Virus record (IMG/VR): IMGVR_UViG_3300022752_000013 | DNA: 64,000 nt | From: a virus | Taxonomy: Duplodnaviria; Caudoviricetes | Strand: one strand, 5' to 3' | Part shown: in pieces, positions 1-64,000 of the stretch | Position numbering within the stretch: position 1 is the stretch's first letter | Layout: each line of letters opens with the position of its first letter | Translations under genes and position numbers: made by a program | Notes under the pieces: model-generated | Database searches by the model: none | What the model was told of the DNA's origin: nothing | The model's input: only the letters and a program-made list of their open reading frames with translations

Positions 1-127
1 ATCCACCTCTCATGTACCAACTGAATTTTATCGCCTCTTGTTTTATCTGTTGACATTCCTTGTCCATGGTCTCTATCAACTGATTGATTTCTTCAGGGCT
101 AGAGATCAGGAGGCGTCCCCGAAAAAA
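1..127 (-). CDS. Partial ORF downstream of the gp26-like gene (baseplate hub/tail assembly chaperone extension); runs off the window start
   Basis: Manual translation of the minus strand, -1 frame relative to 106..945: FFRGRLLISSPEEINQLIETMDKECQQIKQEAIKFSWYMRGG, open to position 1. Its own ATG is at 67; alternatively it is reached by frameshift. Confidence 0.6.
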
Positions 128-945
128 CTTGCCATATCCAGGGTAAATGGTTGTGTGTACTTGTGACTACACTCAGGGCAAGTTAAGTCAACAGGTTTGA
201 TTTCACTGGCTTGCTTGAGTGCAATCACATGGTCTCTTAACTGACCAAATAGTTTGCTGTCACAGTTGTTGAGAAACTCAAAGATATATTGAATTTCTGT
301 CACTAGTGCATCTGGAGTTTTGATAGCCGCTATGCTTTGAGCAATAGTTTTTAATGTAAGTTCATTGATGATCTTCATACTACGATTCAATTGCTCTAGT
401 TTGACTGACTCTTCAACTTGATCATTGTCTATGAGTCGTAGTGCTTGTTGTTGTTCAAACTGAGTTTGATTATTTTGATTTACGTCTTGATAACTTATGG
501 GTTTGAAGTAAAATTCAAGATTGCCAATAGTCAAACTCATGTCATAATTGCCTGGGCGAATCTGATCATTGATCACACGCAAATCCAATTTGAGATCTTC
601 CTGGTGATTGCAACTTGGGCAGTTACTGGTAATATCCATGCCGTGTCCAAAACTGGCAATACGTATAGCAACCAACACAGCATCGATGTCTGTACTGGGC
701 ATGACCCAGGGGTCTCTAATGCTGGGCACACAACTTTGAATAACTGAAATTATGGCGGAGCCATTGAACAGTGCGTCGGGTGTTCTGTAGGTTATTTCGT
801 CCACTGCTGTCATGGGCAACACAGGCAGTTCTCCATTGGGCGGCATGTTTAAACTGCCTGTAGGATAGAATTTACCCCCTGATGGCAATCGAATGTGAAT
901 TGCTGGTTGTCTAAAGAACTGACTGAGTGGATTGGGTTGTTGCAT
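106..945 (-). CDS. gp26: Baseplate hub assembly protein, T4 gp26-like
   Basis: IRLPSGGKFY...PMTAVDEI...DIDAVLVAIRIASFG pattern, two CxxC pairs (CPSC, CPEC); adjacent to the tape measure gene. Confidence 0.7.
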   Translation of the reverse strand: MQQPNPLSQFFRQPAIHIRLPSGGKFYPTGSLNMPPNGELPVLPMTAVDEITYRTPDALFNGSAIISVIQSCVPSIRDPWVMPSTDIDAVLVAIRIASFGHGMDITSNCPSCNHQEDLKLDLRVINDQIRPGNYDMSLTIGNLEFYFKPISYQDVNQNNQTQFEQQQALRLIDNDQVEESVKLEQLNRSMKIINELTLKTIAQSIAAIKTPDALVTEIQYIFEFLNNCDSKLFGQLRDHVIALKQASEIKPVDLTCPECSHKYTQPFTLDMASFFGDAS

Positions 946-957
946 ATTTTTCTCCGG

Positions 958-963
958 TAAATA
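958..963 (+). promoter_or_regulatory. T4-like late promoter TAAATA
   Basis: TAAATA 5 nt before ATG 969; the motif recurs upstream of most structural genes. Confidence 0.7.
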
Positions 964-968
964 TAGTT

Positions 969-3098
969 ATGGCCACACAAATGACCCCTGAAGAAATCCA
1001 AGCCGCGTTTGATGCGTATAACGACGAACTGCTGAGAACTGGTCGAGTAACCAGAGAAACAGCCGATGCATTTGCTGACGCCAAGGCTGGCATTCGAAAC
1101 TACACCTATCAACTGAACCAGAGCCTTAAGCAACTGGGCACTAGTGTATTGAGTTTTGGCGAGGCTCTTAAAGACGGCAAGCAAGGGTCATCAACATACA
1201 ATGACAGTATCAAAGCCGGAGCAGATGCTGTTGATGCATTTGCGGCCAAATTTGGTATACTGGGCAAGATCATTGGCGCTGTGGTCACAGCCGGTGCCAG
1301 ATATGTTATAGAAGTCAACAAACAAAGTGACAAACTGTTTGAAAGTTATCAGTCACTCAGCAAAGTTGGCGCAGCCAGTGCATCGGGCATGACAGGTGTG
1401 TTCCGGAGTATGCAGGACTTTGGCTACAACATTGAACAACTGGGCGACTTTGGTAATCTAATCAAACAGAATGCAGAGTCGTTGGCCTTGATGAGCGGTA
1501 CTGTCAATCAAGGCACAATGGCATTTACTAACGTGGCCAAAGGAATTCAGCGTTCTGGGTTGCAGACTGAATTCATGCGGATGGGCATGACTGTTGATCA
1601 AATCAATCAAGGCATGGGTGGCTATCTTAGAATACAAACCCTAACTGGCACAGCACAACGTAAAACCACATCAGAACTCACACAAGGTGCCGCGGAATAC
1701 ATCAAGAATCTAGATGTGCTGACCAAACTCACAGGACAGAGCGCAGAAACTCTGCAACAAGAACGTGAAGCCAGAATGCAGGAACAGCGATTTATTGCTG
1801 TTCAGATGGAGTTGGAAGACAAGGCAGCACAGGCCAGACTGGCTGGAAACGAAACACAGGCCAAAGCATTTGAAAATCAAATGGATCAGAACCAGAAGTT
1901 ACTGGATATGGCGCCAAAAGAATTGAGATCAGGTCTAATTGGTGCAATGACTGGATTTGCAGGCTCTAGCAAAGAAGCCGAACAGTTGTTTAGAGTCATG
2001 CCCGAGTTGTTCCAGAGAGTAGCCAGTCAGAGTTTTGATGCAGCCGAGACCCTAGATGCAGGAGTAGAACGAGCCGGCAGTGCAATGCGAGGCTTCAGCG
2101 GATTGGCCAAAGTAGGAGGCTTTGACGAAGTGTTTGGTTCCATGGCGGGAATTAATAAACTTCGTGTGAAAGGTCTTCAACAATCCTATGCTGAACAGGA
2201 TCGAATTGCTCGAGATCAACAAGCAGATCAAATTGAAAATCTAGATGGTGCAACAAAAGCACAAGTGGGCATGCGACAAGAGCAGATGGAAATTACTCGT
2301 GGCCTGCAGAATATGATCAATCAGGGTGTTAATCCTGTAACCAAGAGCATGTCTAAACTCAGTGGCGCAGTAGAAAGTGTTACCAACAACCTACTTCCTG
2401 GAACAGGCTCAGCAGGCACAGCAGGCACAGGTCGCGGCAATGTATCTTCATTGTTGGACATTATTGGTCGAGGCGAAAGCGGAGGCAACTACAATGCTCT
2501 AGTAGGAGGTGGCACAGCCAATTTAACTGGTATGACCATTGCTGAGGTGCAACAACTCCAGAGTACCATGATCAAGGGTGGTCGCCCTAGCACAGCAGTT
2601 GGCAAGTATCAGATGATTGCTGCCACACTGGCTGAACAAGCAAAAAAAGCCGGCCTGGATCCAAACAAAACCAAATTTGATCAACACACACAAGATTTAT
2701 TGGCATCGCAATTGATCAATCAAGCCGGATACGGAACAAAAGATTCAGCCTCGGTGATGAAAAATCTTGCTGGTACCTGGGCCAGTTTGCCACAAGACAT
2801 GTCAGGCCGTGGACGTTATGATGGGTACAACACTAACAAAGCCAACATCAGTGCCAGTGAGTTAATGTCGGCCATACAAAGTGGACCAAAAGACAGTTAT
2901 TCTTCCAATTTAAAAGGTATCGATCCCAGTGCGGCTAGAGTCAATACCGCCAGTGCTGATACAGCATCGGCTGTTGCTAATGCCAGAACCTCTAATGATT
3001 TAACTGTGATACAAATAGCCAAAATGGATGAATTGATTGCACTTATGAAAGCCAACAATTCCCAAAATCAAAAGATGATTCAGGTCGCTCGTAACTAA
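969..3098 (+). CDS. Tape-measure-like tail protein with C-terminal lysozyme/muramidase domain
   Basis: Long Ala/Gln-rich helical N-terminus; C-terminal LLDIIGRGESGGNYN...AVGKYQMI..TL...FDQHTQD lysozyme-like motifs (about 2448-2880). Start moved to 969 because 927 overlaps the divergent gene. Confidence 0.7.
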   Translation: MATQMTPEEIQAAFDAYNDELLRTGRVTRETADAFADAKAGIRNYTYQLNQSLKQLGTSVLSFGEALKDGKQGSSTYNDSIKAGADAVDAFAAKFGILGKIIGAVVTAGARYVIEVNKQSDKLFESYQSLSKVGAASASGMTGVFRSMQDFGYNIEQLGDFGNLIKQNAESLALMSGTVNQGTMAFTNVAKGIQRSGLQTEFMRMGMTVDQINQGMGGYLRIQTLTGTAQRKTTSELTQGAAEYIKNLDVLTKLTGQSAETLQQEREARMQEQRFIAVQMELEDKAAQARLAGNETQAKAFENQMDQNQKLLDMAPKELRSGLIGAMTGFAGSSKEAEQLFRVMPELFQRVASQSFDAAETLDAGVERAGSAMRGFSGLAKVGGFDEVFGSMAGINKLRVKGLQQSYAEQDRIARDQQADQIENLDGATKAQVGMRQEQMEITRGLQNMINQGVNPVTKSMSKLSGAVESVTNNLLPGTGSAGTAGTGRGNVSSLLDIIGRGESGGNYNALVGGGTANLTGMTIAEVQQLQSTMIKGGRPSTAVGKYQMIAATLAEQAKKAGLDPNKTKFDQHTQDLLASQLINQAGYGTKDSASVMKNLAGTWASLPQDMSGRGRYDGYNTNKANISASELMSAIQSGPKDSYSSNLKGIDPSAARVNTASADTASAVANARTSNDLTVIQIAKMDELIALMKANNSQNQKMIQVARN

Positions 3099-3114
3099 CG
3101 ATAAATAATACACT

Positions 3115-4893
3115 ATGGCTGGATGGAAAAAATATTTTAAAGTTGCTGATCTCTCAGGTCAGATGAGCCCTATTTCGGGCGGCAGAGATTCAGGCTTGCC
3201 TGGATATCCTAAAAATGACGGTCGCGGAACTAATTTGGCTCAAACTGATTTTGCATTCCGTAACTATGCATCACGCTTGCCAGAAGTGTATAGTGGGCAT
3301 CCCAACAGAATTGAACGCTACAATCAGTATGAGAACATGGATGCTGACTCCGAAGTCAACGCCTGCTTAGACATTATTGCTGAGTTCTCAACTCAACTCA
3401 ACGAAGACAACAACACACCATTTGAAATCAAATACTCTGATGAGCCCACTGATCACGAAATTGAAATCATCCGCAAGCAAATGCAACAGTGGACCAAACT
3501 CAACAAACTAGATCAACGAATCTTTAAACTGTTCCGCAACACCATCAAGTACGGAGATCAAGTGTTTGTGCGTGATCCAGAAACATTTGAAATGTACTGG
3601 GTGGACATGAGCAAGGTCAGCCGAGTGATTGTGAACGAATCAGAAGGCAAGCGTCCTGAGCAGTACATCATTCGTGACATCAATCCCAACTTTCAGAATT
3701 TGACTGTGGCAGCCAAAACCACAACAGACTTCATGGTCAACCCACCCACAGGTGGTGGCTACAGTCAAGGCGGTGGCTATACTCAGCCAAACACAGCCAT
3801 GACAGGAACCAGTAGATTTAGCCGTGCTGTGAATGAAACTTGTATTGATGCCAAGCACGTGGTTCACATGAGTCTGAACGAAGGCCTGGACACATTCTGG
3901 CCATTTGGTAAATCAATCTTGGAAAACATTTTCAAAGTGTTCAAGCAGAAAGAACTGTTAGAAGATGCGTTGTTGATCTATCGTGTGCAACGTGCTCCCG
4001 AGCGCAGAGTGTTCAAAATTGACGTGGGCAACATGCCAAGTCATTTGGCCATGCAGTTTGTGGAACGTGTGAAGAACGAAATGCATCAGCGTAGAATCCC
4101 CACATTTGGTGGTGGCGGCGGCAACATCATGGATTCAAGTTACAATCCACTCAGTATCAACGAAGACTTCTTCTTTCCTACAGGTGCAGACGGACGTGGC
4201 TCCAGTGTAGATGTACTACCCGGTGGTCAAAACCTAGGCGAAATTGACGATTTAAAGTACTTTAACAACAAGATGGCCCGTGGTTTGCGTGTGCCTTCGA
4301 GTTATTTGCCTACCGCTCCTGACGACTCAGAGCGCACAATGCAAGATGGCAAAGTGGGTACAGCATTGATTCAAGAGTACAGATTCAACCAGTATTGCGA
4401 GCGTTTGCAAGCACTGATCATGCAGAAACTGGATGATGAATTCAAGATGTTCCTGCGCTGGAGAGGCTTTAACATCGACGCTGGCCTGTTTCAACTGAGG
4501 TTTAATCCACCGCAAAATTTTGCAAGTTATCGCCAGGCAGAGATGGATACATCACGTATCAGCAGTTTCACTAGTCTAGAGGCGTTGCCTTACATGTCAA
4601 AACGCTTTATGCTGGAACGTTTCTTGGGACTCAGCAAGGACGAAATTGAACAAAACGAAAAAATGTGGCGCGAAGAACGTGACCGACCTGAACTGCAAAC
4701 CACACAAGGACAGGATCTACGTTCTATCGGTATCACTCCAGCAGGTATGGAAACTGATATTGCCACCGGTGAAGAAATGGCCAATCTACAAGCACCTGGT
4801 GCAGAAGGTGGCCTACCAGCAGTACCTGCAGGCACAGTAGGCGGCACTGCTCCTGGTGCAGGAGCACCGGCAGCATCGCCAGCAGGATTATAA
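3115..4893 (+). CDS. gp20: Portal protein
   Basis: T4 gp20 motifs LEDALLIYRVQRAPERRVFKIDVGNMP, EDFFFP, LPGGQNLGEIDDLKYF; TAAATA at 3102-3107. Confidence 0.97.
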   Translation: MAGWKKYFKVADLSGQMSPISGGRDSGLPGYPKNDGRGTNLAQTDFAFRNYASRLPEVYSGHPNRIERYNQYENMDADSEVNACLDIIAEFSTQLNEDNNTPFEIKYSDEPTDHEIEIIRKQMQQWTKLNKLDQRIFKLFRNTIKYGDQVFVRDPETFEMYWVDMSKVSRVIVNESEGKRPEQYIIRDINPNFQNLTVAAKTTTDFMVNPPTGGGYSQGGGYTQPNTAMTGTSRFSRAVNETCIDAKHVVHMSLNEGLDTFWPFGKSILENIFKVFKQKELLEDALLIYRVQRAPERRVFKIDVGNMPSHLAMQFVERVKNEMHQRRIPTFGGGGGNIMDSSYNPLSINEDFFFPTGADGRGSSVDVLPGGQNLGEIDDLKYFNNKMARGLRVPSSYLPTAPDDSERTMQDGKVGTALIQEYRFNQYCERLQALIMQKLDDEFKMFLRWRGFNIDAGLFQLRFNPPQNFASYRQAEMDTSRISSFTSLEALPYMSKRFMLERFLGLSKDEIEQNEKMWREERDRPELQTTQGQDLRSIGITPAGMETDIATGEEMANLQAPGAEGGLPAVPAGTVGGTAPGAGAPAASPAGL

Positions 4894-4900
4894 ATACAGT

Positions 4901-5119
4901 ATGATCCTGAATGAAATTTATGACCGAGCGCCAGCAGGCTACCAAGATGTTGCGGCGGACAACACACAGCCTCACCTGGGACAATTGCGTAAAACCAAAC
5001 TCACTCTCAAGCAGTTGAACAAACTGCGCAGAATGCAGGACACACGGACCTATGAGTATGCCGAAAAACTCAAACTGATCCGTAAACAGTATGCACCGCC
5101 AGCACAGCCTGCACTGTAA
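4901..5119 (+). CDS. Small head-region hypothetical protein
   Basis: ATG 4901 follows TATAAATA (4889-4896); lies between portal and prohead core genes. Confidence 0.7.
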   Translation: MILNEIYDRAPAGYQDVAADNTQPHLGQLRKTKLTLKQLNKLRRMQDTRTYEYAEKLKLIRKQYAPPAQPAL

Positions 5120-5241
5120 AAAAACTGTCAAATCTGACAAAAAATCCACCATAAACCGCTAAGTTTTTGCCTTCTAAGTAAATATAGGTATAGATCTGCC
5201 ATGAGGGCAGAACTACCCAACATACCTAACAGGAGCCATAA

Positions 5242-6135
5242 ATGAGCAAAAACCGTTTCGAACAACTGATCGAATACGTCATCAATGACGAAGAAGCCAA
5301 AGCAAAAGAACTTTTTCACCAAATTGTGGTGGAAAAAAGTCGTGCTATCTATGAAGACCTCATGGATGAAGACAATGCCATGGGTGAAGAACCCACAGAG
5401 ATTGACACCAATGTAAGCGAAGAAACTGACGCCGAGCGTGATGATCACGCTGAACGTGCAGGTCGTAAAGTTGCTAAAGATATTGAATACGACGAGAAAC
5501 ACGGTCGTTACAATGAAGACCTTGGTGGAAGCCAAGCCCAAGACATGATTGACGATGTTGAAGCAGAAGAGCAAGGCATGGCAGAAGACGACATGGATGC
5601 TGAGTTTGATGACAAGGCCGAAGAAGCCGGCAAAGACATGACACAGGACATGGAAGACGAACACGACGACGGCGAACTTGAGAACCGTGTGGTTGATTTG
5701 GAAGACAAATTAGACGAACTCATGGCAGAATTTGAAGCCATGATGGACGGTGGCAACGGTGCTGACATGGGCGATACACCTGACATGACAGACATTGAAG
5801 TTCAGGACGATGAGTTGGAAACTGAAGGCATGATGCCAATGGAAGAAGCCATCAGTCTCAAGCAAGTACACCCAAAAACAACTACGCAAGAAGCACCAGG
5901 TACAGACACAAAGTCAATTGTTGCTGCCAATTCTGGCGCACGTGGCGCAATGGCACAACCAGTCAAAATGACTGGAGACACGGCACAAGGTCGTCCTGCT
6001 CCAACTACTAAAGACTTGATTGGCCGAGTGGGCAACTCACCTGCTCAAGGCGTACAAAGTCCCAAGGCAGCACCAAAGCCAGTGACATCACAAGCCGCAG
6101 GCGTAAACACACGTACACCTTTTCCAAAGGCTTAA
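5242..6135 (+). CDS. Acidic prohead core protein (gp67-like N-terminus, long acidic extension)
   Basis: Position between gp20 and gp21; N-terminal helix FEQLIEYVINDEEAKAKELF; very D/E-rich middle; basic Pro-rich tail; AGGAG SD. Confidence 0.65.
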   Translation: MSKNRFEQLIEYVINDEEAKAKELFHQIVVEKSRAIYEDLMDEDNAMGEEPTEIDTNVSEETDAERDDHAERAGRKVAKDIEYDEKHGRYNEDLGGSQAQDMIDDVEAEEQGMAEDDMDAEFDDKAEEAGKDMTQDMEDEHDDGELENRVVDLEDKLDELMAEFEAMMDGGNGADMGDTPDMTDIEVQDDELETEGMMPMEEAISLKQVHPKTTTQEAPGTDTKSIVAANSGARGAMAQPVKMTGDTAQGRPAPTTKDLIGRVGNSPAQGVQSPKAAPKPVTSQAAGVNTRTPFPKA

Positions 6136-6141
6136 CCGGTC

Positions 6142-6789
6142 ATGAGATACTTACAAGAGCATTTGAACTTTAATCAGGCCAAGATTCGCGTCTTGTTCGA
6201 GGATGCTCCTGACGGCAAAGGCCCTTTCAACGGCAAAAACTTGTACATGGAGGGTATATGTATCGAAGGCGGAGTAAAGAACGCCAACGAACGTGTGTAC
6301 CCCGTGAATGAAATTGCCAAGGCTGTGGACACCATCAACAAACAAGTTGTGGAAGGCTACAGCGTGATGGGCGAAGTCGATCACCCAGAAGATCTCAAAA
6401 TCAACTTGGATCGTGTTAGTCATACCATTGACAAAATGTGGATGGATGGGCATTGCGGTTACGGTAAGTTGAGAATTATTCCAACGCCAATGGGACAACT
6501 GGTCAAGACCATGTTGGATTCTGGCGTCAAACTCGGAGTTTCGAGCCGTGGTTCCGGTAACGTGAACGACGGCAACGGACATGTCAGTGACTTTGAAATT
6601 GTCACTGTCGATGTTGTTGCTCAACCCAGCGCCCCACATGCTTATCCCAAAGCCATCTACGAAGGACTTCTCAACATGAAGTACGGACATAGAGTTTTGG
6701 AAGCGGCAAGAGACGCAGGCAAGGACAACAAGGTACAGAGATATTTGCAGGCCGAGGTAACTCGACTGATCAAAGATCTCAAAATATAA
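6142..6789 (+). CDS. gp21: Prohead protease
   Basis: NANERVYP, GEVDHP, GVSSRGSG, VDVVAQPSAP motifs of T4 gp21. Confidence 0.96.
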   Translation: MRYLQEHLNFNQAKIRVLFEDAPDGKGPFNGKNLYMEGICIEGGVKNANERVYPVNEIAKAVDTINKQVVEGYSVMGEVDHPEDLKINLDRVSHTIDKMWMDGHCGYGKLRIIPTPMGQLVKTMLDSGVKLGVSSRGSGNVNDGNGHVSDFEIVTVDVVAQPSAPHAYPKAIYEGLLNMKYGHRVLEAARDAGKDNKVQRYLQAEVTRLIKDLKI

Positions 6790-6799
6790 GGAGTAAAGC

Positions 6800-7900
6800 A
6801 TGCTAGATGCTATTAAACCATTGCTTGATAGTGAACTGATCAACGAGGAAACTCGCAGTGCTATCAGTGAGGCTTGGGATGCCAAACTTACTGAAGCACG
6901 TGAACAGGTTCGCGCAGAACTCCGCGAGGAATTTGCGCAACGCTATGAACACGACAAGTCAGTGATGGTGGAAGCCTTAGACAAAATGGTAACAGAAGGT
7001 CTTGCCGCAGAAGTTCAAGCCGTGGCTGCTGAAAAGCAGGCATTGGCAGAAGACCGCGTTAAGTTCCAAGTCAAGATCAAAGAAGATGCAACTAAGTTCA
7101 ACAACTTCATGGTCACAAAATTGGCAGAGGAAATTAGCGAATTGCGTCGAGATCGTAAAATGCACACAGAGGGACTGGGTAAACTAGAAAACTTTGTGGT
7201 ACATGCATTGGCCCGTGAAATTCAAGAATTTGCAACAGACAAGCGTGACGTGGTGGAAACCAAGGTTCGTTTAGTCCGTGAAGCACGTGGCCAACTGGAA
7301 GGTCTCAAAACACGTTTCGTTAAGGAAAGTGCCGAGAAGATGAGCCAGGCTGTTAGCCGTCACCTAAAGGCTGAACTCACACAATTACATGAAGACATCC
7401 AAGTTGCTCGCGAGAACAATTTTGGTCGTCGTATTTTTGAAGCATACGCAGCCGAATTTGGTGCTACTCATCTCAATGAGAAAGCCGAAGTTCGTAAACT
7501 GCACAACATGATTGCCAACAAAGATCATCAATTGAGTGAAGCCATCAAACTCACACAGAGAGCAAAAACTCTGGTTGAGTCCAAAGAACGTGAAATACGT
7601 ATTATCAAAGAATCCAATGTGCGTCAAAACACTCTGGACGATTTGCTCGCACCTCTCAACGAAGAGAAGCGTGAGACCATGCGTAATTTACTCGAAAGCG
7701 TACAAACAGCCCGTCTGAATGCCGCATTTGAAAAGTATCTACCAGCCGTATTGGCCGAAGGCAAATCAACAAGTAGCCGCAAAGTGATTGTTGAAAATGT
7801 GTCGGAAGTAACTGGTGATAAAACTGCCCGTAGCCAAGTAGAAGATAACGCTGATGACAACAGCAACGTTATTGCTATCAAGCGCCTGGCAGGCCTCTAA
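6800..7900 (+). CDS. gp22: Prohead core scaffold protein
   Basis: Coiled-coil, E/K-rich, between protease and major capsid; AGGAG SD. Confidence 0.85.
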   Translation: MLDAIKPLLDSELINEETRSAISEAWDAKLTEAREQVRAELREEFAQRYEHDKSVMVEALDKMVTEGLAAEVQAVAAEKQALAEDRVKFQVKIKEDATKFNNFMVTKLAEEISELRRDRKMHTEGLGKLENFVVHALAREIQEFATDKRDVVETKVRLVREARGQLEGLKTRFVKESAEKMSQAVSRHLKAELTQLHEDIQVARENNFGRRIFEAYAAEFGATHLNEKAEVRKLHNMIANKDHQLSEAIKLTQRAKTLVESKEREIRIIKESNVRQNTLDDLLAPLNEEKRETMRNLLESVQTARLNAAFEKYLPAVLAEGKSTSSRKVIVENVSEVTGDKTARSQVEDNADDNSNVIAIKRLAGL

Positions 7901-7921
7901 ACAAAGAAAAAGGAGACAGAA

Positions 7922-9133
7922 ATGTCAGAACAATTATTAGAAAGCCGCTGGGGCGAAACCAAAGAAGCATTGCTTGAAGGGTTGAACGGTTCCAAGCGCA
8001 ACAGCATGAGTGTTATCCTCGAAAACACTCGCAAGTACTTGAAGGAAAACGCAAGTGCAGGCTCAACAGGCTCTGGTAACATTGCCACATTGAACCGTGT
8101 GATTTTGCCAGTTATCCGTCGTGTAATGCCAACAGTTATCGCTAACGAGTTGGTAGGCGTTCAGCCAATGACAGGCCCAGTTGGTCAGATCCACACTTTG
8201 CGTGTGCGTTATGCCAACACAATGACTGACAACTCAGCAGCCGCCACAAGCACTGCCGCTGGTCAAGAAGCATTGAGCCCATTCTTGATCGCTCAAGCAT
8301 ATTCTTCAGCATCTAGCGTAACTGCTGGTACTGTTGACCCAACTCAGAACATCTACACTGGTGCTAATACATCTGTGTTAGAAGGTTCTGGTGGTCGTCA
8401 AATTTCCGTGCAAATCTTGAAGCAGGCTGTTGAAGCCAAGACTCGCAAGTTGCAAGCACGTTGGACTTTTGAAGCCGCTCAAGACGCACAAGCAATGCAT
8501 GGTATCGACGTAGAAGCCGAAATCATGGCTGCTTTGGCTCAAGAGATTACTGCTGAAATTGACCAAGAGATTCTTTTGAGTCTCCGTAGTTTGGCCGCAA
8601 CTGAGTACACATACAACCAAGCAACCGTTTCAGGTACTGCTACATTTGTTGGTGACGAACACGCCGCTTTGGCTGTTTTGATCAACCGTGTTGCTAACTT
8701 GATTGCCCAACGTACACGTCGTGGCGCAGGTAACTATGCTGTTGTGAGTTCTGCAAGTTTGACAGTGTTGCAATCTGCAACTACTTCTGCTTTTGCACGT
8801 ACTACAGAAGGTACTTTCGAAGCACCTACAAATACCAAGTTTGTTGGTACATTGAACGGCGCAATGCGTGTGTTTGTTGACTCTTATGCAAGTGACACAA
8901 CTCCTGTGTTGGTTGGCTACAAGGGTTCAAGCGAAGCAGACGCTCCAGCATTCTACTGCCCATACATCCCATTGATGTCAAGCGGTGTTGTGTTGGATCC
9001 AACAACCTTTGAACCAGTCGTGTCATTCATGACACGTTATGGCTTCATTGAATTGACCAACACTGCCAGTTCATTCGGCAATGCTGGCGATTATGTTGGC
9101 GAGATAGCCGTGAGCAATTTATCGTTTAGTTAA
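7922..9133 (+). CDS. gp23: Major capsid protein
   Basis: ELVGVQPMTGPVGQIHTLR, VEAKTRKLQARWTFEAAQD, EITAEIDQEI, FYCPYIPL, MTRYG motifs. Confidence 0.98.
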   Translation: MSEQLLESRWGETKEALLEGLNGSKRNSMSVILENTRKYLKENASAGSTGSGNIATLNRVILPVIRRVMPTVIANELVGVQPMTGPVGQIHTLRVRYANTMTDNSAAATSTAAGQEALSPFLIAQAYSSASSVTAGTVDPTQNIYTGANTSVLEGSGGRQISVQILKQAVEAKTRKLQARWTFEAAQDAQAMHGIDVEAEIMAALAQEITAEIDQEILLSLRSLAATEYTYNQATVSGTATFVGDEHAALAVLINRVANLIAQRTRRGAGNYAVVSSASLTVLQSATTSAFARTTEGTFEAPTNTKFVGTLNGAMRVFVDSYASDTTPVLVGYKGSSEADAPAFYCPYIPLMSSGVVLDPTTFEPVVSFMTRYGFIELTNTASSFGNAGDYVGEIAVSNLSFS

Positions 9134-9159
9134 GAACTATTCTTATCTACACGATATAC

Positions 9160-9184
9160 AAAAACGCCCTTCGGGGCGTTTTTT
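9160..9184 (+). terminator. Rho-independent terminator after major capsid
   Basis: AAAAACGCCC-TTCG-GGGCGTTTTT, UUCG loop, T tract. Confidence 0.9.
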
Positions 9185-9232
9185 ATTGACTCTGTTATGT
9201 TGGTGAAATCGCACTCTATCATAAATAAAAAT

Positions 9233-9847
9233 ATGAAGCCATACACCTATCTAATTAAACATCGTCCTACTGGTAAAGTTTATTACGGATTTAGATCAGC
9301 CAACAAGTTAGATCCTCACAAAGACCTTTGGAAACATTATTTTACAAGTAGCCCTCGGGTACAACAACTAATAAAAGAAACCGGAGCAGATAGTTTTGAT
9401 GTAGAAATACGCAGAGTGTTTGAATCTAAAGAGCAAGCAAGTGCTTGGGAAACTCGTGTTTTAAATCGTTGTAAAGTATTACACGATGACCGTTGGTTAA
9501 ATCAAAACATAGCAGGATATATTGTTCCTACAGAAGAAAGTAAGAAAAAGATTAGTAATTTTCATAAAGATAAACCTAAGACTGATCAACACAAACAAAA
9601 TCTTAGCAAATCACAAAAAGGTAAACCTAAATTAAATTCTAAAAATCAAACTCCTGAATACCGTGCATTAATGTCTAAACTTAAATCAGGAGAAAATAAT
9701 CCAATGTTTGGAAAAGGATGCACTCCTGAAAGGGCCGCAAGAATAGGAGCCGCTAACAAAGGAAAAGTTCCGATCAATAAAGGCAAGCCAATGAGCGAAG
9801 AACAAAAAGCAAAGATTAGAGCAACTATTGCCGCCAAGAAAAAATAA
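9233..9847 (+). mobile_element. Free-standing GIY-YIG (Seg-like) homing endonuclease with NUMOD3-type repeats
   Basis: N-terminal YTYLIK..TGKVYYG; C-terminal K-rich repeats (HKQNLSKSQKGK, NNPMFGK, NKGKPMSEEQKAKI); visibly AT-rich; TAAATA at 9222-9227 supports start 9233. Confidence 0.85.
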
Positions 9848-9881
9848 ATATCTAACAACATCCCCGGGATGGGAAGTTTTG

Positions 9882-9904
9882 GCACCCCCTGGGGTGCTTT
9901 TTTT
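9882..9904 (+). terminator. Rho-independent terminator between convergent genes
   Basis: GCACCC-CCTG-GGGTGC followed by T7. Confidence 0.8.
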
Positions 9905-11061
9905 TAAATCTTAAACCAACCTAAAAACTTTTCAATCTTGGCCATTGGCGCAGACCAGTCGCCGTACTTTTCTTGACGGAATAATCTAGCAGTAGTATAC
10001 CAAGGTGAATCATCACGATTCTGCATCCAGCGCCAGCAAGGACCGTATGAATTGAGTGGAATCCACACAGGACGACCCATGGCACCTGCCAAGTGAGCGG
10101 CTGCTGTGTCTACAGAGATCACAAGATCTAGATGATGCATTAGTGCGGCTGTGTCAGCAAAATCCATGATAGTACCAGGGTAGCACTCTACTCCTGCTGC
10201 CTTGACCACTGCCGCATCTTCTTCACTGGCGTCTACTTGTAAACTAACCCATTGGTGTTCGGGAAACTTTCGCACAAGTGCGGCCATGGTTTGTGCTGGC
10301 ATACTCTTGTGCTGATTGATCCATGAATCTTTACGTCCTGACCAAGCAACGCCAATCCTCATGCGATTTTTTGGAACACCTAATCTCTCGGACCAGACTT
10401 TCACACGTTCCGGGTCAGGTTGCACATACTGCAAATAGTGTTGTACATTTTCCAACTTCATGTTTAACAGTCTAGGTAGGCTCATCATGGCAACCCAGTA
10501 ATCAAAAGGACCGATTACATCTTCTGTATTGCAGGTTACTTCTAAAATTGCCGGCGGAGTATTAATCAGCAAAGGTTTGATTCCTGGACTCACATGCAGT
10601 CTAATTTTTGCACCCATGTCTTGAAGATTACCACAAAATCTCAAGAATTGAATTTGATCACCTAGTCCTTGCTCGCCGATGACCAGGATAGTTTTGTCAC
10701 GCAGGTCCTCACCTGACCACTCAGGACTGGGTAGTCGGGGTTTGGTACCATCTAGGTGTTCATAACGCCAACGGCTTTCATACAACTGCCACCCTTGTTC
10801 ATAGTTTCCTAACATCAACTGTGCTACCGCTAGATTGAATTCTGCTGTGACACTAGCGGGATCTAAAAGTCTTGCAGTTTCCAAAAAAGGAATGGCACGT
10901 TGTGTATGTCCCATTTCTCTTAGCACATTGCCGTAGTTGTTGAATGCGCCTGAATGGTTGGGATCTTGTACAAATGCCTGTGCATAAAATGCAATGGCCT
11001 GTTCAGGATTGTGTTGTTCTCTGGCCAGGTTACCACTGGCAATCAAGTCGTTTGTGTTCAT
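9904..11061 (-). CDS. TPR-repeat glycosyltransferase (GT9-like GT-B domain)
   Basis: N-terminal TPRs (AFNNYGNVLREMG, AEFNLAVAQL); GEQGLGDQIQF; DTAALMHHLDLVISVDTAAAHLAGAMG. Minus-strand TAAATA (11067-11072) supports start 11061. Confidence 0.88.
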   Translation of the reverse strand: MNTNDLIASGNLAREQHNPEQAIAFYAQAFVQDPNHSGAFNNYGNVLREMGHTQRAIPFLETARLLDPASVTAEFNLAVAQLMLGNYEQGWQLYESRWRYEHLDGTKPRLPSPEWSGEDLRDKTILVIGEQGLGDQIQFLRFCGNLQDMGAKIRLHVSPGIKPLLINTPPAILEVTCNTEDVIGPFDYWVAMMSLPRLLNMKLENVQHYLQYVQPDPERVKVWSERLGVPKNRMRIGVAWSGRKDSWINQHKSMPAQTMAALVRKFPEHQWVSLQVDASEEDAAVVKAAGVECYPGTIMDFADTAALMHHLDLVISVDTAAAHLAGAMGRPVWIPLNSYGPCWRWMQNRDDSPWYTTARLFRQEKYGDWSAPMAKIEKFLGWFKI

Positions 11062-11123
11062 GAAGATATTTAAGAAAACAGCCATGCCGGGTAAAATAAA
11101 ACTGTTTTTCATAAATACTTGTC

Positions 11124-11194
11124 AACGCAATACTGCGTTTTATGCGGCGATTAACCCCACCGCGTAGTGCCTAGAACGCACATAGGGCTTCTAT
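11124..11194 (+). ncRNA. Candidate structured 5' leader (four abutting hairpins)
   Basis: AACGCA/TGCGTT, TATGCGG/CCGCGTA, GTGC/GCAC and ATAG/CTAT stems between TAAATA (11112-11117) and the AAGGAG SD. Confidence 0.5.
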
Positions 11195-11207
11195 AAGGAG
11201 AAATCAA

Positions 11208-12047
11208 ATGGGAAGAGCACTTAAAATTCAAAAAAACAACGTTGGTTCTGGATCTACTGTCACAGGTAACCCTCCAGTAACAACCTACAACCAAACCATC
11301 TTGACTGATGCTGGTTTTCCAAACTTTGGCAGTTTGACCTCACCAGCAACTCCATATAATTCAGCCAACACATTCAATTCAGATCAGTTTGTGGGTGTGG
11401 TCGGTGGCATATTTACTACCAGTACTCCAAGTGCAACTTTTCCAGAAATTTTCTGTCTGGTTAACATTGTTTTGGCTGACGGTACAAGTACCTTTGATAT
11501 TGCCAGCGAGTACGCAGGTCGTATTATCCGTCAAAAAGGTTCGCACAAGTTCCTAGTTGCATACACATACGCAAGCACTGCCGACGAAGCCATGATTATT
11601 GGACAGGCCTATCAAGTGGCTTCTGTTGGCACTACTAACTGGGCTGCTTGCGGCGGCAGCGCCGATACTGCTGTGGGTGACATCTTTACTGCTACTGCTG
11701 TTGGTTCTGGCACAGGCACAGTATATCCAGTGGGACAATGTGTGTTGTCAAACACAGCCACACCAGCAGCCGGTAACATGAGTATTGAATACTCAGTAGG
11801 CGACTCAGCCGCTGTGTATGCCAGTTACATTACCAACAAGTGGATTCGTGACTGGAACGGCATGACTTATGGCACTTACAGCAGTAGCAACCTTGGCGAA
11901 AACATCTACTCAAGTGAAAACTTCTATGTAACCAACTTCTTCACCGACGAAGGTACAGTCACATGGTCTGGTGCAGAGATTATCAACGGTGTGGAAGCAC
12001 CAAACGGTAGTTTGCAGTTGGCTCAAGTGGTCAACGTTACAAGTTAA
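11208..12047 (+). CDS. Hypothetical virion structural protein
   Basis: 279 aa S/T/G-rich, strong SD, late promoter, own terminator. Confidence 0.6.
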   Translation: MGRALKIQKNNVGSGSTVTGNPPVTTYNQTILTDAGFPNFGSLTSPATPYNSANTFNSDQFVGVVGGIFTTSTPSATFPEIFCLVNIVLADGTSTFDIASEYAGRIIRQKGSHKFLVAYTYASTADEAMIIGQAYQVASVGTTNWAACGGSADTAVGDIFTATAVGSGTGTVYPVGQCVLSNTATPAAGNMSIEYSVGDSAAVYASYITNKWIRDWNGMTYGTYSSSNLGENIYSSENFYVTNFFTDEGTVTWSGAEIINGVEAPNGSLQLAQVVNVTS

Positions 12048-12063
12048 TTTGTGGCACCCCAAC

Positions 12064-12095
12064 ATCCTCCTTGCTAACTACAAGGGGGATTTTTT
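12064..12095 (+). terminator. Rho-independent terminator
   Basis: ATCCTCCTTG-CTAACTA-CAAGGGGGAT-TTTTT; the loop holds a TAACTA late-promoter variant. Confidence 0.75.
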
Positions 12096-12683
12096 ATGAC
12101 TCGAGCATTTGTATGTGGCAACGGTATCAGTCGACAAGCCGTGGATCTAACGCAATTAAAACTGTTAGGCAAGATCTACGGCTGTAACGGGCTCTACAGA
12201 GATTTTGAGCCTGATTGTCTTGTGGCCACAGACAAACCCATTGCTGAAACCATACAGAATTCAGGTTACAGTGCCGCACATAGATTTCACACTCGCAAGC
12301 CCATCCCAGGCCTAGGAGCGTTGCCTGTGCCTAAAAAGTATCACAGCAACAGTTCTGGACCCATAGCCACTGCTCTTGCGGCGCTAGATGGGTGTAAAAC
12401 TATCTATATGTTGGGATTTGATATGGGACCTACTGTGAATCAAAAATTCAACAATGTATACGCAGGTACAGATTTTTACAAACGCCCAGATGCCGCACCA
12501 ACCTACACTGGCAACTGGGTCAAACAACTGTGTGCAATCTCTCAAGATTTCCCACAAACAAATTTTATACGTGTGTGCGGTTCATCCACAGCAGACATAC
12601 GAGAATTAAAATACCTTAACAATCTAGTTCATATACCCATGCAAATGTTCTTAGATCGTGTGACAACCGGCCAAGAACTGTAG
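12096..12683 (+). CDS. Maf/DUF115 (MptE-like) putative glycosyltransferase-related protein
   Basis: VCGNGISR, IYGCNGLYRDFEPDCLVATD, SSGPIATALAALDGCKTIYMLGFDM pattern. Confidence 0.6.
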   Translation: MTRAFVCGNGISRQAVDLTQLKLLGKIYGCNGLYRDFEPDCLVATDKPIAETIQNSGYSAAHRFHTRKPIPGLGALPVPKKYHSNSSGPIATALAALDGCKTIYMLGFDMGPTVNQKFNNVYAGTDFYKRPDAAPTYTGNWVKQLCAISQDFPQTNFIRVCGSSTADIRELKYLNNLVHIPMQMFLDRVTTGQEL

Positions 12684-12742
12684 TATTTTTACAATCTCAG
12701 AGTATATTTGATTTCGGTAAATACACTCAGAGACACTAATTT

Positions 12743-15700
12743 ATGACACAGTATATCATTGACACTGGCGCTGCCCCTGATGACGGACAAGGTGATCCGT
12801 TACGAACTGCGTTTACCTATACCAATCAAAACTTTGATCAGATTTTTGCGGCCGGTCCAGTACTCAGTAACATTCAAATTGGTAATACTACTATTACCAC
12901 CACAATACTCAACAGTAATCTAATACTGAGCCCGTCTGGAATTGGACGAATACAACTCAACAACACACTGTTTCCTAGACTGGGCGATGTTTACGATATA
13001 GGTACGCCTAGTTTACGTTTCAATTCTATCTATTTGGGAACTGGTGGAATTGATACGACTGGTGGAATAACAACCACAGGCAACGTCACAGCCGGATATT
13101 TCATTGGCAATGGCAGCCAACTCACAGGTATTGTGGCCACAACTGGTAGTCAAGTTGTAAACGGTAACAGTAATCTTGATATTCCATCTGCTGGATCCAA
13201 CATCTTTGTCACTGTCAACGGCACCAGCAATGTTGTGACATTTGCCAGCACCGGTGTGTATGTTGCTGGCACAGTAAGTGCAACTGGCAATATTGCTGGC
13301 AACTATATTTTAGGTAACGGTGCGTTACTAACTGGTATCAACATTGGTTACGGCAACAGTAATGTGGCTGCCTTCTTGCCTACCTACACAGGTAACTTGG
13401 TTAGTTTAACCGGACCAGTAACAACCACAGCCAATGTTACAGGTGGTAATCTAAGAACTGCCGGCCAAATTTCGGCAACAGGTAACATCACTGGTGGTAA
13501 CATCAACACTGGTAGATTAAATGCTGGATATATCACTACAGGTACTACCATAAGTGCGATAGGCAACATTACCACCAGCGCATATTTTATTGGTGATGGT
13601 AGTCAACTTACAAATCTACCAGCAGGAAATTACAGCAATGCCAATGTGGCTGCCTTTTTGCCCACCTATACAGGTAACCTAGTTAGTCTCACTGGACCGG
13701 TAACTACTACTTCTAACATAACTGGTGGCAATTTACGAACAACAGGACAGATATCAGCCACCGGAAATATTATTGGTGGTAATGTTGATACTGGTAGACT
13801 AGATGCTGACAGCGTCACAGTTACAGGACCAATCACAGCAACAGGTAATATCACCGGCGGAAATTTAATTGGAACGTCTGTTGTGGCAACTGTGGTCAGT
13901 GCCACTGCCAACGTTACTGGTGGAAATATTATTACCTCTGGACTGATATCAGCCACAGGTAATATACAAGCCGGCAATCTCAATGTACCTGTCGGGACAG
14001 TCACTGCCGGAACAGTCAGCGCATCAGGAAATGTTCGCGGTGGCAATCTTATTACCTCGGGACAAATATCAGCCACTGGTAATCTTGTGGCCGGTAATGT
14101 TGATACAACCAGACTGGATGCCGATTATATCACTGTGGGCGGATATGTATCGGCCATTGGTAATGTTTACGGAAATAACTTTATTGGCTCTTCGCTGTCA
14201 GTTACTGGAAACGTTTCAGCAGGAAACGTTGCAATTACAGGCACATTTGGCGCCGCATCTCTCAGTGCCGCTGGTAACATCACTGGCGGCAACTTAATTA
14301 CATCTGGCAATGTTATTGGCAGTTACTTTGTTGGTAATGGTAGTTTACTAACTGGTATCACAGTCAGTGCTGGTACTTCAATCTTAAACGGCAACAGTAA
14401 TGTTGCGGTGGCTGCCAACGGCAATGTTACCATAAGTTCAGCAGGTGTAAGCAATGTTGTGACAGTCAGTGATACAGGGGCTTATGTAGTTGGTGTTGTA
14501 AGCGCAACAGGAAACGTCACTGGAACGTATTTGTTGGGTAACGGTGCATTTATCACTGGCTTGCCAGCAGGATACAGCAATGCCGACGTGGCCAACTACT
14601 TGCCAACATATTCTGGCAACCTACCAAACTTAACCGGGCTCGTATCTACTACAGGTAACATTGCCGGCAACTACTTCATCGGTAATGGTTCGTTGCTAAC
14701 CGGCATCACTGCGTCTGCTGTAAATGCTGCCGCATTGGTTGGCAACACACTAAGTTCGAATGTTTTATATTCAAGTCTAACTTCAGTTGGCAATTTGTCC
14801 AATCTAAGTGTAACAGGCAACGCCGCAGTCGGCAACGTATTAACAGGCGGCATAGTATCGGCCACGGGCAATGTAACAGGTAATTATATCCTGGGTAACG
14901 GTGCGTTACTAACTGGCGTTATCACAAGTGTAGCCAATATCAATAATGGCACAAGTAATGTCACTGTAGTAAGTTCGGGCGGTAATATTACGGTTGGAGT
15001 AGGTGGTACTGCTAATGTAGCAGTGTTCGCTACTTCAGGTGAATATATCACAGGCATATTGAGTGCCAGCGGTAATATTGTTGGTGGTAACATTTTAACC
15101 GGCGGATTGATTAGTTCAACTGCTAATATTGTTGGTGGCAATATCAACACCGCCGGACAAATTTCAGCCGCTGGTAACATATCTGGCAGTTACTTTATTG
15201 GTAACGGCAGTCAATTAACCGGCGTTTCAGCATCTAGTGTAAATGCCAATGCCCTGATTGGTAATACACTAAGTTCAAACGTTTTATATTCGAGTCTAAC
15301 ACAAGTTGGTAATTTAGCCAACTTGAGTGTGATTGGAAACACAGTCAGTGGTAATTTGTTAACAGGCGGATTGATCAGTTCTACCGGAACGGTGACTGCA
15401 TCCAGTTTATTAGGTTCAGTTATCAGTGCTAGTGGCAATGTAACTGGTGGCAACATTAGCACTGCCAATCTAGTATCTACCAAAGATTTTAGTATAACTG
15501 GCAACATCACAGGCAATTTGATACCCAGTGCCAATATAACCTACAATATTGGTACTGCTACAAATGCCTTTAAAGATTTGTACCTAAGTGGAAACAGTAT
15601 CTACTTGGGAGCACAGATTATTAGTTCTAATGCTACTAGCATTAGTACAGGCACAGGAAATCTAGCAGGTAACAATGTAAATGCTGCCAATGCTGTCACT

Positions 15701-18700
15701 GCTGGAACTACGATTTCTGCAGTTGGCAATGTCATTGGTGGCAATGTTTTAACTGCTGGATTGATATCCGCCACAGGTAATGCCACTGCTGGCAACATCC
15801 TAACAGGCGGACTTGTTTCAGCCACAGCCAACATCACAGGTGGCAACTTACAAACAGCAGGGTCAATTACAGCCACTGGTAATGCCACAGTTGGTAACTT
15901 GTTGACTGGTGGATTGATTTCGGCCACAGGTAATATTACAGGTGGCAATTTAAGTATTGTTGGTGGCACATTGGCATTTGCTAATGCTAGTATTGTACAA
16001 ACTAATCCATTAGATTTGGGAATTACTGGTGCTTATCAAATTAGTGTAAAACCTGCAGGCGGATCTTATCAATGGACTTTTGGCAATGATGGTTCTTTAA
16101 CTGGACCAACCGGAGTAGGTACAACCGGGTACCTATCAGCAGTTGGTAATGTAACTGGTAACAATGTTTTTGCCACAGGATTTGCCAGCGTCACGGGTAA
16201 TGTAATTGCTGGAAACGTAAACACCAGTGGTATTCGACCCACCAGCGGCGCATTAACAATTACCACTGCCTCGGGTAATTTAAATCTACAACCAGCCGGC
16301 AACATTGTATTGGCCAACACATTTATCAATAGTGTAGCATATCCAGCGCAAGATACCGATGCCGCAACAAAGTTGTATGTTGACAACATGGTGTCGTCAG
16401 CATTGTCGTTCCACTCACCGGCATATGCGGCCACTACAACTACATTGGCTATTACAACAGGTGGTACTATTACCTATGCTCAACCTAACGGAGTGAGCAA
16501 CGGTATTGGCGCATATTTAAGTACCACTGGATCATTTAACTTGATTGACACAGCCAACGTTCAAACAGCGGGTACACGTATTCTTGTCAAGAACGAAGGT
16601 AATGCAGTCTACAATGGCGTGTATACCTGGAGCAACGCCACTGTTATTGTACGTTCAACTGATGCAGACGAATATGGTCCAGACAGTGTTAACCAACTGA
16701 GTTTAAATGACTATTTCTTCACCACAAACGGTAACGTCAATGCTGGTTCTGCATTTGTAGTTAATGCACCTACAGGTACAATCACATTTGGCACAAGCAA
16801 TATCTCTTTTGCTTTGTTCAGCCAGGCCACAACTTATACTGCCAATGTTGATGCTGGTCTAAGTTTAATAGGTACGCAATTTAATGCCAAAGTTGATCAG
16901 AATACCACTGCATTTGATGTTACCGGCAACATCATTGTCAAGGCTGGTGCTAATCTCACAACTCCCAACATTGGTGCCGCAACAGGTACAAGTTTAAGTG
17001 TAACAGGTAATGTCAACAGTGGCAATGTCACCACAAGCGGATTGATAAGCGCAACTGGCAATGTCACTGGCGGAAATGTACTCACCGCAGGATTAATTAG
17101 TGCTACCGGCAATGCTACACTTGGCAATATTTTAACTGGTGGGTCGATAAGTTCAACCGGTAATATCACAGGTGGTAATCTAATTACCAGTGGTATATTA
17201 TCGGCAACTGGCAACATCATAAGTGTCGCTAATATCAGTGGCGGCAATATTTTAACTAGCGGGCTTGTTTCAGCAACGTCTAACGTAACTGGTGGTAATC
17301 TAACTACAAGTGGATTGATTAGTTCAACTGGCAATATCACCGGTGGTAATCTGCTCACCTCAGGATTGATCAGTTCAACTGGTAATGCTACACTTGGTAA
17401 TGTATTAACTGGTGGTCTAGTAAGTGCCACAGCCAATATTACAGGTGGTAATGTTTTAACTGCTGGTGTAGTTTCGGCTACTGGCAACGTCTCAGGTAAT
17501 TATTTCCTTGGTAACGGTAGCCAACTCACCGGAATTATTGCATCTGGTGGTCAAGGTAACACAATCACTTTGGGAACACCCTCAGACGGTAGTTTAACAG
17601 CCAACGGTGCCTATCAAGGATGGACCACAGGAACTTTTGTTACAGATGGTCTTGATGATTTGAACCAGGTGGCATTTAATATTGCCAACAGCACATACGT
17701 GGGTAACACTTATATCACTGCCAACGTTTATTCTGGACCTAGTCCTCTAACAGTGGCATTCACTGGACGTTACATTGGTAACCCTAACAGTTTCCTGTGG
17801 CAATTTGGTGACGGCACAGCCAACGTTACCACAGCCAACGCTACTCACACGTTTAGTAATGCTCTGGGTGGAACTTATACTGTGACCTTCACAGCCTATA
17901 ACACCAACGGAACATATAACGGTAATGCCGCTCAAGGAGCCAAAGGTTCTACCAGTACTGCCAACATTTCAAACATTGTGGTGTACACGCCAAGTCCTAT
18001 TCCGTCATTTACTTTAAGCAGTAACAGTTTCAATACTGGCAACACCATAACCATAACCAACACCAGTCAGTATGTGACCTGGTATGATTTGAGTTTTGGC
18101 GACGGTACTGCTAACTTTACCGCTGGACCTGGCTTGGGTAACACATCATTTACCAATGTGACTCATCAATACAACTCTGTGTCATCCAATGCAGACAGTT
18201 TGTACAGTGTGATATTGAGTGGAACCAGTAACACAGCCGGTGCTAGTAACGTTACTGTTGTTTCATCGGCCAGTAATGTCAAAGTTTATTCACCACAAAC
18301 AGGCAATGTGTTCCTCACTGCCAACGCGGCCACAGTGATCAACGGTGTTGGCACAATAAGTTTTAGAAACGATTCAAATGGCACACCGGGAAACACCGCG
18401 AGTTTTGGCGCACAGCAATTGTACAACTTCAACTACGGTGACGGTAATGTATCTAACGTCAACGTTGGAACAGGCATTGCTGGTAACCCATCTGCTGCCA
18501 ACCTAACAAACACTTTTGCATTGAGTGCCGCCAACCAAGCAGGCAATGCATACCAACAGTTCACAGCCAACTTGTACTTGTACACTGGCTATAGCACCAG
18601 TCCAGCCAAGTCAAGCAACATTACAATCAGTGTAAATCCACAAGTTCGTGCCAACTATATTGGAACCACTGCCAACGTCATAACAGATGCCACTGCCAAC

Positions 18701-20641
18701 ACAGGCAACGCCAGAGTTGGATACCTCTATACTGACTATAACAATGCCAATCGTTCTACTTTCACGTTCCAGAACACCAGTCAAAACAGTAACTTGGCCA
18801 ACTGGTCATGGGGTGACAGCACATTCAGCAACGGCGTGTCAAATGTGGGTAACTCACTTCACACTTATAACAGCACAGGTGCTTTCACTGTGGCGCTCAC
18901 TGCTAATGGTACACCTAATGGTATTTCCAGCACAGCACAAAGCAACACAATCTCCAATGTTGGCTATATCTTTATTGCCACAAACCCCACAGCACCCACA
19001 AACCTCAGCGGCTTCTCCAACTTGGCTATTGCCAACACCAGCGAAGGAACCAGTCCTTTGTTAGCAGCCGGCGCAAGAGATGCCTCAGGTGGTAACATTG
19101 TGGCCAACGGCGCAAGTGTCACACGTTTTGCAACCACAACAACTATTGCCACTGCGGCCAACATTATTAATGCCAACACCGGAATAAGTTCAAGTCAGTT
19201 GACAGCCAACTTGTTTGCCTATGTCAACAATGCCAATGCCGGTAACGTGACATTTAGCAATGTGAGTAACACTGTTGGAACTTCGGGTGCATTGGTTGTA
19301 ACGCAAGATCGAGACTTGCACGTGGCCAATGCCGCGGTGCCTAGTTATTTCTACAAGGTATTCAATGCCAATATCGCTTGTGCTTTGAGCAGTTTGGGCA
19401 CAGGATACAACAACTACAAGTTGGTAGACTCTGTGACAGGCAACACCAACTACGTGGGATTTGTCAAGGACAATTTGAATTCGTCACCTAGTCTGGTCAC
19501 TGCCAACATCGCAATGGTTGAAGCCACAGCAGGAACTTATAGATATATTTCGGGCATTCCATATTACAATACCGGAAGTCCCACAATTACCATTGCTAAC
19601 TTGGAAGTAGCAAACTTGTCTGGACAAACATTTAGAAGTGCCGATCCGTTTATATTGGACAGCGGAACAGTGTCAGAAGGCTCTGGTGCGGTGTTGTCAG
19701 CAACTCAAACCAAAGCACTCAGCACAATCAACAATGGTGCCAGCAGTTTCTTAACAAGCGCCAACTTGAATGCCAACGTGGGTATAAGTTCAAACTACAT
19801 CCTGGGCAATTTGACCGGCAACATTACCGGTGCCAACAACAGCGTGGCCACCTTGCAGGCCAATATATTCAACGTGATAGGTACCAGTACCACAGTACAA
19901 TTGCCAACCAAGATACAGATGTATGCAGGAGCAAACTCTGGCATAAATGAGCAGTCGATCACTTGTACGCCTACTGCCAACACACAAGCGGCCATACGTA
20001 TTGTGATGAGTACCGCAGGTAACACTCCTGTGTTTGCCAACAGCATAAACTACTATACATCCAATGCTTGGTCCGGAGCACAAACCATTGCTGGTACACC
20101 TGAAGCAGTTGTGAGGTATGGTGTACTCCAACGATATGCAGTTGATTTATCAACAGGATATTTGCCGGTGGGGCCAAACTTGTCAATAGGTGGAAATCGT
20201 ACCACCACACAGTACTTTACTTTTGCGTTTGCAAGACCCAGCCTGGCCAATTTTGACATCAGATTGACCACAACCACAGGTGTTGCAGGTGTTTGGGTGG
20301 CTGCACCAGGAACCACAATTGATTCCGGCGGATTCTCATCGCCTACACCAGGATTTCCAGGCCCTACCAGTACCATCAACGGATGGCTGGAAGCATCTAC
20401 ACAGTATGCCGGAGCAGGGGTTCCTGGTGCTGCCAGCGGTACTGGTGGCAACGGTTCAAACGGATGTGCATTGACTGGTGCAGATGTGATACCGTTAAAT
20501 ACAGCAATAGCCAACGTAGGATACACAATGACCTTGGGGGGACAAAACGCTGCCAATAGTACTGGTACCAACATTTTAATTAGAATTGCATTGGCTTCTG
20601 GACAGTCCATCACAGCCTTGTCGATAGGAGTAGCAACTTAA
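12743..20641 (+). CDS. Giant baseplate-anchored fibre/adhesin (2632 aa) with Gly/Asn/Thr repeats and PKD domains
   Basis: N-terminus IDTGAAPDDGQGDPLRTAF..NQNFDQIF resembles the T4 gp9/gp10 N-terminal motif; (A/G)NITGGN repeats; WQFGDG/LSFGDG/FNYGDG/WSWGDS PKD motifs at about 17730-18920. Confidence 0.8.
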   Translation: MTQYIIDTGAAPDDGQGDPLRTAFTYTNQNFDQIFAAGPVLSNIQIGNTTITTTILNSNLILSPSGIGRIQLNNTLFPRLGDVYDIGTPSLRFNSIYLGTGGIDTTGGITTTGNVTAGYFIGNGSQLTGIVATTGSQVVNGNSNLDIPSAGSNIFVTVNGTSNVVTFASTGVYVAGTVSATGNIAGNYILGNGALLTGINIGYGNSNVAAFLPTYTGNLVSLTGPVTTTANVTGGNLRTAGQISATGNITGGNINTGRLNAGYITTGTTISAIGNITTSAYFIGDGSQLTNLPAGNYSNANVAAFLPTYTGNLVSLTGPVTTTSNITGGNLRTTGQISATGNIIGGNVDTGRLDADSVTVTGPITATGNITGGNLIGTSVVATVVSATANVTGGNIITSGLISATGNIQAGNLNVPVGTVTAGTVSASGNVRGGNLITSGQISATGNLVAGNVDTTRLDADYITVGGYVSAIGNVYGNNFIGSSLSVTGNVSAGNVAITGTFGAASLSAAGNITGGNLITSGNVIGSYFVGNGSLLTGITVSAGTSILNGNSNVAVAANGNVTISSAGVSNVVTVSDTGAYVVGVVSATGNVTGTYLLGNGAFITGLPAGYSNADVANYLPTYSGNLPNLTGLVSTTGNIAGNYFIGNGSLLTGITASAVNAAALVGNTLSSNVLYSSLTSVGNLSNLSVTGNAAVGNVLTGGIVSATGNVTGNYILGNGALLTGVITSVANINNGTSNVTVVSSGGNITVGVGGTANVAVFATSGEYITGILSASGNIVGGNILTGGLISSTANIVGGNINTAGQISAAGNISGSYFIGNGSQLTGVSASSVNANALIGNTLSSNVLYSSLTQVGNLANLSVIGNTVSGNLLTGGLISSTGTVTASSLLGSVISASGNVTGGNISTANLVSTKDFSITGNITGNLIPSANITYNIGTATNAFKDLYLSGNSIYLGAQIISSNATSISTGTGNLAGNNVNAANAVTAGTTISAVGNVIGGNVLTAGLISATGNATAGNILTGGLVSATANITGGNLQTAGSITATGNATVGNLLTGGLISATGNITGGNLSIVGGTLAFANASIVQTNPLDLGITGAYQISVKPAGGSYQWTFGNDGSLTGPTGVGTTGYLSAVGNVTGNNVFATGFASVTGNVIAGNVNTSGIRPTSGALTITTASGNLNLQPAGNIVLANTFINSVAYPAQDTDAATKLYVDNMVSSALSFHSPAYAATTTTLAITTGGTITYAQPNGVSNGIGAYLSTTGSFNLIDTANVQTAGTRILVKNEGNAVYNGVYTWSNATVIVRSTDADEYGPDSVNQLSLNDYFFTTNGNVNAGSAFVVNAPTGTITFGTSNISFALFSQATTYTANVDAGLSLIGTQFNAKVDQNTTAFDVTGNIIVKAGANLTTPNIGAATGTSLSVTGNVNSGNVTTSGLISATGNVTGGNVLTAGLISATGNATLGNILTGGSISSTGNITGGNLITSGILSATGNIISVANISGGNILTSGLVSATSNVTGGNLTTSGLISSTGNITGGNLLTSGLISSTGNATLGNVLTGGLVSATANITGGNVLTAGVVSATGNVSGNYFLGNGSQLTGIIASGGQGNTITLGTPSDGSLTANGAYQGWTTGTFVTDGLDDLNQVAFNIANSTYVGNTYITANVYSGPSPLTVAFTGRYIGNPNSFLWQFGDGTANVTTANATHTFSNALGGTYTVTFTAYNTNGTYNGNAAQGAKGSTSTANISNIVVYTPSPIPSFTLSSNSFNTGNTITITNTSQYVTWYDLSFGDGTANFTAGPGLGNTSFTNVTHQYNSVSSNADSLYSVILSGTSNTAGASNVTVVSSASNVKVYSPQTGNVFLTANAATVINGVGTISFRNDSNGTPGNTASFGAQQLYNFNYGDGNVSNVNVGTGIAGNPSAANLTNTFALSAANQAGNAYQQFTANLYLYTGYSTSPAKSSNITISVNPQVRANYIGTTANVITDATANTGNARVGYLYTDYNNANRSTFTFQNTSQNSNLANWSWGDSTFSNGVSNVGNSLHTYNSTGAFTVALTANGTPNGISSTAQSNTISNVGYIFIATNPTAPTNLSGFSNLAIANTSEGTSPLLAAGARDASGGNIVANGASVTRFATTTTIATAANIINANTGISSSQLTANLFAYVNNANAGNVTFSNVSNTVGTSGALVVTQDRDLHVANAAVPSYFYKVFNANIACALSSLGTGYNNYKLVDSVTGNTNYVGFVKDNLNSSPSLVTANIAMVEATAGTYRYISGIPYYNTGSPTITIANLEVANLSGQTFRSADPFILDSGTVSEGSGAVLSATQTKALSTINNGASSFLTSANLNANVGISSNYILGNLTGNITGANNSVATLQANIFNVIGTSTTVQLPTKIQMYAGANSGINEQSITCTPTANTQAAIRIVMSTAGNTPVFANSINYYTSNAWSGAQTIAGTPEAVVRYGVLQRYAVDLSTGYLPVGPNLSIGGNRTTTQYFTFAFARPSLANFDIRLTTTTGVAGVWVAAPGTTIDSGGFSSPTPGFPGPTSTINGWLEASTQYAGAGVPGAASGTGGNGSNGCALTGADVIPLNTAIANVGYTMTLGGQNAANSTGTNILIRIALASGQSITALSIGVAT

Positions 20642-22131
20642 TGGCCGCCTCGTTTAACGAATCACAAAAGATTGATTATCTTTGGAAAAAGGTCGGCTAC
20701 GGCGTGACCAAAACAGCCGAGCCTGAATCCAAGCAAGCCTTCAACGAAACCATACCCAGTCCACTGCTGTATCGTGGCGATCTCATTTGGACACAGAGTG
20801 GAGACATACCTGCTTCACCGCCGTCCAATACCACATCATTGGTACAGGTATACAAAGATGGTGGCGGCGCTGGATACAGTCCTGCTGTACAATGTACCGA
20901 AGACCTAACAGCACCTGACAATCAAACCTGGAAGACAAACTCAATCAACTGGATCCCCACACAGTTTGGCGACAACTACCTGGTACAAGTGTATGCCGGT
21001 GCCGCAAACATAAGCAATCCTCAAACAGCAGGTACCAAGTTATTTGGCGCAGGCTCTGGCAGCGATGACACCTGGTTCTTTGATTACCAGTCTGGTGTTC
21101 TAAACTTTAATGGCGCAACCATACCAACTGCTATTGGTACAGGAACAGCCAACGTAATTTATATTGTGGGTTACAGATACGTTGGTGAGTTTGGTGTAGA
21201 CACTACATTTATCAGCAATGGTACAAGTAATGTTAGCATCAACACAGCCAATGCCAATATCACAATGGGTGTGAATGGCACAGGCAATGTGATAGTTGTG
21301 GCCAACACAGGTGCATACATTACCGGGGCGATGAGTGCTAGTGGCAATATCACCGGCGGCAACATACTTTCAAACAATTACTATTATGCCAATGGTACAC
21401 CAGTTCCTCCAGGCATAATATACACAGCCAATACAGCACCTCCTGTCAGTCCAGCACCCAAAGTAACTGACCAGTGGTATGATACCGCCAATGATGTTCT
21501 ATACGAATACCTTTATGATGGCACAAGTAATTACTGGATTGATACCACCAGTCCTGCTTTTGCTGGCGGCGTGGTTGCCAATGTGGCAATTTCTGGTACA
21601 TTGTTGCCAATTGCCAATGTCAGTTATGATGTGGGAAATAGCACTGCATATTTCCGCAACACCTACACACAAAATCTTTATACCAACAACAGACTGCCAG
21701 CGTATAACATGCCCTTGGGTGCTGTGGTACAAACAGTAATGAGTTCAAGTCTGGGTGGTAGTACAACAAATAGCACTAGTTATGCTGACATCAGTTATGC
21801 AAACGTGACAATTACACCATCTAGTTCAACTAGTAAAATTCTTGTTATAGCCACAGGCACCAGTAGTTTTAGTGCATTAGCAGGAGCAAATGTCACTGCT
21901 GATACTCAATTGGTTAGAAGTCCTAGCACCAGTTTACAGGTACAAACAAGTGGAACAACAGTGTCAGGAGGGGGTGTTGGCTCAACTGGGGCGGTTAGTT
22001 ACAGTTATATGGATAGCCCGGGAACCACAAGTCCGGTGACTTATAAACTACAGCAAAAGGTATCTAATGTCAGTAGCACACTTACTAGTACAAATATCTG
22101 GTTGATAGTGCAGGAGATAGCCGCATCATGA
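20641..22131 (+). CDS. Tail fibre-associated structural protein
   Basis: Overlaps neighbouring stop/start codons; shares the PPGIIYTANTAPP...YLYDGTSNYW module with 22848..27887; S/T-rich C-terminus. Confidence 0.65.
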   Translation: MAASFNESQKIDYLWKKVGYGVTKTAEPESKQAFNETIPSPLLYRGDLIWTQSGDIPASPPSNTTSLVQVYKDGGGAGYSPAVQCTEDLTAPDNQTWKTNSINWIPTQFGDNYLVQVYAGAANISNPQTAGTKLFGAGSGSDDTWFFDYQSGVLNFNGATIPTAIGTGTANVIYIVGYRYVGEFGVDTTFISNGTSNVSINTANANITMGVNGTGNVIVVANTGAYITGAMSASGNITGGNILSNNYYYANGTPVPPGIIYTANTAPPVSPAPKVTDQWYDTANDVLYEYLYDGTSNYWIDTTSPAFAGGVVANVAISGTLLPIANVSYDVGNSTAYFRNTYTQNLYTNNRLPAYNMPLGAVVQTVMSSSLGGSTTNSTSYADISYANVTITPSSSTSKILVIATGTSSFSALAGANVTADTQLVRSPSTSLQVQTSGTTVSGGGVGSTGAVSYSYMDSPGTTSPVTYKLQQKVSNVSSTLTSTNIWLIVQEIAAS

Positions 22132-22781
22132 TAACATTATTTCATGCTATCCAAAGTTTGGTGCCCGGCGCAGAAGTCAGTGTGGGCATGTACGATCAAG
22201 CCATAACTTGGCATAAACCTGAGTCAGCCCCAGTTACACTAGAGCAAATACAGGTAGAACAACACCGTTTGCAACAGGCCTATGACTGGCAAGAATACCA
22301 AAGAAATCGTGCTAAAGAATACCCCAGCATCCAAGAACAACTGGATGCTTTATATCATGCTGGTGTGTTCCCCGCGGAAATGGCAGCCAGAATACGAGCA
22401 GTAAAAGCAAAATATCCACGCTATTCGTCGGACCAGACTCAAACCGCAGAGCAAACAGCGCCAAAAATGACAGTTGAACAATGGTTAGCAGAAGAAACAA
22501 AAATGCCCGCGGAACAGTGGCTGGCACAACAATCATCAACACCAATGACTCGAGAACAATGGCTAGCATCTCAAGCCCAGGTCAGAACAGCACAAGACAC
22601 ACAACCGGTGCATACTGCCACTCGTACAATGACTGCAGAAGAGTGGTTGCGAGAGCAAGCGTCCGTAGAAAATAATCAAATGATGACCCGCGAACAGTGG
22701 CTAGAACAGCAAAAAACCGTTGTAGAACCGCCAAAAATGACCCGTGAGCAATGGTTGGCAGAGCAGGCAAAGATAGAATAA
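22128..22781 (+). CDS. Tail fibre assembly chaperone-like protein with six C-terminal MTxEQWL repeats
   Basis: EYQRNRAKEYPSIQEQLDALYH motif as in fibre chaperones; follows a fibre gene. Confidence 0.55.
   Translation: MITLFHAIQSLVPGAEVSVGMYDQAITWHKPESAPVTLEQIQVEQHRLQQAYDWQEYQRNRAKEYPSIQEQLDALYHAGVFPAEMAARIRAVKAKYPRYSSDQTQTAEQTAPKMTVEQWLAEETKMPAEQWLAQQSSTPMTREQWLASQAQVRTAQDTQPVHTATRTMTAEEWLREQASVENNQMMTREQWLEQQKTVVEPPKMTREQWLAEQAKIE
22467..22766 (+). repeat. Six M(T/P)xE(Q/E)WL peptide repeats
   Basis: MTVEQWL, MPAEQWL, MTREQWL, MTAEEWL, MTREQWL, MTREQWL. Confidence 0.9.
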
Positions 22782-22847
22782 GCAACAAATGTGTCAAACT
22801 AAAATTTTTGGTTTGGCATAAGTAACACATAACAGGAGCAATAGTAT

Positions 22848-25800
22848 ATGTCATTTCCAGTATCACCCACAAATGGACAAGTAACCGTAGTAAACCAAGT
22901 ATCGTACCAGTATTCTAGTGCGACCAATTCCTGGACCAGAATTTTATCCACAGCCAACGTTATCACAGCCAACACAATTGCTGTAAACGGTGCGCTCACA
23001 GTGGGCACAACAATCAGTGCAATTGGCAACATAACTGGTAGTTATTTCTTTGGTAATGGCTCGCAACTGACCGGACTGGCAGCCGGAACTGCTAACACAG
23101 CATTGTCACTGGTCAACGGTAACACAAATCTTACCACAGCAACCAATGGCAACGCTAACTTGACCATTGGTGGAACTTCAAATGTGGTTGTGTGGGCAAC
23201 TACTGGACAATTTGTAACTGGTGTATTAAGCGCAAACGGCACTGTCACCGGCGGCAACTTGGTCACCGGCGGATTTGTAAGTGCCACTGCCAACGTAACT
23301 GGTGGCAACATCTTAACAGGTGGCCTGATAAGTGCCACAAGCACAGTAACTGGATCAACGCTGATTGGTACTGTGGTCACAGCAAGTGGCAACGTAACTG
23401 GTGGCAACGTCTTAACAGGCGGCTTAATTTCAGCCACAAGCACTATCACAAGTGCGGCAAACATCACAGGTGGTAATTTATTAACTGGCGGGCTAGTATC
23501 TGCCACGGCCAACGTCACAGGTGGTAATGTATTAACAGGTGGACTTGTAAGTGCCACTGCCAACGTAACTGGTGGAAACTTGCTTACAGGTGGCCTGATA
23601 AGTGCCACAAGCACAATTACCAGCGCCGCTAATATTACAGGCGGTAATATCTTAACTGCTGGTTTAGTATCAGCCGGAAGCACAATTACTGGTACAACAT
23701 TGATTGGATCAGTTGTCACTGCAAGTGGTAACATCACAGGTGGCAATGTTTTAACTGGCGGACTAATAAGTGCCACTTCGACAATTACAAGTGCGGCCAA
23801 TATCACAGGTGGCAACTTGCTTACAGGTGGCTTAGTATCAGCCACTGCCAACATAACCGGTGGTAACATCTTGACAGGTGGACTTGTATCAGCAACAGGT
23901 AATGCTATATTTGGCAACATCAGCACCACCGGTGCTAGTGGTAATATTTCGGGTGCCAACGTAATTTCTAGCACCACACTCAGTGCCACAGGCAACGTAA
24001 TTAGTGGCAACGTAACAACAGGTGGATTGATCACAGCAACTGGTAACATAACCGGTGGTAATGTTTTAACTGCTGGTCTAGTGTCAGCAACTGGTAACGT
24101 AACTGGTAACTATATTTTGGGTAATGGTGCTTTCCTGAGCGGCGTTATTACCTCAGTAGCCAATATCAACAATGGCACATCAAACGTTACAGTGGTAAGT
24201 TCTGGTGGCAACGTCACAGTTGGCATTGGTGGAACATCAAATATTGCTGTGTTTGCCACCACAGGTGAATATGTAACAGGCATAATCAGTGCCAGTGGCA
24301 ACATCATATCAGCCGGCAACGTGTCAGGTGGCAACATCTTAACCGGTGGATTAGTAAGTGCCACAGCCAACGTCACAGGCGGCAACTTGCTGACAGGTGG
24401 ACTAGCAAGCGTTACAGGCAACGTCACAGGTGGTAATGTCTTAACAGGCGGACTGGTATCCGCAACCGCTAACGTAACTGGTGGTAATATTTCTACTGGT
24501 GGTGTGGTAACTGCCGCAGGCAATGTGTTTGGTAACAACATTTTTGCCACAACATCAGTAAGCACAGCAGGCAACGTGATTGCCGGCAACGTGAATACCG
24601 CTACTATTAGACCAACTAGTGGTGCATTGACAGTTAGTACTGCCTCGGGTGATATAAACTTAAATCCTGCTGGTAACGTTGTGCTGGCAAGTGGCAATAC
24701 TTTCATCAACAACTTGGCTCAGCCAGTACAAAATCAAGATGCGGCAACCAAACTTTATGTTGATAACCTTGCTTCAACTGGCATCACATATCACGAAGCA
24801 GTATATGTAGCCACCACAGCCAACTTGGCCACAACCACAGGCGGTACTATTACGTATGCTCAACCAAATGGTGCGGCAAACGGTGTTGGTGCAACGCTGA
24901 CAACAACCACGTCGTTCAACTTGATCGACACAGCCAACGTTCAAACAGTTGGTACACGTATTTTGGTCAAAGATCAGGGCAATGCTGTGCAAAACGGTGT
25001 GTATACCTGGGCCAACGCCACTGTTATTGTGCGTTCAACTGACACTGATCAATACGGTTCTGACAGCACAGAATCATTCAGTATCAACGACTACTTCTTT
25101 ACTTCAAACGGTAACGTCAATGCTGGCACAGCCTTTATTGTTAGTGCTCCAGCAGGAACTATTACGTTTGGTACATCGAATATCACATTTGCCATATTCA
25201 GCCAAAGCACAACTTATACTGCCAATACTGCGGCTGGTTTGAGCCTGACAGGCACTGTATTTTCAGCCAAAGTAGACAACACTACCACAGCATTTGATGG
25301 AGGTGGCAACATTATTGTCAAAGCCAGTGCTAACCTTACTACACCAAACATTGGTGCGGCAACTGGTACAAGTTTAAACACAACCGGCAATGTTGACGCA
25401 GGCAACCTACGCACAGGTGGATTGGTAACTGCTACAGGTAACGTCACAGGCGGCAATATCTTGACAGGTGGCCTAGTATCGGCTGCTGCCAACGTTACCG
25501 CTAACAATGGTATGTTTACCACAATTGTAAACACAGCCAGTTTCACTGGTAGTGTAGCATCATTGAGTGGCAACGTCACAGGTGGCAATATCCTAACAGG
25601 TGGTTTAGTATCGGCCACTGCTAACGTAACTGGTGGCAACTTGCTTACAGGTGGATTAATATCAGCCGCAAGTACCATTACTGGCACAACATTGATTGGC
25701 TCAGTTGTCACAGCAAGTGGTAATGTAACTGGTGGCAACATCTTAACAGGTGGATTGATAAGTGCCACATCAACAATTACTAGTGCCGCCAACATCACTG

Positions 25801-27887
25801 GTGGCAATCTATTAACAGGCGGACTGGTATCAGCCACTGGCAATGTATCAGGTGGTAACTTGTTGACAGGTGGATTGATTTCTGCAACTTCAACAATTAC
25901 TAGTGCGGCCAATATCACAGGTGGTAACATTTTAACTGGCGGTTTAGTATCGGCTACTGCCAATGTAACAGGCGGTAACTTGTTGACAGGTGGATTGATT
26001 TCTGCAACTTCAACTATTACAAGTGCCGCTAATATCACAGGTGGTAACATTTTAACTGCTGGTTTAGTATCGGCAACTGGTAATGTGACTGGTAACTACA
26101 TTTTGGGTAATGGTGCGTTCTTAAGTGGCGTTATTACCTCGGTGGCCAATATCAACAATGGCACTTCAAATGTCACTGTGGTCAGTTCAGGTGGCAACGT
26201 CACTGTTGGCGTTGGTGGCACAGGCAACGTGGCAGTATTTGCAACAACTGGTGAATACATTACTGGATTGTTAAGCGTCAGTGGAAACATTACATCAGCA
26301 GCCAATGTGTCAGGTGGCAACTTGCTCACAGGTGGATTGATAAGTGCCACAGCCAACATCACTGGTGGCAATGTCCTAACAGGTGGTTTGATCAGTTCAA
26401 CTGGCACCATCACAGGTGGCAATCTTATCACTGTGGGGTTGATCAGTACTTCAGGCAATATTGCTGGTGGCAACATACTCACCAACAACTATTTCTATGC
26501 CAACGGAACCCCAGTTCCTCCTGGCATAATATACACAGCCAATACAGCACCCCCTACAACTCCAAATCCTAAAGTGACCGACCAGTGGTATAACATTTCA
26601 ACGGATGTGTTGTACGAGTATCTTTATGATGGCACAAGTAATTACTGGGTTGACATATCAAGTCCTGCATTTGCTGGCGGTGTTGTTGCAAACGTGGCAA
26701 TTTCAGGTAGCCTGTTGGTCAATGCCAATGCCACCTACGATATTGGTAGTTCAAGCCAATCATTTGCTAACGTGTATGCTGTAAACTACTACGGTAACGG
26801 TGCTTCATTAAGCGGCATTATCACAAGTGTAAGCAACATCAACAACGGTACATCAAACGTTACAGTGGTGAGTTCTGGTGGTAATATTGCAGCCTCAGTT
26901 GGTGGCACATCAAATGTGATGGTGATCAGTTCAGGTGCTGTGGCAATCACAGGTGACTTGAGTGTATCTGGCAACGCAAGTTTGACTGGTAACATTGTTG
27001 GTGATGCTATCTACAATGGTACAACCAGTGTACAAATTCAAGCATCCGGTGGCAATGCCAACATCACAATTGGTGGAACATCAAACGTGGCAGTATTTGC
27101 TAGTACTGGTGCATTTATTACTGGTGTAAACAGCGTAAGCGGTAACGTCACCGGTGGCAACGTCTTGACAGGTGGCTTAATTAGTGCTACTGGTGCAATC
27201 CAAGTTGGTGGAGACATGAGCCTGGTAGGTAACATTGTTGACACTGGTACATTGTGGGTCAACACCAGCAGTAACGGCAACATTAACTTGAATCCTAACG
27301 GTTCAGGACAAACCAATATACCTACAGGTATACTCAATGTCACTGCCAACATTGTTGGTGGTAACTTGACCACAGCAGGTATACTTACTGTGAACTCTGG
27401 GGCAGCCGCTACAGCCATTGTGAATGGTGCTGGCAACGCCGTTGGTAACATTGGTAGTTCAAGTGTTTACTTCAACAGATTGTTTGCTCAAGCAACCACA
27501 GCACTCTACGCTGACTTGGCAGAAAACTATTTGGGCGACGCTGATTACACCCCAGGTACAGTGGTAGATTTTGGTGGTACTCAGGAAATTACTATAAGTA
27601 CTGTAGATTCCAGCAAGCGGGTTGCTGGTGTGGTTTCAACTAATCCGGCTCACTTGATGAACGCAGGAGTCGTTGGTGAACATGTGGTTACAGTGGCATT
27701 GATTGGTCGTGTACCAGTCAGTGTAACAGGCACAGTACGCAAAGGTGACTTGATGGTCAGTGCTGGAGACGGCACAGCCAAGGCAGTTACAATTGCAAGT
27801 CCAAAAGTAGGTACTATAATTGGTAAATCACTTGAAGACTTCGACGGCAACAAAGGCACAATTGAAATCGTGATTGGCAAGCATTAA
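22848..27887 (+). CDS. Giant repeat fibre (1679 aa) with C-terminal intramolecular chaperone/autoproteolytic (Peptidase G2-like) domain
   Basis: 17- and 23-aa GGN repeats; C-terminal ALYADLAENY...PGTVV...VAGVVSTNPAHLMN...VALIGRVPV...IIGKSLE. Confidence 0.78.
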   Translation: MSFPVSPTNGQVTVVNQVSYQYSSATNSWTRILSTANVITANTIAVNGALTVGTTISAIGNITGSYFFGNGSQLTGLAAGTANTALSLVNGNTNLTTATNGNANLTIGGTSNVVVWATTGQFVTGVLSANGTVTGGNLVTGGFVSATANVTGGNILTGGLISATSTVTGSTLIGTVVTASGNVTGGNVLTGGLISATSTITSAANITGGNLLTGGLVSATANVTGGNVLTGGLVSATANVTGGNLLTGGLISATSTITSAANITGGNILTAGLVSAGSTITGTTLIGSVVTASGNITGGNVLTGGLISATSTITSAANITGGNLLTGGLVSATANITGGNILTGGLVSATGNAIFGNISTTGASGNISGANVISSTTLSATGNVISGNVTTGGLITATGNITGGNVLTAGLVSATGNVTGNYILGNGAFLSGVITSVANINNGTSNVTVVSSGGNVTVGIGGTSNIAVFATTGEYVTGIISASGNIISAGNVSGGNILTGGLVSATANVTGGNLLTGGLASVTGNVTGGNVLTGGLVSATANVTGGNISTGGVVTAAGNVFGNNIFATTSVSTAGNVIAGNVNTATIRPTSGALTVSTASGDINLNPAGNVVLASGNTFINNLAQPVQNQDAATKLYVDNLASTGITYHEAVYVATTANLATTTGGTITYAQPNGAANGVGATLTTTTSFNLIDTANVQTVGTRILVKDQGNAVQNGVYTWANATVIVRSTDTDQYGSDSTESFSINDYFFTSNGNVNAGTAFIVSAPAGTITFGTSNITFAIFSQSTTYTANTAAGLSLTGTVFSAKVDNTTTAFDGGGNIIVKASANLTTPNIGAATGTSLNTTGNVDAGNLRTGGLVTATGNVTGGNILTGGLVSAAANVTANNGMFTTIVNTASFTGSVASLSGNVTGGNILTGGLVSATANVTGGNLLTGGLISAASTITGTTLIGSVVTASGNVTGGNILTGGLISATSTITSAANITGGNLLTGGLVSATGNVSGGNLLTGGLISATSTITSAANITGGNILTGGLVSATANVTGGNLLTGGLISATSTITSAANITGGNILTAGLVSATGNVTGNYILGNGAFLSGVITSVANINNGTSNVTVVSSGGNVTVGVGGTGNVAVFATTGEYITGLLSVSGNITSAANVSGGNLLTGGLISATANITGGNVLTGGLISSTGTITGGNLITVGLISTSGNIAGGNILTNNYFYANGTPVPPGIIYTANTAPPTTPNPKVTDQWYNISTDVLYEYLYDGTSNYWVDISSPAFAGGVVANVAISGSLLVNANATYDIGSSSQSFANVYAVNYYGNGASLSGIITSVSNINNGTSNVTVVSSGGNIAASVGGTSNVMVISSGAVAITGDLSVSGNASLTGNIVGDAIYNGTTSVQIQASGGNANITIGGTSNVAVFASTGAFITGVNSVSGNVTGGNVLTGGLISATGAIQVGGDMSLVGNIVDTGTLWVNTSSNGNINLNPNGSGQTNIPTGILNVTANIVGGNLTTAGILTVNSGAAATAIVNGAGNAVGNIGSSSVYFNRLFAQATTALYADLAENYLGDADYTPGTVVDFGGTQEITISTVDSSKRVAGVVSTNPAHLMNAGVVGEHVVTVALIGRVPVSVTGTVRKGDLMVSAGDGTAKAVTIASPKVGTIIGKSLEDFDGNKGTIEIVIGKH
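25861..26097 (+). repeat. Recent 120-bp tandem duplication within the fibre gene
   Basis: 25861 and 25981 both begin tgttgacaggtggattgatttctgcaacttcaac and stay near-identical. Confidence 0.9.
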
Positions 27888-27897
27888 AGGATAGCGA

Positions 27898-30800
27898 ATG
27901 GCCTTTCCAACGTCGCCGACGAATGGGCAGATTACAGTTGTTAATAACGTTTCGTACCAGTACTCAAACGTTAGTAACGCTTGGACTCGTGTCCTTTCAA
28001 CTGCCAACATCATTACCGCTAACACAATTGTTTCCAATGGTTATATCAGTGCCGCTGGAAACATCTTAACAGGCAACTATTTTATTGGTAACGGTTCGTT
28101 ACTAACTGGTATTGCCACAGGAACACCCACACAAATAGTCAGCGGCACATCAAACGTAAGTGTTGTGAGTTCTGGTGGCAATGTCACAGTTGGTGTTGGT
28201 GGCACATCAAACGTGGCAGTGTTTGCCACCACAGGCGAATACGTAACTGGTATTGTTTCAGCAAGCGGAAACATCATAAGTGCAGCCAACATAACTGGTG
28301 GAAATTTATTAACTGCTGGATTAGTCAGTGTTACTGGCACACTCAGTGTAAGTGGAGCGACCACGCTTGCCAACCTCAGCGCCGGCAACATTTCATCAGG
28401 TAGCATAAGTTCTGGCGGAGCAATAAGTGCCAGTGGTAACATCACAGGTGGCAATTTATCAGGTACTAACATTGTTGGTACACTGACCACAGCCGCTCAA
28501 ACTAACATCACAAGCGTTGGCACATTGGGCTCGTTGGCCGTTACTGCCAACGTAACTGGTGGTAACATACTCACAGCAGGACTAGTGTCAGCAACTGGTA
28601 ATGTCACTGGTAACTTCTTTATTGGTAACGGATCACAGTTAACTGGTATTGCCACAGGAACGCCCACACAAATAGTCAGCGGCACATCAAACGTAAGTGT
28701 TGTGAGTTCTGGTGGTAATGTCAGCATTGGTATAGGTGGCACATCAAATGTGGCAGTATTTGCCACAACAGGTGAATATGTAACTGGATTAATATCAGCC
28801 AGTGGTAACATCACAGGTGGCAATGTACTAACTGGTGGATTGATATCTGCAACATCAACTATTACTAGTGCCGCTAATATCACAGGTGGAAATGTACTAA
28901 CTGGTGGATTAGTATCAGCAACTGCCAACATCACCGGTGGAAATGTTTTAACTGGCGGCCTTGCCTCAGCAACTGGCAACATCACCGGCGGTAATTTATT
29001 AACTGCTGGATTAGTATCAGCAACTGCCAACATAACTGGTGGCAATGTACTAACTGCCGGTATAATAAGTGCCACTGGTACCATCACCACAGCAGGCAAC
29101 ATAAGTCTAACTGGTAATATTGTTGACATAGGTGAATTGTGGATCAATACCTCAGCCAACGGCAACATCAATCTCAATGCCAATGGAACAGGACAAATCA
29201 ACATACCTGTGGGTATTTTGAGTGTAACCAGCAACATACAAGGTGGCAATTTAAGAACAGCAGGACTTGTTAGTGCAACTGCCAACATCACAGGCGGTAA
29301 CTTACTTACTGCGGGCCTAATATCAGCAACCAGTACAGTAACTGGATCAAGTTTCCTAGGCACAGTAGTAAGTGTCACAGCCAACATAACTGGTGGTAAT
29401 TTATTAACTGGTGGATTGATAAGTGCTACGTCAACTGTTACATCGGCCGCCAACATAACTGGTGGTAACTTACTCACTGGTGGACTTGTTAGTGCTACTG
29501 CCAACATAACTGGTGGTAACATATTAACAGGTGGTATTATAAGTGCTGTTGGTAATATTACCGCAGGAACTGGTAATTTCTTTATTGGTAATGGATCACA
29601 ACTAACAGGTATCAATGCTAGTACCAGTGGATTCCCAATCACTGCTGGCAACTCAAATATTGCGGCCACTGCCAATGGCAATATTGCTATTACTGTAGGT
29701 GGCACAGCCAACGTATCGGTATTTGCCACAACAGGTCAATACATAACTGGACTAATTAGTGCCAATGGTAACGTAACAGGTGGCAATATCTTAACAGGTG
29801 GCCTGGTCAGTGCCACTGCCAACGTCACCGGTGGTAACTTGTTGTTTGGATCTGGTGTTGTTTCGGGAACTGGTAATGTGTATGCCAACAACGGCATATT
29901 CACCACAATTGTAAACACAGCCAGTTTCACTGGTAGTATTGTTTCAGTAACAGCCAATGTCACAGCCGGTAATATCTTAACTGGTGGCCTGGTTAGTGCC
30001 ACTGCCAATGTTACGGGTGGTAACATATTAACAGGTGGATTAGTATCGGCTACAGCCAACGTTGTAGCCAACAATGGTATGTTCACTACGATTGTGAACG
30101 TGGCCAGTTTCACTGGTAGTATTGTTTCAGTAACCGCCAACGTTACAGGTGGTAACATATTAACAGGTGGATTAGTATCTGCCGCGGCCAATGTAACGGC
30201 CAACAATGGTATGTTCACTACAATTGTGAACACAGCCAGTTTCACTGGTGGACTGGTATCAGTAACTGGTAACGTCACCGCCAACAATGGTATGTTCACC
30301 AACATTGTGAACGTGGCCAGCCATACAGGTGCTGTGGTCAGTGTCAGTGGTAATGTTACTGGTGGCAACATATTAACAGGTGGATTAGTATCAGCCACAG
30401 CCAACGTTATAGCCAACAATGGTATGTTCACTAACATTGTGAACGTGGCCAGTTTCACTGGTGGACTGGTATCAGTAACTGGTAACGTCACCGCCAACAA
30501 CGGCATGTTCACCACAATTGTGAACACAGCCAGTTTCACTGGTAGTGTGGCATCATTGAGTGGCAACGTAACAGGTGGCAATGTCTTGACTGCTGGATTA
30601 ATCTCAGCCACTTCGACAATCACAAGTTCAGCAAACATCACAGGTGGTAATTTATTAACTGGTGGCTTAGCAAGTGTTACTGGTAACGTGATTGCCGGAA
30701 ATGTAAACACCAGCACAGTTAGACCCACCAGCGGTGCGTTGACACTGAGTACTGCATCGGGCAATTTAAATTTAAATCCTGCTGGTAATATTGTTCTAAG

Positions 30801-33780
30801 TGCCAATACCTACATCAACAACTTGGCGAGTCCAGCACAAGCGGCAGATGCCGCCACCAAAGAATATGTTGACAACTTTGCGGCGCAAGGAATCACATAT
30901 CACTCACCAGTGAGTGCTGCCACCACAACCACATTGGCCACAACCACAGGTGGTGCAATTACCTATGCCCAGCCCAATGGAGCCGCCAATGGTGTTGGTG
31001 CAACTCTAACAACTACCACAACGTTCAATTTGATTGACACAGTAAACGTTCAGACCTTAGGAACTCGTATCCTGGTCAAGAACGAAGGCAACGCTGTATT
31101 CAATGGTATCTATACCTGGTCAAATGCCACTGTTATTGTGCGTTCAACTGACGCTGATGAATATGGCTCAAACAGTTCAGAACAACTGAGTCTAAACGAC
31201 TATTTCTTTGTGTCAAACGGCAACGTCAACATTGGCAGTGCTTTTGTTGTTAATGCACCTGCCGGTACAATCACGTTTGGTACGTCAAACATTACATTTG
31301 CTCAGTTTAGTTCAAGCCAGGTTTACACAGCCAACACTGCCGCAGGTCTAAGTTTAACTGGTACCGTGTTCTCGGCCAAGGTAGATAACACTACCACTGC
31401 CTTTGATGGCACAGGTAACATCATTGTCAAAGCATCAGCCGCGTTGACCACACCCAACATTGGTGCCGCAACAGGTACAAGTTTGAGTGTTACAGGCAAC
31501 GTCACTGGCGCTAACTTAAACACTGGTGGATTGATCACAGCAACTGGTAATGTAACTGCTGGTAACCTATTAACTGCTGGACTAATTAGTGCCTCAAGTA
31601 CTATTACTGGTACAAGTCATTTGGGTGCAGTTGTATCTGTAACAGCCAACGTCACAGCCGGTAATATCTTAACTGGTGGTTTGATTAGTGCCACAGCCAA
31701 CGTCACAGCCGGTAATATCTTAACTGGTGGATTAGTATCAGCCACAGCCAACGTTATAGCCAACAATGGTATGTTCACCACGATTGTGAACACAGCCAGT
31801 TTCACTGGTGGCATTGTATCAGTAACTGGTAACGTCACCGCCAACAACGGCATATTCACCACAATTGTGAACACAGCCAGTTTCACTGGTGGTATAGTAT
31901 CAGTCACAGGTAATGTAACAGCCAACAATGGTATGTTTACTAATATTGTGAACGTGGCCAGTCATACAGGTGGCCTTGTTTCTGTTACTGGTAACGTAAC
32001 TGCCAACAACGGCATATTCACCACAATTGTAAACACAGCATCACATACAGGTACTATCGTATCTGTAACAGGCAACGTCACAGCCGGTAACATCTTAACA
32101 GGTGGTTTGGTCAGCGCCACTGCTAATATTACTGGTGGCAACATTCTAAGTAATGCACAACTGAGTGTGGTCGGTAACATTGTTCAAAGTGCCGCAAACT
32201 CGTTTATTGCTCACAGTTATGCGCAAACACTCACAGGTAACGGTACTGTACAAGCCAACGCTTATGTAATTACAGCAACCAACAACCAGTTTACTACTGT
32301 AGCATCAGGAGCCGGTGCTATATTGCCAGCAGGATTGCCGGGTCAAATTGTGTTTGTGGCCAACGACTCTACAGCAAATGCTTTGTTGATATACCCACCA
32401 GTTGGCGGATTAATCGACCAGGCTGCAGCCAACGCCGCAATTTCAGTCAGCCCTCTTGGCATGTGGATGGGTACAGCACTTGGTGCAAACGTATGGACCA
32501 CAATCAGTCCAGACACTCTTGGTACTACCAACCAAATTACAGCAACACAAGGCAATGGTGTAGTAACCATTGCTCTTGCAACTAGTCCGTCAGTAAGTGG
32601 CAACATCACCGGTGGTAACATATTAACAGGTGGTTTGATCAGTGCCACTGCCAACGTGATCGCCAACAACGGAATATTCACCAACATAGTAAACACTGCT
32701 AGTTTCACTGGTGGACTTGTATCGGTTACTGGTAACGTAACTGCCAACAATGGCATGTTCACCACGATTGTGAACGTGGCCAGCCACACAGGTGCTGTGG
32801 TATCAGTTACAGGCAACGTAACAGGTGGCAACTTATTAACTGGTGGCCTGGTCAGTGCTACAGGCAACGTTACAGGTGGAAATATTATTACCAGCGGCAC
32901 GGGTGGAAATATTTCAGGCGCCAACATAATTTCTGCCACCACATTCAGTGCTACAGGCAACGTTATAAGTGGCAATATCTTGACAGGTGGCCTGATATCA
33001 GCAACATCAACTATAACTTCAGCAGCCAACATAACAGGTGGAAACATCTTAACTGGTGGCTTGATATCAGCAACAAGTACGGTAACTGGATCATCGTTTA
33101 ATGGTGCTGGAACTGGATTGACTGGAACAGCGGCATCGTTAACTGTGGGCAGTGCAACCACTGCAACCACGGCAGGCACAGTGACCACAGCCGCACAACC
33201 AAACATCACAAGTGTTGGCACACTGACTTCGGTCACTGTTAGTGGCAATGCCACTGGCGGCAATTTGTTAACTGCCGGATTGATTTCAGCAACTGGTAAC
33301 GTGACCGGCGGTAACATATTGACTGCTGGATTAATTTCAGCGGCCAGTACCATAACCGGCACAAGTTTCTTGGGTGCAGTAGTATCTACAACTGGCAACG
33401 TAACCGGTGGCAATATCTTAACTGCTGGTGTAGTATCAGCAACCGGCAACGTCTCTGGTAATTTCTTTATTGGTAATGGTGCGTTTTTAACCGGACTCAG
33501 TGCAGGATCTGCTTCTAACATTGCCAATGGTGCTACGACTATTACTATTCCAGTTGCTTCGGGCAACATAGCAATGAGTGTGGCAGGGCAGTCAAACACT
33601 GTGGTTATTAACCTGGGTAGTTTTACCATGTACGGTACATTTGCCGGGCCAAAAACACTGGCAGCAAACGTGGCTGTGGCAGATGCAGTAAATGCTATGC
33701 TAATAGGGCCAGTTACATTGGGCAACGGGTTTAACATTTCAGTGCCTAATTCGTCAACATTATATGTTTACGCACCATAA
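27898..33780 (+). CDS. Giant repeat fibre (1960 aa)
   Basis: N-terminus paralogous to 22848 (M.FP.SPTNGQ.TVVN.VSYQYS); 17/23/27-aa repeats; shared DAATKxYVD domain. Confidence 0.78.
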   Translation: MAFPTSPTNGQITVVNNVSYQYSNVSNAWTRVLSTANIITANTIVSNGYISAAGNILTGNYFIGNGSLLTGIATGTPTQIVSGTSNVSVVSSGGNVTVGVGGTSNVAVFATTGEYVTGIVSASGNIISAANITGGNLLTAGLVSVTGTLSVSGATTLANLSAGNISSGSISSGGAISASGNITGGNLSGTNIVGTLTTAAQTNITSVGTLGSLAVTANVTGGNILTAGLVSATGNVTGNFFIGNGSQLTGIATGTPTQIVSGTSNVSVVSSGGNVSIGIGGTSNVAVFATTGEYVTGLISASGNITGGNVLTGGLISATSTITSAANITGGNVLTGGLVSATANITGGNVLTGGLASATGNITGGNLLTAGLVSATANITGGNVLTAGIISATGTITTAGNISLTGNIVDIGELWINTSANGNINLNANGTGQINIPVGILSVTSNIQGGNLRTAGLVSATANITGGNLLTAGLISATSTVTGSSFLGTVVSVTANITGGNLLTGGLISATSTVTSAANITGGNLLTGGLVSATANITGGNILTGGIISAVGNITAGTGNFFIGNGSQLTGINASTSGFPITAGNSNIAATANGNIAITVGGTANVSVFATTGQYITGLISANGNVTGGNILTGGLVSATANVTGGNLLFGSGVVSGTGNVYANNGIFTTIVNTASFTGSIVSVTANVTAGNILTGGLVSATANVTGGNILTGGLVSATANVVANNGMFTTIVNVASFTGSIVSVTANVTGGNILTGGLVSAAANVTANNGMFTTIVNTASFTGGLVSVTGNVTANNGMFTNIVNVASHTGAVVSVSGNVTGGNILTGGLVSATANVIANNGMFTNIVNVASFTGGLVSVTGNVTANNGMFTTIVNTASFTGSVASLSGNVTGGNVLTAGLISATSTITSSANITGGNLLTGGLASVTGNVIAGNVNTSTVRPTSGALTLSTASGNLNLNPAGNIVLSANTYINNLASPAQAADAATKEYVDNFAAQGITYHSPVSAATTTTLATTTGGAITYAQPNGAANGVGATLTTTTTFNLIDTVNVQTLGTRILVKNEGNAVFNGIYTWSNATVIVRSTDADEYGSNSSEQLSLNDYFFVSNGNVNIGSAFVVNAPAGTITFGTSNITFAQFSSSQVYTANTAAGLSLTGTVFSAKVDNTTTAFDGTGNIIVKASAALTTPNIGAATGTSLSVTGNVTGANLNTGGLITATGNVTAGNLLTAGLISASSTITGTSHLGAVVSVTANVTAGNILTGGLISATANVTAGNILTGGLVSATANVIANNGMFTTIVNTASFTGGIVSVTGNVTANNGIFTTIVNTASFTGGIVSVTGNVTANNGMFTNIVNVASHTGGLVSVTGNVTANNGIFTTIVNTASHTGTIVSVTGNVTAGNILTGGLVSATANITGGNILSNAQLSVVGNIVQSAANSFIAHSYAQTLTGNGTVQANAYVITATNNQFTTVASGAGAILPAGLPGQIVFVANDSTANALLIYPPVGGLIDQAAANAAISVSPLGMWMGTALGANVWTTISPDTLGTTNQITATQGNGVVTIALATSPSVSGNITGGNILTGGLISATANVIANNGIFTNIVNTASFTGGLVSVTGNVTANNGMFTTIVNVASHTGAVVSVTGNVTGGNLLTGGLVSATGNVTGGNIITSGTGGNISGANIISATTFSATGNVISGNILTGGLISATSTITSAANITGGNILTGGLISATSTVTGSSFNGAGTGLTGTAASLTVGSATTATTAGTVTTAAQPNITSVGTLTSVTVSGNATGGNLLTAGLISATGNVTGGNILTAGLISAASTITGTSFLGAVVSTTGNVTGGNILTAGVVSATGNVSGNFFIGNGAFLTGLSAGSASNIANGATTITIPVASGNIAMSVAGQSNTVVINLGSFTMYGTFAGPKTLAANVAVADAVNAMLIGPVTLGNGFNISVPNSSTLYVYAP
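31759..32082 (+). repeat. 81-bp (27-aa) tandem repeat, 4 copies
   Basis: gccaacaa(t/c)gg at 31759, 31840, 31921, 32002; unit ANNG(M/I)FT.IVN.AS(F/H)TGG.VSVTGNVT. Confidence 0.9.
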
Positions 33781-33801
33781 ATACAAGCGAGGATAATTTT
33801 C

Positions 33802-34479
33802 ATGGCATTAACACTAGACGGCACAACAGGTATTTCGGCTTCGGGCAACATTACAGGCGGTAATGTTATTGCCAGTGGCTCTTTGATTGTGGGTTCTTTT
33901 CTACCAACATCTGTTTCTGCTACAGGCAACATCACAGGCGCTAATTTAATTATCAACGGCACAGCCGCCGCTGGTAGTGGTGTACTAATTGTGTCTGGCA
34001 ACATTCAGACCAGTACCTCAAACGCCACATCCAATATTGGCAATGCCAGCAACTATTTCAACAGACTGTTTGCTCAAGCAACCACAGCACTGTATGCTGA
34101 CTTGGCCGAGATTTATAAGGCCGATGCTCAATATCCCCCAGGTACTGTGGTAGTGTTTGGTGGCACACAAGAAGTTACTATGAGCACTGTGACTCATGAC
34201 AACAAGATTGCTGGGGTAGTATCTACACATCCTGCTCATGTGATGAATTCAGGACTGCAATCTGAATTCACAGTGGAAGTGGGTCTAATAGGCCGTGTGC
34301 CATGCCGTGTGATTGGCCCAATTGAGGCAGGTGATCGTGTGGTGTCCAGCAACCGTGCTGGTGTGGCCGAACGCTTGGATATGTCACAATATCAACCAGG
34401 CGTGATCATTGGCAAAGCATTACAAAGTTACTCCAGCACCGATGTTGGTACAATTGAAGTTGTGGTTGGCAGACTATAA
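33802..34479 (+). CDS. Short fibre protein with Peptidase G2-like chaperone domain
   Basis: NIGNASNYFNRLFAQATTALYADLAE nearly identical to the C-terminus of 22848..27887. Confidence 0.72.
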   Translation: MALTLDGTTGISASGNITGGNVIASGSLIVGSFLPTSVSATGNITGANLIINGTAAAGSGVLIVSGNIQTSTSNATSNIGNASNYFNRLFAQATTALYADLAEIYKADAQYPPGTVVVFGGTQEVTMSTVTHDNKIAGVVSTHPAHVMNSGLQSEFTVEVGLIGRVPCRVIGPIEAGDRVVSSNRAGVAERLDMSQYQPGVIIGKALQSYSSTDVGTIEVVVGRL

Positions 34480-34902
34480 AGTCTGTTCCACTTGTTGAAT
34501 CTTTTGCTGAACAGCATCCAAATTCACAGTGTTCCAAAGTCCAGGATGCAAGGGCCTTGGCCAACGCCCTGATTCAATCCAGGCATAGCCTGTGTGTTCG
34601 TGATTTAGATCCGGCACAAATTCATAGTCTACTCTACACCAAAAAGTATGATACTCAAACACACCATCTGGTGAAGTGAATTTTTCTATGGGTATTAGAC
34701 GTTCGTAGTCAGGCACACTGCCCAGTTCTTCACTGCACTCGCGTTCCACTGCCACAAGAAGACTTTCTCCAGGCTCAACCTTGCCCCCGGCCAGGCCCCA
34801 GGTGTCAGGATACTTAGCGTCGTTTCTCAACAGATAGAGATATCGTTGTGTTCTTGCACAGTAGAACCAAACGCCCACAGCCTCTACAGTATTAGATTCC
34901 AT
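34474..34902 (-). CDS. NUDIX hydrolase
   Basis: Nudix box GGKVEPGESLLVAVERECSEELG. Confidence 0.93.
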   Translation of the reverse strand: MESNTVEAVGVWFYCARTQRYLYLLRNDAKYPDTWGLAGGKVEPGESLLVAVERECSEELGSVPDYERLIPIEKFTSPDGVFEYHTFWCRVDYEFVPDLNHEHTGYAWIESGRWPRPLHPGLWNTVNLDAVQQKIQQVEQTL

Positions 34903-36314
34903 GCACCTCCAGCATACAAGCCATCAATACTTTTGACCCAGGCGCCACCAGTTGTGCCACCAGTCCATTTGTACTGTATGCTTGTGGTAAGGTTGGTCAC
35001 ATACTGTACTTCTGTGGATGTTTGACTGTTAAATGCTATTTGCCAACGCACACCGTTGAACTCAATGATGTCATTGGCATTTGCCAGCAAAGGTTGCCCT
35101 CCGGCGCCTAGCCAGGCACTGGGATTTTGAGCATTGTCAGTATTGCCGGTGGATTCAGTAATCAAATAGCGTTGACCCAATGCCGGCGCTGGCAATCCAT
35201 TGTTGGGCCCACTCAGTAAGGGATTGATCACTGAAGCAACTGGTAGCAAAGTATTTTGTGGAGCAGTGTCAGGGTCAATGTTGAAGATAAACAATCTATC
35301 ATCAGCAGGATTCAAGGTGACTGTGCCTACAATACTTGAATCAGGATTCCAAGGATTGTCCAGAGTGATATAACTGATACCAGGTCTTAGTACACCATAT
35401 GTCTCAACCACAGCAGGCCAAGTTATCTGTGGATTTTCCACAATAGGAAATGTAAACGGTGACAAACTCAATCTGTTGGGCACAACCACTTCAGCCGGTT
35501 GTAATATTTGTAATTGTCCAGTATTAGGTCCGTCCAACAACAATAGCACTTGATAGTTCCATGGTGTGACCTTGAGCCTTGTGCCCAGCAACAAATCGTT
35601 GTCCAGGATAGCATTGGCAGCATCACCATTGGCATCAAATATACTTGCAATCACACGCTCAACCACGCCCAGTTTCTTGACCTTGGCAGGTGAGGATATC
35701 CAGATAGGAATACCAAATGTCAAAGTCATGATGTCTATGGGATTTTCTGTGTTCACAGGAATTGTTCTTGAACTCCAGTTTACTTTTTCCAAATCTACTA
35801 CGCTCAGACTGGTCCAGTCAATGTAGTTTTCTGAACTTTGAATCTCCAGACTGGGATTAAACAAAGTGGCAATTTGTTCAAACAATTGCATTTTTTGGTT
35901 GGTGTTACTTGTCCATATGTCCAGGTTAATGGTCATGCGATAAGGCACCGGCATCAGTCGTTCGATAGTAAATGCATTGCCTTGTGTGGTTTCGTATGTG
36001 TCGGTGGCCGAATCATAGGTACGTTGACGCACCTGCATCTTGTTCACATGATATGGCTCTTGCATTCTGGGACGATCATAGTCCAGGCCTGTGATATAAA
36101 ACGTCATCAGCGGAGTTGATGGCAACGCATTGGCTGAGTTCTGTTGCATGATAGTAGCGGCCTGACGTGAGGCATCGCCGTAGCGCACAGGCACACGCAC
36201 TAGATCTTTGATGCCTTGCTCGTTGCGCCCATACTCTACCTGGAACAAACTGACCATGCGTGTGAACTGTAGCAGATACCTGCGTATTTGTTCGTCGAAA
36301 AAGAATTGTTGCAT
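34884..36314 (-). CDS. gp15: Tail sheath stabiliser/completion protein, gp15-like, C-terminally extended
   Basis: FFDEQIRRYL, VPVRYG, LMPVPYRMTINLDIW, QLFEQIATLFNP motifs; follows the gp14-like gene. Confidence 0.78.
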   Translation of the reverse strand: MQQFFFDEQIRRYLLQFTRMVSLFQVEYGRNEQGIKDLVRVPVRYGDASRQAATIMQQNSANALPSTPLMTFYITGLDYDRPRMQEPYHVNKMQVRQRTYDSATDTYETTQGNAFTIERLMPVPYRMTINLDIWTSNTNQKMQLFEQIATLFNPSLEIQSSENYIDWTSLSVVDLEKVNWSSRTIPVNTENPIDIMTLTFGIPIWISSPAKVKKLGVVERVIASIFDANGDAANAILDNDLLLGTRLKVTPWNYQVLLLLDGPNTGQLQILQPAEVVVPNRLSLSPFTFPIVENPQITWPAVVETYGVLRPGISYITLDNPWNPDSSIVGTVTLNPADDRLFIFNIDPDTAPQNTLLPVASVINPLLSGPNNGLPAPALGQRYLITESTGNTDNAQNPSAWLGAGGQPLLANANDIIEFNGVRWQIAFNSQTSTEVQYVTNLTTSIQYKWTGGTTGGAWVKSIDGLYAGGAWNLIL

Positions 36315-36317
36315 AGA

Positions 36318-37691
36318 TTAACTGGATGGTTGATACGGTTGTGTTGGCGGATACGGATTGGGATCTTTATTACCCCCGTCATCGCCGTTGCTCAAATTGG
36401 GTTGTAACGCCTGGCTCAAACTTTGACGACTTGGAATGTTGCCCATGTCTGAAGTTGGCGTAGTGTATGTATTGTTAACGAAACTGGACCGTAAAGTATT
36501 GTTGGTGGCACCAGGTGTGAGTTGAGTGCGCACGTCGCTTTCAATCTTGACCCATGATCTGCCATTATATCGGAACAATCGGTTGGGAAAGTAGTCCAAA
36601 CGTAGCGCATACTGTCCGGCAATAGGAGTTGGGGGGAAGTTTACTCCTGCGGTGACAGGCAAACCATTGGGAGTTTTGCCATCGCCTGTGAGATAACCTG
36701 CTGTGTAACCATCGCTCCGCGGTGAGTTGCCATCGTTGGCCACTGTTCTTGATGCATCGCTTAGAGTGTAGTCTGCTGTGTATGTGGCTGATGTAGGATT
36801 AGCAGGTGTGCCATCTGAGTTGGTGGCCACAATGTAAAATTTCACAACATCAAAACCAGACTTGGGTATTTCGGCTTCGGCCTGGATCAAAATAGCATCG
36901 TTGATTTCCAAGTCCTTGGGTCTAGTACTCATCTTGTCTGCTAGTGTAGCAGGGTTTGATTTTTCTTGCCAGTATTGTGTATTGGTGATATCCGTGCCGG
37001 GCGGCACATTTTTAGTGCTGATATAATATTTGTCGCCGTAGAGCACAGTGGTACCACCTGGATAAAAATTACCTGGATCCCAAATGTTAATGGGTTCAAA
37101 CGGTTCCTTGGTAATCTCGTTAAATTCTTGAGCGTTGACCATGGGCGTGCATTTTACTCGCCACAAGTGAGGCAACCAAGTTTGACTGAAACCTTCTGAC
37201 GCAAATGCCGCGTCTTGTATCACATAGAATCTTGGCAATGCTCTGGGAATGGTTTCGTTGAGTGGATTGTAGTCACGCAGATTGGGCAGTTCCAACACAT
37301 CGCCACTCATGAGTTTGCGACCCATAGTGTCGATCATGCGATTGTAGTGGAATGTGATAAACAGGGTATCGTTGTTTAGGAACAGACCAAATTGTGTTAG
37401 GTCAAAGTCAATGTCTTGTGTTTGATACACACCACGCATGACATATATGTCAGGATCGTATTTGCGGTCTCGATTTTCCAACAACAGCAGGTCTTCAATA
37501 AACAGCGGGTTGGATTCTGTGTACTTGGGTAGGGTGGCATCATTGTCACCCTCGTTGTCATTGGTCAACGGGCCCATGTATTTGTGCAAATAACAATCGA
37601 CGCCGCCCACCTGGTACATTTCTGCAATAGTGCGATCGAAAAATTGATAGTCGGCTGTCCGGTTGGGCCTATAAAGTGAAAGTCTTGGCAT
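36318..37691 (-). CDS. gp14: Neck protein, gp14-like
   Basis: IAEMYQVGGVDCYLHKY, IEDLLLLENRDRKYD, DLTQFGLFL, GDVLELP; TATAAATA on the minus strand at 37697-37704. Confidence 0.75.
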   Translation of the reverse strand: MPRLSLYRPNRTADYQFFDRTIAEMYQVGGVDCYLHKYMGPLTNDNEGDNDATLPKYTESNPLFIEDLLLLENRDRKYDPDIYVMRGVYQTQDIDFDLTQFGLFLNNDTLFITFHYNRMIDTMGRKLMSGDVLELPNLRDYNPLNETIPRALPRFYVIQDAAFASEGFSQTWLPHLWRVKCTPMVNAQEFNEITKEPFEPINIWDPGNFYPGGTTVLYGDKYYISTKNVPPGTDITNTQYWQEKSNPATLADKMSTRPKDLEINDAILIQAEAEIPKSGFDVVKFYIVATNSDGTPANPTSATYTADYTLSDASRTVANDGNSPRSDGYTAGYLTGDGKTPNGLPVTAGVNFPPTPIAGQYALRLDYFPNRLFRYNGRSWVKIESDVRTQLTPGATNNTLRSSFVNNTYTTPTSDMGNIPSRQSLSQALQPNLSNGDDGGNKDPNPYPPTQPYQPSS

Positions 37692-37723
37692 AGTAGTATT
37701 TATAGGTAATACTTTCTGTTTAC

Positions 37724-37752
37724 TTGACCAAAAAACCTGGATCTGCTATAAT
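37724..37752 (+). promoter_or_regulatory. Sigma70-type (early) promoter
   Basis: TTGACC-17 nt-TATAAT; GGAGA SD at 37766-37770. Confidence 0.85.
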
Positions 37753-37774
37753 TACAACATACTTTGGAGAACAC

Positions 37775-38911
37775 ATGAAAGTCACTGCCACACTCAAGCC
37801 ACTTAACCCACGTAGCCCTGACACAAAATATGTGGGACTGGAACCCACTTGGCGTAACCAACCCACAGAGGGTCGTATCAGTGCTTTGAGCAATGCGTTT
37901 GGTTGGTACAATTACTTTTATGGCAAAAAAGAAGCCAAGGACTTTGCAGTGGCTTACTTGGACTATCATGACAAAACTCGGGAAGCACGACAGGTGCGCA
38001 CTTTGCCAGACAGTCAAATGCGTCTTACCACAGGTTGGCTGTGCCGCATGAGTATGATGGGCTTGCAGTTGAGCGATCACGAACAAATACAACTGGACAA
38101 TCTAATCGCAGAACTAGTGGCCATCAAACAAGAAATACAAGCAGATGCACAAGTGTCAGATGACGAGCCTGCCCGACCCAACATTCAAGACCGACTCCGC
38201 GAAAAAGTAAGTGAATGCAGTGCTGAACTTGAAGCCATGTTTGATGAGTTCATGACTGCAGGTGCAAAAATGTCCGCAGACTTCAAACCCATCATGGTGA
38301 TCCGTGGCATGAATGTGGCTCCACAAATGATCAGTGTTATCAGCCATCACTGGAAAGGCCGCTTGGAAGAGTTTGAACAGGCCATTGAGGGCAAGGACTC
38401 ACAACTGGTGGAAGCCTACAATTTCCTGACCCGGATTCAATTGCGCAATTGTGTGAAGTTTTGTGAAGCAGTGATCAACGACTGCGGTGCTTATGTACAG
38501 ATCAAGAAGGTTGAGCGCAAGCCACGCAAGGTCAAGACAGTACCCCCAGAAAAACGTGCCGCAAAATTCAAGATTCAAGCAGAGTTTGTAGAACTCAAAC
38601 TAAAGAGTCTATCGCCCGCAAGCCTGGTGGACAAGGCCGAAGCCTGGTTGTACGATACCAAGAAACGCAAATTGATCCATTTGGTTGCTGACAGCCACAC
38701 ACAGGCATTCACTGTCAAAAACAACAGCATCATTGGATTTAGCACAGTGGACACACAACAAAAGACCCTGCGTAAACCAGCGGACGTTGTGAAGGCCATA
38801 CAAGCCGCAGGCAAGCCAGCCGCACGTAAACTGTTCAAAGAAATCAAAGCCACAGAAACTGCCTGGAACGGGCGTGGCACAGAGAATCTGATCATTCTCA
38901 AGAGTTGGTAA
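37775..38911 (+). CDS. Hypothetical early protein (378 aa), basic C-terminal domain
   Basis: ATG 37775 after SD; no recognisable family. Confidence 0.75.
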   Translation: MKVTATLKPLNPRSPDTKYVGLEPTWRNQPTEGRISALSNAFGWYNYFYGKKEAKDFAVAYLDYHDKTREARQVRTLPDSQMRLTTGWLCRMSMMGLQLSDHEQIQLDNLIAELVAIKQEIQADAQVSDDEPARPNIQDRLREKVSECSAELEAMFDEFMTAGAKMSADFKPIMVIRGMNVAPQMISVISHHWKGRLEEFEQAIEGKDSQLVEAYNFLTRIQLRNCVKFCEAVINDCGAYVQIKKVERKPRKVKTVPPEKRAAKFKIQAEFVELKLKSLSPASLVDKAEAWLYDTKKRKLIHLVADSHTQAFTVKNNSIIGFSTVDTQQKTLRKPADVVKAIQAAGKPAARKLFKEIKATETAWNGRGTENLIILKSW

Positions 38912-38916
38912 CGGGC

Positions 38917-38944
38917 TAAATATTGGGGACGGAGTTCCCCAATG
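38917..38944 (+). promoter_or_regulatory. Late promoter overlapping a start-codon-sequestering hairpin
   Basis: TAAATA 38917-38922; ATTGGGGA/TCCCCAAT 8-bp stem with GGAG in the loop, covering AT of ATG 38942. Confidence 0.7.
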
Positions 38945-39706
38945 TCTGAAACAGAAAATTCTTTAACCACACTTAAATCTCAATTATACGATTATGTACG
39001 CCTGACACTGGGCGATCAAATTGTGGATCTTGAATTGGATCCTGCACACTATGAAGCCGCTTATCAGCGCACCGTTGGCACCTACAGACAACGAGCCAAC
39101 AATGCATATGAAGAAAGTTACAGTTTCATGCAGTTGGTCAATCAGGTAAACATTTACACACTACCGCAAGAAGTGCAAAGTGTACGTCAAATCTTCAAGC
39201 GATCGTTTGGTATTGCCACAGGACCTGGAAGTAACTTTGATCCTTTCAGTCAAGCACAGATGAACGTGTACCTGATCAACTTCAATGAAGCAGGTGGCCT
39301 GGCCACTTATGACTTCTACACACAGTATGTTGAGTTGGCCGCACGTATGTTTGGTGGTTTTTTAAACTACACTTGGAACCCGGTTACCAAGAAACTGCAA
39401 CTGATCCGTAATCCCTCCGGCGGTGGCGAAATTGTGTTGCTTTGGACTTATAACCTCAAACCTGAAATCCAATTGCTGAGTGATTACCAAATCCAACAGT
39501 GGATTCGTGACTACATGGTTGCGGCCTGCAAGATGATCATTGGCGAAGCACGTGAGAAGTTTGGCACCATTGCTGGACCGCAAGGCGGCAGCGTCCTAAA
39601 CGGCACAGCCATGAAAGCCGAGGCGCAGACTCAGATGGATGCCAAGATTCAAGAACTGGTCATGTATGTGGATGGATCACAACCACTTACCTTTGTAATC
39701 GGTTAA
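38942..39706 (+). CDS. gp13: Neck protein, gp13-like
   Basis: YVRLTLGDQIVDLELD; QQWIRDYMVAACKMIIGEAREKF..IAGPQGG..LNG..MKAEA. Confidence 0.85.
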   Translation: MSETENSLTTLKSQLYDYVRLTLGDQIVDLELDPAHYEAAYQRTVGTYRQRANNAYEESYSFMQLVNQVNIYTLPQEVQSVRQIFKRSFGIATGPGSNFDPFSQAQMNVYLINFNEAGGLATYDFYTQYVELAARMFGGFLNYTWNPVTKKLQLIRNPSGGGEIVLLWTYNLKPEIQLLSDYQIQQWIRDYMVAACKMIIGEAREKFGTIAGPQGGSVLNGTAMKAEAQTQMDAKIQELVMYVDGSQPLTFVIG

Positions 39707-39713
39707 AACGCAA

Positions 39714-39742
39714 TAGACAATCTATTGCAGTTGTGTTACAAT
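39714..39742 (+). promoter_or_regulatory. Sigma70-type promoter
   Basis: TAGACA-17 nt-TACAAT, 6 nt before ATG 39749. Confidence 0.65.
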
Positions 39743-39748
39743 TAACAC

Positions 39749-40270
39749 ATGCACCTAATGATTGATCTTGAGGGTTTGGCAACAGGCCCTGACACTACTA
39801 TTCTTACCATAGCCGCCCAGGCATTTGATCCGTTCGGGTCGGGTCACTACGACAAGCATTACTATGCCAGGGTTACACTAGAAAGCCAGGAAAATCGTGC
39901 CATTGACGATGGCACAATTGCATGGTGGGCAACTCAACCAGAACATGCCAGAGAAGAAGCGTTTGGGGAACAAGATCGTATTCCTCTGGATCAAGCATTG
40001 GATGAACTGGGCCGGTTGATTTGGCACTCCCGACTGATCTGGAGTCAAGGACCCACGTACGACATGAACATTCTTGAACACGCCTACAAGAGTTATGGTA
40101 AATCTTTACCGTGGAAGTACTACATGGTACGGGACTCAAGAACTGTGTTCAGCCTGTGGCCAGAACAGCCTATTCCTGTCACCAGCCATCATGCGCTGGA
40201 AGACTGCCGTAGGCAAATTGGCATGCTTCAAGATACGCTTAAATATCTCAACGTAAAGGAACTCAAATGA
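39749..40270 (+). CDS. 3'-5' exo(ribo)nuclease, DEDD family (Rv2179c-like)
   Basis: HLMIDLEGL, WSQGPTYDMNIL, RDSRT, HHALEDC. Confidence 0.88.
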   Translation: MHLMIDLEGLATGPDTTILTIAAQAFDPFGSGHYDKHYYARVTLESQENRAIDDGTIAWWATQPEHAREEAFGEQDRIPLDQALDELGRLIWHSRLIWSQGPTYDMNILEHAYKSYGKSLPWKYYMVRDSRTVFSLWPEQPIPVTSHHALEDCRRQIGMLQDTLKYLNVKELK

Positions 40271-40932
40271 TCATTGGAGTATGCGGATTCATTGGCTCGG
40301 GCAAGGATACTATTGCTGATTATCTCACTAACTTTCATGGATTCCGCAGAGAATCATTTGCATCAACATTAAAGGATGCTGTGGCACAGGTGTTTGGCTG
40401 GGATCGTACCATGCTAGAAGGGCGCACTAAACAAGCCCGTGAATGGCGAGAACAAGTGGATCCCTGGTGGGCAGAGCGACTGCACATGCCCACACTAACA
40501 CCACGTTGGATCTTGCAGTACTGGGGCACAGAAGTATGTAGAGCAGGGTTTCACGATGATATCTGGATTGCCAGTTTAGAAAACAAACTGCGCCACAGTC
40601 AAGATGATGTTGTGATTTCCGACTGCCGTTTCCCTAATGAAATACGGGCTATCAAAAACGCAGGGGGTCGAGTTATTAGAGTAACTCGCGGTCCTGAACC
40701 TGAGTGGTACAAGGCCGCACTGAGTGTGAATCGTGGGGCCAATGGCAACTCAACCTGGTCGATTAGTCATCGCAAACTGGAAAAACTAGGAATCCATGCC
40801 AGTGAAACGGCCTGGGTGGGCACACAGTTTGATGCTGTGCTGGACAACAATGCCACTGTGGATGACTTGTTTTCTCAAGTCAATGATCTGCTTGCAGGTC
40901 TCCAGGTCGCCAAGGAACGTCCAGGCGCCTGA
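40267..40932 (+). CDS. Deoxynucleoside monophosphate kinase (T4 gp1-like)
   Basis: IIGVCGFIGSGKDT P-loop; RWILQYWGTEVCR; VVISDCRFPNE. Confidence 0.9.
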   Translation: MIIGVCGFIGSGKDTIADYLTNFHGFRRESFASTLKDAVAQVFGWDRTMLEGRTKQAREWREQVDPWWAERLHMPTLTPRWILQYWGTEVCRAGFHDDIWIASLENKLRHSQDDVVISDCRFPNEIRAIKNAGGRVIRVTRGPEPEWYKAALSVNRGANGNSTWSISHRKLEKLGIHASETAWVGTQFDAVLDNNATVDDLFSQVNDLLAGLQVAKERPGA

Positions 40933-41224
40933 CTTCCTCCGTGCAATTTAAACAAACTGTGCGTAGGTTACTCAGTTCTGTGTTGGTCAATCGTCCATCC
41001 ATGTGACATACCAATAATTGGCCGGCATACCTTGATCTAAACCCACAACGGTCACACACAGTTTTTTTCTTGTATCCCGCTGATTGCCAACGTGCCACAG
41101 GCGCTTTTTCCTGTCGCCCTCGGCGTATACAGTTGTCACACATCTTGCGATAGTACACTGTGTCTTCACGACGATAGTTCACAGCCACTGGGCGTTGATT
41201 GCAGGCTCGACAAATGGGTCTCAT
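40880..41224 (-). CDS. Zn-finger/HNH-like protein
   Basis: Four CxxC pairs; HMDG..TN...NL..VCLNC; minus-strand TAAATA at 41229-41234 supports start 41224. Confidence 0.6.
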   Translation of the reverse strand: MRPICRACNQRPVAVNYRREDTVYYRKMCDNCIRRGRQEKAPVARWQSAGYKKKTVCDRCGFRSRYAGQLLVCHMDGRLTNTELSNLRTVCLNCTEEVRRLDVPWRPGDLQADH

Positions 41225-41321
41225 GGGGTATTTATGGCCACGAACCTTTATAAAGGGCATCGCAACTGGCATGGTTTTGATGCGTTGCGATAAATATCTT
41301 TAAGTTTTATAAGGAGCCAAA

Positions 41322-44300
41322 ATGGCACTAATTTCCCCAGGTGTACAAGTCACCATCATCGACGAAAGCAACTATCTTTCAGCCGCTACAAATTCGGTAC
41401 CTTACTTTTTGATTGCCACAGCGCAAGACAAGGTATCTGGATCCGGAGTGGGGGTAGCCGCTGGCACATTGGCAGCAAATGCCAATCGAGCCTATTTAAT
41501 TACCAGTCAGAGAGATTTAACTGCGACATTTGGCAATCCTTTCTTTTATAAGACCACCATTGGTACTCCGATCAATGGTTACGAACTCAACGAATACGGT
41601 TTGCTTGCGGCATACTCTGCACTGGGTGTATCAAACCGTGCTTATGTACAACGTTGTGACATTGATTTGACCCAACTCACTGCCAGTTTGGTTCGTCCTA
41701 CTGGCGAACCCGACAACGGTTCTTATTGGTTAGACACAGCCAACACATTATGGGGTATTTTTGAGTGGAATTATACAACCAACACATTTAGTAACCAAGT
41801 GCCAAGCGTGATCACAGATACTGCTAATCTTACCAGTGGTGTTCCTTCTACCAGTTATGGCAGCATTGGTGACTATGCTGTGGTAGCAACCAACACAGCC
41901 AATCCGATCTATTATAAAAATGGTGCTACCACTACCGCTCAAACTAGTTCAACCACACTGAGCAATTTGTACAACACCTGGGTATTGGTGGGTAGTAACG
42001 ACTGGAAATTGAGTTGGCCTACTATCATTGGTGACAATGCAGTGACTACCAATTTGACTGTTGGCAACACATTGGTAATCAATGGTACTTCAGTTGCTGT
42101 TCCTACTCCTACCAACACTGTGGCTGGCCTCAGTGCCGCAATCAACACAGCCGCCATTAGCGGTGTATACAGTGCAGTGATTGATAACAAGTTGTGTTTG
42201 TTTGCTGATGCTGATGCAACTGCTGATGGATCTACCGCTGATGATGGTATTATTGTAATCAACAGTGTTGGTAGTACACCTGCGTTGATTACAACACTGG
42301 GGTTGACTACCAATGATGTTTATTATGCCCCAACATTACAGCAAAGTCCTAGTTATCAAAACCCACGTTGGAATTCAACTGGATCAACACCACGTCCTAC
42401 TGGATCAGTCTGGAACAAAACAAATAGTACCAATCTCGGAACTACCATGGTTGTCAAACAATATTCTACTGCACTGGCAGCGTTTGTTCAACAGTCGGCC
42501 ACGGTATATGCCAATGACCAGACAGCCAATGCAACTCTTGACACCACTGGTGGCAAACTTATTCCTGCAGGAACAACATATACTCAATACAATGTGGACC
42601 CAGAGGTCAATAACGGGCCTACCAGCAATAATCCTTTCAATAATACATACACACTACAAGTTTTTGAAAGATCAGTAGTGGGCGCTACAGTGATCACTGG
42701 GGACAATGATGCAGCCACGTTCACTAATCTGAATACGTTCTACATAATGACTTCCACTGCCAACAGCACTACATTGACAACACCAGTGTTGGCCACTGTG
42801 AATGGAACAACGCCTGCCGCTTTTGTAACAGCAGTGAGTGCGGCGGGTGTGCCCAATGTCAGTGCATCTGTTGACAGCAATGGATACATTGTGCTGACAC
42901 AAACACAAGGTGGAGTAATTCTACTGCAAAATGCTACTGGTACCCCGGTAACGGCCGCAGGATTCAATACCACAGTCACAGGATGCCGTACAGTGTATCT
43001 TGACACAGACACTGTGGCACCGATCACTGCGGCAAATGACACTTGGTTGAATTTAAGCAACTGGGTGGCAGCCACATACACCGCCAGTGACACTGCACCT
43101 GATCAAGACCCAGCAGATGGACGTTACTGGTATTATTCAGCAACCAACCAAGTTGACATCATGATTCAAAGTGGTACAGGTTGGGTTGGCTATCAAAACG
43201 AAACCAATGATGTACGTGGTGATAACCTGAGCCTGACAAATGCAACTGGACCGCTGATTTCTGCCACAGCACCTACTACACAAAGCGATGGAACTCCATT
43301 GGAATATGGTGACATTTGGATTGACACTTCAAATCTTGAACTGTATCCAGTGATCAATCGTTGGGCAAGTGACAACGGCGTGGATCAGTGGAACACAATG
43401 GACAACACAGATCAAACCACACAAAACGGTGTGTTGTTTGCAGATGCTCGCTGGAGTTCTACAGGCACAGTGGATCCTATCACAGGCGCACTACCAACCA
43501 TTACAAGTTTGCTGACCAGCAACTACTTGGACGTGGACGCACCTGACTACACCCTATATCCAACTGGTATGTTGTTGTTTAACACACGCCGTTCAGGATT
43601 TAATGTGAAGTCATTCCAGGTGAATTATTTTAATGCTGCCGATTTCTCATACTCAACCTGGAGTGGCGCAACTGCTTATGCAGTGGGAGATCAAGTGTTG
43701 TACAACACCACCTTGTATGTGGCTATTCAAGCAGGAACCAATCAAAATCCTGCCTCACAAGTTGCATATTGGCAACCATTAGAAACCAACAGTTGGGTCA
43801 CAGCCAGTGGCAATCGTGCTGACGGTGCTCCTAACATGGGACGTTTTGCTCAACGTGCATTGATTGTGGCAGCACTCAAGTCAGGAATTGATACCAGTGT
43901 TACCATAAGAGAAGAACAAGTGCAATTCAATTTGAGTGCATGTACGTCTTATCCAGAGTTGATCCCCAACATGGTAGCACTCAGCAATGAGCGCAACAAC
44001 ACTGTGTTTGTGGTAGGTGATACACCAATGCGTTTGCCAGCATCGGCTGCGGACATTGTGAGTTGGGCAACCAACAACGCAGGAGCAGGATACCCAACAG
44101 GCGATGGCTTGACCACAAGTTCACCTTATCTAGGTGTGTTCTGGCCCAGTTGCCAAACAGTTGATCTTTCAGGATCAGCAGTGGTCACAGCACCAAGCCA
44201 TATGATGGTTCGCACTATTATTCGCAATGACGAAGTTGCTTATCCATGGCTGGCACCAGCAGGCACACGTCGTGGTGTGATTGATAATGCTGATCAAATT

Positions 44301-44804
44301 GGATATATCAATGGTCAAACTGGTGAGTTTGTTACGCTAGGGGTGAACCAAGGCCTTCGTGATGTACTGTATCAAAACAGCATTAACCCAATCACGTTTG
44401 TACCTGGCGTGGGAATCACAAACTTTGGTAACAAAACTACCTATACCACTGCCAGCGCACTGGATCGTATCAATGTGGCCCGCCTGGTTGTGTTTATTCG
44501 CAATAGACTTGAGTCAATTGGTAAACAGTTCTTGTTTGAGCCAAACGATCAAATCACACGTGATGAAATCAAGAACGCTGTAAACAGTCTGATGATTGAT
44601 CTAGTTGCCAAGCGTGGTATCTATGACTACTTGGTTGTGTGCGATGATACCAACAACACACCAGCCAGAATTGATGCCAACGAACTATGGGTTGACATTG
44701 CAATTGAACCGGTCAAGGCAGTGGAATTCATCTACATACCAATTCGTCTCAAGAACACAGGCGAAATTGCAGCCGGCTCAGTGGCAGTTGCACAAGCAGT
44801 CTAA
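41322..44804 (+). CDS. gp18: Tail sheath protein (1160 aa, with large insertions)
   Basis: MALISPGVQVTIIDES; WLAPAGTRRG; LYQNSINPI; FGNKT; LDRINVARL; FEPND..TR; IEPVKAVEFIYIPI. Confidence 0.95.
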   Translation: MALISPGVQVTIIDESNYLSAATNSVPYFLIATAQDKVSGSGVGVAAGTLAANANRAYLITSQRDLTATFGNPFFYKTTIGTPINGYELNEYGLLAAYSALGVSNRAYVQRCDIDLTQLTASLVRPTGEPDNGSYWLDTANTLWGIFEWNYTTNTFSNQVPSVITDTANLTSGVPSTSYGSIGDYAVVATNTANPIYYKNGATTTAQTSSTTLSNLYNTWVLVGSNDWKLSWPTIIGDNAVTTNLTVGNTLVINGTSVAVPTPTNTVAGLSAAINTAAISGVYSAVIDNKLCLFADADATADGSTADDGIIVINSVGSTPALITTLGLTTNDVYYAPTLQQSPSYQNPRWNSTGSTPRPTGSVWNKTNSTNLGTTMVVKQYSTALAAFVQQSATVYANDQTANATLDTTGGKLIPAGTTYTQYNVDPEVNNGPTSNNPFNNTYTLQVFERSVVGATVITGDNDAATFTNLNTFYIMTSTANSTTLTTPVLATVNGTTPAAFVTAVSAAGVPNVSASVDSNGYIVLTQTQGGVILLQNATGTPVTAAGFNTTVTGCRTVYLDTDTVAPITAANDTWLNLSNWVAATYTASDTAPDQDPADGRYWYYSATNQVDIMIQSGTGWVGYQNETNDVRGDNLSLTNATGPLISATAPTTQSDGTPLEYGDIWIDTSNLELYPVINRWASDNGVDQWNTMDNTDQTTQNGVLFADARWSSTGTVDPITGALPTITSLLTSNYLDVDAPDYTLYPTGMLLFNTRRSGFNVKSFQVNYFNAADFSYSTWSGATAYAVGDQVLYNTTLYVAIQAGTNQNPASQVAYWQPLETNSWVTASGNRADGAPNMGRFAQRALIVAALKSGIDTSVTIREEQVQFNLSACTSYPELIPNMVALSNERNNTVFVVGDTPMRLPASAADIVSWATNNAGAGYPTGDGLTTSSPYLGVFWPSCQTVDLSGSAVVTAPSHMMVRTIIRNDEVAYPWLAPAGTRRGVIDNADQIGYINGQTGEFVTLGVNQGLRDVLYQNSINPITFVPGVGITNFGNKTTYTTASALDRINVARLVVFIRNRLESIGKQFLFEPNDQITRDEIKNAVNSLMIDLVAKRGIYDYLVVCDDTNNTPARIDANELWVDIAIEPVKAVEFIYIPIRLKNTGEIAAGSVAVAQAV

Positions 44805-44821
44805 CGACATCGCTAGATACG

Positions 44822-44850
44822 AAAATGGGGTGGCAACACCCCATTTTTTT
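44822..44850 (+). terminator. Rho-independent terminator after sheath
   Basis: AAAATGGGGTG-GCAA-CACCCCATTTT plus T run. Confidence 0.9.
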
Positions 44851-44891
44851 TGGCCTCAAACGATATAAATAACACTATAGGAGATACTAAT

Positions 44892-45533
44892 ATGGCCGTT
44901 GCATCATTATCAAGAATGACAGTGCCCCTGGCAAGCGATCAAAGCGCGAGCAATCAGGGCATGCTCATGCCCAAACTTAAATATCGCTTTCGAGTGGTAT
45001 TTGAAAACCTTGGTGTGAGCACACCTAGAACAGAATTAACCAAACAAGTTGTGGACTTCAAACGCCCCACAGTAAACTTTGATCCCATTGTGCTTCCAAT
45101 CTACAATAGTGAATTAAAACTATCTGGCAAGCCACACTGGACAGATGTCACATGTACCTTGCGCGACGACGCATCAGGTGCTGTTACTCGACTGGTTGGT
45201 GAACAAGTTCAGAAACAAATGGACTTTTTAGAAATGGCTTCGGCTGCTTCTGGAATTGACTATAAATTTACCACACGTTTTGAAGTGTTGGATGGTGGCA
45301 ACGGTGCTGCCACACCCAATGTACTCGAAACCTGGGAACTGTATGGTTGCTATTTGTCGGCAGTTGACTACGGCGATGCCAACTACGGCAGCAATGACCC
45401 AATGACTATTGCAATGACCATTGTGTACGATAATGCTAATCAGACTCCTAATGGAACTGGTATCGGTACTGCAATTGCTAGAACAGTGAACGATGTTGTG
45501 ACTGGCGCTGGCACTGCGCAGGCAGCCCAGTAA
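44892..45533 (+). CDS. gp19: Tail tube protein
   Basis: PKLKYRFRV, WTDVTCTLRDD, WELYGCYL..VDYG; follows sheath; TATAAATA 44864-44871 and GGAGA SD support ATG 44892. Confidence 0.85.
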   Translation: MAVASLSRMTVPLASDQSASNQGMLMPKLKYRFRVVFENLGVSTPRTELTKQVVDFKRPTVNFDPIVLPIYNSELKLSGKPHWTDVTCTLRDDASGAVTRLVGEQVQKQMDFLEMASAASGIDYKFTTRFEVLDGGNGAATPNVLETWELYGCYLSAVDYGDANYGSNDPMTIAMTIVYDNANQTPNGTGIGTAIARTVNDVVTGAGTAQAAQ

Positions 45534-45545
45534 GGATAGACCAAT

Positions 45546-46697
45546 ATGCAATGGGGTCAGGATTTCCTGACAGGTTTTTTTGGTGCGCAAGGTCTCAAAG
45601 ACTATGCCCATGCCAGTAAAACCTTCAGAACCAATGGATACGAACTTGCTCCTCGGAACAAGTTCTTATTTCACGTTTACTTCAATCTCAACACGGCTGA
45701 AATCCCTACACTGAAAAATATTTTTAGTTCTAGTGAGCAAGCAGAACTAGGACTACTGATCAAGACCATACAACTTCCAACTTATAGCCTTGATACTGAA
45801 ACATTAAATCAGTACAATCGTAAAAGAATAATACAAAAGCGAATCAACTACCTGCCAGTGTCAATGACATTTCACGACGATGGCGGCGATTTGAGTCGTA
45901 ACCTCTGGTACAACTATTACAGTTACTACTATAAAGATCCTAACCAACAGTATGGATCGGCCAGTAATCAAAACGGCAGTATAGGTCAAGTGGCCAATCA
46001 GCCAGGATTTTCCTACAACTCCAGAGACATCTACGCCAACAATCGTCCTGTAAATGATTGGGGATACATAGGCGAAGGATACAGTCAAAGCAATGCCGGT
46101 GGACCAGGCGTAGGATCAGGTGGTGATCAATCGTCAGGTAAACCACCTTTCTTTAGAGACATCACTATCTATGGTATGGACCAACACAAATGGGCCAGTT
46201 ATGTGTTGATCAATCCGTTAATTAAAGAATGGAAGCATGATCAATATAACTACAGCGAAGGTGGTGGCATCATGGAAAACAGCATGACTGTGGAATATGA
46301 AACTGTAAAATATTATGCTGGAGCCATTGGAGGTTCTAGAGCAGATACCAATGTTAAAGGTTTTGCTGATCCTGCACACTATGACAACATTAGATCAAGC
46401 CTGGCCAGACCTGGCAGCACAAGGACTGTGCTGGGTCAAGGCGGATTATTAGATGCTGGCATTGGTATCGTACGAGATCTACAAAGCGGCAATTTAACAG
46501 GTGTAATTGGTGCCATACAAAAGGCCGGCACAACCTATAACACATTCAAAGGTGTCAACATCAGAAGCGTGGTCAACGAAGAAGCCAATGCATCAGTCAA
46601 GGCTGTGATACGCAACAGCATTCCGGGTGCTGTGAGACAGCAACAGGGCGGAACAGGCGGCTTTGTGTTTCCTAGGTCGCCAGGATACGGACAATAA
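45546..46697 (+). CDS. Tail-tube-fold baseplate/tube initiator protein (gp48/gp54-like)
   Basis: LIKTIQLPTYSLDTETLNQYNRKR...PVSMTFHDD; MTVEYE; follows the tube gene. Confidence 0.6.
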   Translation: MQWGQDFLTGFFGAQGLKDYAHASKTFRTNGYELAPRNKFLFHVYFNLNTAEIPTLKNIFSSSEQAELGLLIKTIQLPTYSLDTETLNQYNRKRIIQKRINYLPVSMTFHDDGGDLSRNLWYNYYSYYYKDPNQQYGSASNQNGSIGQVANQPGFSYNSRDIYANNRPVNDWGYIGEGYSQSNAGGPGVGSGGDQSSGKPPFFRDITIYGMDQHKWASYVLINPLIKEWKHDQYNYSEGGGIMENSMTVEYETVKYYAGAIGGSRADTNVKGFADPAHYDNIRSSLARPGSTRTVLGQGGLLDAGIGIVRDLQSGNLTGVIGAIQKAGTTYNTFKGVNIRSVVNEEANASVKAVIRNSIPGAVRQQQGGTGGFVFPRSPGYGQ

Positions 46698-46699
46698 TC

Positions 46700-47062
46700 A
46701 TGGGCGGCTCAGTCAACTCACCAAACGAAAATGTTGATTTAACTGTTAGAATCTTTGACGGGTTCTACAGTTACGAACAATTTGTAAGTGCCGAAGAGTA
46801 TGATGTGGTGTACAGTTATCTCAAGAGTGTGTTTACTACAGATGCGGCAGCCGGAAATTTTGCTGTGGCCCTGTTTAGAATTGCCGACGAAACTCGCACT
46901 CCGGTGCTGACAATTTTGCAAACTCTCGAAGGCCAAGACTCACTCACCCTCACACAAACCTTGTGTTACTATCTCAACAGCATGCGAAGCGGTAGTACAC
47001 TATTGGGTTACGGTGCCACAGTCACACCCAACTACTACACCGCAAGGAATGTGCTGGCATGA
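46700..47062 (+). CDS. Hypothetical protein
   Basis: 120-aa ORF coupled to neighbours in the tail operon. Confidence 0.65.
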   Translation: MGGSVNSPNENVDLTVRIFDGFYSYEQFVSAEEYDVVYSYLKSVFTTDAAAGNFAVALFRIADETRTPVLTILQTLEGQDSLTLTQTLCYYLNSMRSGSTLLGYGATVTPNYYTARNVLA

Positions 47063-47490
47063 GCAGATTTGCCAATGGCACTTACACGCTAACTAATCCT
47101 GCCAAGTATGTGGGCAAAGGCACACCCAGATACAGATCAGGTTGGGAGCATGCTTTTTTTAAATTCTGCGACTCAAACGATGCTGTGCTACAGTGGGCCA
47201 GTGAAAGCATAGCCATACCTTATCGCAATCCCATTACAGGCAAGCAGAGTCAATATATACCCGATATTCTAATGACTTATCGCACTAGAGGAAATCAAGT
47301 GCGAGCAGAGTTGGTAGAAATCAAACCCAAAAAGCAAAGCGTAATCGAAGGCAAAATGTCGCCGCGAGATCGTGCTGTAGTTGCAATCAATCATGCCAAA
47401 TGGCATGCGGCAACATTATGGGCTAGGAAAAACGGTTTGATTTTTAGAGTAATTACAGAAGATCAAATGTTCAAGAACGGTAGCAAATAG
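47059..47490 (+). CDS. gp4: Head completion nuclease, T4 gp4/TnsA-N-like
   Basis: NPAKYVG, YRSGWE, WASES..IPY, YIPDI, VEIKP, KWHAA, FRVITE. Confidence 0.88.
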   Translation: MSRFANGTYTLTNPAKYVGKGTPRYRSGWEHAFFKFCDSNDAVLQWASESIAIPYRNPITGKQSQYIPDILMTYRTRGNQVRAELVEIKPKKQSVIEGKMSPRDRAVVAINHAKWHAATLWARKNGLIFRVITEDQMFKNGSK

Positions 47491-47521
47491 CCTACACCCA
47501 TGAGTTTGCGGTAAATATGGC

Positions 47522-48007
47522 ATGACCCGTAAACTAGAAGAACTTTTTGATTTACCCCCAAACGATAGTCCTGAAATTGAGGATGCTCCTTCTATTGAAG
47601 AAACACGCACCTACATTGCTGAGATAGATGATACCATTGACAAGATAGATGCGGCCTTACCGGGTGTGCGTGATCTCAGTGCCAGCGACGTTGAGATGGA
47701 TGATTTGGCAGCCAAAGCAACCAAGAGTTTTGATGACTTGATGGATTTGGGGATGAATATTGATTCAAGATTTGCCGCAGAAATCTTTGGCGTAGCCGGC
47801 ACAATGTTGGGTCATGCACTCACAGCCAAGACAGCCAAACTAAACAAAAAACTAAAAGTGATTGATCTACAGTTGAAAAAAGCCCGACTGGATCAACAAA
47901 ACCCTGACGACGCACCCACACAGCCGGGCCAAGGCCATGTGCTGGACCGCAACGAAATTCTAGAACGCTTGATTGGCGATAGAAGAACAATCGGCAAAAA
48001 AGAATAA
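47522..48007 (+). CDS. Putative terminase small subunit (gp16-like)
   Basis: Helical DDLAAKA...DLMDLG...AEIFGVA...NKKL pattern; late promoter at 47512-47517. Confidence 0.5.
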   Translation: MTRKLEELFDLPPNDSPEIEDAPSIEETRTYIAEIDDTIDKIDAALPGVRDLSASDVEMDDLAAKATKSFDDLMDLGMNIDSRFAAEIFGVAGTMLGHALTAKTAKLNKKLKVIDLQLKKARLDQQNPDDAPTQPGQGHVLDRNEILERLIGDRRTIGKKE

Positions 48008-48027
48008 ATATCATATAGGACCTTACC

Positions 48028-48636
48028 ATGAAGACATTTCATCAATATCTCGCAGAATCTGAGCGCACATACGACTACAGGATCAAAATACTGGGCGACG
48101 TGCCGCAGGAATTCATCAAAAATCTCGAAGAAAAAATGGCGCAGTTTGACATTGTCAAACTTAGTCGCCCTAAAACTACACCTGTGCAAAAGTTGCAAAA
48201 AGACTTTCCAGGCGCAGAAAATCAAAGCGTGACTTTCATGGACGTGAGTTTTAGATACCCTGCTATCGAGCCACAGATCAAACAGTTGGCACAGTTGTTG
48301 GGTCTCAATCCCAACTCGATAACTTTGCAAACACAGGCCTATGATGACAGTATCACAAAAGAGATTGCAGACATCACAGCACAGAACACGGACCTGATCG
48401 CTGACACAGATTATCCTGCACCCGATGCAGAACAGCGAGCCCTGAGCCAAGACTACTCGGCCAACCCATATCAACATGCAGTATTGCGGAACGAATATCG
48501 TTCAGACTTTACTGTGGCTGGCGGCAAAACACCTCCTGCAAAAACCACAAATGATATTCCCACACAGAACAAGAGCCCGTTCAACAATATCAAGCGTCAA
48601 CCCCGCCCAGCAACTGGTGCCAACCCAAGAGGATAA
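48028..48636 (+). CDS. Putative internal head protein with capsid-targeting-like N-terminus
   Basis: Begins MKTFHQYLAE (T4 IP targeting sequence is MKTYQEFIAE); TAAATA 48005-48010. Confidence 0.55.
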   Translation: MKTFHQYLAESERTYDYRIKILGDVPQEFIKNLEEKMAQFDIVKLSRPKTTPVQKLQKDFPGAENQSVTFMDVSFRYPAIEPQIKQLAQLLGLNPNSITLQTQAYDDSITKEIADITAQNTDLIADTDYPAPDAEQRALSQDYSANPYQHAVLRNEYRSDFTVAGGKTPPAKTTNDIPTQNKSPFNNIKRQPRPATGANPRG

Positions 48637-48640
48637 TATA

Positions 48641-50830
48641 ATGAATAATTTTTTCTACGACTTAAACAAACGCATGGCCGACCTAGGCCAACAACAAACT
48701 CTTACAGAAGGTGCAGTTGCTGAAGCCAGTTACTCAGCCAAGGCTGCCAGAGCCGGCAAAGACATTGGCAAGCCAGGCAAGAACTTTTCAAAGATTGCTG
48801 CCGATGCAGGCCAGCGTTATGGTTCCAAGGCCGCCGGTGAGCGTGTGGCAGGTGCTGTGCTAAACAAACTGCGTAATCCCAAAGAAAGCATGGAAGAAGG
48901 TCAACTCAATGAACTAAGTCCTGAACTGCTAAAGAGAGCAAGAGATGCGGCGGGTATGAAATATGCTGATGCTGACGATCGCCGAGATCAAAAAGCATCT
49001 GACAAATACAATAGACTAGATGACAAGTTCAATAGTGCCTTGCGTAAAAAACAAAAAGGCATGGCAGAAGCCGAACTTGATGAAGTCAGTCGTGGTGAGT
49101 ATATTAAACAACAAGATACTGCCGCAGAAAAGTCTGGCAAACAAAAATTCAATGCTTTTGGTCAGACATTTGATACAGATGAAATTGATGAAGGTGGCCT
49201 GCCAATGACCACAGTCAACGGAAAACGAGTTCCAAAATTTGCGGCTGATGGTCAAGGTGCTAATGACCTTGCCAAGAAAAAATCATTCAATGACAAGATT
49301 GCCGGCGCCAAACAAGAAGTTGAAGAAATGTTGGGCGACGTAGCAGCCGAAGCCATGCGTAGTGCATTAGGTGGCAAGAAGCAAGTGGCCGATGAAGGCT
49401 TTGATGACATGGAACGTGATGTCAAGCGTCGACTGAGCACTCCCAAAGTTGGTGATGTCAAGCGTGGCGCACGTCACGACATTGAGACTACAGCCACTGG
49501 CGTCCGTGCCACACGTCGTCACGATGACGAAGAAGATACTCAACCCACAGGCGAAAAGCGCCGGGCCGGACGTCCAAAAGGCGCTGACAAAGGTCCAGAG
49601 CGTGTGACAGGCAAAGCCTACAAACACAAAGGTGGTCGCAAAACCAACGAAAATGATCTTGACATTACAGATCGTGGCGAGTATGATCAAGAAGGTGACA
49701 TGGCCAAAGACAGCATCAAGACTGTGGTGCGTCATGCACAGGCCTTGGAAAAGATCCTGGGCGACAATGACAACCTGCCAGAATGGGTACAATCCAAGTT
49801 GGCCAAGATCGAAAGCATGATAACTGCTGTGGACGACTACATGCAGAATCAAGAGGACGATGATCAGCCACTTGATGAAAAAGCAGTCAGCAAAAATCAA
49901 GCCGTTGCGGCTCGTATTGCTCGTGGCGTTCAGAAAGGTGAAGCAAAAGCCAAGCCAGGTTCTGCCAGTGCTGAAATGGCCAAGATGGAACCCAAAGAAC
50001 TCAAGAAATTTGCAAAGACTGACACCAAGGGATTGCCAAAGAAAAAGAAAGAAGTTGAAGAAACAACTACCTCTGGATCAGTTGCCACAGGTAGTGACGC
50101 TCCCAAAGCCAGCAAAGGTGGCATGCAAGTTGGCAAGGGCATTTACGACAGTTTGAATCGCAAGGTCGAAGGCATGATTGCTGAGTCAATGAGTATAAAC
50201 GTGAGTATGACCAAAGATGACAACGGTTCACACAAGAATATCACTGTCACAGCATCCGACGAGGATGCTGAGGCTCTGGCACAGTTGTTGCGCAGTGCAG
50301 GTTTAGGCGGTGATATGTCCAATGGTCATGCTGAGCCTTGCCCTGCCTGCGGATCAACTGATTGTGGTTGCGATCAAGGCATGGCAGAAGCATATGGTGA
50401 TACTGATGCTTCACAAAATGAACCCAATTGGCCCACCGACACTGAATACAGTGACGACGCCATGCAATACTCCGGAGGCTTGAACGGCCCCAAGAGCACT
50501 GGACAAACCACTGTGCCTGTTATTGCTCACCAAGGCGAACGCACTGGTGTAGATGACGAAGAACTGCGCCGCATGATGGAAATGGCCGGCATACAACAGA
50601 ATCTCAAGCCATGGGAACGTACCATGAAGGAAGCGGCTGTTGAAGAAGGCGTTGTTGACAAAGTCAAAGACGTTGTGAAAAAAGGCCTTGAGAAACTGGG
50701 GCACGGTTCCGACGAAGACATGCGCAAAGACTTGCAAAAGAAAATGGGTGTGCCACCAACAGGCGAAAAACCAGCGGACAAGAAGATGGAAGAAAGCCTG
50801 ATGCAAGAGTTTGCCAACTTCCGGATCTGA
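48641..50830 (+). CDS. Modular polyprotein-like putative internal head protein (729 aa)
   Basis: ATG 48641 after GAGGA; basic modules separated by LTE/VAE/MEE/MAE/LDE/IDE/VEE sites; AT-hook-like RRAGRPKG; DUF3008-like module. Confidence 0.6.
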   Translation: MNNFFYDLNKRMADLGQQQTLTEGAVAEASYSAKAARAGKDIGKPGKNFSKIAADAGQRYGSKAAGERVAGAVLNKLRNPKESMEEGQLNELSPELLKRARDAAGMKYADADDRRDQKASDKYNRLDDKFNSALRKKQKGMAEAELDEVSRGEYIKQQDTAAEKSGKQKFNAFGQTFDTDEIDEGGLPMTTVNGKRVPKFAADGQGANDLAKKKSFNDKIAGAKQEVEEMLGDVAAEAMRSALGGKKQVADEGFDDMERDVKRRLSTPKVGDVKRGARHDIETTATGVRATRRHDDEEDTQPTGEKRRAGRPKGADKGPERVTGKAYKHKGGRKTNENDLDITDRGEYDQEGDMAKDSIKTVVRHAQALEKILGDNDNLPEWVQSKLAKIESMITAVDDYMQNQEDDDQPLDEKAVSKNQAVAARIARGVQKGEAKAKPGSASAEMAKMEPKELKKFAKTDTKGLPKKKKEVEETTTSGSVATGSDAPKASKGGMQVGKGIYDSLNRKVEGMIAESMSINVSMTKDDNGSHKNITVTASDEDAEALAQLLRSAGLGGDMSNGHAEPCPACGSTDCGCDQGMAEAYGDTDASQNEPNWPTDTEYSDDAMQYSGGLNGPKSTGQTTVPVIAHQGERTGVDDEELRRMMEMAGIQQNLKPWERTMKEAAVEEGVVDKVKDVVKKGLEKLGHGSDEDMRKDLQKKMGVPPTGEKPADKKMEESLMQEFANFRI

Positions 50831-50831
50831 T

Positions 50832-51704
50832 ATGAAAACACTACGTGATTATTTGGCAGAAGCAGAAACAGAACAACATCACCCACGAACCGGTGATGTG
50901 TTTGCCTTTGAACTGGAAGATGGCACCTTGCTTGAAACCTATGTAATGGATCAAGACGATCGTGGTGATATCTTGTTGGATTCCACAGATCAAATCTATT
51001 CATTGCTGGAAGAGTGGGGCCTGTTGGGCGCAAGTGATGCTGTGATGGAATCATTGACCCTTAAAGAGTTTGCACCCAGCAATGGTGGCGACAGTGGCAA
51101 CTATCTCAAAGCCTTGGCTTCGGCCTGGTACAATCATGACATTGAAATGTTGCAAGACATTGTGAAACAAGGCGGCAGCCCAATGAGTCGGATCATTGAT
51201 GCACAAGTGGCAGTGGAAAAAATCCTGGGTCGCGGCATTGTGTGCGGTGATGGTAAAGTGCGCAAATATCACATTGATTATAATAGTGACTTTGATGGTG
51301 TGGAAATCTACAGCGATGACTACTACGAACACGGTGATCATGATGCCACATTAGACAGTCGTACAGGTCAACCCTGGGGACCATACGAGCACGTGGAGTT
51401 CAAGGATGATGATCTAGACGAAAGTATCGACGAAGCCAAGTATCAAGGTCGCGAAGTTCCACTGGGCAAGAAAATGAAGGGCGACGTCAAAAAATTCAAG
51501 GTTTATGTGCGTAATCCCAAAACTGGCAACATCAAAAAAGTCAACTTTGGTCACGGAGGCACCAGTGCCAAACGTGCCGGACAAAAGACCATGAGTATCA
51601 AACGATCCAACCCTGCACGGCGCAAGAGTTTTAGAGCAAGACACAACTGTGACAATCCTGGACCAAGAACAGGGGCCAGATACTGGTCGTGCAGAAACTG
51701 GTAA
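50832..51704 (+). CDS. Putative internal head protein: acidic N-terminal modules plus basic C-terminal module
   Basis: Begins MKTLRDYLAE; after SIDE comes a K/R-rich module ending RRKSFRARHNC...ARYWSCRNW. Confidence 0.6.
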   Translation: MKTLRDYLAEAETEQHHPRTGDVFAFELEDGTLLETYVMDQDDRGDILLDSTDQIYSLLEEWGLLGASDAVMESLTLKEFAPSNGGDSGNYLKALASAWYNHDIEMLQDIVKQGGSPMSRIIDAQVAVEKILGRGIVCGDGKVRKYHIDYNSDFDGVEIYSDDYYEHGDHDATLDSRTGQPWGPYEHVEFKDDDLDESIDEAKYQGREVPLGKKMKGDVKKFKVYVRNPKTGNIKKVNFGHGGTSAKRAGQKTMSIKRSNPARRKSFRARHNCDNPGPRTGARYWSCRNW

Positions 51705-51709
51705 AAATT

Positions 51710-51892
51710 ATGACAACTCCACAATATCAAACCTATGCAGAAACAATGTCACGCCTGGCAGAACGTCATCCGCCAGCACCTACACCTGCAGAGGTACGTA
51801 ATCAGCCTGTGATGATACCGGGAGTAATTACACAAACTACAAATCTGTTTCAACCAGTGGCTGTGGCAGATCTCAATAAGGAATCAAAATAA
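51710..51892 (+). CDS. Small hypothetical protein
   Basis: In-frame ATG 5 nt after the upstream stop; stop overlaps the next start. Confidence 0.55.
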   Translation: MTTPQYQTYAETMSRLAERHPPAPTPAEVRNQPVMIPGVITQTTNLFQPVAVADLNKESK

Positions 51893-52215
51893 TGGCTATT
51901 CAAGTTGTCAACGCAGTATCGAACGTGGCCTGGACCACAGACAAGGTAGAAATTGCTACCACCACCGCCAACGTGACTTTTCAAGTTTTAGTTGTACAGT
52001 TGACCTATGTACAGGCCAACGGTGTTCCGGCCAATGCCACAATGACCACACCCACCGGCAATCTATATGCCAACGCCATAGTTGTTCCTGGCAACACAGT
52101 GCAACAGTACTATGTTGGTGCAGGCAACTACCTGAACATAGTTACAGGCTCAGGCTTTTCAGCCACAGCACTAGGCACAGCCACATCAGCCACAGCAGGT
52201 TCAGAAGGCATCTAA
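51892..52215 (+). CDS. Small beta-rich hypothetical (probably virion) protein
   Basis: T/V/A/N-rich 107 aa; AAGGA SD. Confidence 0.6.
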   Translation: MAIQVVNAVSNVAWTTDKVEIATTTANVTFQVLVVQLTYVQANGVPANATMTTPTGNLYANAIVVPGNTVQQYYVGAGNYLNIVTGSGFSATALGTATSATAGSEGI

Positions 52216-52216
52216 C

Positions 52217-52591
52217 GTGCGAGCCAGCGAATTCTTAACGGAGCAACACAACGGGGAAATCAGCAAGCGGCACCGTTATGCCACAGTGGGTCTAAACACG
52301 TTTGGCGACGCTGAGCGTATGGATGGCGGCTATACTGCATACAGAGTCATGATGGCCAGTGCCATGGCCGATGGCACCAACAAACCCATTGACATTGACG
52401 CCAAGAGTTGGCATGGCAAAAGAAAAACAGCACATCCTTACACTCAAGCGGAACAAAACATGCTGAAGCAGGCCTTTAAGGCAGTGGGCGCAGACTGGCA
52501 AGACCTAAACCACGGTGACTTGGCGAGCGATGAACCGCCAGGTGGCAACACCAAAAGTCCTATAGAAGGATTTAAAGGATATCCCAGATGA
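52217..52591 (+). CDS. Putative internal head protein, paralogue A
   Basis: GTG start; MRASEFLTE...SPIEGFKGYPR. Confidence 0.6.
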   Translation: MRASEFLTEQHNGEISKRHRYATVGLNTFGDAERMDGGYTAYRVMMASAMADGTNKPIDIDAKSWHGKRKTAHPYTQAEQNMLKQAFKAVGADWQDLNHGDLASDEPPGGNTKSPIEGFKGYPR

Positions 52592-52974
52592 GAGCCCGAG
52601 AGTTTATCACTGAAGAAAAAACTTTGCCACCAGAGCAAGCAGACCCCATGAATCATGTGTTTGTATTGCCCGGTGTGCAATCTAGTGATCCTTATCAAAT
52701 ATATCGACTGGGTGTGGCCATGGCCCGAGCCCGTAGTGATGCTGGCACACAAGATCCCATACCCTACATGCCTGCTTGGAGTGCCAAGGCCGTATTTGGT
52801 GAAGAAGCAGTGATTGCCGGATTCAATGCTTCAGTAGAACCAATTATTGATCAAGCATTAAAAATGGCAGGACTATCGGGTGGCAAAGTACAAGTCAGTA
52901 CACCAAACAGCCTTGAGCCTGCTTCTGTGGACACGCAAAGTCCTGTTCGAGGATTCCGAGGCTATCCACGTTAA
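52588..52974 (+). CDS. Putative internal head protein, paralogue B
   Basis: MRAREFITE...SPVRGFRGYPR. Confidence 0.6.
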   Translation: MRAREFITEEKTLPPEQADPMNHVFVLPGVQSSDPYQIYRLGVAMARARSDAGTQDPIPYMPAWSAKAVFGEEAVIAGFNASVEPIIDQALKMAGLSGGKVQVSTPNSLEPASVDTQSPVRGFRGYPR

Positions 52975-53005
52975 CATAAATATTAGCCTATTTAAAGGTT
53001 CCTTT

Positions 53006-53824
53006 ATGAACAAAATTCTCGCCTTGTTGATTTTGGCTGTGAGTCTTTCGGCTCAAGCCTGGGAACAACGTGCGCCAAACCCAGTGCAGGCATGCGCTGT
53101 ACATAGCCCATACGGATTTGCCACAGTCAAGCGGCCTGTACAGGCCATATGCCGTGAAGCATATCTTGTGGCATATGATGCTCCTGTAAAGATTCCTGCT
53201 TATGTGGCCTACACATTACTACCACAGAACGCACTAGGTTGCTTTCCTAGAACAAATGCGTTTGTTGCTGATCAAAGTTTAAATGGTACAGGTGCTAGAC
53301 CAGATGACTATGCTGGTACAGGCTACGACAAAGGACATGCCGCACCAGACGGTGACTTGTCATGGTCGGCACAAGTAGAATACGAATCATTCTTGATGAC
53401 CAACATGTATCCACAACACGGATCACTTAACCGTGGCATTTGGAAACTGTTAGAAACAGCAGTACGTGGATGGACTGTACAACTAAATCAACCTTTTACA
53501 ATTTATGTAGGTGCATTGTATGGGGCAGGTGACGAGTCGATCGGCAATGGAGTCGTTGTGCCACATGGCTACTACAAGATTGTGATCAACAACGCAACCA
53601 AGCAGGCCGCAGGTTGGGTATTCCCACACACCAAACCCTATGTTAACTTGGGTAACGACCTAACTGTGTTCCGTCGGTCCATTGCAGAGATAGAAAAAGT
53701 GGCCGGCGTAGACTACAAGTTCCCCGCAGGTGTTACGGAAGTACAACCCGGTCAAGAATGGCCTGTGGACTTTGGTGCATTGACAAATGCCAAAAGAGCC
53801 AAGTGTGGTCGTAATGCAGAATAA
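53006..53824 (+). CDS. DNA/RNA non-specific endonuclease (NucA/EndoG family) with signal peptide
   Basis: YDKGHAAP, SFLMTNMYPQHGSLNRGIWKLLE, VPHGYYKIV; N-terminus MNKILALLILAVSLSAQA is Sec-like. Confidence 0.92.
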   Translation: MNKILALLILAVSLSAQAWEQRAPNPVQACAVHSPYGFATVKRPVQAICREAYLVAYDAPVKIPAYVAYTLLPQNALGCFPRTNAFVADQSLNGTGARPDDYAGTGYDKGHAAPDGDLSWSAQVEYESFLMTNMYPQHGSLNRGIWKLLETAVRGWTVQLNQPFTIYVGALYGAGDESIGNGVVVPHGYYKIVINNATKQAAGWVFPHTKPYVNLGNDLTVFRRSIAEIEKVAGVDYKFPAGVTEVQPGQEWPVDFGALTNAKRAKCGRNAE

Positions 53825-53891
53825 CCCATATCCTGTATACCCTGAGGACGATGGTCGCGACCGCTTTCGTAATCCCTACAGTCCAGTGTGA
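53814..53891 (+). CDS. Micro-ORF (25 aa) MQNNPYPVYPEDDGRDRFRNPYSPV
   Basis: Manual translation; ATG overlaps the nuclease 3' end; below the ORF-track length cut-off. Confidence 0.4.
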   Translation: MQNNPYPVYPEDDGRDRFRNPYSPV

Positions 53892-53931
53892 TTTTGCTTT
53901 TGGGTCACCAATTTAGCATAACTAATAGACC

Positions 53932-55503
53932 ATGACCAAAACACTAGAAGGCGTACTGGTCAAAGCACCATACCGACGCCAATCTTTTTCTGATGAACAA
54001 CTGCAGGAATTTCTTGCATGTGCAGATCCACAAGACGGGCCGCACTACTTCATGGACAACTTCTTTCACATACAGCATCCTACACAGGGCAAGATGCTGT
54101 ATCATCCGTTCTCTTATCAAAAGCGACTGATCGAAACTTATCACAACAACCGTTATAGCATAAGCATGATGCCGCGACAGACCGGCAAGTCTACCTCGGC
54201 CGCTGGTTACATTCTTTGGTATGCCATGTTCATTCCAGATAGTACAATTCTTATTGCGGCACACAAGTACACAGGTGCCCAGGAGATCATGCAACGTATT
54301 CGCTTTGCTTATGAATTGTGTCCAGATCATATCCGAGCAGGTGCCACCAGTTACAACAAAGGCTCCATAGACTTTGAAAACGGATCAAGAATTGTGTCAG
54401 CCACCACAACCGAAACAACTGGTCGTGGTATGAGTATTACCTTGCTATACGCTGACGAGTTTGCGTTTGTGCGACCCACTATTGCTACAGAGTTTTGGAC
54501 CTCCATATCACCTACCTTGGCCACAGGTGGTAAGGCTATTATCACAAGTACTCCCAACTCGGACGAAGATCAATTTGCGCTGATCTGGAAAGGTGCCAAC
54601 AAGTGTATAGACGAGTTTGGCAATCCAACTGAACTGGGCATGAATGGATTCCGCGCATTTAGAAGTTACTGGCAAGAGCACCCGGACCGTGATGAAAAGT
54701 GGGGCGAGAACATGCGGGCACAACTGGGCGACGATCGTTTCCGCAGAGAGATCGGTTGTGAGTTCATTATCAATGATGAAACACTTATTGCTCCAGCCAA
54801 GTTGTTGGACTTAGAAAGTCGTGATCCTTGGAAACGCACAGGACATGTGCGTTGGTACGAAGCCATCAAGCCCGACTCAATCTATGTAGTGGCACTAGAC
54901 CCCAGTCTGGGCACCGGAGGCGACCCTGCGGCCATACAAATCTTTGAAGCCAATACCACACGTCAAGTGGGCGAGTGGACACACAATCGCACACCTATTC
55001 CAGAACAGATACGCATCCTGTCAGACATCTGCCGGCACATCAATGAAACTGTGCAAAATGACAAGAACATCTACTACAGTATTGAAAACAACACCATTGG
55101 TGAAGCAGGCCTGATCTCTATTGCAGAGTTTGGCGAAGAAAACATACAGGGTTACTTTTTGTCAGACCCGCACATGAGCAACAGCAACAGACGTATGCGC
55201 AAGGGCTTTAATACCACACACAAGAACAAACTGTCAGCCTGTGCCAAAGTTAAAAATCTAATAGAAACCAACAGAATGACTGTGTACAGTTCAGCACTGA
55301 TAAGTGAACTCAAAACCTTTGTGGCTTCGGGCTTGAGTTTTGCCGCTAAAATAGGCGAAACAGATGACTTGGTCATGAGCATGTTGTTAGCGGTGCGCAT
55401 GATGCAGGTTTTGCAGAGTTTTTACACAGAACTAGACAGCCAAATGAAGGATCATTCAGACAACGTGATCGAACCCTTCCCGTTTATATCAACTATGTAT
55501 TGA
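53932..55503 (+). CDS. gp17: Terminase large subunit
   Basis: MMPRQTGKS Walker A, LLYADEFAF Walker B, ITSTPN, VALDPSLG nuclease motif, DDLVMS. Confidence 0.97.
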   Translation: MTKTLEGVLVKAPYRRQSFSDEQLQEFLACADPQDGPHYFMDNFFHIQHPTQGKMLYHPFSYQKRLIETYHNNRYSISMMPRQTGKSTSAAGYILWYAMFIPDSTILIAAHKYTGAQEIMQRIRFAYELCPDHIRAGATSYNKGSIDFENGSRIVSATTTETTGRGMSITLLYADEFAFVRPTIATEFWTSISPTLATGGKAIITSTPNSDEDQFALIWKGANKCIDEFGNPTELGMNGFRAFRSYWQEHPDRDEKWGENMRAQLGDDRFRREIGCEFIINDETLIAPAKLLDLESRDPWKRTGHVRWYEAIKPDSIYVVALDPSLGTGGDPAAIQIFEANTTRQVGEWTHNRTPIPEQIRILSDICRHINETVQNDKNIYYSIENNTIGEAGLISIAEFGEENIQGYFLSDPHMSNSNRRMRKGFNTTHKNKLSACAKVKNLIETNRMTVYSSALISELKTFVASGLSFAAKIGETDDLVMSMLLAVRMMQVLQSFYTELDSQMKDHSDNVIEPFPFISTMY

Positions 55504-55516
55504 TAAATATAACACT

Positions 55517-57490
55517 ATGGCAGCAAACTCACCCGGACAACAACTAAACGATTTATTGGTCACTAGAAATTTTGACCCTGAAGCACTAGATGCACGAACT
55601 GGCAAGCCGCCCCTGGACGACCAGGGTGCTCCTGATCCTGAAAATGCGGACATGTTTACATTTGACTGGGTAGCAGACTCCGGCAAGAACTACGGCACAG
55701 TGGTTTGCTTGCTGGGCGCTGACAACAACTTTGAAGTTTATTTTGGCGACAATCTTGGCCGCGGTATGGAGTTTGACGACAAGGCTGACTGGTACGAATT
55801 CCTGGACCAGTTGCGTAACTTTGCCAAACGCAATCTCTTGCGTTACGACCTGCAGAACCTACGTAGACTCAAGTATACTATGGCCGGAATGGCTGCCATC
55901 AAAGAAGGCCTGTTTGAAGGCTACTATGGCAACAAAAAGGTGAGTTATGCTGGTGAGCCCACACAGGCACGACTCATGATCAAACACAATCGCACCCTGG
56001 GTGAAAACGATGCACGTTTCCGCTATGTGGAAAGCCTGTTCATTGAAACAGTGGCAGGCGAAGTGTTCAAAATGCCGTTCAAGAAACTGGCCGGCGGACG
56101 AGCCATGCTGGAACATGTGCGTCACGGTGGCACACCTTATGATGCTCGTGGACAACACATTGTAGAAATTGTTGAACAGATCAATGTGCTGAGTCAGTTC
56201 CGTAGAGCACATCAAGGTCGAGTATTTGAAGGTGCTGCCGGCGAACTGGTAGCAGAAACAACAGAATACTTGAATCGACTGCGTCACAATCTCAAGGCAG
56301 TGAGCAACGATCGCGGTTACACCCAATACTTTGAATCATGGAGCCCGGCTGATGTGTCGGAATCAGATCTCATAGTGGAAGATTTAAAAAGCCTCTTTGT
56401 GGAAACACGTATCGATCCACGCATAGAGCAAGCGTTGCCCATGTTGGCACGAATACAAAAGGAAGCACTAGCCATGAAAGAAGCAGAAATATTTGAATCC
56501 TGGGCCAATCGTATTGTAGAAGGTACCTGGACATTACCGGAAACTCCTGAGCAACAAGATGAACTCAAGATGTTGATGAGTCGACCCTTGACAGTGGGCG
56601 CGGATGGCATGAATGCCACAGAACAACTGTATGGCTTGATTGGTGACGATGAGTTGTTTGACATCATTGGCAACATTGCTGAAGAAAATCCAGATGCTAA
56701 TTGCTGGGATGATCCGCGTGTACAGGACCGACTGGAAGAACTAGGCGTGTACATGGTCACACCAGCAGAACCTGCTCAGGCAGCCGAAACACCTCCCGTG
56801 GCTGAAGGCAGACCAGAAGACTTACCAGGTATTGATTACGACCGTCCTGGTGATGTAAAACGTAAACAACCCGGCGGTGATGATGATCAAAATCCTTATC
56901 CCTACAGTCCAGAAGAAGATGATGACTACTTCCGTGAAATCTTCCGCAAGAAGCGTGAAGCCGCCAAACAGCAAGGCATGGCGGAAGGCAATATGGATGG
57001 TAAAGCAGCCGACATCAAAGGACAGATAGCAGAACTGGAAGCCGAGCAAGAAGAATATGAATTTGGCTCTTATGCCTATGACACGGTCGATGGCGAACTG
57101 CAATATCTTTACGCAAAACTTGATAAAGCGGAAAAGGGTGTGGCGGAAGGGTTGGGTTATAGTCAAGACCCGGCTCAAGCAAAATGGTATCATGAAGGTC
57201 GCAAGGCATTCAAAGGTGGTACTACTGGTAATCTAATACAAGACATCGCCAAGAAACACGGAGTTCCATCTGAGTGGATTGATGCATTCCATGCCGGATA
57301 TAAAGATCAAGAAGGCTTTGGCAAAGATCCTGTAGACGAAGGTGACAACATGAGCACATTCGAACAAGCCCAGTGCAACCAGACCATGGAAGGCGAATAC
57401 TGCCCAGAACACGGCATGTCCGAGTGCGGCAACTACGGCATGTATGAATCACAATTGGCAAGAATCAAAAGCCTAGCACTACTGCGCTAA
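55517..57490 (+). CDS. Large putative head protein with cassette-like C-terminus
   Basis: TAAATA 55504-55509; C-terminal modules bounded by PVAEG, QGMAEG, KGVAEG, PVDEG; Cys/His-rich terminal motif. Confidence 0.6.
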   Translation: MAANSPGQQLNDLLVTRNFDPEALDARTGKPPLDDQGAPDPENADMFTFDWVADSGKNYGTVVCLLGADNNFEVYFGDNLGRGMEFDDKADWYEFLDQLRNFAKRNLLRYDLQNLRRLKYTMAGMAAIKEGLFEGYYGNKKVSYAGEPTQARLMIKHNRTLGENDARFRYVESLFIETVAGEVFKMPFKKLAGGRAMLEHVRHGGTPYDARGQHIVEIVEQINVLSQFRRAHQGRVFEGAAGELVAETTEYLNRLRHNLKAVSNDRGYTQYFESWSPADVSESDLIVEDLKSLFVETRIDPRIEQALPMLARIQKEALAMKEAEIFESWANRIVEGTWTLPETPEQQDELKMLMSRPLTVGADGMNATEQLYGLIGDDELFDIIGNIAEENPDANCWDDPRVQDRLEELGVYMVTPAEPAQAAETPPVAEGRPEDLPGIDYDRPGDVKRKQPGGDDDQNPYPYSPEEDDDYFREIFRKKREAAKQQGMAEGNMDGKAADIKGQIAELEAEQEEYEFGSYAYDTVDGELQYLYAKLDKAEKGVAEGLGYSQDPAQAKWYHEGRKAFKGGTTGNLIQDIAKKHGVPSEWIDAFHAGYKDQEGFGKDPVDEGDNMSTFEQAQCNQTMEGEYCPEHGMSECGNYGMYESQLARIKSLALLR

Positions 57491-57500
57491 TAAGTACAGG

Positions 57501-58409
57501 ATGAATTTTGATTGCTATGCAATAACCACCTGGCCTGGTTATTGCTTTCAGACTGCCCTGTGCATTCGATCCATCCTTGAACATTTTCCACTGCGTCCCA
57601 TACACATCATTGTGGACACCGAGCATCACACAGGGTATCCGATCGCTACACCCTGGCCTGACTTTGAATCGGATCTCAAACAATACATTGCTGATCAACA
57701 CTTCAAAGCCGACATAGTATGGCACACAGTGGGTCAAGTACCTGCAATCAATCAATGTCCTGTGGGTTGGTGGCGTCAACAGTTAGTTAAACTGTGTTTG
57801 GATCAATACTTGCCCGGCAACTCTTGGTTGATCATAGACGCTGATATCATATTTGATCAGCCACTGACATTTGATCAAGTGCCGGTCAAAATAGATTGGT
57901 ACCGTGCTTTAGAAACTGATTCTATAACCCTGGGCAACAGACTATATGTCAAACACCTGCTTGGTACAGATGTCGACAGCATTACCTGCAATAATCTTCC
58001 AGCCTGTGCCAGTGCTGTACCGTTTAGACAACTTGATTGTAAGTTATTGACAGGCATACGAGCCCATGTGGAACAAATCCATCAACAAGACTTTGTTGAG
58101 ATGCATATAAAAATGTTTGAATCACAACAGATAGTAGGGTATGATCCCAAATGTCAGAGCATGGTCATGAGTGAATTTGAACTGATAGAAGTTTATAGGC
58201 ATATGACCCATCCTCTACCATTTCAAGCAGTACACTGGGATCACACCTTTGCTCTTGAATGCACTGGAGACTATCGTTTTAGACATAGCAGTCTGTCAGA
58301 CTGGGCCATTGGTCGTGAATGGTTACAAGCACAACGTCTCCAAATTTCAGATGCTCTATGGCAAAAGAGCAAACAGTTCCAGGAAAATATGCCACATTTG
58401 CGCAAATGA
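57501..58409 (+). CDS. Putative GT-A glycosyltransferase (DUF6492-like)
   Basis: GWWRQQLVKL followed by WLIIDADIIF (DxD motif). Confidence 0.55.
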   Translation: MNFDCYAITTWPGYCFQTALCIRSILEHFPLRPIHIIVDTEHHTGYPIATPWPDFESDLKQYIADQHFKADIVWHTVGQVPAINQCPVGWWRQQLVKLCLDQYLPGNSWLIIDADIIFDQPLTFDQVPVKIDWYRALETDSITLGNRLYVKHLLGTDVDSITCNNLPACASAVPFRQLDCKLLTGIRAHVEQIHQQDFVEMHIKMFESQQIVGYDPKCQSMVMSEFELIEVYRHMTHPLPFQAVHWDHTFALECTGDYRFRHSSLSDWAIGREWLQAQRLQISDALWQKSKQFQENMPHLRK

Positions 58410-58411
58410 CA

Positions 58412-58449
58412 TAAATACTATTGACACAGCAGACAAAAGCGCATATACT
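58412..58449 (+). promoter_or_regulatory. Tandem late (TAAATA) and sigma70 (TTGACA-17-TATACT) promoters of gp32
   Basis: TAAATA 58412-58417; TTGACA 58421-58426; TATACT 58444-58449. Confidence 0.85.
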
Positions 58450-58548
58450 ACTACTGTGTTTGCGCTTTTTCTTTTGTGGCACAGGCAACAATTGATCTAA
58501 GTAATTAGATAGGCAACATACATAGGCAACTTAACAAGGAGAAAAACT

Positions 58549-59544
58549 ATGGCATCATTATCAGAAATCAGAGCAAGACTACAGGCAGCAGAGAACAAAG
58601 GTGGGCAATCCACCGAGCGCGGTGATAATTCAATTTACCCGCACTGGAACATGGAAGAAGGCCAATCGGCTACACTACGCTTCCTACCTGATGGTAACTC
58701 TAAAAACACTTTCTTTTGGCAAGAACGGGCAATGATTCGTTTGCCATTCAACGGCATCAAAGGAGAGATGGACTCCAAGCAAGTTATGGTACAAGTACCT
58801 TGCGTGGAAATGTGGAACGAAGCCTGCCCAATCCTGGCAGAAGTTCGCACATGGTTCAAGGACAAAAGCCTTGAAGACATGGGTCGTAAGTACTGGAAGA
58901 AACGCAGTTACATTTTCCAAGGCTTTGTGCGTGAGAATCCCTTGAGCGATGACAAGTCACCTGAGAATCCAATTCGCCGATTCATCATTGGTCCACAAAT
59001 CTTCACAACTATCAAAGGAGCCTTGATGGATCCTGAGTTGGAAGAATTGCCAACAGACTATGTACGTGGTCTAGACTTCCGTGTTAGCAAAGGTGCCAAG
59101 GGAGGATTTGCTGACTACAATGGATCAAAGTGGGCACGTAAAGAGTCAGCACTCACAGAAGTGGAACAAGCGGCTGTGGATCAATACGGTTTATTTGACT
59201 TGAGCACATTCTTGCCCAAGAAGCCCTCTGATGTTGAGTTGAAAGTGATCAAAGAGATGTTTGAAGCATCAGTTGATGGTCAGCCATACGACACAGAGCG
59301 TTGGGGTCAATATTTCCGTCCTGCAGGTGTGCAAGCACCTGCTGGTGGATCCGCTCCGGCACCTGCGGCAGATGAGGACACACCTGCCCCGGCGGCGAAG
59401 CCAGCACTCAAAGTGGCGGCCCCGGTCAGCGACTTTGATGAAGATGACGCACCAGCACCAACTGCACCTGTGGCAAAACCTGCAGGCGGTGGACAAAAGG
59501 CCGAAGACATTTTGGCCATGATTCGTGCTAGACAACAAAAGTAA
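58549..59544 (+). CDS. gp32: Single-stranded DNA-binding protein
   Basis: ATLRFLP, CPIL, RKYWKKRSYI, RRFIIGPQIF, GLDFRV.K, ADY..SKW. Confidence 0.93.
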   Translation: MASLSEIRARLQAAENKGGQSTERGDNSIYPHWNMEEGQSATLRFLPDGNSKNTFFWQERAMIRLPFNGIKGEMDSKQVMVQVPCVEMWNEACPILAEVRTWFKDKSLEDMGRKYWKKRSYIFQGFVRENPLSDDKSPENPIRRFIIGPQIFTTIKGALMDPELEELPTDYVRGLDFRVSKGAKGGFADYNGSKWARKESALTEVEQAAVDQYGLFDLSTFLPKKPSDVELKVIKEMFEASVDGQPYDTERWGQYFRPAGVQAPAGGSAPAPAADEDTPAPAAKPALKVAAPVSDFDEDDAPAPTAPVAKPAGGGQKAEDILAMIRARQQK

Positions 59545-59553
59545 TCTAGCATC

Positions 59554-59583
59554 ACACACAGGGCTTGTCTCTGTGTGTTTTTC
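59554..59583 (+). terminator. Rho-independent terminator after gp32
   Basis: ACACACAGGG-CTTGT-CTCTGTGTGT followed by a T run. Confidence 0.7.
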
Positions 59584-59603
59584 TTTCTATACATAGGTAA
59601 ATC

Positions 59604-60662
59604 ATGGGAAAACCATTTGACGTAAGTAAGTTCCGTAAGGAAATTACAAAAAGTATTGACGGCCTTTCGATTGGCTTCAACGATCCAACAGACTGGATCT
59701 CAACAGGCAATTATGCCTTAAACTATTTGATCAGCGGAGACTTCAATCGTGGTATTCCACTGGGCAAGGTCACTGTGTTTGCTGGTGATTCTGGTGCAGG
59801 CAAAAGTTACATCTGTTCGGGTAACATTGTGAAAAACGCACAAGAGCAAGGCATCTTTGTGGTACTGATTGACAGTGAAAATGCTCTTGATGAAGATTGG
59901 CTTAAAGCACTAGGAGTCGATACCAGTGAAAGCAAATTGCTCAAGTTGAGCATGGCCATGATCGACGATGTGGCCAAAACAATTAGCACATTCATGAGCG
60001 ACTACAAAGCACTAGCCGAAGGCGAGCGTCCTAAAGTTATGTTTGTAATTGACTCACTGGGCATGTTGTTGACGCCTACAGACGTTAACCAGTTTGACGC
60101 AGGTGAAATGAAAGGTGACTTGGGTCGCAAACCCAAAGCACTCACAGCATTGGTTCGTAACTGTGTGAACATGTTTGGTAGTTACAACGTGGGTCTGGTT
60201 TGTACCAACCACACCTACGCAAGTCAAGACATGTTTGACCCAGATGACAAGATCTCCGGCGGTCAAGGCTTTATCTATGCATCAAGTATTGTGGTTGCCA
60301 TGAAAAAGATGAAACTCAAAGAAGATGAAGATGGCAACAAAGTATCTGAAGTAAACGGTATCCGTGCCGGGTGTAAAGTTATGAAAACACGCTATGCCAA
60401 ACCCTTTGAAGGTGTGCAGGTCAAGATTCCTTATACAACAGGTATGAGTCCGTATTCTGGTTTAGTTGACTTGATTGAAAAGAAAGAAATGCTCAAGCGT
60501 GAAGGTAACAGTCTGGTGTTTACCACAAGTGATGGAGAGATTATCAAGAAGTTTCGTAAGGCATGGGAAAAGAACGATGATTCATGCCTGGACAAGGTCA
60601 TGGCAGACTTTGGAAATCAGAAGGCAGAGGTAAGTACTCCGGAGGAAACAGCGGATGAGTGA
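59604..60662 (+). CDS. uvsX: RecA-like recombinase
   Basis: ISTGNYALN, AGDSGAGKS, IDSENA, VIDSLG, NHTY, ISGGQG. Confidence 0.95.
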   Translation: MGKPFDVSKFRKEITKSIDGLSIGFNDPTDWISTGNYALNYLISGDFNRGIPLGKVTVFAGDSGAGKSYICSGNIVKNAQEQGIFVVLIDSENALDEDWLKALGVDTSESKLLKLSMAMIDDVAKTISTFMSDYKALAEGERPKVMFVIDSLGMLLTPTDVNQFDAGEMKGDLGRKPKALTALVRNCVNMFGSYNVGLVCTNHTYASQDMFDPDDKISGGQGFIYASSIVVAMKKMKLKEDEDGNKVSEVNGIRAGCKVMKTRYAKPFEGVQVKIPYTTGMSPYSGLVDLIEKKEMLKREGNSLVFTTSDGEIIKKFRKAWEKNDDSCLDKVMADFGNQKAEVSTPEETADE

Positions 60663-60924
60663 AACAATAGCAAGTGAAATTTGGGGAGAACTCAAGCGTT
60701 TTGTAAACACAGTGGACCGTGCTGAAGCCGCTGAAACTGTGATACAGATCTTGATGGACAATGATAGTGACGTGGAAGACATTCGTGCGGCCTTCAAAGG
60801 TGATTCAGACATCAAACGTGCGCTGACCGCATATCTTGACAATGACAAAGACTATGTTGAAGACGAGGAAGAAGAAGATGTCGAAGACGAGGATTACAAC
60901 GAGGACGAAGACTGGGAAAATTAA
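60655..60924 (+). CDS. Small highly acidic protein
   Basis: 89 aa ending EDEEEEDVEDEDYNEDEDWEN; coupled to uvsX. Confidence 0.75.
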   Translation: MSETIASEIWGELKRFVNTVDRAEAAETVIQILMDNDSDVEDIRAAFKGDSDIKRALTAYLDNDKDYVEDEEEEDVEDEDYNEDEDWEN

Positions 60925-62180
60925 TGCCCAACAAGTTCTTTCCTATCACTACTGCTACCAGTTGTAGAAGCAAATGGTCCTGGAGTTCTTTGTATCTAAA
61001 TCAAGGTACCACTGCTTCCTGCCATCGATCAAGCGTATCAGACATACCCGACAATTTTGCTGACTTTCATAATACTCCTATCAAAATTCAAGATAGAAGT
61101 AGTATGCTACAAAATTTGTGGCCTGGCAACGGATGCGAATACTGTCGCGACATTGAAGATTCTGGGAGTACCAGTGATCGCCAATTTCAAAATCAAATTC
61201 CGGATGTGTATCCTCCTGAACTAGATTCTGATAGCACACTAACCAAAGTAGCACCAGTGGTATTAGAAGTATTTTTTTCTAATACTTGTAATCTAGCCTG
61301 TGTCTATTGTAGTCCAAAGTTTAGTTCTTCTATACAAACAGAAAATAAAAAGTTTGGTGGTGCAATACTACCAGAACTAAACTTTGAATACAGCGATAAT
61401 CTTTATAAAGATCTGGCTCCTAAATTTTGGAACTGGTTCAATCAACACAGTAAATCACTGAAGAGATTGCAAATTCTTGGGGGCGAGCCGTTTGTGCAAA
61501 AGGATCTGCACAGATTGATTGAATACTTTGATGACAATCCTTGCCCGGATCTTGAGTTCAACTTGGTTACCAATCTTAGTTTACCAACTGCACTGATTGA
61601 ACCCATATTAAAGAAATTGTGTACGCTAAAAAATCAAAATAAACTAAAACGCATTGACATCCAGGTCAGCGTTGACTGCTGGGGAGAGTCTCAGGAATAT
61701 ATCAGACACGGACTTGATTTGGACACTTTTGATCGTAATATGGATCTTATGATTTCTTTGGGCGCTTTTCGAATTGGACTGTTGTCAACAATTACATCTT
61801 TGTCTATTCCCACAATGCCAGAATTGGCAATAAAGTATAATCAATGGTGTACGCAACAAAAAATATTTTGGTACATGCATCTAGTGTTACCAAATAATAA
61901 AAGCGTTTTTGATCCTGCTATATTTGAGTATTCTCAATTTGAGTCATACTTGAATACAGTGTACGATTTATTGCCCAGAGACACATGGGATGACAAAACA
62001 ACACTAGAAAGTTTCAATGGCATTGTGGCCAAACTTAAACAATTTTGTAAAAAAGATACAGATAGACAAAACATTTTGATCAATTATCTAAATACAAATG
62101 ACACTAGAAGAACATCCAATTGGGGAGATATTTTTCCTTGGTTGGAAAAAATAACAGTAGATAAAAATCATGTGGTATAG
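60924..62180 (+). CDS. Radical SAM protein with N-terminal SPASM/twitch-like Cys cluster
   Basis: CNLACVYC; ILGGEPF; N-terminal CRSKW...SCHR...CEYC; visibly AT-richer than flanks. Confidence 0.9.
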   Translation: MPNKFFPITTATSCRSKWSWSSLYLNQGTTASCHRSSVSDIPDNFADFHNTPIKIQDRSSMLQNLWPGNGCEYCRDIEDSGSTSDRQFQNQIPDVYPPELDSDSTLTKVAPVVLEVFFSNTCNLACVYCSPKFSSSIQTENKKFGGAILPELNFEYSDNLYKDLAPKFWNWFNQHSKSLKRLQILGGEPFVQKDLHRLIEYFDDNPCPDLEFNLVTNLSLPTALIEPILKKLCTLKNQNKLKRIDIQVSVDCWGESQEYIRHGLDLDTFDRNMDLMISLGAFRIGLLSTITSLSIPTMPELAIKYNQWCTQQKIFWYMHLVLPNNKSVFDPAIFEYSQFESYLNTVYDLLPRDTWDDKTTLESFNGIVAKLKQFCKKDTDRQNILINYLNTNDTRRTSNWGDIFPWLEKITVDKNHVV

Positions 62181-62622
62181 TCGTGTAGTAGCCAGTCTTG
62201 GTGCCGTGCCTGATTTTATCAGCCACTACGAGCGTGAACTTGACGATGCCAAAAAGGACTGCAAAATCTCGGGCATAGTAGAAAAGAATATCACTGCCCT
62301 GCCCGGCATCACTGAGCACCGTTTTAATCAACTGCAAGAAATTGAAGCAGTACTAAACTATCTCAACATACAACTGCGAAAGATACGTAGAAAGCATTTC
62401 CAAAAGTACATGGAAAACTATGCTCGTGCCTTGACTTCAAGAGACGCTGAAAAGTACACGGACGGTGAGGACGAGGTAATTGACTATGAAACCTTGATCA
62501 ATGAAGTGGCGTACTTACGTAACCGCTGGTTAGGTATCCTTAAAGGACTAGATACTAAACAATGGCAAATGGGGCATGTTGTTAGATTACGCACTGCTGG
62601 CATGGAAGATATTCAGGTGTGA
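62170..62622 (+). CDS. uvsY: Recombination mediator
   Basis: YMENY.RAL..RD.EKY.DGEDEVI...INEV...LKGLD.KQW pattern; near uvsX. Confidence 0.8.
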   Translation: MWYSRVVASLGAVPDFISHYERELDDAKKDCKISGIVEKNITALPGITEHRFNQLQEIEAVLNYLNIQLRKIRRKHFQKYMENYARALTSRDAEKYTDGEDEVIDYETLINEVAYLRNRWLGILKGLDTKQWQMGHVVRLRTAGMEDIQV

Positions 62623-62647
62623 CCCGTTGTGAGTGATACATAACAGT

Positions 62648-63625
62648 ATGAAAAAGACCGCATTTGTTACAGGCATGACCGGCCAAGATGGCCCGTATCT
62701 TGCCAAATACCTAGTAGAAAAAGGCTACCATGTTTATGGGCTAGTCAAACGCTATTCAAATCCCAACCTGGAAAATATCAAATGGCTGGGCATTGAAAAC
62801 GACATTGAACTCATCACCGGTGACATCACTGATGAGAACAACATGAATCATCTCATGCAAAGCGTCAAGCCGCAGGAGGTGTATAACTTGGCAGCCCAAA
62901 GTTTTGTGGGCATCAGTTGGGAATTAAATAAACTCACCACAGAAGTTAATTGCATGGGAACATTGAATTTGCTCAACTCGATTCGCCAACACAATCCCAA
63001 TGCTCGATTCTACCAAGCATCCACATCAGAGATGTTTGGCAATGCCACGGAACCAGGACTGCAAGGTGAAACAACGCCATTCCGTCCTCGATCACCATAT
63101 GGAGTGAGCAAGTTGTACTCACATTGGATGACCATAAACTTCCGTGAGAGTTACAGTTTGTATGCTTGTTCTGGCATCTTGTTCAATCATGAATCTCCCT
63201 TGCGTGGTCGTGAATTTGTCACACGCAAGATCACAGATGCAGTGGCACGTATTAAATTAGGTTTGGCAGATGATGTCACCCTGGGCAATCTAGACAGTGC
63301 TAGAGATTGGGGATTCGCCGGTGACTTTGTGGAAGCCATGTGGTTGATGCTACAACAAGAAAAAGCCAGCGACTATGTGATTGCTACTGGGCAACAGCAC
63401 ACCATTGGTGACTTGTGTCGTGTGGCATTTGAACATGCAGGAATTCATGACTGGAAACATCTAGTAAAAAGTGATCCGCGATTTAAACGTCCAGCAGAAC
63501 TTTACAGTCTGCGTGGTGATAGTGCTCGTGCTAGAGAACAGTTGGGTTGGAAACCACGTACAGACTTTGACACCATGATCCGTAACATGGTGGATGCTGA
63601 TCTAGTGAGACTGCAACCTAGGTAG
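62648..63625 (+). CDS. gmd: GDP-mannose 4,6-dehydratase
   Basis: TGMTGQDGPYLA, YNLAAQSFV, FYQASTSEMFG, PRSPYGVSK, LFNHESPLRG.EFVTRKI, RDWG. Confidence 0.95.
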   Translation: MKKTAFVTGMTGQDGPYLAKYLVEKGYHVYGLVKRYSNPNLENIKWLGIENDIELITGDITDENNMNHLMQSVKPQEVYNLAAQSFVGISWELNKLTTEVNCMGTLNLLNSIRQHNPNARFYQASTSEMFGNATEPGLQGETTPFRPRSPYGVSKLYSHWMTINFRESYSLYACSGILFNHESPLRGREFVTRKITDAVARIKLGLADDVTLGNLDSARDWGFAGDFVEAMWLMLQQEKASDYVIATGQQHTIGDLCRVAFEHAGIHDWKHLVKSDPRFKRPAELYSLRGDSARAREQLGWKPRTDFDTMIRNMVDADLVRLQPR

Positions 63626-64000
63626 TAATCTTTGTAGAGGATAGCCCAAAGAAATCTCTTCCACAGTCCACTCTGTATGGGCGATATCTTCCAACCAAGC
63701 CGTGCGATCTGGCATCCACGGCTTTTCTATGTCCAACAGATTTAAATTGGCCACTGGTGCGGCTAGGCTATCCGCCCCAACAAATGCCGGCACACCTGCT
63801 ATAATGCTTTGACAACCCGGACCAGAGTTTTCATTGATCACACACCAGGCATTGGCTAGATCGATATCAAAATCAAATGTGTCGTATGTGTTGGCTAGTG
63901 GACGAGGTTGGCGTACAGTAACGCCTTCTATGCCGCTGATACGTTGTCTAGGGTGCGGTCGCACAACAATAGGCCTGTTGGTAATGGATTTAATTTTTTC
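63602..64000 (-). CDS. Partial capsule-biosynthesis-type (KpsC/KpsS-like GT-B) protein
   Basis: Frame open to the window end: EKIKSITNRPIVVRPHP...NSGPGCQSIIAGVPAFV. Confidence 0.55.
   Translation of the reverse strand, partial: EKIKSITNRPIVVRPHPRQRISGIEGVTVRQPRPLANTYDTFDFDIDLANAWCVINENSGPGCQSIIAGVPAFVGADSLAAPVANLNLLDIEKPWMPDRTAWLEDIAHTEWTVEEISLGYPLQRLLPRLQSH

Follow-up and report, generated by a model that had tools for sequence, protein, structure and literature searches.

A cassette-built candidate head-cargo polyprotein with head-protease-type joints in an uncultured jumbo phage

In this study, the 729-residue protein encoded at 48641-50830 was analysed within a viral DNA stretch of 64,000 nucleotides (IMG/VR record IMGVR_UViG_3300022752_000013; the window). 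The protein is probably an internal head (cargo) polyprotein of a jumbo phage with a T4-type core, cut at joints of the form [LIVM]-x-Glu (hxE), and a probability of about 0.6 was assigned to this reading. Swappable cassettes are joined by the motif of a T4-type head protease; the protein therefore probably enters the capsid and is cleaved into numerous small peptides. The cargo reading was supported by the leaders of neighbouring genes, by proteins that consist of a leader and one of the cassettes, by a cassette family (family 7) common to homologues and a head gene, and by virion mass spectrometry of phage PA5oct. Packaging, cleavage, the fate of the pieces (retained or ejected) and what they do are proposed from the sequence.

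The gene and its cassettes

The ORF was judged to be a real gene. A ribosome-binding site, AGAGGA, lies 7-8 nt 5' of the ATG, and this start is supported by the N-terminal M-x-F-F-Y-D-L-N common to the protein and its homologues. The family was very widespread in metagenomes (more than 3,200 cluster representatives). The genome belongs to an uncultured jumbo myophage with a T4-type portal, an S77 prohead protease and a gp23-like capsid protein. Megablast of the locus DNA gave no match among cultured phages; tblastn of the whole protein against cultured phages matched only the 326-404 module, in Synechococcus phages, and found no full homologue. The parts of the protein were as follows; a slash follows the Glu of a joint.

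48641-50830, + strand: the 729-residue ORF (ATG 48641, stop 50828-50830)
48641..48724, + strand: conserved N-terminal leader, aa 1-28, ending in the doubled joint LTE/GAVAE/
48725..48898, + strand: cassette family 5, aa 29-86, basic (12 K/R vs 6 D/E), ending MEE/
48899..49192, + strand: variable region with GQLNE, cassette 13 (aa 92-143), AELDE and cassette 19 (aa 149-184)
49193..49879, + strand: backbone cassettes 8, 0 and 3, aa 185-413, occupancy ~1.0, identity up to 0.95
49556-49582, + strand: AT-hook-like KRRAGRPKG, aa 306-314, a GRP core flanked by basic residues
within 49193..49879, + strand: helix-hairpin module, aa 340-413, ending LDE/
49880..50062, + strand: cassette 14, aa 414-474, a DUF3008 unit flanked by LDE/ and VEE/
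50063..50581, + strand: backbone cassettes 4, 1 and 2, aa 475-647, including the joints IAE/S and MAE/A
50582..50830, + strand: C-terminal part with the joint MKE/AAVEE/, a second variable slot, cassette 6 (aa 670-718), the joint MEE/SLMQE/, the conserved tail FANFRI and the stop

The leader residues M2, F4, F5, Y6, L8, N9 and E28 were at least 90% conserved in an alignment of 105 divergent homologues, and aa 1-28 had a pLDDT below 50. The conserved leader (23 or 28 aa, ending LTE or VAE) resembles that of T4 internal protein IPI, which has 19 aa and ends ITE/A. It differs from the canonical 10-residue MKT-type targeting sequence found on neighbouring genes, and is a candidate capsid-targeting propeptide of a longer, IPI-like type.

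The earlier note had described an AT-hook-like KRRAGRPKG and a DUF3008-like unit, and both were recovered. The motif at aa 306-314 would qualify as an AT-hook by its Gly-Arg-Pro core and basic flanks (family consensus RGRPKG); G310 was invariant, and R311 and P312 were at least 90% conserved in the 105 divergent homologues. Cassette 14, which is strongly basic (17 K/R vs 8 D/E), matched the full PF11450 (DUF3008) profile (positions 1-57 of 57) with 25.6 bits when scanned alone, the gathering score being 24; the score fell to 18.9 bits, below the cut-off, when the whole 729-residue protein was scanned. PHROG families 30268, 10538 and 28725 also matched this cassette. The region of aa 475-647 contains an alpha-beta-beta-alpha unit and a His-rich stretch with a C-x2-C-x4-C-x-C cluster; among homologues, E515 and E583 were invariant, and C570, C575 and C577 were at least 90% conserved.

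The modules had also been described as unrelated to each other and often rich in K/R. The first description fitted the variable parts only, since the core (roughly 212-650, about half of the protein) was a fixed collinear backbone. The second fitted 4 of the 11 major cassettes, which were clearly basic; the rest were not, and the whole protein was slightly acidic. No internal repeats were found in the protein. Pfam and PHROG scans of the whole protein and eight segments returned DUF3008 alone and no enzyme domain, and the Pfam scans detected no peptidase domain. Nine accessory cassettes taken from homologues matched no credible Pfam or PHROG family. A sequence search of solved structures gave no match, and a protein atlas look-up of the 475-660 core returned only low-scoring viral hypothetical proteins with TM-scores below 0.35.

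The AlphaFold model resembled beads on a string (pTM 0.28), and no single fold was predicted to span the linkers. Cassette family 5 was modelled as a confident helix hairpin. A separate model of 496-584 reached a pLDDT of only 55. The residues with pLDDT below 50 made up 31% of the protein and contained 10 of the 18 P1 Glu (p = 0.027).

Head genes and neighbouring genes

The head genes of the window and the genes next to the ORF were as follows.

5242..6135, + strand: acidic protein between the portal and protease genes, the position of T4 gp67/gp68
6142..6789, + strand: gp21-type prohead serine protease (PF03420 Peptidase_S77, E 7e-25; phrog_207 head maturation protease, E 3e-56)
6800-7900: coiled-coil scaffold, very rich in hxE (z 4.7)
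48028..48636, + strand: upstream neighbour with a T4-like capsid-targeting leader, MKTFHQYLAE/S, conserved in the related loci L002 and L004
50832..51704, + strand: downstream neighbour with the leader MKTLRDYLAE/A, an acidic region, the joint LDE/SIDE/ and a basic C-terminal module
52217..52974, + strand: two paralogous small genes with the leaders (M)RASEFLTE/ and MRAREFITE/, conserved in L002 and L004

The Peptidase_S77 match bore out the claim that a gp21-type protease is encoded at 6142. T4-like capsid-targeting leaders were recognised by their sequence on four genes neighbouring the ORF, and that of the upstream gene compares with MKTYQEFIAE/A of T4 IPII and IPIII. The C-terminal 93 aa of the downstream protein matched the full length of phrog_7595, and its hxE z-score was 2.9. 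The synteny around the ORF was kept in two distant relatives. The ORF lies ~40 kb from the portal-protease-capsid block, between the gp4-like head-closure and large terminase genes. It is thus outside the block position that marks scaffold and core proteins of the gp22, gp67 and gp68 type.

The protein of 5242..6135 carries a AERAGRKVAKDIEYDEK cassette that corresponds to family 7 of most homologues of the 729-residue protein (55% identity over 33 aa, E 9e-9), and a second copy was weaker. In most homologues, family 7 occupies the slot of cassette 14, so that the slot holds either 7 or 14, and family 7 is absent from the copy of the 729-residue protein in this phage. The acidic protein contained ten hxE, not above the shuffle expectation (7.5 expected, z 1.1).

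Cassette 340-413 was also found outside the family. Free-standing proteins of 75-126 aa, the 75-aa ones included, consist of a leader, MKTFKQ[VL]RE/A, followed by this cassette. The cassette also forms the C-terminus of a protein of Synechococcus phage S-H9-1, a T4-like cyanophage, that starts MKTFKQLRE. A free-standing relative of the DUF3008 cassette has 66 aa (P0313). In phage PA5oct, gp0202 is homologous to the 48028..48636 protein (E 7e-11), and gp0203 (498 aa) occupies the same genomic slot as the 729-residue ORF; both are marked in the PA5oct record as detected in the virion by ESI-MS/MS. Because gp0203 has no detectable homology to the 729-residue family (hhalign probability 0.2), its support for the protein is positional only.

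These data bear on whether the protein is only sacrificial filler of the prohead core or scaffold, which would be packaged and cut, with the fragments leaving before DNA entry and cassette turnover being tolerated drift. The core proteins of T4 are cut into many fragments that mostly leave the head (PMC9026906), family 7 also occurs in the gene in the gp67/gp68 position, and the 729-residue protein is mostly predicted to be disordered and is slightly acidic as a whole; all of this would suit a filler. However, the scaffold and core slots of this phage are already filled by the coiled-coil scaffold (6800-7900) and the acidic core protein (5242-6135), the GRP core, the Cys cluster and the NLPEWVQSK hairpin of the backbone are strongly conserved, and one cassette also exists as a separate leader-bearing protein, like the internal proteins retained in the T4 head. 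The filler explanation was therefore considered rather unlikely.

Exchange of cassettes among homologues

Gain and loss of cassettes at the linker boundaries had been named beforehand as a check of the polyprotein reading, and it was positive. Comparison of 109 homologues showed gain, loss, duplication and relocation of cassettes, either exactly at the joints or a few residues away. The homologues were not collinear throughout, and with no single fold across the linkers (pTM 0.28) neither of these two refuting observations named in the earlier note was made. When the 109 proteins were cut in silico at hxE to define cassette families, 77 families and 88 architectures were obtained. Order swaps, duplications and relocations of cassettes were all seen, and the order of the backbone cassettes was fixed.

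Indels of at least 15 aa clustered at aa 84-87, 139, 182, 229, 244-251, 411-417, 513, 560, 666-668 and 715. In most sequences, the alignment blocks showed differing cassettes between conserved MxE/ and LxE/ joints. The variable region (48899..49192) had a homologue occupancy of 38-77%; in other homologues it held families 12, 16, 25, 27, 33, 36 and others, mostly bounded by hxE. Its boundaries of another kind included those of family 16 (P0008/P0011/P0013) and of fragments in P0021, P0023 and P0036. P0043 carried family 5 as an exact tandem duplication (28-85 and 86-143), in which either copy starts right after a Glu and stops at the next hxE. Insertions of 52-133 aa followed aa 666-668 in 16 homologues, and in P0077 cassette 6 was found within the N-terminal region (E 5e-15).

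When homologues were compared by BLAST, 21-26% of the alignment ends fell within 2 residues of hxE, compared with 10% for random positions, while the control motifs hxD, hxK and [SAG]xE remained at background. These statistics are descriptive, as the sequences are related to each other. An uncentred residue logo around the alignment ends was too blurred to give a clean motif.

Motif and selection at the joints

Every acidic hydrophobic-X-Glu linker listed in the earlier note was present in the ORF. The protein contained 18 [LIVM]xE, compared with 10.5 +/- 2.8 expected from composition-preserving shuffles, and 48 of 5,000 shuffles reached at least 18. By hxE z-score, it ranked fourth among the 45 ORFs of the window, after the scaffold, orf55517 and orf50832. 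Tandem joints of the form hxE-xx-hxE occurred five times against 0.15 expected, a number reached by none of 20,000 shuffles; they were common only in the closer subfamily of homologues. A phiKZ-type reading of the joints as [SAG]-x-E was rejected, with 13 occurrences and 16.5 expected. LPE381 and MME647 fall within predicted helices or helix hairpins and probably have a structural role. IAE515, MEE718 and MQE723 are placed by the model within secondary structure (helix 714-725 for the last two) and may escape cutting.

Processing by T4 gp21 occurs after L/I-x-E and is blocked when P1 is Asp (PMC9026906). At sites 411, 472 and 581, the P1 Glu was kept in 107 of 107 homologues, and at site 716 in 102 of 107. 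At these four sites, P3 was limited to M, L, V and I, with T, E or W as exceptions in up to 7 of 107, and P2 was free. Asp made up 0.6% at the P1 Glu columns vs 12.2% at other Glu columns (p about 0.01), while Glu and Asp swapped freely at the adjacent P2 positions. In the divergent 105-sequence alignment, P1 Glu accounted for six of the nine most conserved Glu. By these results, the joints bear the mark of selection expected of a Glu-specific protease site, and T4 gp21 follows the same rule.

A protein that is packaged but stays essentially intact, losing only its leader and acting as a long, flexible, multidomain internal or ejection protein with uncut joints, would agree with the fixed order of the backbone cassettes. 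It would also agree with the cleaved head proteins of the SPN3US/phiKZ type, which mostly lose only an N-terminal propeptide, many others being uncut (PMC10052503). As passive linkers, however, the joints would leave the ban on Asp, the hydrophobic P3 and the free P2 unexplained, as well as the doubled joints at an exact five-residue spacing. Moreover, the same motif ends the leaders of the neighbouring genes and the capsid-protein propeptide of this phage (LKE/). Persistence of the intact chain was therefore judged improbable.

The joints could, as a secondary reading, be mainly DNA-level recombination microhomologies, such as the repeated GGCATGGCAGAAG, unrelated to proteolysis or the head; three of the four GMAE joints in the window, at 5575, 49058 and 50378, have identical codons (chance ~0.03, a rough estimate) and GGC is used in all five Gly-Met joints, but these codons rank among the commonest in the window and the P1 Glu is fixed across homologues while the amino acids at P3 and P2 vary, which points to a constraint at the protein level, so that this origin is very improbable. 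Microhomology would in any case be compatible with protease sites, as a shared protease motif itself supplies it.

Proposed processing of the polyprotein

For the cargo polyprotein, the following route is proposed. The conserved N-terminal leader would bring the 729-residue protein into the prohead core, where the gp21-type S77 protease (6142-6789) would cut after the Glu of the [LIVM]-x-Glu joints between cassettes. Since several joints are doubled, a pentapeptide spacer would drop out at each of these. The products would be about twelve peptides, each 30-150 residues long, besides the leader, several pentapeptide spacers and a few other short fragments. Some of the peptides have a DNA-binding appearance in their sequence: one carries the AT-hook core, another the His/Cys cluster, and the DUF3008 unit is very basic. 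As all joints share one short motif, the insertion, loss, duplication or relocation of a cassette could leave the rest unharmed.

A more specific form of this proposal is tentative. The peptides between the joints would form a plug-in array of cargo behind the leader, to be encapsidated, cut free and delivered with the DNA. Jumbo phages might in this way shuffle an injected repertoire of DNA-binding or anti-defence peptides, and trade cassettes with genes for leader-bearing internal proteins.

Comparison with known systems

The closest comparison was with the internal proteins of T4. Both systems have a gp21-type S77 protease and leaders of similar sequence (MKTFHQYLAE on the upstream neighbour, MKTYQEFIAE in T4). 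The internal-protein loci of T-even phages are variable in content (PMC3012670), and so is the locus of the 729-residue protein. However, the T4 internal proteins are single and small and undergo one cleavage that removes the leader, whereas the chain of 729 residues strings together about a dozen cassettes, nearly all of its joints bearing a protease motif. The 729-residue family also varies by exchange of cassettes within the gene rather than by gene replacement.

Head proteins of T4, phiKZ, 201phi2-1 and SPN3US receive several prohead-protease cuts after Glu, and small fragments of 2.5 and 3.9 kDa stay in the T4 head (PMC9026906, PMC10052503). Multiple cuts after Glu in one polypeptide, as in gp22, gp67, gp68 and the propeptides of the phiKZ group, are predicted for the 729-residue protein. 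Those proteins differ from it in being conserved scaffolds or propeptides, most fragments of which are discarded, and the motif of the phiKZ group, A/S/G-x-E, was not enriched here. No description of site-bounded cassette shuffling in T4 core or phiKZ-group head proteins was found in the literature searched.

Polyvalent proteins combine enzymatic and anti-defence domains with an embedded metallopeptidase (Iyer et al. 2017, PMC5512222), and are thought to be delivered with the DNA and then processed into separate units (PMC5512222). The 729-residue protein is similar in carrying many unrelated modules on one polypeptide with highly variable architectures. In contrast, its modules are short and mostly non-enzymatic, the Pfam and PHROG scans gave none of the enzymatic or anti-defence domains or the embedded peptidase (MPTase) of that class, and processing would occur in trans by the head-maturation protease. 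The small basic DUF3008 proteins are likewise comparable, as cassette 414-474 matches their whole 57-position profile, but the unit of the 729-residue protein is part of a longer chain, with a protease-type joint on either side. No description of a cassette-polyprotein design for cargo was found in the literature searched.

If the cargo polyprotein reading is correct, a large and abundant group of uncultured jumbo phages uses a single protease-programmed polyprotein as capsid cargo in place of separate internal proteins. This would extend the internal-protein model of T4 to built-in modularity, which would explain a fast change of cargo repertoire. The uncharacterised peptide families, which number in the dozens (77 in 109 proteins), would be candidates for roles in condensing DNA or acting on the host, and the design would suggest a naturally occurring scaffold by which several peptides could be loaded into T4-type capsids. 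Owing to its simplicity, the joint rule allows other substrates to be found from sequence alone, and it flags orf55517 and orf50832.

Transcription signals

Promoter and terminator scans around the locus were at background level, and the T4 late box TATAAATA was not enriched (3 vs 1.3 expected). The sole item upstream of 48028 was AATAAATA, ~20 nt from this position.

Phage and head genes

The source of the window was an uncultured jumbo myophage, and one contig with the exact target protein measured 330 kb. No DNA-level match to the target locus was found among cultured phages. The head genes and the target were as follows.

3115-4893: portal, T4-type
5242-6135: acidic protein, flanked by the portal and protease genes
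6142-6789: prohead protease, Peptidase_S77 (E 7e-25)
7922-9133: major capsid protein, gp23-like
48641-50830, + strand: target, 729-aa ORF

The capsid protein had about 65% identity to its counterparts in Vibrio phage 2.275.O and Pseudomonas phage PA5oct. T4 gp21 cleaves after L/I-x-Glu, and Asp at P1 stops processing (PMC9026906). The capsid-protein propeptide ended in an hxE motif, [LIVM]-x-Glu (LKE/, the slash marking the proposed cut), and the scaffold was packed with hxE (25 sites, z 4.7). Three giant ORFs at 12743-20641 (2,632 aa), 22848-27887 (1,679 aa), and 27898-33780 (1,960 aa) had almost none. The latter two had near-identical starting peptides, MSFPVSPTNGQVTV and MAFPTSPTNGQITV. The giant ORFs probably encode paralogues, either fibre or tail proteins.

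Target ORF and its joints

The target started with ATG at 48641, a position shared with its homologues, had a good ribosome-binding site, and stopped at 50828-50830. The positions that the earlier note gave for the AT-hook-like stretch, the DUF3008 unit, and the protease gene were confirmed. The target contained 18 [LIVM]-x-Glu sites, compared with 10.5 ± 2.8 in shuffles; this excess ranked fourth among 45 window ORFs, behind the scaffold and the ORFs at 55517 and 50832. Five joints were doubled, the two Glu always five residues apart (LTE-GAVAE, MEE-GQLNE, MAE-AELDE, MKE-AAVEE, and MEE-SLMQE), with 0.15 expected and 0 of 20,000 shuffles reaching five. Self-comparison revealed no internal repeats in the target.

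With a probability of about 0.6, the target is an internal head polyprotein whose leader would direct it into the prohead core and whose joints the S77 protease would cleave, yielding about a dozen peptides and a few shorter pieces, some likely DNA-binding.

Homologues and cassette exchange

The family comprised 3,277 proteins by word-based search and 3,201 representatives of 50%-identity clusters by exhaustive search; all members found were metagenomic. Aligning 109 full-length members spread proteins of some 750 residues over 2,900 columns. Two parts, the leader and a backbone at about 212-650, were collinear and well conserved, and content varied in region 30-215 and in a slot near 666-668. 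Indels of at least 15 residues were concentrated near hxE joints, and in the aligned blocks of most sequences conserved MxE/ and LxE/ joints flanked quite different cassettes. BLAST alignment ends between homologues fell within 2 residues of hxE 2-2.5 times as often as at random positions, with modes exactly at the Glu. Background levels were obtained with hxD, hxK, and [SAG]xE as control motifs.

In silico hxE cutting and clustering of the pieces gave 77 cassette families and 88 architectures in the 109 proteins. The common layout was leader, family 5 (aa 29-86), variable cassettes, 8-0-(10)-3, 7 or 14, 4-(15)-1-2-(9), variable cassettes, family 6 (aa 670-718), and tail. Cassette order could be swapped (5-12 or 12-5). 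One protein carried an exact tandem duplication of family 5, each copy beginning just after a Glu and ending at the following hxE, and family 6, C-terminal in the target, was part of the N-terminal region in one other member. The earlier proposal of cassette gain and loss at the linkers was thus borne out, but about half of the protein was a fixed backbone.

Genomic context and leaders

The target was flanked on one side by a gp4-like head-closure gene and a TerS-like ORF, which matched no terminase family, and on the other side by the large terminase gene. The ORFs of this region were as follows.

47522-48007: TerS-like ORF
48028-48636: upstream neighbour of the target
50832-51704: downstream neighbour of the target
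53006-53824: DNA/RNA non-specific endonuclease (PF01223, E 5e-38), signal-peptide-like N-terminus
55517-57490: 657-aa ORF directly after the large terminase gene

Four neighbouring genes started with MKTFHQYLAE, MKTLRDYLAE, (M)RASEFLTE, and MRAREFITE, leaders that close with hxE. According to its genome, T4 has the leader MKTYQEFIAE/A on both IPII and IPIII and a 19-residue leader ending in ITE/A on IPI. The target leader was longer and resembled the IPI type. Neighbour leaders and gene order were kept in two distant relatives.

The 50832-51704 protein had a T4-like leader, an acidic part of about 200 aa, the joint LDE/SIDE/, and a very basic 90-aa module. This module is the entire phrog_7595 and is therefore free-standing in other phages; the protein resembles the target's design reduced to two parts. 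The 657-aa ORF had 23 hxE sites (z 3.4), and its C-terminal third was a series of 54-65-aa units bounded by VAE/G, GMAE/G, GVAE/G, and VDE/G. It weakly matched a PHROG "virion structural protein" family and may represent a second head protein of the cassette type. The endonuclease ORF separated the putative cargo genes from the large terminase gene. The arrangement was the same in one distant relative (L004); another (L002) had an SNase-domain protein instead.

In the cultured relative PA5oct, gp0202 was a homologue of the upstream gene (E 7e-11), and gp0203 (498 residues; 7440-8936) occupied the target's slot. Both are marked in the PA5oct record as found in the virion by ESI-MS/MS; processing is not discussed in the PA5oct paper. 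gp0203 was acidic and hxE-punctuated, and profile comparison revealed no homology to the target family. Its repeated h-h-x-h-AG-h motifs (ILRLAGV, ISKLAGI, and ILKNAGL) were similar to LLRSAGL and MMEMAGI of the target. An unlikely alternative to the polyprotein reading is that the target is cut at its joints as proposed above but the pieces are thrown away like scaffold fragments.

Predicted structure

The AlphaFold2 model of the target, with 105 input sequences, had a pTM of 0.28. Low-confidence stretches separated small, confidently predicted units: two helix hairpins (47-77 and 351-405), a beta unit (about 270-291), and an alpha-beta-beta-alpha unit (504-552). A separate model of 496-584 had low confidence. 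Ten of the 18 joint Glu lay at pLDDT <50, a class holding 31% of residues (p = 0.027). LPE381 and MME647 were placed inside confident helical elements and are unlikely to be cut; cutting at IAE515, at a predicted helix-strand junction, is uncertain. That the target is packaged yet mostly uncut is somewhat less likely again than disposal of the pieces.

Conservation of the joints

At joints 411, 472, 581, and 716, P3 was nearly always M, L, V, or I, and P2 was unconstrained (G, D, E, A, K, Q). The P1 Glu was retained in 107 of 107 homologues at 411, 472, and 581 and in 102 of 107 at 716. Joint Glu columns filled in at least 90% of sequences were 92% conserved with 0.6% Asp, compared with 64% and 12% for other Glu columns of that occupancy (p ~0.001 and ~0.01). 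P2 positions adjoining the joint Glu swapped Glu and Asp freely. A more divergent alignment of 105 sequences had nine invariant or near-invariant Glu, six of them at joints. This pattern would not be expected of a passive acidic linker or of DNA microhomology.

It is very improbable that the joints are recombination microhomologies only. Among the Gly-Met-Ala-Glu joints in three different genes, three (5575, 49058, and 50378) had the identical 13-nt GGCATGGCAGAAG, a fourth (56975) differed by one base, and GGC was used in five of five Gly-Met joints, but the identical codons are common ones. Codon preference is one possible source of the sharing, and DNA-level exchange between joints is another.

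Known systems and free-standing cassettes

In its working, the polyprotein proposed here would resemble two groups: the internal proteins of T4, and the core proteins and propeptides that are cleaved at several sites in T4, phiKZ, and SPN3US (PMC9026906, PMC10052503). It would merge features of both into a cassette array. The likeness to polyvalent proteins (PMC5512222) is only conceptual; the target has no enzymatic domains or embedded peptidase. No description of such a cassette-array design was found in the literature search.

Cassette 340-413 also occurred in 75-residue proteins consisting solely of a T4-like leader (MKTFKQVRE/A and similar) and that module, in two-cassette versions of these, and as the C-terminus of a small leader-bearing protein in T4-like cyanophages. 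The small leader protein of Synechococcus phage S-H9-1 (3686-4225) was a mosaic, with residues 1-63, 67-112, and 124-178 separate in different cyanophages; residues 67-112 are annotated as DUF6321 in other cyanophage records. Cassette 414-474 (family 14) was a complete DUF3008 unit with a free-standing relative. Family 7 replaced DUF3008 in most homologues and also occurred in the acidic 5242-6135 protein, which had two copies of AE(R/E)AGK..(K/Q)D(I/M)E, the motif forming family 7 in most target homologues. This motif may bind the prohead core. In homologue P0012, aa 572-678 contained a duplicated C-x2-C-G-x3-C-x-C cluster just before a V/M-x-E/A joint, preceded by a His-rich stretch of differing length among subfamilies. 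Together, the duplication and the varying length suggest a small metal-binding knuckle.

What the first reader, a model, noticed from the sequence alone, without database searches (positions are those of the whole stretch)
55517..57490. Recurrent (Q/K)G(M/V)AE linker delimits cassettes in three genes and may be conserved as DNA
Seen: CAAGGCATGGCAGAAG at 5572 (prohead core) and 50375; AAAGGCATGGCAGAAG at 49055; CAAGGCATGGCGGAAGG at 56972; AAGGGTGTGGCGGAAGG at 57134; plus PVAEG (56795) and PVDEG (57329). In the 657-aa ORF these bound three self-contained 54-65 aa units that look unrelated to each other. The last two linkers share TGGCGGAAGG, including GCG for Ala, which by eye is an uncommon codon here. 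Inference: the linker is both a protease site and a short recombination anchor for in-frame insertion or exchange of peptide cassettes, i.e. a cassette-shuffling cargo system with no obvious integrase. This is my best candidate for an undescribed system in the window.
Basis: partly seen in the sequence, partly recalled or inferred. Interest (0 to 1): 0.85.

Follow-up and report, generated by a model that had tools for sequence, protein, structure and literature searches.

The report
Protease-site linkers joining swappable phage-head cassettes
A giant T4-like lake phage has a head protein whose tail is a string of small unrelated modules joined by a short linker that looks like a cut site of the phage's head protease, and related phages gain, lose and exchange single modules exactly at that linker, which suggests a modular way of loading varied small proteins into the capsid.

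Summary
In detail: all seven motif coordinates are exact. GGNRTGGCNGAR occurs 6 times against 0.45 expected.

The window is part of a roughly 330-kb freshwater T4-like phage with a gp21-family (Peptidase_S77) prohead protease. The 657-aa ORF after the large terminase has a conserved 426-aa core. After it come three cassettes of 60, 54 and 64 aa, a Cys/His block and a conserved C-terminal peptide, all separated by hydrophobic-x-Glu sites.

- 187 distinct homologues show 121 tail architectures.
- Homology blocks end at the motif: 77% lie within 5 residues, against 22% by chance.
- Cassette B is 94-96% identical as DNA in six contexts, including two other gene frameworks. Its dS is 0.13, while the adjacent core is saturated at 2.7.
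- The G(M/V)AE linkers carry a codon signature: GCG in 11 of 29 and GCR in 26 of 29, against a genome GCG share of 5-6%. Synonymous sites still vary, by transitions, and cassette order is mostly collinear.

My reading is a protease-punctuated cargo polyprotein whose linker also marks the recombination breakpoints. Cleavage and packaging have not been measured, and no dedicated recombination machinery is shown.

This scan reported the same kind of linker polyprotein in other giant lake phages. I found no published description.

The parts
55517..57490 (+). 657-aa ORF directly after the large terminase: conserved core followed by a cassette array
   Evidence: ORF listing. Residues 130-274 hit phrog_13484 'virion structural protein'. 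Distant homologues in PA5oct-like jumbo phages are annotated as virion structural proteins. The homologue search returned 3165 proteins at E <= 0.001.
55517..56794 (+). Conserved N-terminal core (aa 1-426)
   Evidence: Alignment A1 has 66% mean column identity over 18 diverse homologues. The AF2 model has mean pLDDT 68. It has no PDB match; the only matches are uncharacterised phage proteins in BFVD.
56795..56806 (+). PVAE site at the border between core and tail
   Evidence: Present in most homologues. Its codons follow background usage.
56807..56986 (+). Cassette A (aa 431-490, acidic), ending in the linker QQGMAE
   Evidence: Family 2, found in 88 tails. Some close relatives carry an alternative cassette here, 32-36% identical although their cores are 89-92% identical. 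Conversely, A is 92% identical in a lineage whose core is 59% identical. dS is 0.52, against a saturated core.
56972..56988 (+). Linker 1: CAA GGC ATG GCG GAA GG (QGMAE|G)
56987..57148 (+). Cassette B (aa 491-544, pI 4.2, probably helical), ending in KGVAE
   Evidence: 94-96% DNA identity in six contexts, including two other gene frameworks. dS is 0.13, against 2.7 for the core. The high-identity block is bounded by the linkers.
57134..57150 (+). Linker 2: AAG GGT GTG GCG GAA GG (KGVAE|G). It shares TGGCGGAAGG with linker 1.
57149..57340 (+). Cassette C (aa 545-608), a predicted three-helix module ending in PVDE
   Evidence: Found at 77-89% identity in at least 4 other gene frameworks, always followed by a hydrophobic-x-Glu site. 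dN/dS is 0.06. The AF2 model has three helices at pLDDT 65, and no fold match is significant.
57341..57424 (+). Conserved Cys/His block (GDNMSTFEQAQCNQTMEGEYCPEHGMSE)
   Evidence: C, C, P, H, G and E columns are at least 90% conserved in 73 diverse tails. The GLAE/GMSE site inside the block shows ordinary synonymous variation.
57425..57487 (+). CGNYGMYE followed by the conserved C-terminal peptide SQLARIKSLALLR. In relatives a second variable slot lies between the two.
   Evidence: All complete homologues end in ..LARIKSLALLK-like peptides. In relatives, glycine-zipper cassettes are inserted before this peptide.
6142..6789 (+). gp21-family prohead protease, the presumed enzyme that cuts the linkers
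   Evidence: Pfam Peptidase_S77 at 7e-25, 88 bits against a cut-off of 27. phrog_207 head maturation protease at 3e-56.
5572..5587 (+). QGMAE site in the acidic prohead-core-like protein (ORF 5242-6135)
   Evidence: Vertically conserved as EEQGM(A/S)E in relatives and not a cassette border.
48641..50830 (+). 729-aa mosaic head-internal-type protein, with GMAE linkers at 49055 and 50375
   Evidence: Homologues are strongly mosaic, with modules present, absent or moved. Some modules are shared with tails of the 657-aa family.
48028..48636 (+). Protein with an N-terminus like the T4 capsid targeting sequence (MKTFHQYLAE|S)
   Evidence: The T4 CTS is MKTYQEFIAE (PMC8442874).
50832..51704 (+). Protein with a CTS-like N-terminus (MKTLRDYLAE|A)
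   Evidence: In locus L152 its C-terminal module stands directly after cassette B.

Best explanation
The 657-aa ORF encodes a head protein of a T4-like giant phage. Its C-terminal third is a polyprotein: small, mutually unrelated modules (cassettes A, B and C, then a Cys/His block and a C-terminal peptide) joined by hydrophobic-x-Glu sites. The commonest site is (Q/K)G(M/V)AE followed by G.

Inferred mechanism: the protein enters the prohead. The phage's gp21-family (S77) protease then cuts after each Glu, as T4 gp21 does with its core and internal proteins. The modules are freed as separate small proteins or peptides, which stay with the DNA or leave the capsid.

Shown by comparison: related phages carry different sets of modules. 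Gain, loss, replacement and transfer between lineages and between genes happen at the linkers.

Inferred: the linker serves two roles. It keeps every recombinant in frame and cleavable. Its short conserved DNA (about SAA CAA GGY RTG GCR GAA GGY) gives the general phage recombination machinery a patch of microhomology. No dedicated recombinase is needed.
For: - T4-type head module with an S77 protease, Gp23-type capsid protein and T4-type portal in the window. Neighbouring genes begin with near-copies of the T4 capsid targeting sequence.
- T4-family proteases cut after Glu in short motifs of this kind (PMC5694885, PMC9026906).
- Motif enrichment: 6 matches against 0.45 expected.
- 121 tail architectures among 187 distinct homologues.
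- Right ends of homology blocks lie within 5 residues of [GPAS][MVLIF]xE in 77% of cases, against 22% for random positions.
- Cassette identity is discordant with core identity: B 91-94% against 57%, F 89% against 58%, A 92% against 59%. dS: B 0.13 against core 2.7, F 0.18 against 2.15.
- DNA identity switches exactly at the linkers for B, F and A.
- B and C occur in other gene frameworks, some directly behind CTS-like leaders, and are always flanked by the motif.
- Purifying selection on cassette C, dN/dS 0.06.
- Codon signature specific to the G[MVI]AE linkers: GCG 11 of 29 and GCR 26 of 29. PVAE and GLAE sites follow background usage, and there is no general GCG-GAA codon-pair bias.
- The window's A-B-C arrangement is present in an independent lake metagenome run.
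Against: - No proteomic or biochemical evidence exists that this uncultured phage's protease cuts these sites, or that the protein is inside the capsid.
- The ORF itself lacks an N-terminal CTS.
- Some hydrophobic-x-Glu sites lie inside the conserved Cys/His block and inside the core, so not every site can be a functional cut site.
- Linker DNA is short (8-18 nt) and polymorphic. Selection alone could produce breakpoints at linkers.
- Cassette order is almost always collinear.
- Cassette functions are unknown: no Pfam family apart from glycine zippers.
Confidence: 0.7

Rival explanations
1. Selection only. The linkers are protease sites and nothing more. Recombination is illegitimate and occurs anywhere, but only in-frame products that keep a cut site on both sides of each module survive, so breakpoints appear to sit at linkers. 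The DNA word plays no mechanistic part.
For: Synonymous sites in the linker vary. The shared stretch is only 8-18 nt. The downstream site of cassette C differs in every context (DPVDE, DDVNE, DSVAE, EDMTE ...), so a uniform DNA word is not required for a cassette to be mobile.
Against: Independent G[MVI]AE linkers use the rare GCG in 38% of cases and never GCT, and they differ almost only by transitions. Other sites with the same peptide logic (PVAE, GLAE) follow genomic usage. This points to the linker DNA being copied or carried along, not re-invented each time. The two recent transfers (B and F) both have canonical linkers at both ends.
Confidence: 0.3
2. The modules are disposable filler. 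The tail is scaffold-like propeptide material that is cut up and expelled from the capsid, as with T4 gp22/gp67/gp68 fragments. Its variation is nearly neutral and has no cargo function.
For: Cassettes A and B are acidic (pI 4.2-4.6), like T4 core proteins. The scaffold-like protein in the window is full of the same type of site. No cassette has a recognisable enzymatic domain.
Against: Cassette C has dN/dS 0.06 at near-saturated dS, across unrelated host proteins. B is kept at 91-96% identity after transfer into different genes. Several cassettes are predicted folded or membrane-type (glycine-zipper) modules.
Confidence: 0.12
3. The motif is not cut. It is a flexible inter-domain linker of a multidomain structural or decoration protein with variable exposed domains.
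For: Cleavage is unmeasured. The ORF lacks an N-terminal CTS. The core has no known fold.
Against: The motif matches the P3-P1 logic of the S77 protease encoded in the same module. The same cassettes stand directly after CTS-like leaders in other phages. The same linker occurs in the acidic prohead-core protein and in the mosaic internal-type protein.
Confidence: 0.06
4. Assembly artefact. The apparent cassette combinations are chimeras made by metagenome assemblers switching between strains at repeated sequences.
For: All data are metagenomic. Unitigs of lake runs branch near cassette ends.
Against: The linker (12-18 nt) is shorter than assembly k-mers. Identical architectures recur in independent assemblies from JGI, ENA and Logan: several architectures are each seen in 6-8 distinct proteins. 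L150 and L151 carry the same foreign context of B in two different metagenomes. The window's A-B-C junctions are bridged by contigs in three further runs.
Confidence: 0.02

Closest known systems
T4 internal proteins (IPI, IPII, IPIII, Alt) and core proteins gp67/gp68 processed by the prohead protease gp21
   Same: Same protease family (S77) and the same cut logic: after Glu, with a hydrophobic residue two positions before. The substrates are head-internal. Neighbouring genes in the window start with near-copies of the T4 capsid targeting sequence MKTYQEFIAE. T-even internal proteins are known to be highly diverse, with only the targeting sequence conserved (PMC3012670, PMC9026906, PMC8442874).
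   Different: In T4 each internal protein is a separate gene with its own N-terminal leader and is cut once. Here many unrelated modules are strung in one reading frame behind a large conserved core, separated by repeated internal sites, and single modules are exchanged. Cleavage here is inferred, not measured.
Polyvalent proteins of phages and conjugative elements (Iyer, Burroughs, Anand, de Souza, Aravind 2017, PMC5512222)
   Same: Long mosaic proteins of 2-15 unrelated domains, encoded next to virion genes, predicted to be packaged and injected, and evolving rapidly by domain shuffling. One BFVD structural relative of the core is named 'Large polyvalent protein-associated domain-containing protein'.
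   Different: That paper describes enzymatic effector domains and, where processing is discussed, autoproteolysis by a zincin-like domain. The word 'linker' does not occur in its main text. Here the modules are 50-120 aa with no known domain, and they are punctuated by a standard prohead-protease-type site.
PeSL-mediated modular shuffling in T4-type phages (Arbiol et al. 2010, PMC2839356; PMC4122927)
   Same: Short conserved sequences flanking modules act as linkers for recombination by the general T4-type machinery, giving targeted gain, loss and replacement of modules without disrupting the neighbours.
   Different: PeSLs are intergenic regulatory cassettes of about 100 bp (promoter plus stem-loop) that move whole genes. 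Here the repeat is a coding word of 12-18 nt inside a reading frame, and it moves protein modules in frame. Mini-circles have not been looked for.
Polymorphic toxin architecture (CdiA with the VENN motif, Rhs with PxxxxDPxGL, MuF-toxin fusions); recalled from memory, apart from MuF fusions, which are mentioned in PMC5512222
   Same: A conserved N-terminal part is joined to exchangeable C-terminal modules at a short conserved motif. In Rhs that motif is also a cleavage site.
   Different: The modules here have no toxin domains (Pfam); I did not check the downstream gene as a possible immunity gene. Several modules sit in series rather than one tip, and cutting would be done by a separate capsid protease.
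Multiply cleaved head and ejection proteins of phiKZ, 201phi2-1 and SPN3US
   Same: Giant phages with gp21-related proteases that cut many head proteins after Glu in short motifs. Their propeptides hold several sites (PMC5694885, PMC9026906).
   Different: Their motif is (A/S/G)-x-E, and what is reported is removal of propeptides. Arrays of exchangeable modules are not reported.

Membership tests
Substrates of a T4-type (gp21, Peptidase_S77) prohead protease | A gp21-family protease is encoded by the same phage | tested here: met
   ORF 6142-6789: Pfam Peptidase_S77 at 88 bits (cut-off 27), phrog_207 at 3e-56.
Substrates of a T4-type (gp21, Peptidase_S77) prohead protease | Cut-site logic: Glu at P1 with a hydrophobic residue at P3 | tested here: met
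   All cassette borders in the ORF read V-A-E, M-A-E, V-A-E, V-D-E or M-S-E. The capsid protein has LKE|N just before the start of the Gp23 domain.
Substrates of a T4-type (gp21, Peptidase_S77) prohead protease | Cleavage observed in virions or in vitro | not testable with these tools
   The phage is uncultured and no proteome is available.
T4 internal proteins (CTS-dependent capsid cargo) | N-terminal capsid targeting sequence of about 10 residues ending in a cut site | tested here: not met
   The 657-aa ORF starts MAANSPGQQL and has no early cut site. Neighbouring ORFs 48028 and 50832 do carry MKTFHQYLAE and MKTLRDYLAE. Cassettes B and C stand behind CTS-like leaders in L146 and L150.
T4 internal proteins (CTS-dependent capsid cargo) | Physical presence inside the capsid | not testable with these tools
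   The only support is indirect: distant homologues of the core in PA5oct-like phages are annotated as virion structural proteins.
Polyvalent proteins (Iyer et al. 2017) | Two or more unrelated domains in one phage protein encoded among virion genes, with mosaic architectures across relatives | tested here: met
Polyvalent proteins (Iyer et al. 2017) | Presence of the family's characteristic effector or LPD domains | tested here: not met
   A Pfam scan of 73 diverse tails found only glycine-zipper hits and a few weak hits. One structural relative in BFVD carries an LPD name.
PeSL-type modular shuffling | Repeated conserved DNA flanking the mobile module, with breakpoints inside it | tested here: inconclusive
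   Breakpoints of B, F and A fall in or next to the linker, and the linker has a non-random codon signature. The repeat is only 8-18 nt, and selection could give the same picture.
PeSL-type modular shuffling | The repeat is an intergenic promoter plus stem-loop of about 100 bp | tested here: not met
   The repeat is coding and lies inside one reading frame.
Polymorphic toxins (CdiA-CT, Rhs, MuF fusions) | Exchangeable toxin domain with a cognate immunity gene downstream | tested here: not met
   No toxin domain was found in any tail. The downstream ORF 57501-58409 is a DUF6492 protein. I did not test it as an immunity gene.

The most novel reading that the evidence does not exclude
The linker word (about CAA GGY RTG GCR GAA GGY) is a true recombination site. 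Under this reading it is recognised by a phage-encoded function, or it forms excised circles as PeSLs do. Giant lake phages would then own an integron-like, promoterless, in-frame cassette array that lets them acquire and reassort capsid-delivered effector proteins across genes and lineages.
Probability: 0.12. Interest if true: 0.9.

Novelty: new variant of a known kind. Interest (0 to 1): 0.7.

Why it matters
T-even phages are known to carry diverse injected internal proteins, some of which defeat host restriction. Phage polyvalent proteins are known to be mosaic.

What this locus adds is a simple grammar. One short linker is at once the likely cut site and the place where modules are exchanged. 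With it, a single gene can load a changeable set of small proteins into the capsid.

The family is large (over 3,000 homologues returned by the database search) and common in lakes. Its cassette repertoire looks open-ended: 183 segment families in 187 proteins, most with no known domain. If the modules are injected effectors, they are a large untapped pool of candidate anti-defence or host-takeover proteins.

The linker would also be a ready-made design rule for packing foreign proteins into T4-like capsids.

Tried and rejected
- **Whole genome:** none is held for this window.
- **Cassette domains:** Pfam on ten single cassettes and on 73 tails gave nothing usable apart from glycine zippers. 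A weak hit of cassette C to the Sp-DndD family (18 residues, below cut-off) was disregarded.
- **Core fold:** the AF2 model (pLDDT 68) has no PDB match. BFVD matches are only uncharacterised phage proteins.
- **Cassette C fold:** three helices at pLDDT 65. No PDB or AFDB match is significant, and the resemblance to helix-turn-helix domains is too weak to use. The ESM Atlas feature search gave no usable hit.
- **Population variation:** laying Logan contigs of four lake runs gave no joints. Only contigs were available, so within-population cassette-number variation could not be measured.
- **General codon-pair bias as the cause of GCG in the linker:** rejected. Ala before Glu is GCG in only 6% of cases window-wide. 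The GTG/GTA preference for Val is partly a general Val-Ala codon-pair effect, so I do not use it as evidence.
- **Free reordering of cassettes:** rejected. 4 of 461 family pairs occur in both orders.
- **QGMAE in the prohead-core gene as a cassette border:** rejected.
- **GVAE at 34360** (ORF 33802-34479, which is not a head-internal type protein): treated as a chance match.
- **Recent transfer as the explanation for cassette C's high identity across contexts:** rejected. Its dS is about 1, so the identity reflects strong purifying selection.
- **Literature:** searches for the linker peptides and for a description of such arrays found nothing relevant.
Full report
**What is in the window**

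The window belongs to an uncultured freshwater phage of roughly 330 kb; the longest contig carrying the identical protein is 330,017 bp. Its distant relatives are PA5oct-like, Atu_ph07-like and Rak2-like jumbo phages.

It carries a T4-type head module:
- portal, 3115-4893 (Pfam Portal_T4);
- an acidic core-like protein, 5242-6135;
- a gp21-family protease, 6142-6789 (Peptidase_S77, 88 bits);
- a scaffold-like protein, 6800-7900;
- a Gp23-type capsid protein, 7922-9133.

The large terminase is at 53932-55503. The ORF in question, 55517-57490, follows it directly. Its residues 130-274 match a PHROG of virion structural proteins.

The degenerate DNA pattern occurs 6 times against 0.45 expected, always in frame in + strand genes.

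The ORF divides as follows:

| Part | Residues | Ends in |
|---|---|---|
| Core | 1-426 | |
| Site | 427-430 | PVAE |
| Cassette A | 431-490 | QQGMAE |
| Cassette B | 491-544 | KGVAE |
| Cassette C | 545-608 | PVDE |
| Cys/His block | 609-636 | GMSE |
| CGNYGMYE | 637-644 | |
| SQLARIKSLALLR | 645-657 | |

GCG is a rare Ala codon in this phage, about 6%.

**Why the motif is a likely protease site**

T4 gp21 and its relatives in giant phages cut after Glu in very short motifs (PMC5694885, PMC9026906).

Every border in the ORF has Glu at P1 and Val or Met at P3. The capsid protein has LKE|N just before the region where the Pfam Gp23 domain begins. The scaffold-like protein is full of such sites.

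Two neighbouring ORFs begin MKTFHQYLAE and MKTLRDYLAE. These are near-copies of the T4 capsid targeting sequence MKTYQEFIAE (PMC8442874).

Cleavage itself is inferred. Nothing here measures it.

**Cassette content is variable, and its borders are the motif**

The large protein database returned 3165 homologues, and 80 viral contigs gave DNA. All share the core. Nearly all complete ones end in a LARIKSLALLK-like peptide.

Between those two parts, 187 distinct proteins show 121 architectures. About 44 of these occur among proteins whose core is at least 89% identical to the window's. Examples are A-Z, A-B-Z, A-C-Z, A-B-C-Z (the window), A-B-C-D-Z, A-E-Z and A-F-Z.

There are three variable slots:
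- before cassette A;
- between A and the Cys/His block;
- before the C-terminal peptide, often filled by glycine-zipper modules.

I ran a test that does not depend on my segmentation. In all-against-all BLASTP of the tails, 77% of the right ends of high-identity blocks lie within 5 residues of a [GPAS][MVLIF]xE site. Random positions give 22%. Left ends are shifted a few residues upstream, because the preceding linker is shared.

**Cassettes move between lineages and between genes**

Cassette identity is discordant with core identity:

| Cassette | Cassette aa identity | Core aa identity | Cassette dS | Core dS |
|---|---|---|---|---|
| B | 91-94% | 57% | 0.13 | 2.7 |
| F | 89% | 58% | 0.18 | 2.15 |
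| A | 92% | 59% | 0.52 | saturated |

These are transfers that happened after the lineages split.

At nucleotide level, the identity of window against L081 jumps from about 65% to 94% exactly between the two linkers. F and A behave the same way.

Cassette B occurs at 94-96% DNA identity in six contexts. Two of them are other gene frameworks: a protein starting MRAYEILTE|, seen in two different metagenomes, and an internal-type protein whose C-terminus is homologous to window ORF 50832-51704. In each context it reads RTG GCG GAA | B | GGT GTR GCR GAA.

Cassette C occurs at 77-89% identity in at least four other frameworks, one of them directly after a leader MKILEIITE|. Its dS is about 1 and its dN/dS is 0.06. 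It is therefore an old, strongly constrained module rather than a recent transfer.

The 729-aa protein at 48641-50830 belongs to a family that is just as mosaic, and it shares modules with the tails of the 657-aa family.

**Is the linker conserved as DNA?**

Partly. Synonymous sites vary: GGT/GGC, ATG/GTG, GTG/GTA, GCA/GCG.

I took one linker per unrelated left context, which gave 29 independent G[MVI]AE linkers. Among these the Ala codon is GCG in 11, GCA in 15, GCC in 3 and GCT in none. Background usage is 5% GCG and 29% GCT (p about 7e-8 for GCG and 2e-7 for GCR).

PVAE sites (27 clusters) and the vertically inherited GLAE site follow background usage. There is no general preference for GCG before GAA.

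The consensus is SAA CAA GGY RTG GCR GAA GGY, with no conservation beyond it. The variants differ almost only by transitions.

The simplest reading is that linkers are related by descent. They are carried along or recombined within, rather than evolved anew for each cassette. The 5' linker of B keeps GCG in five of six contexts while the codons just upstream differ. This places at least some crossovers inside the 12-nt word.

This is still inference. Selection for in-frame, cleavable products could sharpen the same picture, and the microhomology is short.

**Limits on the 'shuffling' idea**

- Only 4 of 461 co-occurring cassette-family pairs appear in both orders. Within this gene the process is mostly collinear gain, loss and replacement.
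- In the prohead-core protein the QGMAE site is vertically conserved and is not a border. That gene does, however, carry a 30-aa inserted module shared with the 729-aa family.
- The match at 34360 is probably chance.

**Artefact check**

Identical architectures recur in independent assemblies. The window's A-B-C-Z arrangement is covered without differences by contigs of a lake run not flagged as the source. The A|B and B|C junctions are bridged in two further runs.

**Comparison with what is known**

The parts are known:
- T4 internal proteins with their targeting sequence and gp21 processing, and their diversity among T-even phages (PMC3012670, PMC9026906);
- mosaic, capsid-delivered polyvalent proteins (PMC5512222);
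- recombination at short conserved linkers in T4-type hyperplastic regions, the PeSLs (PMC2839356).

The combination seen here is many unrelated small modules in one frame, punctuated by a standard protease-type linker that also marks the exchange points. I did not find it described.

Earlier follow-ups in this scan reported the same kind of linker polyprotein (mostly QGVAEG) in other giant lake phages. My independent tests on this window agree with them. They are AI notes, not independent evidence.

**Verdict**

This is a real and non-trivial feature, best described as a new variant of known kinds. The modular architecture and the exchange at linkers are shown by comparison. Cleavage, packaging, module function and a mechanistic role for the DNA word remain inferred.

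Noticed in passing
window 48028-48636 and 50832-51704: Two ORFs begin MKTFHQYLAE|S and MKTLRDYLAE|A. These are near-copies of the T4 capsid targeting sequence MKTYQEFIAE, so they are likely T4-style internal proteins. The second is listed by the ORF finder from an upstream TTG at 50811; the ATG at 50832 is the likelier start.
   Followed up: partly
window 48476-50830: The 784-aa ORF overlaps the preceding gene. It most likely starts at the ATG at 48641 (MNNFFYDLNK), as all homologues do. Its family is strongly mosaic, with modules that change position between relatives (for example the LGHGSDEDM module).
   Followed up: partly
window 57341-57448: A conserved C-x9-C-P-x-H-x4-C pattern (QCNQTMEGEYCPEHGMSEC) is present in nearly all homologues and may bind zinc. 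Two hydrophobic-x-Glu sites lie inside it, so either they are protected from cutting or the block is cut apart.
   Followed up: no
window 57449-57487: The C-terminal peptide ..LARIKSLALL(K/R) is kept in essentially every homologue, even when long glycine-zipper modules are inserted just before it. It could be a targeting or docking peptide.
   Followed up: no
window 5470-5570 (within ORF 5242-6135): The prohead-core-like protein of the window and of L153 carries a roughly 30-aa insertion (..AERDDHAERAGRKVAKDIEYDEKHGRY..). Closer relatives lack it, and the same module is repeated in relatives of the 729-aa protein.
   Followed up: partly
window 9197-9847: A homing-endonuclease-like ORF (phrog_314) sits directly after the major capsid protein gene.
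   Followed up: no
window 34360-34371 (ORF 33802-34479): This is the sixth match to the DNA pattern (GVAE). It lies in a protein whose C-terminus matches PHROGs of unknown function and which is not of the head-internal type, so the match is probably chance.
   Followed up: no
protein P0056: An NCBI record that is 100% identical to the C-terminal 461 residues is labelled 'MAG: Micrococcales bacterium'. It is either a phage contig binned with a bacterial MAG or a hint at an actinobacterial host.
   Followed up: no
window 57501-58409: The ORF downstream of the cassette gene matches DUF6492 (E 6e-6) over a short stretch. I did not examine its relation, if any, to the head protein.
   Followed up: no
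runs X8, X9 on window 56916-56959: Contig depth rises about tenfold over the 3' part of cassette A (EEDDDYFREIFRKK), and unitigs branch right after it. Many co-occurring genotypes in one lake sample therefore share this piece but continue differently.
   Followed up: partly
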